Both the position numbers and the translations under genes were made by a program. From NCBI RefSeq assembly GCF_014930455.1, contig NZ_JAAIYO010000008.1, positions 1 through 32,366 on the forward strand: a DNA stretch of 32,366 bases. The letters are read 5' to 3'. This DNA comes from Corallococcus soli (GTDB lineage: Bacteria; Myxococcota; Myxococcia; Myxococcales; Myxococcaceae). The notes under the pieces are model-generated. The model was not told the origin of the DNA. It did no database searches and was given only the letters and a program-made list of their open reading frames with translations. The first letter of the stretch is position 1; each line of letters opens with the position of its first letter. Below are positions 1 through 32,366 of this stretch, piece after piece.

Positions 1-54
1 GATCATCGCCTGATCGGCTTCACGCCGACCAGCTTCCACGGGCACTGAGTTGCC

Positions 55-86
55 GAGGGGAGGGCTGCTTTTGTAGCCTTCCCCTC
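55..86 (+). other. GC-rich stem-loop upstream of rpmG; possible terminator of an upstream gene that lies outside the window
   Basis: Left arm CGAGGGGAGGGCT pairs with right arm AGCCTTCCCCTC (12 bp, one G-U) around loop GCTTTTGT. No downstream T-run. The first 48 nt end in a TGA but show no recognisable coding signal. Confidence 0.25.
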
Positions 87-107
87 TCGCATCTGGTGAA
101 ATGAGCC

Positions 108-272
108 ATGCCGAAGGGTAACCGTTCCATCATCTCGCTCGAATGCACCACGTGCAAAGAGCGGAACTACACGACCACGAAGAACAAGCGGAAGAGCCAG
201 GACAAGCTCGAACTGAGCAAGTTCTGTCCTCGGTGCCGCAAGCATACGGACCACAAGGAAGGCAAGGTCTAG
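108..272 (+). CDS. rpmG: 50S ribosomal protein L33
   Basis: 54-aa [57 protein letters not shown] with CxxC...CxxC zinc ribbon and the typical L33 length. It sits directly before tRNA-Trp-secE-nusG, the usual rpmG position. Too short to appear in the ORF track. Confidence 0.85.
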
Positions 273-294
273 GTCGCGGGTTCCATGAAGGTTT

Positions 295-370
295 AGGCCA
301 GTAGCTCCAACGGTAGAGCAGCGGTCTCCAAATCCGCGTGTTGGGGGTTCGAATCCCTCCTGGCCTGCCA
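295..370 (+). tRNA. trnW: tRNA-Trp (anticodon CCA)
   Basis: 76-nt cloverleaf. Acceptor stem AGGCCAG pairs with CTGGCCT, then discriminator G and an encoded CCA. D-arm is GTAGCTCCAACGGTAGAGC. Anticodon loop CTCCAAA gives anticodon CCA. T-arm is GGTTCGAATCC. This is the canonical position between rpmG and secE. Confidence 0.9.
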
Positions 371-379
371 GCTTCAGTA

Positions 380-425
380 CAGGGACCCCCGGTACCGAGC
401 GGTGCCGGGGGTCCCTGCCTTTTCG
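380..425 (+). terminator. Hairpin after tRNA-Trp, terminator or processing signal
   Basis: Perfect 13-bp stem CAGGGACCCCCGG / CCGGGGGTCCCTG (380-392 and 405-417) with a 12-nt loop, followed by CCTTTTCGC. Confidence 0.5.
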
Positions 426-458
426 CAGTCCAGCTTCCGCAGTCCCTCGTGAGGCACC

Positions 459-902
459 ATGGCGACGGCAACTGAGGCCAGCCAGCAGGCTAACCGCTCG
501 GGCATCGACCCCAAGCGGCTCGTGGTCATCTTCTATCTCGTCGCCGGCATCGTCCTGGCCCTCTTCCTGGAGCATGTCTTCGGGTTGCTCTGGAGCCGGT
601 TCGGTTGGAGCGACGTCGAACTCTTCGAAGGCCTGGGCTGGCGTGTATCTACCCTGGTGGGCTACGGCGTGGCCCTCGGGTTGGTGCTGGCAGCCTACTT
701 CCACCCCCGCACACACGCCCTGTCCATCGACGTGGCGTCCGAGCTGATGAAGGTCACCTGGCCCACCTGGTCGGAGACCCGGGCTTCGACCATGGCCGTG
801 GTCGTCGCTTCGCTCGTGGCGGCGGTGCTCCTCTTCTGCATCGACACCGTCGCCTACAACTTGATGGTGGAGTGGCTGCCTGCCCTGTGGGGGAAGCTGT
901 AA
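459..902 (+). CDS. secE: Preprotein translocase subunit SecE (long, multi-TM form)
   Basis: 147-aa ORF with three hydrophobic segments and the conserved C-terminal region (KVTWPTW...VVVASLVAAVLLF). Sits between tRNA-Trp and nusG. GC-rich third codon positions. Confidence 0.88.
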   Translation: MATATEASQQANRSGIDPKRLVVIFYLVAGIVLALFLEHVFGLLWSRFGWSDVELFEGLGWRVSTLVGYGVALGLVLAAYFHPRTHALSIDVASELMKVTWPTWSETRASTMAVVVASLVAAVLLFCIDTVAYNLMVEWLPALWGKL

Positions 903-1450
903 TGGCGAAGAAATGGTTCACGGTCCAGACCTACTCGAACTACGAGAACCAGGCGAAGAAGAACCTGGAGGAGCAGGTGCGCCTCAAGGGCCTTCAGGAC
1001 CAGGACTTGATCGGTGAGATCCTCATCCCCATGGAGCAGGTCGTGGAGATGGTGAACGGCGAGAAGAAGACCACCCGCCGCAAGCTCTTCCCGGGCTACA
1101 TCTTCGTCCAGATGGAGCTCAGCGACACCACCCTGCACCTGGTGAAGAACACCTCCAAGGTGACCGGCTTCCCGGGCGTGGGGCAGAACGAGCAGCCCCG
1201 GCCCATGTCGGACGCGGAGGTCGCCCGGCTCACTGCTCAGGTGACCGAGGGCGCCCACAAGACCAAGCCCAAGGTCCAGTTCGAGACGAGCGACACCGTG
1301 CGCGTCATCGACGGTCCGTTCGCGAACTTCAACGGCACGGTGGAAGAGGTCAACCCGGAGAAGGGCCGCGTCCGCGTGCTCGTCAGCATCTTCGGTCGCG
1401 CGACGCCCGTGGAACTCGATTTCATGCAGGTGGAGAAGACCACCGGCTAA
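902..1450 (+). CDS. nusG: Transcription termination/antitermination factor NusG
   Basis: MAKKWFTVQTYSNYENQAKKNLEE... is an NGN domain, and the C-terminal KOW motif is present (VRVIDGPFANFNGTVEEVNPEKGRVRVLVSIFGRATPVEL). The ATG at 902 overlaps the secE stop (TAATG). The track ORF 605..1450 is an in-frame upstream extension. Confidence 0.95.
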   Translation: MAKKWFTVQTYSNYENQAKKNLEEQVRLKGLQDQDLIGEILIPMEQVVEMVNGEKKTTRRKLFPGYIFVQMELSDTTLHLVKNTSKVTGFPGVGQNEQPRPMSDAEVARLTAQVTEGAHKTKPKVQFETSDTVRVIDGPFANFNGTVEEVNPEKGRVRVLVSIFGRATPVELDFMQVEKTTG

Positions 1451-1458
1451 TCAGGCTT

Positions 1459-1481
1459 CCGCGTCCGGATGACGGGCGCGG
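1459..1481 (+). promoter_or_regulatory. Stem-loop in nusG-rplK spacer, possible attenuator or part of the L11/L1 operon leader
   Basis: CCGCGTCCG / CGGGCGCGG gives a 9-bp stem with one G-U and loop GATGA. It lies in the 103-nt spacer before rplK. L1 autoregulates the rplKA leader in E. coli. Confidence 0.25.
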
Positions 1482-1553
1482 ATCAACGGGTGGGAGGGTC
1501 GTCCCGTCTGGCGACCCGCTGGAACCACCCCATCGAAAGGCAGCAGTCCGCCG

Positions 1554-2000
1554 ATGAAGAAGATCACAGGTCAGGTCAAGTTGCAGATCCCCGCCGGCAA
1601 GGCGAATCCCGCCCCGCCGATTGGTCCCGCCCTCGGTCAGCAGGGCGTGAACATCATGGAGTTCTGCAAGCAGTTCAACGCCAAGACGCAGGCAGAGGCG
1701 AAGGAAGGTCTCATCATCCCGGTGATCATCACCGTGTATGCGGACCGCTCCTTCACCTTCATCATGAAGACGCCTCCCGCCGCCATCCTCATCAAGAAGG
1801 CCGCGGGTCTCCACACGGAGAAGAAGAAGGGTTCGGGCGCGAAGAAGCCGGGCAAGGAGAAGGTGGGGCAGATCACCCGGAAGCAGCTCGAGGAGATCGC
1901 CAACAAGAAGATCCAGGACACCACCGCCGCGTCCCTCGAAGCCTGCATGAACACCATTGCTGGCACCGCGCGCTCCATGGGCATCGAAGTCGTCGGCTAG
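1554..2000 (+). CDS. rplK: 50S ribosomal protein L11
   Basis: [45 protein letters not shown]... is a textbook L11 N-terminus. 148 aa. Confidence 0.95.
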
Positions 2001-2029
2001 CCCGCCCCCATCTTTCAAGGATTCCTGCC

Positions 2030-2743
2030 ATGGCTACCAATGGAAAGAAGTTCCGCGCGTCCTCCGAGCTGGTGGACCGCAACAAGCGCTATCCCGTCGC
2101 CGAGGGCTTCGCGCTGCTGAAGAAGACGGTCGAGTCGCGTGCGACGAAGTACGACCAGACGGTGGATGTCGCCATCAACCTGGGCGTGGACCCGAAGCAC
2201 GCGGACCAGATGGTCCGTGGCGCCGTGGTGCTCCCGCACGGCACCGGCGCCACCGTGCGCGTGGCCGTGTTCGCCAAGGGCGAGCGCGCCACCGAGGCGG
2301 CCAACGCCGGCGCCGACATCGTGGGCGCGGAGGACCTCCAGAAGCGCATTGAGGAGGGCTTCCTCGACTTCGACACCGTCATCGCGACGCCGGACATGAT
2401 GGGCGTGGTCGGTCGCCTCGGTAAGGTGCTCGGTCCCCGCGGCCTCATGCCCAACCCGAAGGTCGGCACGGTCACGATGGACGTGGCCAAGGCCATCCGT
2501 GACTCCAAGGGCGGTAAGGTCGACTTCCGCGCGGAGAAGGCGGGCATCGTCCACGCGAAGATGGGCAAGGCCTCCTTCGAAACGGCCAAGCTGGAGGCGA
2601 ACTTCAACGCGCTGGTGGACCTGGTGATGAAGCTCAAGCCGGCCACCGCGAAGGGCGTCTACCTGCAGGGCATCGCCATCTCGACGACGATGGGGCCGGG
2701 CATCAAGCTCGACACCACCGAAATCCTGGCGCGTCACCGCTAA
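2030..2743 (+). CDS. rplA: 50S ribosomal protein L1
   Basis: [32 protein letters not shown]... matches L1. AAGGA RBS before the ATG at 2030. The track ORF 1469..2743 is an in-frame upstream extension that overlaps rplK. Confidence 0.95.
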
Positions 2744-2847
2744 TTTGCGGGGCGAAGCGGGCCGGAAAAGGTGCGTTCCCTGATGGGGAGCGCCCGTCCT
2801 GTCGCCTGCTGGACGCTGGTCGCATAGAAAGTGCTGGATCTTTGCGA

Positions 2848-2880
2848 AAGCCGGGGGTATAGGCCCCCGGCTTTTGCAAT
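2848..2880 (+). terminator. Intrinsic terminator/attenuator downstream of rplA
   Basis: AAGCCGGGGG / CCCCCGGCTT 10-bp stem with loop TATAGG, then a T-run (CTTTTGCAATT). Confidence 0.5.
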
Positions 2881-3141
2881 TGGAGCGCCATGTCGAGAGA
2901 CACGGTGTTCCGACCTGGTTCATGACAGCAGGGACCTGGAAGGGAAGAAGACGCGTCCGTTGGGAACCGGGCAACCGGTCGGACCGTTGATTCCACTCCT
3001 GGTTCAAACGGCCGCAAGGTCAGCCCTGCCGAGACTGGAGGTGCGGTGTGGTGCCTCTCGGAGGCTCCTCCCTCGCTCTGCCACTTTGGCCCAGGCATCA
3101 CGCCCGACCGTCAGGCCGGGCCATAAAGGAGGTGAGTCAAG
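2881..3141 (+). promoter_or_regulatory. rplJ (L10) mRNA leader, presumed L10(L12)4 autoregulatory region
   Basis: An unusually long structured non-coding spacer, about 400 nt between rplA and rplJ. This matches the long L10 leader known in E. coli and Rfam. It contains several local hairpins and no credible ORF with an RBS. Confidence 0.35.
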
Positions 3142-3663
3142 GTGCTGAAGAGCGAGAAGGAAGTGATGATCAAGGAACTCAACGAGAAGTTCGCCCGGAC
3201 CAAGTCCGCGGTGGTCGCCGAGTTCTCCAAGGTGGATGTGGAGACGGTGACCAAGCTTCGTCGCAAGTTCCGCGAGGGCAAGGTCGAATACAAGGTCATC
3301 AAGAACACGCTGGCGCGCCGTGCTGCTGAAGGCACGCCGTTGTCCGTGATTTCGGATGACTTCACGGGGCCGGTGGCCCTGTGCATCAGCTACGACGACG
3401 TGGTGGCTCCTGCCAAGATCCTGATGGATTTCATCAAGGACATGGAGACCATCAAGGTCCGCAGCGCCGTGGTGGACGGCCGCAAGGTCGACGTCAACGG
3501 CGTGAAGGCGCTGGCGAAGTTGCCGGGCCTCAACGAGCTCCGAGGGCAGCTGCTCGGAATGCTCAACCAGCCTGCTGGCAAGCTGGTTCGGACCATCGCG
3601 GCCCCCGGGTCGCAGCTCGCGCGGGTCATCCAGGCCAACGCGGACAAGTCGAAGCCCGAGTAA
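3142..3663 (+). CDS. rplJ: 50S ribosomal protein L10
   Basis: GTG start 9 nt after a perfect AAGGAGG. MLKSEKEVMIKELNEKFARTKSAVVAEF... 173 aa. Confidence 0.9.
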   Translation: MLKSEKEVMIKELNEKFARTKSAVVAEFSKVDVETVTKLRRKFREGKVEYKVIKNTLARRAAEGTPLSVISDDFTGPVALCISYDDVVAPAKILMDFIKDMETIKVRSAVVDGRKVDVNGVKALAKLPGLNELRGQLLGMLNQPAGKLVRTIAAPGSQLARVIQANADKSKPE

Positions 3664-3755
3664 TCGTCCCGAGAAGTTTTTCTACCGACACCCCCACGGC
3701 TGGGCTGACCCACTGGGTCGCCGGCCGTTAGTCAACACCAGAAGGACACAGTTCC

Positions 3756-4124
3756 ATGGCTGACCTGAACAAGATTGCCGAAGACCTCTCCTCCCTGACC
3801 ATCCTGGAGGCCGCTGAGCTCGTGAAGGCCCTCGAGACCAAGTGGGGCGTTTCCGCCGCGGCCGTTGCCGTTGCCGCGGGTCCCGCCGTCGCCGCCGCTC
3901 CTGTCGAGGAGAAGACGGAGTTCAACGTCGTTCTCGCGAACGCGGGCGCGAACAAGATCAACGTCATCAAGGAGATCCGCGCCATCACCGGCCTGGGCCT
4001 GAAGGAGGCCAAGGACCTGGTCGAGGGCGCGCCCAAGACGGTCAAGGAAGGCGTCAACAAGGACGACGCCAAGAAGATCAAGGACCAGCTCACCGCGGCT
4101 GGCGCCACCGTCGAAGTGAAGTAG
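3756..4124 (+). CDS. rplL: 50S ribosomal protein L7/L12
   Basis: [27 protein letters not shown]..., an Ala/Pro hinge, and a C-terminal domain ending [18 protein letters not shown]...GATVEVK. 122 aa. Confidence 0.95.
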
Positions 4125-4187
4125 TTCTGACAGGGGCTGTCCTGTTCTTCCGGGAAATCCCGGGCAGCCTCCTGACCGGATGAGCAG

Positions 4188-4228
4188 GCCGGCGTCCCCT
4201 TTGCTGGGGCGCCGGCTTTGCCCATTTG
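4188..4228 (+). terminator. rplL-rpoB intercistronic attenuator hairpin
   Basis: Stem is GCCGGCG, a bulged T, then CCCC, pairing with GGGG CGCCGGC (11 bp) around loop TTTGCT, followed by the T-rich TTTGCCCATTTG. The position corresponds to the known partial terminator between rplL and rpoB in E. coli. Two smaller hairpins precede it (4130-4145 and 4149-4164). Confidence 0.45.
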
Positions 4229-4304
4229 ACATTTGCCAAATTTCCCGGCGCCGCCGCGCGTTACTGAAGTTTGCCCCGCCCGAGCAGCCGTCTCCGGAGA
4301 CCGA

Positions 4305-8531
<4,227 letters not shown>

Positions 8532-8561
8532 GCCTTTTTAGCAGCCGGTGCGCCCGCCTGA

Positions 8562-8602
8562 CCGGTCGGTATCGCTTCCTCGTGGAGGGAGCGGCCGACC
8601 GG
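8562..8602 (+). promoter_or_regulatory. Two-helix stem-loop in rpoB-rpoC spacer
   Basis: Outer stem CCGGTCGG (8562-8569) pairs with CCGACCGG (8595-8602). Inner stem CGCTTCCT (8573-8580) pairs with AGGGAGCG (8586-8593) around loop CGTGG. Possible processing or translational-control element. Confidence 0.3.
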
Positions 8603-8663
8603 GTGCAGGGCGGGGGCCCGAAACGTTTGGCGCCTTGAGCGCTCATAAGTTTTCGGAGGCAAC

Positions 8664-12872
<4,209 letters not shown>

Positions 12873-12880
12873 TGCATCCT

Positions 12881-12952
12881 GAGGAGCGTCCCTGACGCTC
12901 CTCGAGTCAGCCGCCGTCCTGGGTCATGCCGGGGCGGCGGCTTTCTTGTTTT
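12881..12952 (+). terminator. Tandem terminator hairpins after rpoC
   Basis: A perfect 10-bp hairpin GAGGAGCGTC / GACGCTCCTC with loop CCTG (12881-12904). Then AGCCGCCG / CGGCGGCT (12909-12942) followed by TTCTTGTTTT. Confidence 0.6.
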
Positions 12953-12974
12953 GCACAGTTCGTCGCCTGTTGTC

Positions 12975-13002
12975 TTGACAGCATGTCGCGGTGCGTTATG
13001 TT
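12975..13002 (+). promoter_or_regulatory. Sigma70-like promoter for the downstream phasin-like gene
   Basis: -35 TTGACA (12975-12980), a 16-nt spacer, and -10 TATGTT (12997-13002). It overlaps the direct repeats TTGAC...CGTTAT / TTGAC...CGTTAT. A small hairpin CCCGG / CCGGG at 13023-13036 and a GGGGGAG RBS lie before the ATG at 13051. Confidence 0.3.
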
Positions 13003-13050
13003 GACGCATCACGTTATCTGAGCCCGGGAAGCCGGGCGGGGGAGCAGGAC

Positions 13051-13506
13051 ATGACGACGACGACGAACGCGAAGGTGACGGCCGTGACGCAGAACGTGGA
13101 GAACTTCCTCAAGGGGCAGTTCTCCCAGGCCCAGAAGCGGTTCGAGGGGCTGGAAGGGGAGGCCAACAAGGCCTTCAAGGTGCTGGAGACCCGGAGCCAG
13201 GAAGCGGCGAAGGAGGTCCAGGCCCTGTGGGTGAAGGTGCAGGCCGGTGAGCTGCGCACGGACCCCCGGGTGCAGGAGCTGAGCAAGAAGGTGGACGCCG
13301 CCAGCGTGGAGCTGCGCAAGCGGCTGGACGGGCTGCAGGCGAGGGTCGTGGAGGCGGTGGGCGTCGCCAGCCAGTCCCAGGTGGAGCAGATCACCCACGA
13401 GCTGGGCCGCCTGTCGAAGAAGCTGGATGTACTGCTGAAGCCCACCCGTCGGGCCCACGGCGCGACCAAGAATTCGGGCGGCGCGGCGTCTTCTCCGCGA
13501 GCCTGA
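13051..13506 (+). CDS. Phasin-family (PHA granule-associated-like) coiled-coil protein
   Basis: 151 aa, helical and Ala/Gln/Glu/Lys-rich. The C-terminal motif SQSQVEQITHELGRLSKKLDVLL resembles the conserved phasin C-terminus. The start is moved to the ATG at 13051 (preceded by GGGGGAGCAGGAC) within track ORF 12991..13506. Confidence 0.55.
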   Translation: MTTTTNAKVTAVTQNVENFLKGQFSQAQKRFEGLEGEANKAFKVLETRSQEAAKEVQALWVKVQAGELRTDPRVQELSKKVDAASVELRKRLDGLQARVVEAVGVASQSQVEQITHELGRLSKKLDVLLKPTRRAHGATKNSGGAASSPRA

Positions 13507-13609
13507 GCAGCGTTTTCATAACCTGGGGGGTGTGCTTAGGTGGCCGCCCCCTTTGTTCGAGCCCCGGGTTTCCCATGAGGGAAGGCTGGGGGACTCCCGG
13601 AGCGACTTC

Positions 13610-13960
13610 ATGGACAACAACACCGAGGCCCCCCGGGAGAAGCCGTCCGTGGCGGAAGCCTTCGAGCGCATCTGGAGCCAGGCGCTCCTGGCGGTGAACA
13701 CGGCGGAGGAGGAGGCTTCGCGCGCGGTGCAGCGCGTGGCGTCCGTCGCCGGGTGGAGCCAGGACGAAGTGAAGCGCCAGGCCCGCGAGTTCGCGGAGCG
13801 CCTGACGGGGCACCGCCGGGATCTGGAGCACAACGTGGAAGAGCGGGTCCGCACGGCCCTCTCGCTGTTGAAGCTGCCGCGCCGCGAGGAGTTGCAGGCG
13901 TTTGGCAGCCGATTGGAGCGCCTCTCCGAGCGCATCCAGGCCCTGGAGCACCGCAAGTGA
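13610..13960 (+). CDS. Phasin-family coiled-coil protein, paralogue of the previous gene
   Basis: C-terminal LPRREELQAFGSRLERLSERIQALE is a phasin-like motif, and the body is helical. Start is uncertain: ATG 13610 (MDNNTEAPREK, chosen) or the upstream GTG 13532. Same strand, 104 nt after the first phasin-like gene. Confidence 0.5.
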   Translation: MDNNTEAPREKPSVAEAFERIWSQALLAVNTAEEEASRAVQRVASVAGWSQDEVKRQAREFAERLTGHRRDLEHNVEERVRTALSLLKLPRREELQAFGSRLERLSERIQALEHRK

Positions 13961-13989
13961 GTGGACCCGCCGCCTCGGGCGGCAGGTCG

Positions 13990-14718
13990 TTGGGAACGCG
14001 GTTCTTCGCGGGGCTGCATGCCCTGAGCAGCGGGTGCTCCCGGCTCCCGTTGCTCGCGGGCGTGGCGCTCGTGGTGTCCGCGCGGGTGGTGCCCCTGCTG
14101 GAGGAGCCCACCCCTCCGGCTGGCGTTCCGGAGCACGTGTCGCAGGAGTCCGTCTCCGCGGAGGCGATGCTCATCGACGCGGTGCTGGCCAAGCGCGCTC
14201 CGGACCTGGGGCTCACGCTGCGCCGGCGTCTGGGGCAGGCCATCGACGAGGAGTCCCGCCGCACCGGGTATGACCCGCTGCTGGTGCTGGCGCTCATCGA
14301 CGTGGAGTCCGACTTCGAGGAGGAGTCCGTCTCCGACAAGGGCGCCCGGGGCCTGATGCAGATCAAGCCCAGCACGCTGCACTTCCTGGCGGAGAAGGAG
14401 GGCCTGCGGCTGTCGCGCGAGGAGGTGGTGGCCGACCCCGCCGTGTGTGTGCGTCTGGGCATCCGCTACCTGCGCTCGCTGCAGAGCCGGTTTGGCGGCG
14501 ACCTGGACATGGCGCTGATGGCGTACAACGCCGGCCCCACGCGCATCCGGGACGCCATGAGGGCCGGAGAGCTGGAGAAGTTCCGCCGCTACCCCCGGGC
14601 CGTGCGGCGCGACTTCCGCCGCTTCCGCGAGGGCCATGGCCTGGGCGGAGACTGGGCGCTCGCGCAGCGGGAGCTGCCGCCCGAGCCTCCCGGCGCGACG
14701 ACGACCGCGGCGCCCTGA
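13990..14718 (+). CDS. Soluble lytic murein transglycosylase (SLT domain) with N-terminal signal/anchor
   Basis: The SLT catalytic motif LIDVESDFEEESVSDKGARGLMQIKPSTLHF and the downstream MALMAYNAGPTRI are both present. A hydrophobic N-terminus (RLPLLAGVALVVSARVVPLL) suggests export. The track ORF starts at 13753 inside the preceding gene, so the true start must lie after 13960. TTG 13990 is chosen; GTG 14062 is also possible. Confidence 0.65.
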   Translation: MGTRFFAGLHALSSGCSRLPLLAGVALVVSARVVPLLEEPTPPAGVPEHVSQESVSAEAMLIDAVLAKRAPDLGLTLRRRLGQAIDEESRRTGYDPLLVLALIDVESDFEEESVSDKGARGLMQIKPSTLHFLAEKEGLRLSREEVVADPAVCVRLGIRYLRSLQSRFGGDLDMALMAYNAGPTRIRDAMRAGELEKFRRYPRAVRRDFRRFREGHGLGGDWALAQRELPPEPPGATTTAAP

Positions 14719-14863
14719 CGGGCCGTTTGTCGACGTCCTGGTGAATGTTCGGGCCCGTGGTGGGTTCCAACCCGCGCCACACTCGCCTTGTCCCGATCCC
14801 CCGGGTGCGCTAAGTCGTTGCAAACCCTTGGGACTGTTGAGGATTCCCAGGAGGGATTCCCCC

Positions 14864-15553
14864 ATGCCTCGTCCGTCCGCCCGCATCGCGCTCACCGTCG
14901 CGGCCACGCTCGTGCCCATGTTGGCCCTGGCCGGCTCGGTCTTCCTCAACGGCGTCAACATCGACGGCGTGAGGAACCAGCGCTTCGAGAAGGCCACCGT
15001 CCGCGTCGACGCGGAGGGGAACGTCCACATCGACGCGCCGGGGTATGCCGCCCGCGTGACGACCGTGACGCCCACGCCGGCTCCGGCCGCCAAGGCCCCT
15101 TCGACGCCGCCGGGCCCCGCGCCCGCCGGAGCCCCCGTGGATGCCGGGGTCGCGGCCGCCGTTCCGCCCGCTTCCACGCCGTCCGTGCCGGGGCGCATCA
15201 CCCAGCGCTACTGGCTGGTGACGGAGCAGACGACGCCGGGCATGACGGACTTCGACATCGACGTGTACGTGAACTCGCGCTGGGTGCGTCGTTTGCGCAA
15301 CAACGAGGATCAGGTGGTCCTGGAAGTCACCGGTCAGTTGCGTCCCGGGCCGAACGCGGTGACGCTCATCGCCCGCAAGACGAATCCGGGCAGCCGCCGC
15401 AGCACGTCCGCCAGCAACGTCTTCAAGGTGATCATCGGGGAAGGCAATGAGGGCGGCGGCAACGTGATGATTGACACGCCCCTCATCCGCTTCCAGAAGA
15501 CGGCTGCGGACGCGCAGGACGCGACCGAGGAGTTCACCCTCACCACCCGCTGA
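14864..15553 (+). CDS. Secreted hypothetical protein: signal peptide, N-domain, Pro/Ala-rich linker, C-domain
   Basis: Strong RBS CAGGAGGGA before the ATG at 14864. Signal peptide MPRPSARIALTVAATLVPMLALAGSV. Linker PTPAPAAKAPSTPPGPAPAGAP. No motif I recognise. GC3-rich codons. Confidence 0.6.
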   Translation: MPRPSARIALTVAATLVPMLALAGSVFLNGVNIDGVRNQRFEKATVRVDAEGNVHIDAPGYAARVTTVTPTPAPAAKAPSTPPGPAPAGAPVDAGVAAAVPPASTPSVPGRITQRYWLVTEQTTPGMTDFDIDVYVNSRWVRRLRNNEDQVVLEVTGQLRPGPNAVTLIARKTNPGSRRSTSASNVFKVIIGEGNEGGGNVMIDTPLIRFQKTAADAQDATEEFTLTTR

Positions 15554-15583
15554 ACCGGGCCGGCGCGGGGAAGGGAGACGACG

Positions 15584-16048
15584 GTGTTCACCATCGACGA
15601 GCGTTACCGGGGGCTGCCCGCCAGCCGCGACCAGGTGCTCGCGCTGCACCTGTCCCTCAACACGCCGCACGTGGCCATCCCCGGCAAGCAGGCCGGACCG
15701 GCGCAGGCCTTCGTGGTGGGGCTTCGTGGAGGGCAGGGCGCGGGCGTCTTCGTGTACCTGTACCTGGTGGAGGCCGGTGACTGCGCGGTGTACGTGTCCG
15801 GGCGACGCGTCCAGTCCGCGGACGAGCTGCGGGAAGACGAGGACGACGCGCTCGGGTTCGTGGAGTCGCTGGGCTTCATGATGGACAACGCGAACTGGCG
15901 CGCGGTCGCTCCCGCGCAGCAGGACGAGTGGCTCAAGACGCTGCCCGTCTTCTTCAAGGAGCCCACGCTCGTGCCCGCCGTGAAGGCCCGCGCCGAAGAG
16001 AAGCGCAACGTCGCCACCAACCTGGGCCGTTTCCTGGCCGCGTTCTGA
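15584..16048 (+). CDS. Hypothetical protein (154 aa)
   Basis: GTG start after GGGAGACGACG. Tight operon packing: 30 nt after the upstream stop, and its stop is 23 nt before the next ATG. No recognised domain. Confidence 0.45.
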   Translation: MFTIDERYRGLPASRDQVLALHLSLNTPHVAIPGKQAGPAQAFVVGLRGGQGAGVFVYLYLVEAGDCAVYVSGRRVQSADELREDEDDALGFVESLGFMMDNANWRAVAPAQQDEWLKTLPVFFKEPTLVPAVKARAEEKRNVATNLGRFLAAF

Positions 16049-16071
16049 ACCTCCACCCCGGATTGCCTCCC

Positions 16072-16830
16072 ATGTTCCGCATCCCTTCCGCCTGTTGCCT
16101 CGCGTTCGTGCTCGCCTCCGCGGGCTGTGCGCACGTCCCCACGCAGAAGGAGATCGAGAGTTCGGAGATCCACTACGACCTGGGCGTGCAGGCCCAGCAG
16201 CACGGCCACGTGCAGGACGCGCTCGCGGAGTACCAGAAGGCCCTGAAGCAGAATCCGGGCAACCCGGAGGCCCACAACGCGATGGGCATCCTGCTGCACC
16301 TGTCCTTCCGGCGGCTTGACGAGGCCGCGGCCCACTATGAGAAGGCCCTGGAGCTGCGGCCGACGTTCGCCGACGTGCGCAACAACCTGGGCAACCTGCG
16401 CCTGGACCAGGGACGCTACGACGAGGCCATCCAGCTGTACGAGGCGGCGCTCAACGACATGCAGTACCGCTTCGGCTTCTCCGCGCAGGGGAACATGGGG
16501 TGGGCGCTCTACAAGAAGGGCGACGTCGCGAACGCGCTGCAGAACATCAAGGCGGCGGTGACGACCAACCCGGAGTTCTGCATGGGCTTCCGGAACCTGG
16601 GCATCATCTACGACGAGACGGGCAAGACGCAGGAGGCCTGCCAGCAGTTCGCCCACTACCGCGAGAAGTGCCCGGACGTGGCGGAGGCCTACCGCCGCGA
16701 GGGCGTGTGCCAGGCGAAGCTCGGGAACGTGGAGGCGGCGAAGGCTGCCTTCGCGGGCTGCGAGGCCAAGGCGCAGCCCACCGAGCAGGTGCTCAAGGAC
16801 GACTGCCGCTCACTGCTGGAACACCTCTAG
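16072..16830 (+). CDS. tgl: TPR-repeat outer-membrane lipoprotein, Tgl-like (type IV pilus secretin assembly/stimulation lipoprotein)
   Basis: 252 aa (about 27 kDa). Type II signal with lipobox LASAGC, followed by about six degenerate TPR repeats (AEYQKALKQNPGNPEAHNAMG..., AHYEKALELRPTFADVRNNLG..., ALQNIKAAVTTNPEFCMGFRNLG...). Size, lipobox and TPR count match my recollection of M. xanthus Tgl. The tgl symbol rests on recollection and is unverified. Confidence 0.55.
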   Translation: MFRIPSACCLAFVLASAGCAHVPTQKEIESSEIHYDLGVQAQQHGHVQDALAEYQKALKQNPGNPEAHNAMGILLHLSFRRLDEAAAHYEKALELRPTFADVRNNLGNLRLDQGRYDEAIQLYEAALNDMQYRFGFSAQGNMGWALYKKGDVANALQNIKAAVTTNPEFCMGFRNLGIIYDETGKTQEACQQFAHYREKCPDVAEAYRREGVCQAKLGNVEAAKAAFAGCEAKAQPTEQVLKDDCRSLLEHL

Positions 16831-16848
16831 CCTGGGGCCCGGGGGACC

Positions 16849-17235
16849 GTGGATCACGTCGACTTCGGCAAATACCTCAGTCAGCAACGCGAGCTGCGCG
16901 GGCTGTCACGCGAGGACGTCTCTCGGGAGACGAAGATCCCCCCCAGCCTCGTCGCGGCGCTGGAGGCGGGGCAGGTGGAGCGGCTGCCCGAGCGCATCTT
17001 CGTGCTGAACTACATCCGCGCGTACGCCCAGGTCATCGGGCTGTCGCCGGAGGAAGCGGCGCTGCGCTACGAGGAGGTGGACCGGGCGGTGCCCGCGCCC
17101 TCGCCGGTGCAGCTTGAGAAGGAGCGGCGCAAGCGGGCGTACGTCATCCTGGCTGCGGTGCTGGCGGCGCTGCTCCTGGGCGCGGCCCTGTTCCTGGTGC
17201 TGACCGGGAAGCTTCCTTCGCCCCTGGCGCGTTGA
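16849..17235 (+). CDS. Short RodZ-like protein (XRE-type HTH plus C-terminal TM helix)
   Basis: GTG start. N-terminal HTH YLSQQRELRGLSREDVSRETKIPPSLVAALEAG, then ERIFVLNYIRAYAQVIGL, a RodZ-like signature. C-terminal TM helix AYVILAAVLAALLLGAALFLVL. Confidence 0.55.
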   Translation: MDHVDFGKYLSQQRELRGLSREDVSRETKIPPSLVAALEAGQVERLPERIFVLNYIRAYAQVIGLSPEEAALRYEEVDRAVPAPSPVQLEKERRKRAYVILAAVLAALLLGAALFLVLTGKLPSPLAR

Positions 17236-17244
17236 AGGGGGATC

Positions 17245-17979
17245 ATGGAGCGGTACGCCGACGACGCGTTCGTGCTGTCCACGGTCGACTATGGTGAGTC
17301 CGACCGGATGGTGACGCTGCTGACGCGCGAGCACGGCAAGCTGACCGCGTTCGCCGCGGGGGCGCGCAAGAGCAAGCGACGGTTCGCCGGAGCGCTGGAG
17401 CCGTTCATGCGGCTGCGCGTCCAGCTGGTGGAGACGCGGGGCAGCACGGTGCGGCTGGACTCCGCGGACATCGTCTCGGGGTTCTATGCGGCGCGCGAGG
17501 ACCTGTCGCTCATCGCCCGGGCGCTGTACGCGGTGGAGCTGTGCCGCGAGCTCACCCGCGACCATGAACCCCAGCCGGAGCTGTTCCTCCTGATGGAGGG
17601 CTACCTCCACCGCCTGGACGCGAAGGAGGCGGGCCCCACGTCGCTCCTGGCCTTCGAGCTGGCGGCGCTGGCGCAGGCCGGGCTGATGCCCCGCTTTGAT
17701 TCCTGTGCGCTGTGCGGTGGCGCGCCCGGGGAGCGGCCCCGGTTCGACCAGGGGCACGGCGGCGCGGTGTGCGAGCCTTGCGGCGGACGGGCGCGCGACT
17801 CGGTCGCGGTGCCGGTGGCGCTGCTGTCCGGGCTGCGCTCGCTGCAGGAGGGCGGACGCACGCCCCTGCCTCCCGACCTCCGGGCGCGGGCGCGCGGGCT
17901 GCTCAACGTCTTCATCTCGCACCACCTGGGCCGGCGGCTCAAGAGCGTGGACTTCATGGCCCAGGTGGGCCTGGACTGA
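17245..17979 (+). CDS. recO: DNA repair protein RecO
   Basis: N-terminal OB-fold region (AFVLSTVDYGESDRMVTLLTREHGKL), RecO-like helical body, and C-terminal zinc motif CALCGG...CEPCGG. 244 aa. Confidence 0.85.
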   Translation: MERYADDAFVLSTVDYGESDRMVTLLTREHGKLTAFAAGARKSKRRFAGALEPFMRLRVQLVETRGSTVRLDSADIVSGFYAAREDLSLIARALYAVELCRELTRDHEPQPELFLLMEGYLHRLDAKEAGPTSLLAFELAALAQAGLMPRFDSCALCGGAPGERPRFDQGHGGAVCEPCGGRARDSVAVPVALLSGLRSLQEGGRTPLPPDLRARARGLLNVFISHHLGRRLKSVDFMAQVGLD

Positions 17980-18014
17980 AGCGCGAGCTCGCGCGTCCGC
18001 GGGCAGGGAGCGTC

Positions 18015-19025
18015 ATGCACGAGGCCGGGCCGCTGGACGTGGTGTGTGTCGGCGAGACGCTGGTGGACTTCCTCCCCGCGGCCGGTGGCGCTTCGCGCGT
18101 GCGGGACGTGGACGCGTGGCGGCCTTCGACGGGCGGCTCGCCGGCGAACGTCTCCGTGGGGCTTGCGCGGCTGGGCCTGCGCTCGGCGATGGTGGGCGTG
18201 GTGGGCTCGGACGAGTTCGGCCACTTCCTGCGCGACCGGCTGGCGGGGGAGGGCGTGGACGTCAGCCGCCTGCGCCAGGTGGACCATGCGCGCACGGGCC
18301 TGCTCTTCGTCTCGTTGGATGCGCGGGGCGAGCGCAGCTTCACGTTCTTCCGGACGCGCTCGGCGGAGTTCCTGCTGGATGACTCGGACGTGGACGGGGA
18401 CTTCGTGCGGCGCGCGAAGGTGCTGCACTCGGGCTCCAACTCCCTGGTGTTGCCGCCAGCGCGCGAGGCCGTGGTGCGCATGCTCTCGCTGGCGCGCGAC
18501 GCCGGGATGATCGTGAGCTGCGACCCGAACCTGCGGCTCCACGTCTGGCCGGAGCCTGACGAGCTGCGGGTCCTCCTGGGGCGCATGTTGCCCCTATGCA
18601 CGGTGGTGAAGCTGTCGGAGGAGGAGGTCCTCTTCGCGACGGGCGCGCGGACGCCCGAGGAGGCCCTGCGGCATCTGGCGGGCCTGGGCGTGCTGCTGCC
18701 GGTGGTGACGCTGGGCGAGCAGGGCGCGGTGTTCCTCTGGCGGGGCGAAGTGCTCCATGTCCCCGCGCCCCGGGTGACGGTGGTGGACACGACGGGCGCG
18801 GGGGATGGCTTCGTGTCGGCGCTGCTGCACGGACTGGTGCGCTGGTACGGCGATGCGGGCTCGCTCGCGGACGCGACGCGCGAGGAGCTGGTCGCGCTGA
18901 TGACGTTCGCGGCCGACGTGGGAGCCCGCGTCGTGACGAAGCTGGGCGCGGTGGCGGCGCTGCCCCTGGCCTCCGAAGTGGAGGGGCTGCTGCCCAGGCG
19001 CCCCCCGCGGCAGGACTCCGTCTAG
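18015..19025 (+). CDS. PfkB-family carbohydrate kinase (fructokinase / ribokinase-like)
   Basis: N-terminal VVCVGETLVDF, GG motif (GGSPANVSVGLARLG), and the ribokinase-family signature DTTGAGDGF near the C-terminus. ATG 18015 chosen within track ORF 17712..19025. Confidence 0.8.
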   Translation: MHEAGPLDVVCVGETLVDFLPAAGGASRVRDVDAWRPSTGGSPANVSVGLARLGLRSAMVGVVGSDEFGHFLRDRLAGEGVDVSRLRQVDHARTGLLFVSLDARGERSFTFFRTRSAEFLLDDSDVDGDFVRRAKVLHSGSNSLVLPPAREAVVRMLSLARDAGMIVSCDPNLRLHVWPEPDELRVLLGRMLPLCTVVKLSEEEVLFATGARTPEEALRHLAGLGVLLPVVTLGEQGAVFLWRGEVLHVPAPRVTVVDTTGAGDGFVSALLHGLVRWYGDAGSLADATREELVALMTFAADVGARVVTKLGAVAALPLASEVEGLLPRRPPRQDSV

Positions 19026-19112
19026 GCGTGTCGAGCGTTGAACCCGGGCGCCGTGCCGGGTCAGGCTCCCGTGCTTCACTGCGTCCAGCGCCATCCCACC
19101 TGGGAGGGACCG

Positions 19113-20405
19113 ATGAGCGACCCGAAGCCTGAAGCGACGTCCCCCACCGCCTCGCGGGTCCGGGGCCTGGAGCAGATCGATCGGCTGTCCGTGCCCCTGC
19201 CGCACGGCACCGAGGTGACGACGCGCGTGGAGCGCGTGGCCTCCGCCGGGCGCCGCATCCCGCAGGGCGTGGTGGGCCGTGTCGTGCGCGCCCATGACGG
19301 TGGCTTCGACGTGCAGATCGTCGGCGTGGGCGAGGTGTGGTTCGCGCGCGACGAGCTGGTGCCCCGGCGCGTGGGACAGGTCCAGTTCGCGCAGCGGCGC
19401 GAGGCGGCCTGGGGCGCGCTGCGACCGTGCGTGGTGCTGGAGACGCGCGTGGGCAGCCATGCGTGGGGACTCGCGGACGAGCGCTCCGATGTGGACGTGC
19501 GCGGCGTGTTCGCGCTGCCCCTGTCGTGGACCTGGGGCCTGGGGCAGGCGCCACAGGACCTGGTGAGCGCGGACGGCAGCACCACCTACTGGGAGGTCCG
19601 CAAGACGGTGGAGCAGGCCCTGCGCGCGGATCCGAACACGCTCGAAACGCTGTTCGTCCCCGGCGCGAAGGCCTTGGACGTCCTGGGCGAATGGATGCTG
19701 GAGGAGCGCGAGGCGTTCGTCTCCAAGGCCATCTTCGGCAGCTTCGGCCGCTATGCGATGAGTCAGCTCGACAAGCTCACCCGCAGCCAGCGGCTGGCCG
19801 AGCACCGCGACCTGCTCCTCGCGTGGCTGTGCGAGGAGCCCACGCCGGACCTGGACGAGGTGGCGCGGAGGCTGGCCGCCGTGTCTCCCCGGAGCGCGCC
19901 CACGCCCGAGGATGGGGTGCTGGCGGCGAAGACGTACGTCAAGCAGCTCTACCGCTCGCTCTGGGACCAGGGCCTGCTCGCGGCCAACGACTTCGCGGCG
20001 CTGACGGCGTACGCGCGCGGTGGCGGTCAGCGGCCTCCGTCCGCTCGGGAGCTGCGACCGAAGAACGCCTACAACCTGCTGCGGCTGGTGGCGCTGGCGA
20101 CAGGCTGGCTGCGCGACGGGGTCCCCACCTTCGAGGCCACGGGGGCATTGAAGCCGAGGCTGCTCGACATCAAGGGCGGGCAGGTGGCGCTGGAGGACGT
20201 CCTGCGCGACGCGGAGGCGATGGCGCCCGCGCTGGAGGCCGCGCACCGCGAGAGCCGGCTGCCGGAGCATCCGGACTACGCGCGCGCGGACCGGCTGCTG
20301 CGGCGGGTGGGGGACGAGGTGGCGCGGCGCTGGGTGCTGAAGACGCCCGGGCCCCTGGGACGTGACGCACCGGAGGCACCGGCGCTGGAAGGAGGGACGG
20401 AATGA
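19113..20405 (+). CDS. Pol-beta-superfamily nucleotidyltransferase with N-terminal extra domain and C-terminal helical region (function unknown)
   Basis: hG[GS]x9DhD motif ETRVGSHAWGLADERSDVDVRGVF. About 100-aa N-terminal beta-rich domain and about 230-aa C-terminal helical region containing R-x6-H (RSQRLAEH). ATG 19113 has a strong RBS (GGGAGGG); the alternative TTG 19038 lacks one. The stop overlaps the next gene start (ATGA). Confidence 0.7.
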   Translation: MSDPKPEATSPTASRVRGLEQIDRLSVPLPHGTEVTTRVERVASAGRRIPQGVVGRVVRAHDGGFDVQIVGVGEVWFARDELVPRRVGQVQFAQRREAAWGALRPCVVLETRVGSHAWGLADERSDVDVRGVFALPLSWTWGLGQAPQDLVSADGSTTYWEVRKTVEQALRADPNTLETLFVPGAKALDVLGEWMLEEREAFVSKAIFGSFGRYAMSQLDKLTRSQRLAEHRDLLLAWLCEEPTPDLDEVARRLAAVSPRSAPTPEDGVLAAKTYVKQLYRSLWDQGLLAANDFAALTAYARGGGQRPPSARELRPKNAYNLLRLVALATGWLRDGVPTFEATGALKPRLLDIKGGQVALEDVLRDAEAMAPALEAAHRESRLPEHPDYARADRLLRRVGDEVARRWVLKTPGPLGRDAPEAPALEGGTE

Positions 20406-21190
20406 AGGGCACGATGACCGAGCACCAGCAGCGGATGGCGGACCGGGTGCTGGACGAGGAGTCACGCAAGCGCGCTCACCTGGTGGTGGCGCTCTCCGGC
20501 GCGCATGCGTACGGCTTCCCTTCGCCGGACAGCGACCTGGACCTCAAGTCCATCCACATCGCGCCCACCGGCGCGCTCCTGGCCCTCCAGCCCCGGCATG
20601 TGAACGCCGAGCGGCTGGAGGTGCTGGAAGGGGTGGAGGTGGACTACTCGTCCAACGAGCTGCAGCCCGTGCTGCTCGGCATCCTCCAGGGCAACGGCAA
20701 CTACATTGAGCGGGTGCTGGGGGCCATTCCCCTGCGGACCCTCCCGGAGCTGGAGACGCTGCGCCCCCACGTGCGGGCCGTGCTGTCGCGCCGCATCCAC
20801 CGGCACTACCGGGGCTTCGCGTCCGGCCAGCTCCGCGAGTGGGAGAAGGGTGGCTTCCGCTCCGCGAAGAAGCTGCTGTACGTGCTGCGCACCACGCTCA
20901 CCGGGACGCATGCGCTGCGCACGGGTGAAGTGGAGACGGACGTCACCGTCCTCCTGGAGCCGTATGGATTCGGCGACGCGCACGCGCTGGTGGAGCAGAA
21001 GCTCCGGGGGGAGCGCAGCGAGCTGCCCGAGGCGCTCAGCGAGAAGTGGCAGGCGGAGGTGACGCGTGCCTTCGGGGTGCTCGACGCGGCGGATGCGGAC
21101 TCCCACCTGCCCCTGGAGCCGCCTGCCCCCGCCGTGGCCGCCCTCGAAGGGTGGCTGCTCGACGTGCGGCGGCAGCGGTTCGGCGCCTAA
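20402..21190 (+). CDS. Pol-beta-superfamily nucleotidyltransferase with C-terminal helical, HEPN-like(?) domain (function unknown)
   Basis: Motif LSGAHAYGFPSPDSDLDLKSIH (GS...DxD) near the N-terminus. C-terminal helical region with R-x6-H (RTTLTGTH). The ATG overlaps the upstream stop by 4 nt (ATGA), indicating translational coupling. 262 aa. Confidence 0.7.
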   Translation: MKGTMTEHQQRMADRVLDEESRKRAHLVVALSGAHAYGFPSPDSDLDLKSIHIAPTGALLALQPRHVNAERLEVLEGVEVDYSSNELQPVLLGILQGNGNYIERVLGAIPLRTLPELETLRPHVRAVLSRRIHRHYRGFASGQLREWEKGGFRSAKKLLYVLRTTLTGTHALRTGEVETDVTVLLEPYGFGDAHALVEQKLRGERSELPEALSEKWQAEVTRAFGVLDAADADSHLPLEPPAPAVAALEGWLLDVRRQRFGA

Positions 21191-21294
21191 GCCGCTTTCC
21201 CGGCGTTCTGGGGGCACCCTTTCGGGGCGGGCGTGGCCATCCCTGAAGAGGATCATCGACCTGGGGAAGTCCGACAGGTAACATCCCCGGCGCC

Positions 21295-23559
21295 ATGAGC
21301 ATGCAGGGTGGCGCCGGAGAAGATCCCGACCGGGGGCGGCGCATCGGAAAATACGAGATCCTCACCCGACTCTCGATGGGAGGGATGGCGGAGCTGTTCC
21401 TCGCGTTCACCTCCGGCCCCGGTGGCTTCCGCAAGTTCGTCGCGGTGAAGCAGATCCTCCCCGACATCAAGAAGGACGATCAGTTCGTCAAGATGTTCCT
21501 CGACGAGGCGCGCATCACGGCCGCCTTCTCGCACGCGAACATCGGGCAGGTCTTCGACCTGGGCGAAGAGGACGGCGAGCTGTACCTCGCCATGGAGTTC
21601 CTGCCCGGCCAGAACCTGGAGCAGGTGGTGAAGATGGCGGCCAAGCGCGACTACGCGCTGCCGCTGGGCTTCAGTGCCCGCGTGGTGCGCGACACCTGCC
21701 TGGGCCTGCACTACGCCCACCACTTCATGGATCCGTCCGGCCGTCCGGTGGCGGTGGTGCACCGGGACGTGTCTCCGAAGAACGTGATGATCACCTACGA
21801 CGGCGTCGTGAAGGTGATCGACTTCGGCATCGCCAAGGCGCGCGGCAAGCTGGGCCGCACGCAGGTGGGCACCGTGAAGGGGACCAGCGGCTACATGTCC
21901 CCGGAGCAGGTTCGCGACAAGGGGCTGGACGGCCGCAGCGACCAGTTCTCCACGGGCGTGATGCTGCACGAACTGCTCGTGGGCCAGCGCCTGTTCAACG
22001 CGCCGGGCGAGGCCGCCGTGATGATGCAGATCGTGGATGGGGAGATCCCCGTGCCGCGCTCGCTCAACGCGGCGATCCCCGAGGCCCTGGAAGCCGTGGT
22101 GCTCAAGTCCCTGTCACGGGATGCCGCGCAGCGCTTCGGGACCTGCCGGGAGATGGCGCGCGCCATCGAAGCCTCGCTGGGCACCGAGCTGTACGACGAA
22201 GACCAGATGACCGCCGTCATGGGCGAGCTCTTCGAGGAGAAGCGCCAGAAGACGCGCACCCTCCTGGAGCTGGCCAGCCGCGCCGAGGACGCCCGCGTCA
22301 GCGAGGCCGCCGGAGCGCTGCAGTCCGAAGAGGGCAGCGACACGGCCGCCGCCGCGGCCACCGCGCAGGTGAAGTCGCCGCGCGCGGAGGCTTCCTCCCA
22401 GGAGCTGGCGCCTTCGTTCCGCCCCACGCCCGTGCGGCGCACGAGCGCTGAGCCGACGACCCCGCCCCGCGCGGGCGCGACCCCGCGTCCTTCCGCCGAA
22501 GCCGCGGAGGCCCGGCCCCCGCGCAGCGACACGCCGCCGATGACGCCGCGCGCGCAGCGCCCCGCGGACGCGGCCGCCGTCGCCCGCCCGGTCCGCCCTC
22601 CCACCGACGCCGCGCGCGCGAACCGTCCCCGGCCCGTTGCCCGCCCGGAGGCCGCCGAGGCCCGGGCCGCGCCCTCCGACGATGCGTTGCTGGATCCACC
22701 CAGCGATCTCCAGACGCAGCGCTTCCGTGCCCGGCCGGCGCGCTCCGGAGCCGGCCCTGGACGCTCCTCGCGCTCTGGAGAGGACGCGTCGGAGTCCGCC
22801 CCGGCGCGGGAGGGTTCCGGCTGGCTGGGCAAGGTGGTGCTGCTGCTCATCCTGGGCGGCGTGGGCTACCTGGCGACGCTCGAGCCGGTGCGCCGCCTGT
22901 TCATGCCGGCGTTCGAGTCCGCGAAGCTGTGGGTGAAGGCGGAGCTGGATCCGCCGCCGCCCGCGGACCCCGCGAAGGACGGCACGTGGCCGCCGAAGCC
23001 CTCCGGTCCGCCGCCGGGCTTCGTGCAGAAGACCGAACCGGAGAAGGCCCCGGAACCGGCCCCCACGCCCGAGCCGGTCGTCGCGGAGGCCCCGCCTGCC
23101 GAGGAGTCGAAGAAGCCTGTCGGCAAGGGCGCCCGCAAGCCGAAGGGGAGCCCCGCGGCCGAAACGCCCACGACCGTCGCGGCGAAGACGCCGGCCGCGC
23201 CCGTGAAGCCCAAGGCGGAACCCTCGGAGCGCCCCCCGGAGCCCGTCACCACCGTGACGCAGGAGCCGGAGGTCGCGGAGGTGCTGGACACGTCCACCGC
23301 CAAGGGCGCCGCGAAGGCGGGCCTGGGCTGGTTGACGCTCTACACGGTGCCCAGGAACGCGGCCGTGTTCGACGGCTCGACCCAACTGGGCACGTCGCCG
23401 TTGATCAAGGTCGCCACCCCCGTGGGCACCTACCGTCTGCGCGTGGTGGATCCGCAGGACCCGGGAGGGACGAGCAAGCTGTTGTCCGTTCCCATCCGTC
23501 CCGGCGAGGTCACCAAGCTGCAGATTCGACTGGCCGACCTCCCGCCCTACACGGAGTGA
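21295..23559 (+). CDS. Membrane Ser/Thr protein kinase with Pro/Ala-rich linker, one TM helix and C-terminal PEGA domain
   Basis: Hanks kinase motifs are present: VAVKQ, HRDVSPKN catalytic loop, DFGIAK, GTSGYMSPE. Then a long low-complexity Pro/Ala/Arg-rich region, TM helix GWLGKVVLLLILGGVGYLATL, and a PEGA-like domain (LTLYTVPRNAAVFDGSTQLGTSPLIKVATPVGTYRLRV). 754 aa. Confidence 0.85.
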   Translation: MSMQGGAGEDPDRGRRIGKYEILTRLSMGGMAELFLAFTSGPGGFRKFVAVKQILPDIKKDDQFVKMFLDEARITAAFSHANIGQVFDLGEEDGELYLAMEFLPGQNLEQVVKMAAKRDYALPLGFSARVVRDTCLGLHYAHHFMDPSGRPVAVVHRDVSPKNVMITYDGVVKVIDFGIAKARGKLGRTQVGTVKGTSGYMSPEQVRDKGLDGRSDQFSTGVMLHELLVGQRLFNAPGEAAVMMQIVDGEIPVPRSLNAAIPEALEAVVLKSLSRDAAQRFGTCREMARAIEASLGTELYDEDQMTAVMGELFEEKRQKTRTLLELASRAEDARVSEAAGALQSEEGSDTAAAAATAQVKSPRAEASSQELAPSFRPTPVRRTSAEPTTPPRAGATPRPSAEAAEARPPRSDTPPMTPRAQRPADAAAVARPVRPPTDAARANRPRPVARPEAAEARAAPSDDALLDPPSDLQTQRFRARPARSGAGPGRSSRSGEDASESAPAREGSGWLGKVVLLLILGGVGYLATLEPVRRLFMPAFESAKLWVKAELDPPPPADPAKDGTWPPKPSGPPPGFVQKTEPEKAPEPAPTPEPVVAEAPPAEESKKPVGKGARKPKGSPAAETPTTVAAKTPAAPVKPKAEPSERPPEPVTTVTQEPEVAEVLDTSTAKGAAKAGLGWLTLYTVPRNAAVFDGSTQLGTSPLIKVATPVGTYRLRVVDPQDPGGTSKLLSVPIRPGEVTKLQIRLADLPPYTE

Positions 23560-23568
23560 CGGCCGTCC

Positions 23569-23597
23569 TTGACGCTCCTGGACCCCCTCACTAGGGT
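23569..23597 (+). promoter_or_regulatory. Possible glyQS promoter overlapping a small hairpin
   Basis: -35 TTGACG (23569-23574), 17-nt spacer, -10 TAGGGT (23592-23597). Hairpin GGACCC / GGGTCC (23580-23599). Confidence 0.2.
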
Positions 23598-23643
23598 CCG
23601 CCGCGTTCCGCCTTCGACGCACTGCGAGAAGGACTCGCCAGCC

Positions 23644-24636
23644 ATGTACTTCCAGGACCTCATCCTCACGCTCCAGAAGCACTGGGCCGACCAGGGATGC
23701 ATCGTCACCCAGTCGTACGACCTCGAGGTCGGCGCGGGCACGATGGCCCCCTACACGTTCCTCCACGCGCTCGGGCCCGAGCCGTGGAACGTCGCCTACG
23801 TGCAGCCCACGCGGCGCCCGGCCGACGGCCGCTTCGGTGAGAACCCGAACCGCCTGTTCCAGCACCACCAGTTCCAGGTCATCCTCAAACCCGCGCCCAA
23901 GAACGTCCAGGAGCTGTACCTGGAGTCCCTGCGGAAGATCGGCATGGATCCGCTGGAGCACGACATCCGCTTCGTGGAGGACGACTGGGAGTCGCCCACG
24001 CTGGGCGCCTGGGGCCTGGGCTGGGAGGTGTGGTGTGACGGCATGGAGGTCACCCAGTTCACCTACTTCCAGCAGTGCGGCGGCTTCGACTGCCGCCCCG
24101 TGGCCGCGGAGCTGACGTATGGGCTGGAGCGCCTGGCCATGTACCTGCAGAACGTGGAGAACGTCTTCGACATCGAGTGGGTCAAGGGCGTGAAGTACCG
24201 CGAGGTGTTCCACGCGAACGAAGTGGAGATGAGCAAGTACGCCCTCCACGAGTCGGATCCGCAGATGCTCTTCTCGCTGTTCGACGCGTACGAGAAGGAG
24301 TGCAAGCGCCTCATCGAGCGCCACCTGCCGCTGCCCGCGTACGACTACGCGCTCAAGTGCAGCCACGCGTTCAACCTGCTGGACGCCCGGGGCGCCATCT
24401 CCGTCACGGAGCGCGCCAACTTCATCAAGCGCGTGCGCGACAACGCCCGCCTGTGCGCGGAGGGCTACCTGCAGATGCGCGAGCGGCTGGGCTTCCCGCT
24501 GACGAAGACGCCGTGGACCGTGGGCGAGCAGCCGCCGGTGCTGGAGGGCAAGCCCGCCAGCGACTACTGGAAGACGGTGACGCTCAACAAGCCCGTGGAG
24601 AAGAAGGAGAAGTCGGAGGTGTCCCGTGGCGCGTGA
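23644..24636 (+). CDS. glyQ: Glycine--tRNA ligase alpha subunit
   Basis: [40 protein letters not shown]... is highly conserved GlyQ sequence. It carries an about 40-aa C-terminal extension relative to the E. coli protein. Stop overlaps the glyS start. Confidence 0.9.
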
Positions 24637-26734
24637 TCTGCTCCTGGAAGTCGGTGCCGAGGAGATCCCGGCGTCGTTCATCGTCCCCGCGCTGGAGGAC
24701 CTCAAGCGCGTGCTCACCGAGCGCATGGCGGACGCGCGCCTGAAGCACGGCGAGGTGCGCACCTTCGGCACGCCGCGCAGGCTCGCGGTGCTGGTGCGCG
24801 ACGTGGCGGAAGCGGGCGAGGACGTGACGAAGGAGGTGCTGGGGCCCAGCGCCAAGGCCGCCTTCGACGCGCAGGGCAAGCCTACCAAGGCGGCGGAGAA
24901 GTTCGCCGAAGGGCTCAAGCTGTCGGTGGACGCGCTCGGCCGCACGACGACCGCCAAGGGCGAGTACGTCTCCGCGCGCGTGGAGGAGAAGGGCCGCCCG
25001 GCGGATGCCATCCTCCAGGACGCGGCGCACGCCGCGGTGCACGGCATCAACTTCCGCAAGTCCATGCGCTGGGGGGACGTGGACACGTCCTTCGCGCGCC
25101 CGGTGCAGTGGCTGGTGGTGCTCCTGGGCGACACGGAGCTGCCGGTGGTGCTCGGCGACGTGAAGAGCGGGCGGACCACCCAGGGCCACCGCTTCCTCGC
25201 GCCCGGCCCCATCGTGCTCAAGGCGCCCGCGGACTACGAGTCCGTGCTGGAGAAGGCGCACGTGCTGGCGGACATCGGCAAGCGCCGCGCGTCGCTCGTG
25301 CAGAAGGTGACCGCCGCGGCGAAGGCGGCCGGTGGCCAGCTGCTGGAGGACGAGGCGCTGGTGGACCAGGTGACGAACCTGGTGGAGCTGCCGAGCCCCG
25401 TGGTGGGCAGCTTCGACGAGCGCCACCTGGACCTGCCGCCGGAGGTGCTGGTGCAGGAGATGAAGAGCCACCAGCGCTACTTCTCGCTGCTGGACGGGCA
25501 GGGGAAGCTGCTGCCGCGCTTCATCGCCGTGTCCAACACGCCGGTGCGCGACGAGGGGCTGTCGCTCCGGGGCTACGAGCGCGTGCTGCGCGCGCGGCTC
25601 GCGGACGGGCGCTTCTTCTTCGACGAGGACCGCAAGACGCCGCTGGGCGACCGCGTGGAGAAGCTGGGCCGCGTGATGTGGCAGAACCAGCTGGGCACCT
25701 ACCTGGAGAAGGTGGAGCGCTTCCGCTCGCTCGCGGGCTGGCTCGCGCAAGCCACGGGCAAGGCAGGGGAGGCGGCCACGGTGGAGCGCGCCGCCACGCT
25801 GTCCAAGGCGGACCTCGTCACCGGCATGGTGGGCGAGTTCCCGGAGCTGCAGGGCGTGATGGGCCGCGAGTACGCGCGCGCCGGCGGCGAGCCGGACGCG
25901 GTGGCCCTGGCCATCGCCGAGCACTACCTGCCCCGGGGTTCCGAGGACGCGCTGCCGTCCCAGGACGCGGGCGCGCTCATCGGCCTCGCGGACCGGCTGG
26001 ACTCGCTGTGCGGCATCTTCGCCATCGGCAAGGCGCCGTCGGGCGCGGCGGATCCGTTCGCGCTGCGCCGGGCGTGTCTGGCCATCATCCGCATCGTGCT
26101 GGGGCGCGGCTACCGCTTCAGCCTGTCGGCCGCGGTGGACGAAGCGCTCAAGCTGCTGGCGCCGAAGCTGGCCAACGTGAAGCGCAAGCCGGGTGAGGCC
26201 GCGCCGCGCGAGCAGGTGCTGGAGTTCTTCCGCGGCCGCCTCAAGGCGCTGTGGGGCGAGCAGCACCGCACGGACGTGGTGGAGGCGGTGCTGGCCGTGG
26301 GCTTCGACGACCTGGTGGCCGCGAAGAAGCGCCTGGAGGCGCTGAGCCCGCTGGTGGGCCACTCGGACTTCCAGCCGCTGGCCGCGGCCTTCAAGCGCGT
26401 GGTCAACATCGTGGAGAAGCAGGGCAAGGACGTGGCGGGCGGGCAGACCAACCCGCAGCGCTTCACCGACGAGCCGGAGAAGCACCTCCACACCGCCTTC
26501 ACCCAGGCGCGCGACAAGGTGGGCGAGCGCGTGCGCGCGGACGACTTCGCCGGGGCCCTGCGCGAAATCACCGGCCTGAAGCCCGCCGTGGACACCTTCT
26601 TCGACAAGGTGATGGTGATGGCCGAGGACAAGGACCTGCGGGAAAACCGCATCCGGTTCCTCACGGAGATTGGCGCCCTGTTCAACCAGGTCGCGGACTT
26701 CTCCAAGATCCAGGCGGAAGTCGCCGCGAGCTGA
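24626..26734 (+). CDS. glyS: Glycine--tRNA ligase beta subunit
   Basis: GTG start overlaps the glyQ stop, with GGAGG 8 nt upstream. [27 protein letters not shown]... is the conserved GlyS N-terminus. 702 aa. Confidence 0.9.
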
Positions 26735-26748
26735 AGCTTTACCGCCGG

Positions 26749-26795
26749 AGCGTGCCCGCTCCCCCGCCAGGGGGGCGGCACGCGTTTCCGGGCTT
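26749..26795 (+). terminator. Imperfect GC-rich hairpin after glyS
   Basis: GCGTGCCCGCTCCCCC gcca GGGGGGCGGCACGC followed by GTTTCCGGGCTTTGCGG. Confidence 0.4.
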
Positions 26796-26904
26796 TGCGG
26801 CCTGGGGCGTGGGTAGGTGTCGTCGGGAGGGCAGGCTGGGAATAGCCTCCGCCCTATTCAGTTGCCCGGGGCAGGGCGCCGTTCCTACACTCCGCCCCCC
26901 TCTG

Positions 26905-28440
26905 ATGCGCCTCCCTTTCCTGACCTCCGCGCTGTTGTTCGTCACGGCGTGTTCGATTGAATCCGAACCGAACCCGCCCCCGTCCACCCGCTTCGTGTAC
27001 CCCAGCGGGGTGGCGTTCTGGCGCCCTCCCTCGGCGGGTGGCCCGTCGGCGAGCAACGGCTACCTCTTCGTCGCGAACGCGAACTTCGACAACTGCTTCG
27101 ACTCCGGTTCGGTGATTGCGCTCAACCTGGATGCGCTGAGCACCCAGGCGGAGGGCCAGTCCGTCCCGGTGCCCCGGCTGGGCTCGGCCGAGCCCGCGAG
27201 CCTCCTCACCTTCGAGAACCTGTCCTCGTCGGCGGACTCGCTCGTGCAGATCCGCAGCTTCGCGGGTGACATGGCCATGTGGGTCAACCCCGCCAACGGG
27301 TTGCCGCGCCTGTTCGTGCCCTCGCGCGCGGAGGGCAACAACCTGCACGCGGTGGACGTCAGCCTTTCGGGGGATGGCGCGCCGGTGCTCGCCTGCGTGC
27401 AGGGCGGCGTGGACTGCCGGACGGGGGCGCTGTCGCTCACGGACGACATCCCTTCGTCGCTGCAGGACGCGGCCCGTCCGGGCCTGCCCCGCGCGCCGTC
27501 GCCCATTGGCGTGACGGTGGATGCCGCCAGCGGCACGCTGTACGTGACGCACTCGGAAGCGGCGGATTCGCCCGCCAACTCCAGCACCAACTTCGAGAAC
27601 TACCTGGTCACGCTGAAGACGGACAACCCCACCCGCGACACGCTGGGCTTCATCCCGCTGTCGCCGGAGGGCTACATCTACGGCGGCTCGGATTCGACGA
27701 CGGTGGGGGCGGGGTTCGTCTACGTGTCGGGCCGCAACTTCGTGGCCGGCGACCGCGGCACGGTGGCCGGGAACTTCGTGCTGCGGCTGGTGGACAAGAA
27801 CGTGTCCACGCGCGTCCTGGAGCCCGTCCTGTTCTCGGTCTACCGCATCCGCGAGGCGCGCGCGGTCCAGGTGGTGTCCCGGCCGGTGACGGCCGCGGAG
27901 CTCGCGGCCCGGCCCTACTTCGTGCGCGAGCGGCTGTACGTGCTGGCGCGCGGCCCGGACACGCTGCTCACGCTCGACTTCGAATACGACGCCGCTCCAG
28001 GCGCGCAGGCGACGGACCCCACCTTCCGGGTCATCTCCGCGGTGCCCATGCCCGACGGCGTCAGCGACATGCAGATCGTCAGCCGGCAGGGGGCGCCGAC
28101 CAACACCGACACGAACATCCTCGCGGTGACGAGCACCGGCGACAGCGCGGTGTCCCTCTACGACGAGGCGCTCGGGCAGGTCGTCGTCCAGGTGCCGCTC
28201 GTCAACTCGCAGAACCAGACCAGCAACCCGTCGCAGGCCTTCGGGCTGACGGTGGACAACCCGGCCGGTGTGAACGCGGCGCGGCTGTTCGTGACCAACT
28301 TCGGAGACGGGCAGGTGTCCATCGTGGACATCCCCGACCTCACCCGTCCGCAGGACGCGAAACTGGTGGCACGGCTCGGCACGCAGCAGCAGCGGGATCC
28401 GAACCAGGGCACCAGCGTGTGCCAGGAGAACCAACCTTGA
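26905..28440 (+). CDS. Lipoprotein with YVTN-type beta-propeller repeats
   Basis: Signal plus lipobox MRLPFLTSALLFVTAC|S. Repeats of the YVTN kind (GTLYVTHSEA..., ARLFVTNFGDGQVSIVDI). ATG 26905 chosen within track ORF 26251..28440. 511 aa. Confidence 0.7.
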   Translation: MRLPFLTSALLFVTACSIESEPNPPPSTRFVYPSGVAFWRPPSAGGPSASNGYLFVANANFDNCFDSGSVIALNLDALSTQAEGQSVPVPRLGSAEPASLLTFENLSSSADSLVQIRSFAGDMAMWVNPANGLPRLFVPSRAEGNNLHAVDVSLSGDGAPVLACVQGGVDCRTGALSLTDDIPSSLQDAARPGLPRAPSPIGVTVDAASGTLYVTHSEAADSPANSSTNFENYLVTLKTDNPTRDTLGFIPLSPEGYIYGGSDSTTVGAGFVYVSGRNFVAGDRGTVAGNFVLRLVDKNVSTRVLEPVLFSVYRIREARAVQVVSRPVTAAELAARPYFVRERLYVLARGPDTLLTLDFEYDAAPGAQATDPTFRVISAVPMPDGVSDMQIVSRQGAPTNTDTNILAVTSTGDSAVSLYDEALGQVVVQVPLVNSQNQTSNPSQAFGLTVDNPAGVNAARLFVTNFGDGQVSIVDIPDLTRPQDAKLVARLGTQQQRDPNQGTSVCQENQP

Positions 28441-30596
28441 AGCGCGGCATCCTCGCTGCCCTGTTGCTGGGCGCCTCGGGCCTCACGGGCGCCTGCTCCG
28501 ACACCACCTCCACGGCGGGTGCCGCGGGCCTCACGGGCACGTACGACGTGGTGCTCTCCAACCAGCTCGTCTTCGTCACCTCCCAGGACCGGGACGAGCT
28601 GCGCGTGCTGGACCTCACGCGCACGCCCCGCGAGTTCATCCCCGCGCCCAACCCGCTGGAGTCCCTGGCCATCCCCGTCGTCGAGCGGCCCGACGCGCTC
28701 ACCCGCGACGTGGGCTACGACGCCAAGGGCGATGACGTGTCCGGCCCCTACATCTACGCGCGCAGCTCCGGCGGCCGCAGCATCTCCGTGGTGGCCGCCG
28801 ACCGCGCGCGCCTCAACGAGGTGACGCGGCTGTCCACCGGCCAGCTCATCACCGCCTTCGCCGCGCACGCCCCGGTGGCCGAGGGCGCGCCGAGCGTCCT
28901 GTACTACGCGCTCCAGACCCGCCCGGAGGCCGCCGAGCAGCTCTGCGGTCCCTTCGGCGGCGGGGTGGTGATGCGCCAGGACCTGCCGGCCCCCGACGCC
29001 TTCGACGCCGCGGCCCTTCCTCCCGCGCTGCCCGTCTTCTGCCTGCGCCCGTCGGACACCGTGCTGTCCATGATCGTGATGCCCTCGCGTCCGGACGTGA
29101 CGGACTCGCTGGTGGTCGCCATCCGCAACGTGACGGGCACCAGCCGGCTGGTGCGCGTCGTCGCGGACGGGGCGTCCGTGGAGGTCGCCTACAAGCGTCC
29201 GCGTCCGGCGCCCTACACGGTGCCGACGTACACGGACCTGGTGGACATCCCCGCGCGGCTCGTCGCCACGCACCCGGCCTTCGGTCCGGACACGGCCCGC
29301 GTGCCGGCGGGCCGCTACATCTACGTGCTGCTCGACGAGCTCACCTGCGTCTCGACGGACTGCGAGGGCGTCATCGCGCTCGACAACGGCCCGGATCCCC
29401 TGGTGCCGTCCCCGGCGCCGGTGCTCGCCCGCGACGTCACCGGCGCGCCCATGCTGACGCTGACGCCGCCGGCGGGCCTGCCCACGGGGCTGACGCTGCG
29501 CGCGGGCCTGGAGGTCCGCGAGGTCCTGGCGGATGGCGCGGCCTACACGTCTCCCATTCCGCTGCTGGGCATCATGCCGTCGTCGGACGGGAAGGTGACC
29601 CTGTTCCGCGCGGACGAGCGCCGCGCGTTCAACCTGGACCGCGACCCCACCGCCGGCGCGCTGCGCGCCTCGGTGGCGGTGGAACTGCGCGACGGCTCGG
29701 AGCTCATCCGGGCCGACCAGTTCCAGAGCATCCGGGTGGAGCAGCCGGGCTGCCCGCAGAACGCGGAGGTGACCAACGCCACGGCCTTCCTGTGTGACGG
29801 GACGCTGCCCGGCGGGACCTACCGCTTCGTCTTCCAGGGCATCCTGCCGGGCCTCGTCAACCTGACGCGCGACCTGTCCGTGGAGGATCCCCCCCTGCTG
29901 GTGGAGACCGCCCTGGCCACGTCCCGCGCCGTGATTCCGGGCGACTCCATCGTGCTGGCGAACAACGTGAGCGCCTGCCCGCAGATCGTCCGCATCCTCC
30001 GCCTGGAGGACCAGGGCGATGGCCTCACCCGGCTGTTCCCGGACCTGTCGGACGCGGCCACCGTCAGCGCGCTGGAGACGTGCGCCACGTACTCCAGCTT
30101 CTCCGTGCGCGCCGGGCCGACCACGAAGCCCTTCGTGCTCTATTCGGGCCTGGAGACCGCGGACTCCTACCTGCTGCGGCTGGACGTCGGTGAGGCCTAC
30201 ACGGTGTCCAACCTGCTGAATTACTACTACCACGCGAACGGCTTCGACCTGGGCCTGGACCCGCCCAAGGCGCAGCCGACCTTCGCCCCCGCGCCGCTGT
30301 CGCTCACCCTGACGGCGACGTTCGGAGACCCCTCGCGGTTGAACGCCGGTGACCGCTACGTGGTGACGCTGCTGCCGCGCTTCCGCCGCTTCGTCTTCGG
30401 CGTGGACACCGGCGAAGGCGGCTCGCAGACCAACCTGGGGGCCTACACCCTGCCTGGCTCCGTGGTGGCCACGGACGTGGCGGGCTCCAGCCTGGCCTAC
30501 ATCGCCTATCCCTCCGCGGACGGCGTGCTCCAGGTGGCGCTGGAGCAGATCACCGACAACGCGAACAACCTCCAGTACCTCCGGGCCTTCCAGTAA
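28437..30596 (+). CDS. Large lipoprotein, beta-propeller-like, translationally coupled to the previous gene
   Basis: TTG start overlaps the upstream TGA (CTTGA). Lipoprotein signal KRGILAALLLGASGLTGAC|S. A YVTN-like strand (NQLVFVTSQDRDELRVLDL). The true start must be after 28440 because the track ORF overlaps the upstream gene. 719 aa. Confidence 0.6.
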   Translation: MKRGILAALLLGASGLTGACSDTTSTAGAAGLTGTYDVVLSNQLVFVTSQDRDELRVLDLTRTPREFIPAPNPLESLAIPVVERPDALTRDVGYDAKGDDVSGPYIYARSSGGRSISVVAADRARLNEVTRLSTGQLITAFAAHAPVAEGAPSVLYYALQTRPEAAEQLCGPFGGGVVMRQDLPAPDAFDAAALPPALPVFCLRPSDTVLSMIVMPSRPDVTDSLVVAIRNVTGTSRLVRVVADGASVEVAYKRPRPAPYTVPTYTDLVDIPARLVATHPAFGPDTARVPAGRYIYVLLDELTCVSTDCEGVIALDNGPDPLVPSPAPVLARDVTGAPMLTLTPPAGLPTGLTLRAGLEVREVLADGAAYTSPIPLLGIMPSSDGKVTLFRADERRAFNLDRDPTAGALRASVAVELRDGSELIRADQFQSIRVEQPGCPQNAEVTNATAFLCDGTLPGGTYRFVFQGILPGLVNLTRDLSVEDPPLLVETALATSRAVIPGDSIVLANNVSACPQIVRILRLEDQGDGLTRLFPDLSDAATVSALETCATYSSFSVRAGPTTKPFVLYSGLETADSYLLRLDVGEAYTVSNLLNYYYHANGFDLGLDPPKAQPTFAPAPLSLTLTATFGDPSRLNAGDRYVVTLLPRFRRFVFGVDTGEGGSQTNLGAYTLPGSVVATDVAGSSLAYIAYPSADGVLQVALEQITDNANNLQYLRAFQ

Positions 30597-30659
30597 TTGG
30601 GCGGGCCTGGGCGGCTCTGCTATCGTTCCCCACGTTCAGCATTTCCCGAGCCAAGACCG

Positions 30660-31517
30660 ATGATCGATCAGAACTCCCATCCCGCACGCAAGGTCGGCAT
30701 CGCCGATCACCTGTGGGAGACGTACGAAGAGATGGCCCAGCAGATGGGGTCGGATCGCGACGCGCTGATCAACCAGGCGCTCTTCATGTTCGCGCGCCTC
30801 AACGGCTTCATCGAGGTGAGGGCGAAGGCGGAGCCGGCCATCGCCGCCGTGCCGTCGCCTACGCCCGCGCCACGTCCGGTCGCTCCGCCTCCCGCGGCGG
30901 CCGCGTCCAAGGGGGCGCCGCCGGTGCTCGCGCCCGCGCGGGCCGAACCCGCCCGCGCCTCCGCGCGCCCCGTGGAGGACCGCCCGTCCTCGAACGGCCT
31001 GGACAACGATCCGGTGCGCCGCGAGGTGGCCGAGCGCGTCCTGGAGACGGCCGCCGAGCTGGAGCGGCTCATCAAGGGCAAGAACGAGCCGCCCCCGCCC
31101 TCCGCCGACGACATGATCGAGGACGAGGAGGAGCCCCTGCCCGAGCAGGAGGATCCGCCGCTCGAGGACGAGCTGGAGGACGAGCCCGCGGAGGAGGCAG
31201 AGGAAGAGCCCGCGGAGGAGGCCGACGAGGAGGAGGGCGCGTCGCTCTACCTGGTCACCGAGTCCGGTGAGCAGGAGAAGATCATCAAGGACCGCTACGT
31301 CATCGGTCGCGGCAAGCACTGCGACTTCGTCATCAACTCCGGCAAGGTGTCGCGCGAGCACGCCGTCATCGCCCGCGACGGCGGCGACTTCTACATCGAA
31401 GACCTCGGCTCCTCGAACGGGACCTGGTTCAACAAGCAGCGCATCAAGCGCCGCAAGGTCGAGGACGGGGACGAGTACTTCATCTGCAGCGAGAAGATCC
31501 GCCTGGTCATCCACTGA
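30660..31517 (+). CDS. Ribbon-helix-helix (N-terminal) plus FHA (C-terminal) domain regulator with acidic linker
   Basis: N-terminus RKVGIADHLWETYEEMAQQMGSDRDALINQALFMFARL has the beta-strand/helix/helix pattern of a RHH fold. Centre is Pro/Ala-rich then strongly acidic (EDEEEPLPEQEDPPLEDELEDEPAEEAEEE). C-terminus is a classic FHA domain (YVIGRGKHCDFVINSGKVSREHAVI...FYIEDLGSSNGTWFN). 285 aa. Confidence 0.8.
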   Translation: MIDQNSHPARKVGIADHLWETYEEMAQQMGSDRDALINQALFMFARLNGFIEVRAKAEPAIAAVPSPTPAPRPVAPPPAAAASKGAPPVLAPARAEPARASARPVEDRPSSNGLDNDPVRREVAERVLETAAELERLIKGKNEPPPPSADDMIEDEEEPLPEQEDPPLEDELEDEPAEEAEEEPAEEADEEEGASLYLVTESGEQEKIIKDRYVIGRGKHCDFVINSGKVSREHAVIARDGGDFYIEDLGSSNGTWFNKQRIKRRKVEDGDEYFICSEKIRLVIH

Positions 31518-31621
31518 TGACGCACTGCCCCCCGGTTCAATGACCGTGTTCAGCATTTGACGGGCTCCGGGCCTCCCTGGTTTGATAGGGGTCGCCTGCC
31601 CGCCTTGGGGCCAGGTGCCTG

Positions 31622-32158
31622 ATGACACCTGTTCAGCCCGTGCTGTGGACGATTCTGGGAGTGGCCCTGGTGATGGCGGTGGTGACCGACGTGCTGCGCC
31701 GGATCATCCCCAACGTCGTGACCTATCCGCTCGTCGTGCTGGGGCTCGGGGTGCGGGGCTGGGCGGAGGGGTGGGGCGGGCTGCATTCGGGGGTGGTGAG
31801 CGGGGCGGTCGCGGGCGCGGGGCTGGCGCTGCTGCTGGTTCCCGGCGCGCTGCGCGGGCGCATGGGGTGGGGTGACGTCAAGCTGATGGCGGGCGTGGGC
31901 TGTGTGCTGGGGTTCCCGGCGGTGCTCGCGGCGGCGGCCTTCATCTCGTTGGTGGGCGCGCTGCAGGCGGTCGTCACGCTGCTGTGGCAGGGCGCCGTCT
32001 GGGACACGCTGGCGGCGGTGGCCCGTCGCTGGGCGGTGCGGGCGAAATGGATGCGCGAGGAAACCTTGCCCGCGCCCGCGCGACACATCCCCTACGGCGT
32101 CTCCATCGCGCTCGGGACTTTCTGGGCCATGTGGTGGCAGCAACAACATCTGGGATAG
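31622..32158 (+). CDS. cpaA: Flp/Tad pilus prepilin peptidase (A24 family, CpaA/TadV-like)
   Basis: 178-aa polytopic membrane protein. It has the N-terminal Asp region and the GWGDVKLMAGVG motif typical of CpaA/TadV. Confidence 0.7.
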   Translation: MTPVQPVLWTILGVALVMAVVTDVLRRIIPNVVTYPLVVLGLGVRGWAEGWGGLHSGVVSGAVAGAGLALLLVPGALRGRMGWGDVKLMAGVGCVLGFPAVLAAAAFISLVGALQAVVTLLWQGAVWDTLAAVARRWAVRAKWMREETLPAPARHIPYGVSIALGTFWAMWWQQQHLG

Positions 32159-32203
32159 CGCGCAGCCGTCAGCGCGCACGCACGCAAGAAGGGGATTCAC
32201 ACG

Positions 32204-32366
32204 ATGTCCACTCGCTTCACGCACGCCGTAGCGCTTGGCGCCCTCGTCACCCTGGTGGCCAGCGCCCCCGCCCTGGCCCAGGAGGGCAGCACCGTCAGCC
32301 TCGGGGTGGGCACGCAGAAGGTCCTCACCATCCCCGGCCTGAGCCGCGTCGCGCTGGGCGACCCGT
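32204..32366 (+). CDS. Flp/Tad pilus secretin CpaC/RcpA-like, 5' partial (runs off the window)
   Basis: RBS AAGAAGGGG, signal peptide MSTRFTHAVALGALVTLVASAPALAQE, then VSLGVGTQKVLTIPGLSRVALGDP. That stretch matches the pilus-formation N-terminal motif (...SRVAVGDP...) found at the start of CpaC-type secretins. Confidence 0.5.
   Translation, partial: MSTRFTHAVALGALVTLVASAPALAQEGSTVSLGVGTQKVLTIPGLSRVALGDP

Follow-up and report, generated by a model that had tools for sequence, protein, structure and literature searches.

The two genes described here lie on the forward strand of a 32,366-nucleotide stretch of Corallococcus soli DNA (contig NZ_JAAIYO010000008.1), the whole of which we refer to as the window. 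They appear in the ORF list as two open reading frames, of 430 and then 262 aa, which we call RlaP-L (L, the long subunit) and RlaP-S (S, the short subunit) after their family. Their features are as follows.

19102-19109, + strand: Shine-Dalgarno-like GGGAGGGA for ORF1, 3 nt 5′ of its ATG, read from the sequence
19113-20405, + strand: ORF1, RlaP-L, long subunit, 430 aa, ATG at 19113 to TGA at 20405 (ORF list)
19185-19367, + strand: N-terminal SH3/KOW/Tudor-like beta-barrel of RlaP-L, aa 25-85, with a conserved LPxGT motif
19431-19727, + strand: Pol-beta nucleotidyltransferase (NTase) core of RlaP-L, aa 107-205, with G114-S115, D126-x-D128, E161 and E178, placed by the Pfam match and by hhalign alignment to the S-type core
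19728-20336, + strand: helical domain of RlaP-L, aa 206-408 (the span of the AF2 helices), with the family motif K317-NAYNLL-R324
19779-20060, + strand: helical insertion of about 90 aa in RlaP-L, aa 223-316, containing RSQRLAEH (19782-19805) and the conserved S282, D285 and G287
20390-20396, + strand: Shine-Dalgarno sequence AGGAGGG for ORF2, within the 3′ end of ORF1, read from the sequence
20402-20405, + strand: ATGA start/stop overlap, translational coupling (ATG 20402-20404 over TGA 20403-20405)
20402-21190, + strand: ORF2, RlaP-S, short subunit, 262 aa, ATG at 20402 to TAA at 21190 (ORF list)
20471-20740, + strand: NTase core of RlaP-S, aa 24-113, with G33-A34, D45-x-D47, E79, D81 and E103, invariant in 245 S-type sequences
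20744-21184, + strand: HEPN-fold helical domain of RlaP-S, aa 115-261
20867-20911, + strand: conserved helix K156-LLY-x2-R163-x6-H170 of RlaP-S

A first-pass annotation of this DNA had described two adjacent, translationally coupled ORFs, and both the coordinates and the ATGA overlap were confirmed. Each ORF of the pair has its own Shine-Dalgarno site, and their codon-position GC (GC3 of 0.91 to 0.92 for the two, 0.91 for ORF1) indicates that both are real genes. Scans for sigma-70 promoters and terminators around the operon returned nothing meaningful, and scanning the locus for repeats and Rfam families returned nothing relevant; a tRNA at 295-367 was the sole Rfam match in the window. Genes such as rplKAJL-rpoBC, recO and glyQS mark the window as a housekeeping region, with no mobile-element context for the pair in its 32 kb. 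The sugar kinase and the Ser/Thr kinase that had been named as neighbours were found on either side, the former being a PfkB kinase and the latter having a Pkinase domain.

Judged by profile match, both proteins are members of a known family and not unclassified, as had been thought when they were described as uncharacterised and cleanly matching no family. RlaP, the RNA-ligase-associated Pol-beta NTase family (Pfam PF10127), matches ORF1 with 72.1 bits (E 7e-20, aa 107-226, profile positions 20-144 only) and ORF2 with 83.3 bits (E 3e-23, profile positions 20-249 of 249), against a gathering cut-off of 23 bits. The family reportedly owes its name to Burroughs and Aravind in 2016. A search of NCBIfam with both proteins gave nothing, and the matches to PDB chains in sequence searches were all at chance level (E>0.1). 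Orthologues carry database names such as “UDP-phosphate N-acetylglucosaminyl 1-phosphate transferase” and “DNA polymerase beta superfamily protein”, which are misleading and which the classification corrects. The two paralogues are very divergent from each other, to the point that BLASTP aligns only the active-site motif, while hhalign, comparing the L-type and S-type profiles, aligns only the NTase core, with 96% probability. The AF2 models (pLDDT 88.8 and pTM 0.81 for L; pLDDT 94.6 and pTM 0.91 for S) share one order, in which the strands and helices of the core are followed by helices leading to a long C-terminal helix. This order resembles the published description of the PfRlaP crystal structure from Pseudomonas, with its N-terminal NTase domain, C-terminal helical domain and a last helix that packs back.

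The catalytic set of Pol-beta NTases, that is, hG[GS] followed by DxD and a third carboxylate, is present in both proteins and kept in their orthologues, with a deviation in S, in which G-A replaces the usual G-S. Both proteins had been read as carrying GS-x9-DxD; the DxD is there in each and is invariant across hundreds of relatives, but the spacing in ORF1 is GS-x10-DxD, and in ORF2 the preceding S32-G33 had been taken for the motif, which is in fact G33-A34. In L, G114, S115, D126, D128, E161 and E178 are near-invariant, reaching at least 87% in every group of 285 L-type sequences. The S-type set of 245 sequences combines stand-alone proteins with the C-halves of fusions. Because of the G-A replacement, the NTase of S may be catalytically weaker or regulatory.

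The extra N-terminal beta domain noticed earlier in ORF1 proved to be an SH3/KOW/Tudor barrel, a fold type used in nucleic-acid binding. Downstream of the core, K317 and R324 of L are kept in all groups of the 285 L-type sequences, and the K-x6-R helices of L and S were judged equivalent by eye. The insertion of about 90 aa is specific to the long form found in Myxococcota and is gapped in the short L forms, of about 300 aa, of Deinococcus and cyanobacteria. The C-domain of S has the HEPN fold, a four-helix bundle, as in other NTase enzymes with a helical domain, and its R163-x6-H170 lies within the second of the domain's long helices (155-174) in the AF2 model. Thus, the HEPN-like tail with an R-x6-H spacing, which had been ascribed to both proteins, holds in part: the spacing occurs in each (R224 to H231 and R163 to H170), but only in ORF2 does it combine a HEPN fold with family-wide conservation (R in 100% and H in 94 to 100% of the 245 sequences), whereas H231 of L is conserved within Myxococcia only and falls to 6 to 26% in the other architecture groups.

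The pair could also be read as a toxin–antitoxin module of the MNT-HEPN type, in which the NTase of one protein would neutralise a HEPN RNase in its partner. We consider this extremely unlikely. Each protein contains a full NTase and a helical domain instead of a small MNT standing beside a small HEPN, the R-x6-H of ORF1 is not conserved, and both genes are 64 to 97% conserved among the myxobacterial homologues found and adjacent across genera, with no mobile elements around them in the window. In addition, the pair is often fused into one polypeptide, which is atypical of toxin–antitoxin systems. The resemblances proposed at first sight, to MNT-HEPN, KNTase and SMODS/CD-NTase proteins, found no backing either, as Pfam models for these groups, and those for DUF4037, HEPN and NTP_transf_2, gave no match at E<=1 for either protein, and a PADLOC search gave none.

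The paired arrangement itself had been singled out as special, and its distribution bears this out. We collected 170 loci and tallied 167; L is followed directly by S in 117 of the latter, with the same 4-nt overlap in 74 of these 117. L occurs without a nearby S at 16 loci, for example in a Hyalangium-like clade, so it is apparently able to stand alone or to work with an S encoded elsewhere in the genome. Natural L-S fusions account for at least 125 of the protein clusters collected (a search with a fusion profile found more than 100 clusters), and an uninterrupted frame spanning both halves was seen at 12 loci. The fusions are 640 to 725 aa long, with an N-half that matches ORF1 at 34 to 40% identity and a C-half that matches ORF2 at 39 to 42% (E 1e-43 to 1e-45), and the catalytic residues of both halves are invariant in them; their taxonomy comes from a small number of source labels that read “MAG Myxococcota” or “Deltaproteobacteria”. 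In a single clade, Methyltransf_11 precedes the fused gene.

Within the myxobacteria, the check for conservation of the pair gave orthologues with 65 to 97% identity for L in Myxococcia (Myxococcaceae and Archangiaceae) and 64 to 94% for S across the myxobacterial homologues found. As orthologues of both are 65 to 97% identical across Myxococcaceae and Archangiaceae, what had been noted goes far beyond chance. The orthologous pair of M. xanthus shows 86% and 81% identity. A scan of genome contigs, saturated by close Myxococcia relatives, contributed 80 loci, in which the pair is retained in Myxococcus, Archangium, Cystobacter, Stigmatella and Anaeromyxobacteraceae, while the flanking PfkB and Ser/Thr kinase genes are common to Corallococcus only. 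We therefore rejected these kinases as functional partners, and the clue to function that their presence had seemed to offer falls away. Beyond such genus-level synteny, there is no conserved third gene beside the pair. We found no earlier description of a conserved two-paralogue RlaP module in the literature covered, which lay outside Burroughs and Aravind 2016 and the supplements of PMC12776372.

The module is also nearly absent from viruses, with only 2 to 3 matches in 2.9 million viral contigs, and this bears on another possibility, namely that the pair is an anti-phage NTase that signals through nucleotides or synthesises oligonucleotides, like Hailong HalB or the CD-NTase/SMODS enzymes. 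A role in defence or signalling had been suggested from the outset. We now regard it as distinctly improbable, given the housekeeping character of the chromosomal setting, which contains no defence island, the lack of PADLOC and SMODS/CD-NTase Pfam matches, an identity to HalB of 11 to 14%, and the lack of any conserved effector, channel or sensor gene in the 170 loci.

RNA repair offers a better answer to the question of defence or signalling, because the same pair adjoins Hen1 in Deinococcus, where in two of three species it lies inside a Hen1-L-S-Pnkp order. Altogether, Hen1 adjoins the pair in four cases, three on plasmids of Deinococcus and one on a metagenome contig; in three of the four, the pair lies between Hen1 and Pnkp. 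In D. gobiensis and D. ficus, the order is Hen1-L-S-(hypothetical protein)-Pnkp with 4-nt overlaps, the metagenome contig (L103) has Hen1-L-S-Pnkp, and D. taeanensis has Hen1-L-S plus Thg1. The Deinococcus and metagenome orthologues of both ORFs share 31 to 34% identity with them, and the gene order is unchanged. Other repair genes were observed as well: an Archangiaceae MAG has a Hen1_L fragment upstream of L, RtcR-RtcB-RtcA lies 2 kb from the pair at one locus (L071), RtcR is divergent from the fused gene at a second (L082), and RtcB is 4.6 kb away at a third (L153).

The 32-kb window itself has no gene for Pnkp, Hen1, RtcA/B, RtcR or an RNA ligase. As RNA-repair genes were seen at only about 8 of the 170 loci, most loci being without them, the link between the pair and RNA repair is one of descent and of a minority context. 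The lack of a ligase neighbour does not exclude membership of RlaP, since many members of PF10127 are likewise not linked to a ligase. A passage of PMC10630183, citing Maughan and Shuman (2015), places several RtcB ligase paralogues elsewhere in the genome of M. xanthus.

The first biochemistry of the family is that of a December 2025 preprint on single-subunit enzymes (PMC12776372), in which the Pseudomonas proteins PfRlaP and PaRlaP added 1 to 2 NMPs to the 3′-OH of RNA, accepted only RNA substrates and preferred Mn2+. In the structure of PfRlaP, the NTase domain and the helical domain form a cleft. These results weigh against the idea that one or both members of the pair act as adenylyltransferases on small molecules or proteins, as do the ANT/Lnu antibiotic nucleotidyltransferases or the DrrA/GlnE AMPylases: the characterised RlaPs used neither proteins nor DNA as substrates (PMC12776372). 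Identity to such enzymes is only 9 to 14%, no ANT, KNTase, GlnE or DrrA model of Pfam matched at E<=1, the contexts of the pair are RNA-repair operons and the SH3/KOW-like domain is suggestive of nucleic acid. We thus consider adenylylation of this kind very unlikely.

A less distant alternative keeps the chemistry and changes the role, the pair being a constitutive enzyme for tailing or maturing RNA 3′ ends, for instance in the quality control of tRNAs and small RNAs or in marking RNA for decay. Such an enzyme would fit the situation in Myxococcia, where the pair stands alone, occurs in nearly all sampled genomes and is strongly conserved (L 65 to 97%, S 64 to 94%, across the homologues found), as well as its position amid housekeeping genes in the window and the many loci with no nearby ligase. 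However, every informative neighbour is part of a repair system, be it Pnkp/Hen1, RtcBA/RtcR or Thg1, and the published RlaPs favour mimics of broken tRNA (PMC12776372), so we hold a constitutive role to be unlikely.

We propose instead that L and S are probably a two-component RlaP RNA nucleotidyltransferase, encoded by a coupled operon, that adds NMPs to 3′-OH ends for RNA repair. That they act as one enzyme of two subunits is the most likely reading because many bacteria keep them side by side or fused, and because they occur inside the RNA-repair operons of Deinococcus. Translational coupling would supply the two proteins in a fixed ratio, and they may form a heteromer that has two active sites of the Pol-beta type, as the gene fusions and the coupling suggest. 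By extension from the Pseudomonas RlaPs, this enzyme would add one or a few NMPs to the 3′-OH of a broken or trimmed RNA, either tRNA or rRNA, and would thereby restore nucleotides lost to ribonuclease damage, after which an RNA ligase encoded elsewhere could join the pieces into a functional molecule again. L might use its SH3/KOW-like barrel to hold the RNA or a partner, while each NTase cleft would be closed over by a helical domain, the HEPN-fold one in S and its equivalent in L, with their conserved K/Y/R(/H) helix presumably serving in the binding of NTP or RNA.

We also put forward, far more tentatively, that L and S could be an obligate heterodimer (a single chain where fused) whose two non-equivalent sites share the work of healing RNA ends. 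The sites might add successive or different nucleotides, thus replacing two or more residues cut by “smart” ribotoxins, much as split CC-adding and A-adding enzymes share their task, or the HEPN-fold domain of S might trim ends through R163-x6-H170 before L refills them, with the SH3/KOW-like domain selecting the RNA. In Myxococcia, this would be a stand-alone core function, perhaps connected with the many RtcB paralogues and with the nuclease toxins that these social predators exchange. Of the components that make up RNA-repair systems in bacteria and phages, RlaP is the one least understood, and the preprint poses the questions of what controls the choice of nucleotide and what limits addition to 1 to 2 nt (PMC12776372). 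A widespread two-paralogue RlaP suggests that part of the family consists of asymmetric enzymes with two sites.

Among known systems, several comparisons can be made. The Pseudomonas RlaPs share with the pair the Pfam family, three conserved acidic residues and, to judge by the AF2 models, apparently also an N-terminal Pol-beta core and a C-terminal helical domain with its terminal helix; by extension, they might share the addition of 1 to 2 NMPs to the RNA 3′-OH and the preference for Mn2+. In P. fluorescens and P. aeruginosa, however, RlaP is encoded between rtcB and rtcA (PMC12776372), as a single-subunit enzyme of a different cluster inside an RtcBA operon, whereas Corallococcus has two divergent coupled paralogues with no adjacent ligase, an L with an additional SH3/KOW-like domain and the insertion of about 90 aa, and an S with G-A for G-S. 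Phage RlaPs, such as T4 NrdC.11 and the “tRNA nucleotidyltransferase” encoded beside an RNA ligase in a Gordonia phage, are ligase-associated members of the same family that share the GS...DxD and KNAxHxLRL motifs with ORF1, but they are single proteins of about 225 aa with neither an SH3-like domain nor a paired paralogue.

The bacterial Pnkp/Hen1 RNA-repair operon (Huang lab; PMC4411300 for the Pnkp1-Rnl-Hen1 variant) hosts orthologues of the pair directly after hen1 on the three Deinococcus megaplasmids and the metagenome contig, although the Pnkp/Hen1 core complex as described does not include the two NTases, and Hen1 and Pnkp were either lost from, or never stood beside, the Corallococcus pair. 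Comparison with other NTases is less close. KNTase/ANT(4′), ANT(3′′)(9), GlnE, DrrA and SO_3166/3165, which are NTase+HEPN enzymes or MNT-HEPN modules, are 4 to 14% identical to the pair with no profile match, act on antibiotics or proteins or follow a toxin–antitoxin logic, and do not occur in RNA-repair operons. Hailong HalB (PDB 9dbh/9dbj) makes oligodeoxyadenylate signals for the HalA channel, while the pair has neither a HalA-like partner nor a defence context.

The split CC-adding and A-adding tRNA nucleotidyltransferases of Aquifex, Deinococcus and some cyanobacteria are two related Pol-beta NTases that rebuild an RNA 3′ end stepwise; they belong to the class II CCA family, and their genes are as a rule neither coupled nor fused. 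They differ from the L-S pair in family, and a comparable division of labour between L and S would be purely hypothetical. The L-S pair is a probably heteromeric, or fused, variant of the known RlaP kind and not a new kind of system.

The two genes of the pair lie exactly where the first-pass annotation had placed them, and reading the sequence confirmed the ATGA shared by the ORF2 start codon ATG and the ORF1 stop codon TGA.

19102-19109, + strand: strong Shine-Dalgarno sequence preceding the ORF1 start, GGGAGGGA
19113-20405, + strand: ORF1 (L, the long subunit RlaP-L), 430 aa
20390-20396, + strand: strong Shine-Dalgarno sequence preceding the ORF2 start, AGGAGGG
20402-21190, + strand: ORF2 (S, the short subunit RlaP-S), 262 aa

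Codon-position GC (GC3 of 0.91-0.92 for both) identifies the two ORFs as genuine genes. Both hit the same Pfam family, PF10127 (RlaP, "RNA repair pathway DNA polymerase beta family"), ORF1 over aa 107-226 (E 7e-20) and ORF2 over essentially the whole profile (E 3e-23), and their membership is almost certain. At E<=1, Pfam returned nothing beyond PF10127 for either protein, with no HEPN, NTP_transf_2, SMODS, KNTase or DUF4037 model, and NCBIfam and PADLOC searches of the pair were empty. Since this family is already known and annotated, the initial description of the pair as uncharacterised Pol-beta NTases was an overstatement. In NCBI and UniRef, the name given to many Corallococcus orthologues of ORF1 is "UDP-phosphate N-acetylglucosaminyl 1-phosphate transferase" or "Undecaprenyl-phosphate...", which looks like propagated misannotation unrelated to their PF10127 content.

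The name RlaP reflects the family's link to genes for RNA ligases. Two Pseudomonas RlaPs whose genes lie between rtcB and rtcA, built of an NTase domain and a helical domain with a cleft between them, labelled RNA alone, not DNA or protein, putting one or two NMPs or dNMPs on the 3′-OH with a preference for broken-tRNA mimics and Mn2+ (December 2025 preprint, PMC12776372). Within our pair, a BLASTP alignment of ORF1 and ORF2 is limited to the GxHAxG...SDxD segment, and profile-profile comparison aligns ORF1 108-224 with ORF2 27-149 (96% probability) over the NTase core only; the two are very distant paralogues. Their predicted structures are confident (AF2 pLDDT 88.8 and pTM 0.81 for ORF1; 94.6 and 0.91 for ORF2) and are divided as follows.

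ORF1, ~20 aa: disordered N-terminus
ORF1, directly before the NTase core: linker helix
ORF1, aa 107-205: NTase core
ORF1, aa 206-408: large helical domain
ORF1, aa 223-316: helical-domain insertion of ~90 aa, missing from the ~300-aa Deinococcus and cyanobacterial relatives
ORF2, aa 24-113: NTase core
ORF2, aa 115-261: helical domain

Compared with enzymes that combine NTase and helical domains, the whole ORF2 model scored 10.5 against DrrA, 10.1 against HalB, 9.5 against ANT(3'')(9), 9.0 against AAD(9), 8.6 against GlnE and 7.0 against KNTase, so the proposed "HEPN/KNTase-like tail" was right at the level of fold. This fold similarity, and nothing more, would favour small-molecule or protein adenylylation by the pair, which we consider very unlikely. 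HalB- or CD-NTase-like signalling draws on the place of HalB among the best structural matches, but no conserved effector accompanies the pair and its setting here is not one of defence, and such a role is distinctly improbable.

The catalytic motifs are present in both proteins, although not quite as GS-x9-DxD, the form first reported: the spacing in ORF1 is GS-x10-DxD, and ORF2 has GA rather than GS (G33-A34...D45-x-D47). Across the four architectures represented by 285 L-type sequences, G32, T33, R79, G114, S115, D126, D128, G131, W160, E161, E178, S204, Y214, Q218, K317 and R324 are conserved. Among 245 S-type sequences, the (near-)invariant residues are G33, H35, G38, F39, S41, D43, S44, D45, D47, K49, E79, D81, G97, G99, N100, E103, H135, Y136, G138, F139, K156, Y160, R163, G168 and H170. 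Relatives of both types therefore keep the DxD. The R-x6-H strings noted in the two tails also exist; given its (near-)invariance, R163-x6-H170 of ORF2 is a true family feature, whereas H231 of the ORF1 string RSQRLAEH is conserved only within Myxococcia (6-26% in the other architecture groups). L retains the canonical RlaP helix motif, KNAYNLLRL, and S has a variant, AKKLLYVLR-x6-H.

The special two-gene arrangement suggested at the outset is borne out by the pair's conservation. A genome scan listed 80 loci, all Myxococcia among the matches listed, and the S orthologue immediately follows that of L in ~65 of them. Across 167 tallied loci from genomes, metagenomes and assemblies, S directly follows L in 117, with a 4-nt ATGA or GTGA overlap in 74 of these, and 12 loci carry uninterrupted fusions; S is farther off in 3, L occurs by itself in 16, a contig edge is reached in 13, and 6 lack a long L-type match on the query strand. 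An exhaustive search of representative proteins with ORF1 recovered many fusion proteins of 640-725 aa, in which the N-terminal ~390 aa are 34-40% identical to ORF1, the C-terminal ~250 aa are 39-42% identical to ORF2 (E 1e-43 to 1e-45) and both catalytic sets are retained. We collected at least 125 fused clusters, and a fusion-profile search gave more than 100 among the matches listed; their labels, few in number, read "MAG: Myxococcota" or "Deltaproteobacteria". Because constant gene order, coupled translation and recurrent fusion classically point to joint function, we infer that L and S work as one complex, quite probably a heteromer. The architecture of the two proteins, the fusions and vertical conservation all speak against an MNT-HEPN toxin-antitoxin identity, which is most improbable.

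Some clades have neighbourhoods of their own. In a Hyalangium-like clade, the gene after a solo RlaP-L is not RlaP-S but a convergent deoD-type purine nucleoside phosphorylase, and upstream of RlaP-L lies a minus-strand tandem array of two to six mutually similar ~100-aa ORFs with no Pfam match. In one fused-gene clade, the gene for a 251-252-aa Methyltransf_11 SAM methyltransferase directly adjoins the start of the fusion or overlaps it, with DUF924 and DUF937 genes downstream; by analogy with the Hen1 methyltransferase, it could be a functional partner of the fusion, or this could be mere clade synteny.

L038, 5107-7209, - strand: ~100-aa ORF array
L042, 4302-6110, - strand: ~100-aa ORF array
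L041, 6890-7480, - strand: ~100-aa ORF array
L083, 7243-8001: Methyltransf_11 gene
L084, 439-1197: Methyltransf_11 gene
L086, 7244-7999: Methyltransf_11 gene
L087, 2709-3464: Methyltransf_11 gene

The window comes from a Corallococcus chromosome, and Corallococcus sp. CA047B and C. praedator have proteins that share 97% identity with ORF1. The window carries a tRNA, secE, rplKAJL, rpoBC, TPR and HTH_25 proteins, recO, pfkB, the pair, a Ser/Thr kinase, glyQS, an unassigned stretch, an FHA protein and a prepilin-peptidase-like protein.

295-367: tRNA
459-902: secE
1554-2000: rplK
3142-3663: rplJ
~4233-8531: rpoB
~8649-12872: rpoC
13439-13960: phasin-like ORF, within 12979-15553
21295-23559: Ser/Thr kinase, Pkinase domain at aa 33-282

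As 295-12872 is a canonical housekeeping cluster, the pair sits in the core chromosome and not in an island. Synteny of recO, pfkB, the kinase and glyQS with the pair is confined to the ten Corallococcus loci among the 80, and comparison of locus neighbourhoods found no third gene family co-occurring with it above genus level. Constitutive RNA tailing or quality control would fit this stand-alone, core-gene pattern in Myxococcia, but we judge it unlikely.

Elsewhere in the window, Pkinase is followed in the kinase by an extended Pro/Ala-rich linker and then a predicted membrane segment, and the C-terminal domain beyond them has no Pfam match. Gene calls in 12979-15553 are uncertain: the phasin-like ORF is followed by ORFs of atypical codon-position GC and no Pfam match, at 13516-15207 (-) or 14561-15553 (+). 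No long ORF in 26850-30596 has a Pfam match; its 3′ two-thirds (~28680-30596, +) encode a predicted ~640-aa protein starting with a lipoprotein-like signal, LLLGASGLTGAC, and 26.85-28.6 kb holds no ORF with convincing codon-position GC.

No RNA-repair gene was found within the 32-kb window, and such neighbours occur in a minority of loci (~8 of 170). On Deinococcus gobiensis plasmid P2 and D. ficus pDFI2, for instance, the gene order is Hen1, L, S, an optional hypothetical protein and Pnkp, with 4-nt overlaps throughout; their L (304-318 aa) is 34% identical to ORF1, barrel included, and their S (259-264 aa) aligns with full-length ORF2 at 31% identity (E 7e-32). A Thg1-family gene lies near Hen1-L-S in D. 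taeanensis, Hen1-L-S-Pnkp recurs on metagenome contig L103, and in an Archangiaceae MAG (L066) a HEAT-repeat gene and a fragment of Hen1_L are retained immediately upstream of L. RtcR, RtcB and RtcA lie 2 kb from the pair in a Myxococcia MAG (L071), an RtcR-type sigma-54 activator is divergent from the fused gene of L082, and RtcB is 4.6 kb away in L153. These contexts come from three phyla and involve two ligase systems unrelated to each other, and such spread is the behaviour that defines RlaP. Myxococcus xanthus is known to encode several RtcB paralogues at other places in its genome (PMC10630183, citing Maughan & Shuman 2015).

On the D. gobiensis plasmid (L168, 11765-13139), the Hen1-L-S-Pnkp operon has an AbiEi/AbiEii toxin-antitoxin pair and IS3 transposases as its immediate downstream neighbours, which places this repair operon in a conflict and mobile-element setting; the AbiEi/AbiEii toxin is itself an NTase.

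Overall, we favour a two-subunit RlaP complex that rebuilds RNA 3′ ends for repair, a reading we hold as reasonably probable; 3′-end addition in repair by the pair is likewise rather likely. L and S would be co-translated and then assembled; in sister lineages they form a single chain. Each NTase core would be closed by its own helical domain. NTP and Mn2+ may be bound via G[S/A]...DxD and a third carboxylate together with the conserved K/Y/R(/H) helix, and the SH3/KOW-like barrel of L may bring in RNA or a partner. The complex would add a few nucleotides to the 3′-OH of damaged tRNA or rRNA, and a ligase, either RtcB after end remodelling or a 5′-P ligase such as Pnkp, would then restore function.

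The RlaP family itself is known and annotated. In the searchable literature, a scope outside which the founding comparative paper lies, we could not find a heteromeric or fused L-S RlaP or a description of its SH3/KOW-like domain or its placement inside Pnkp/Hen1 operons, and these are apparently new. The L-S module is nearly absent from viral contigs, and unlike the paired L-S, phage relatives are single RlaPs adjoining RNA ligase genes; in the single-subunit Gordonia phage RlaP, the counterpart of the L helix motif is KNARHMLRL.
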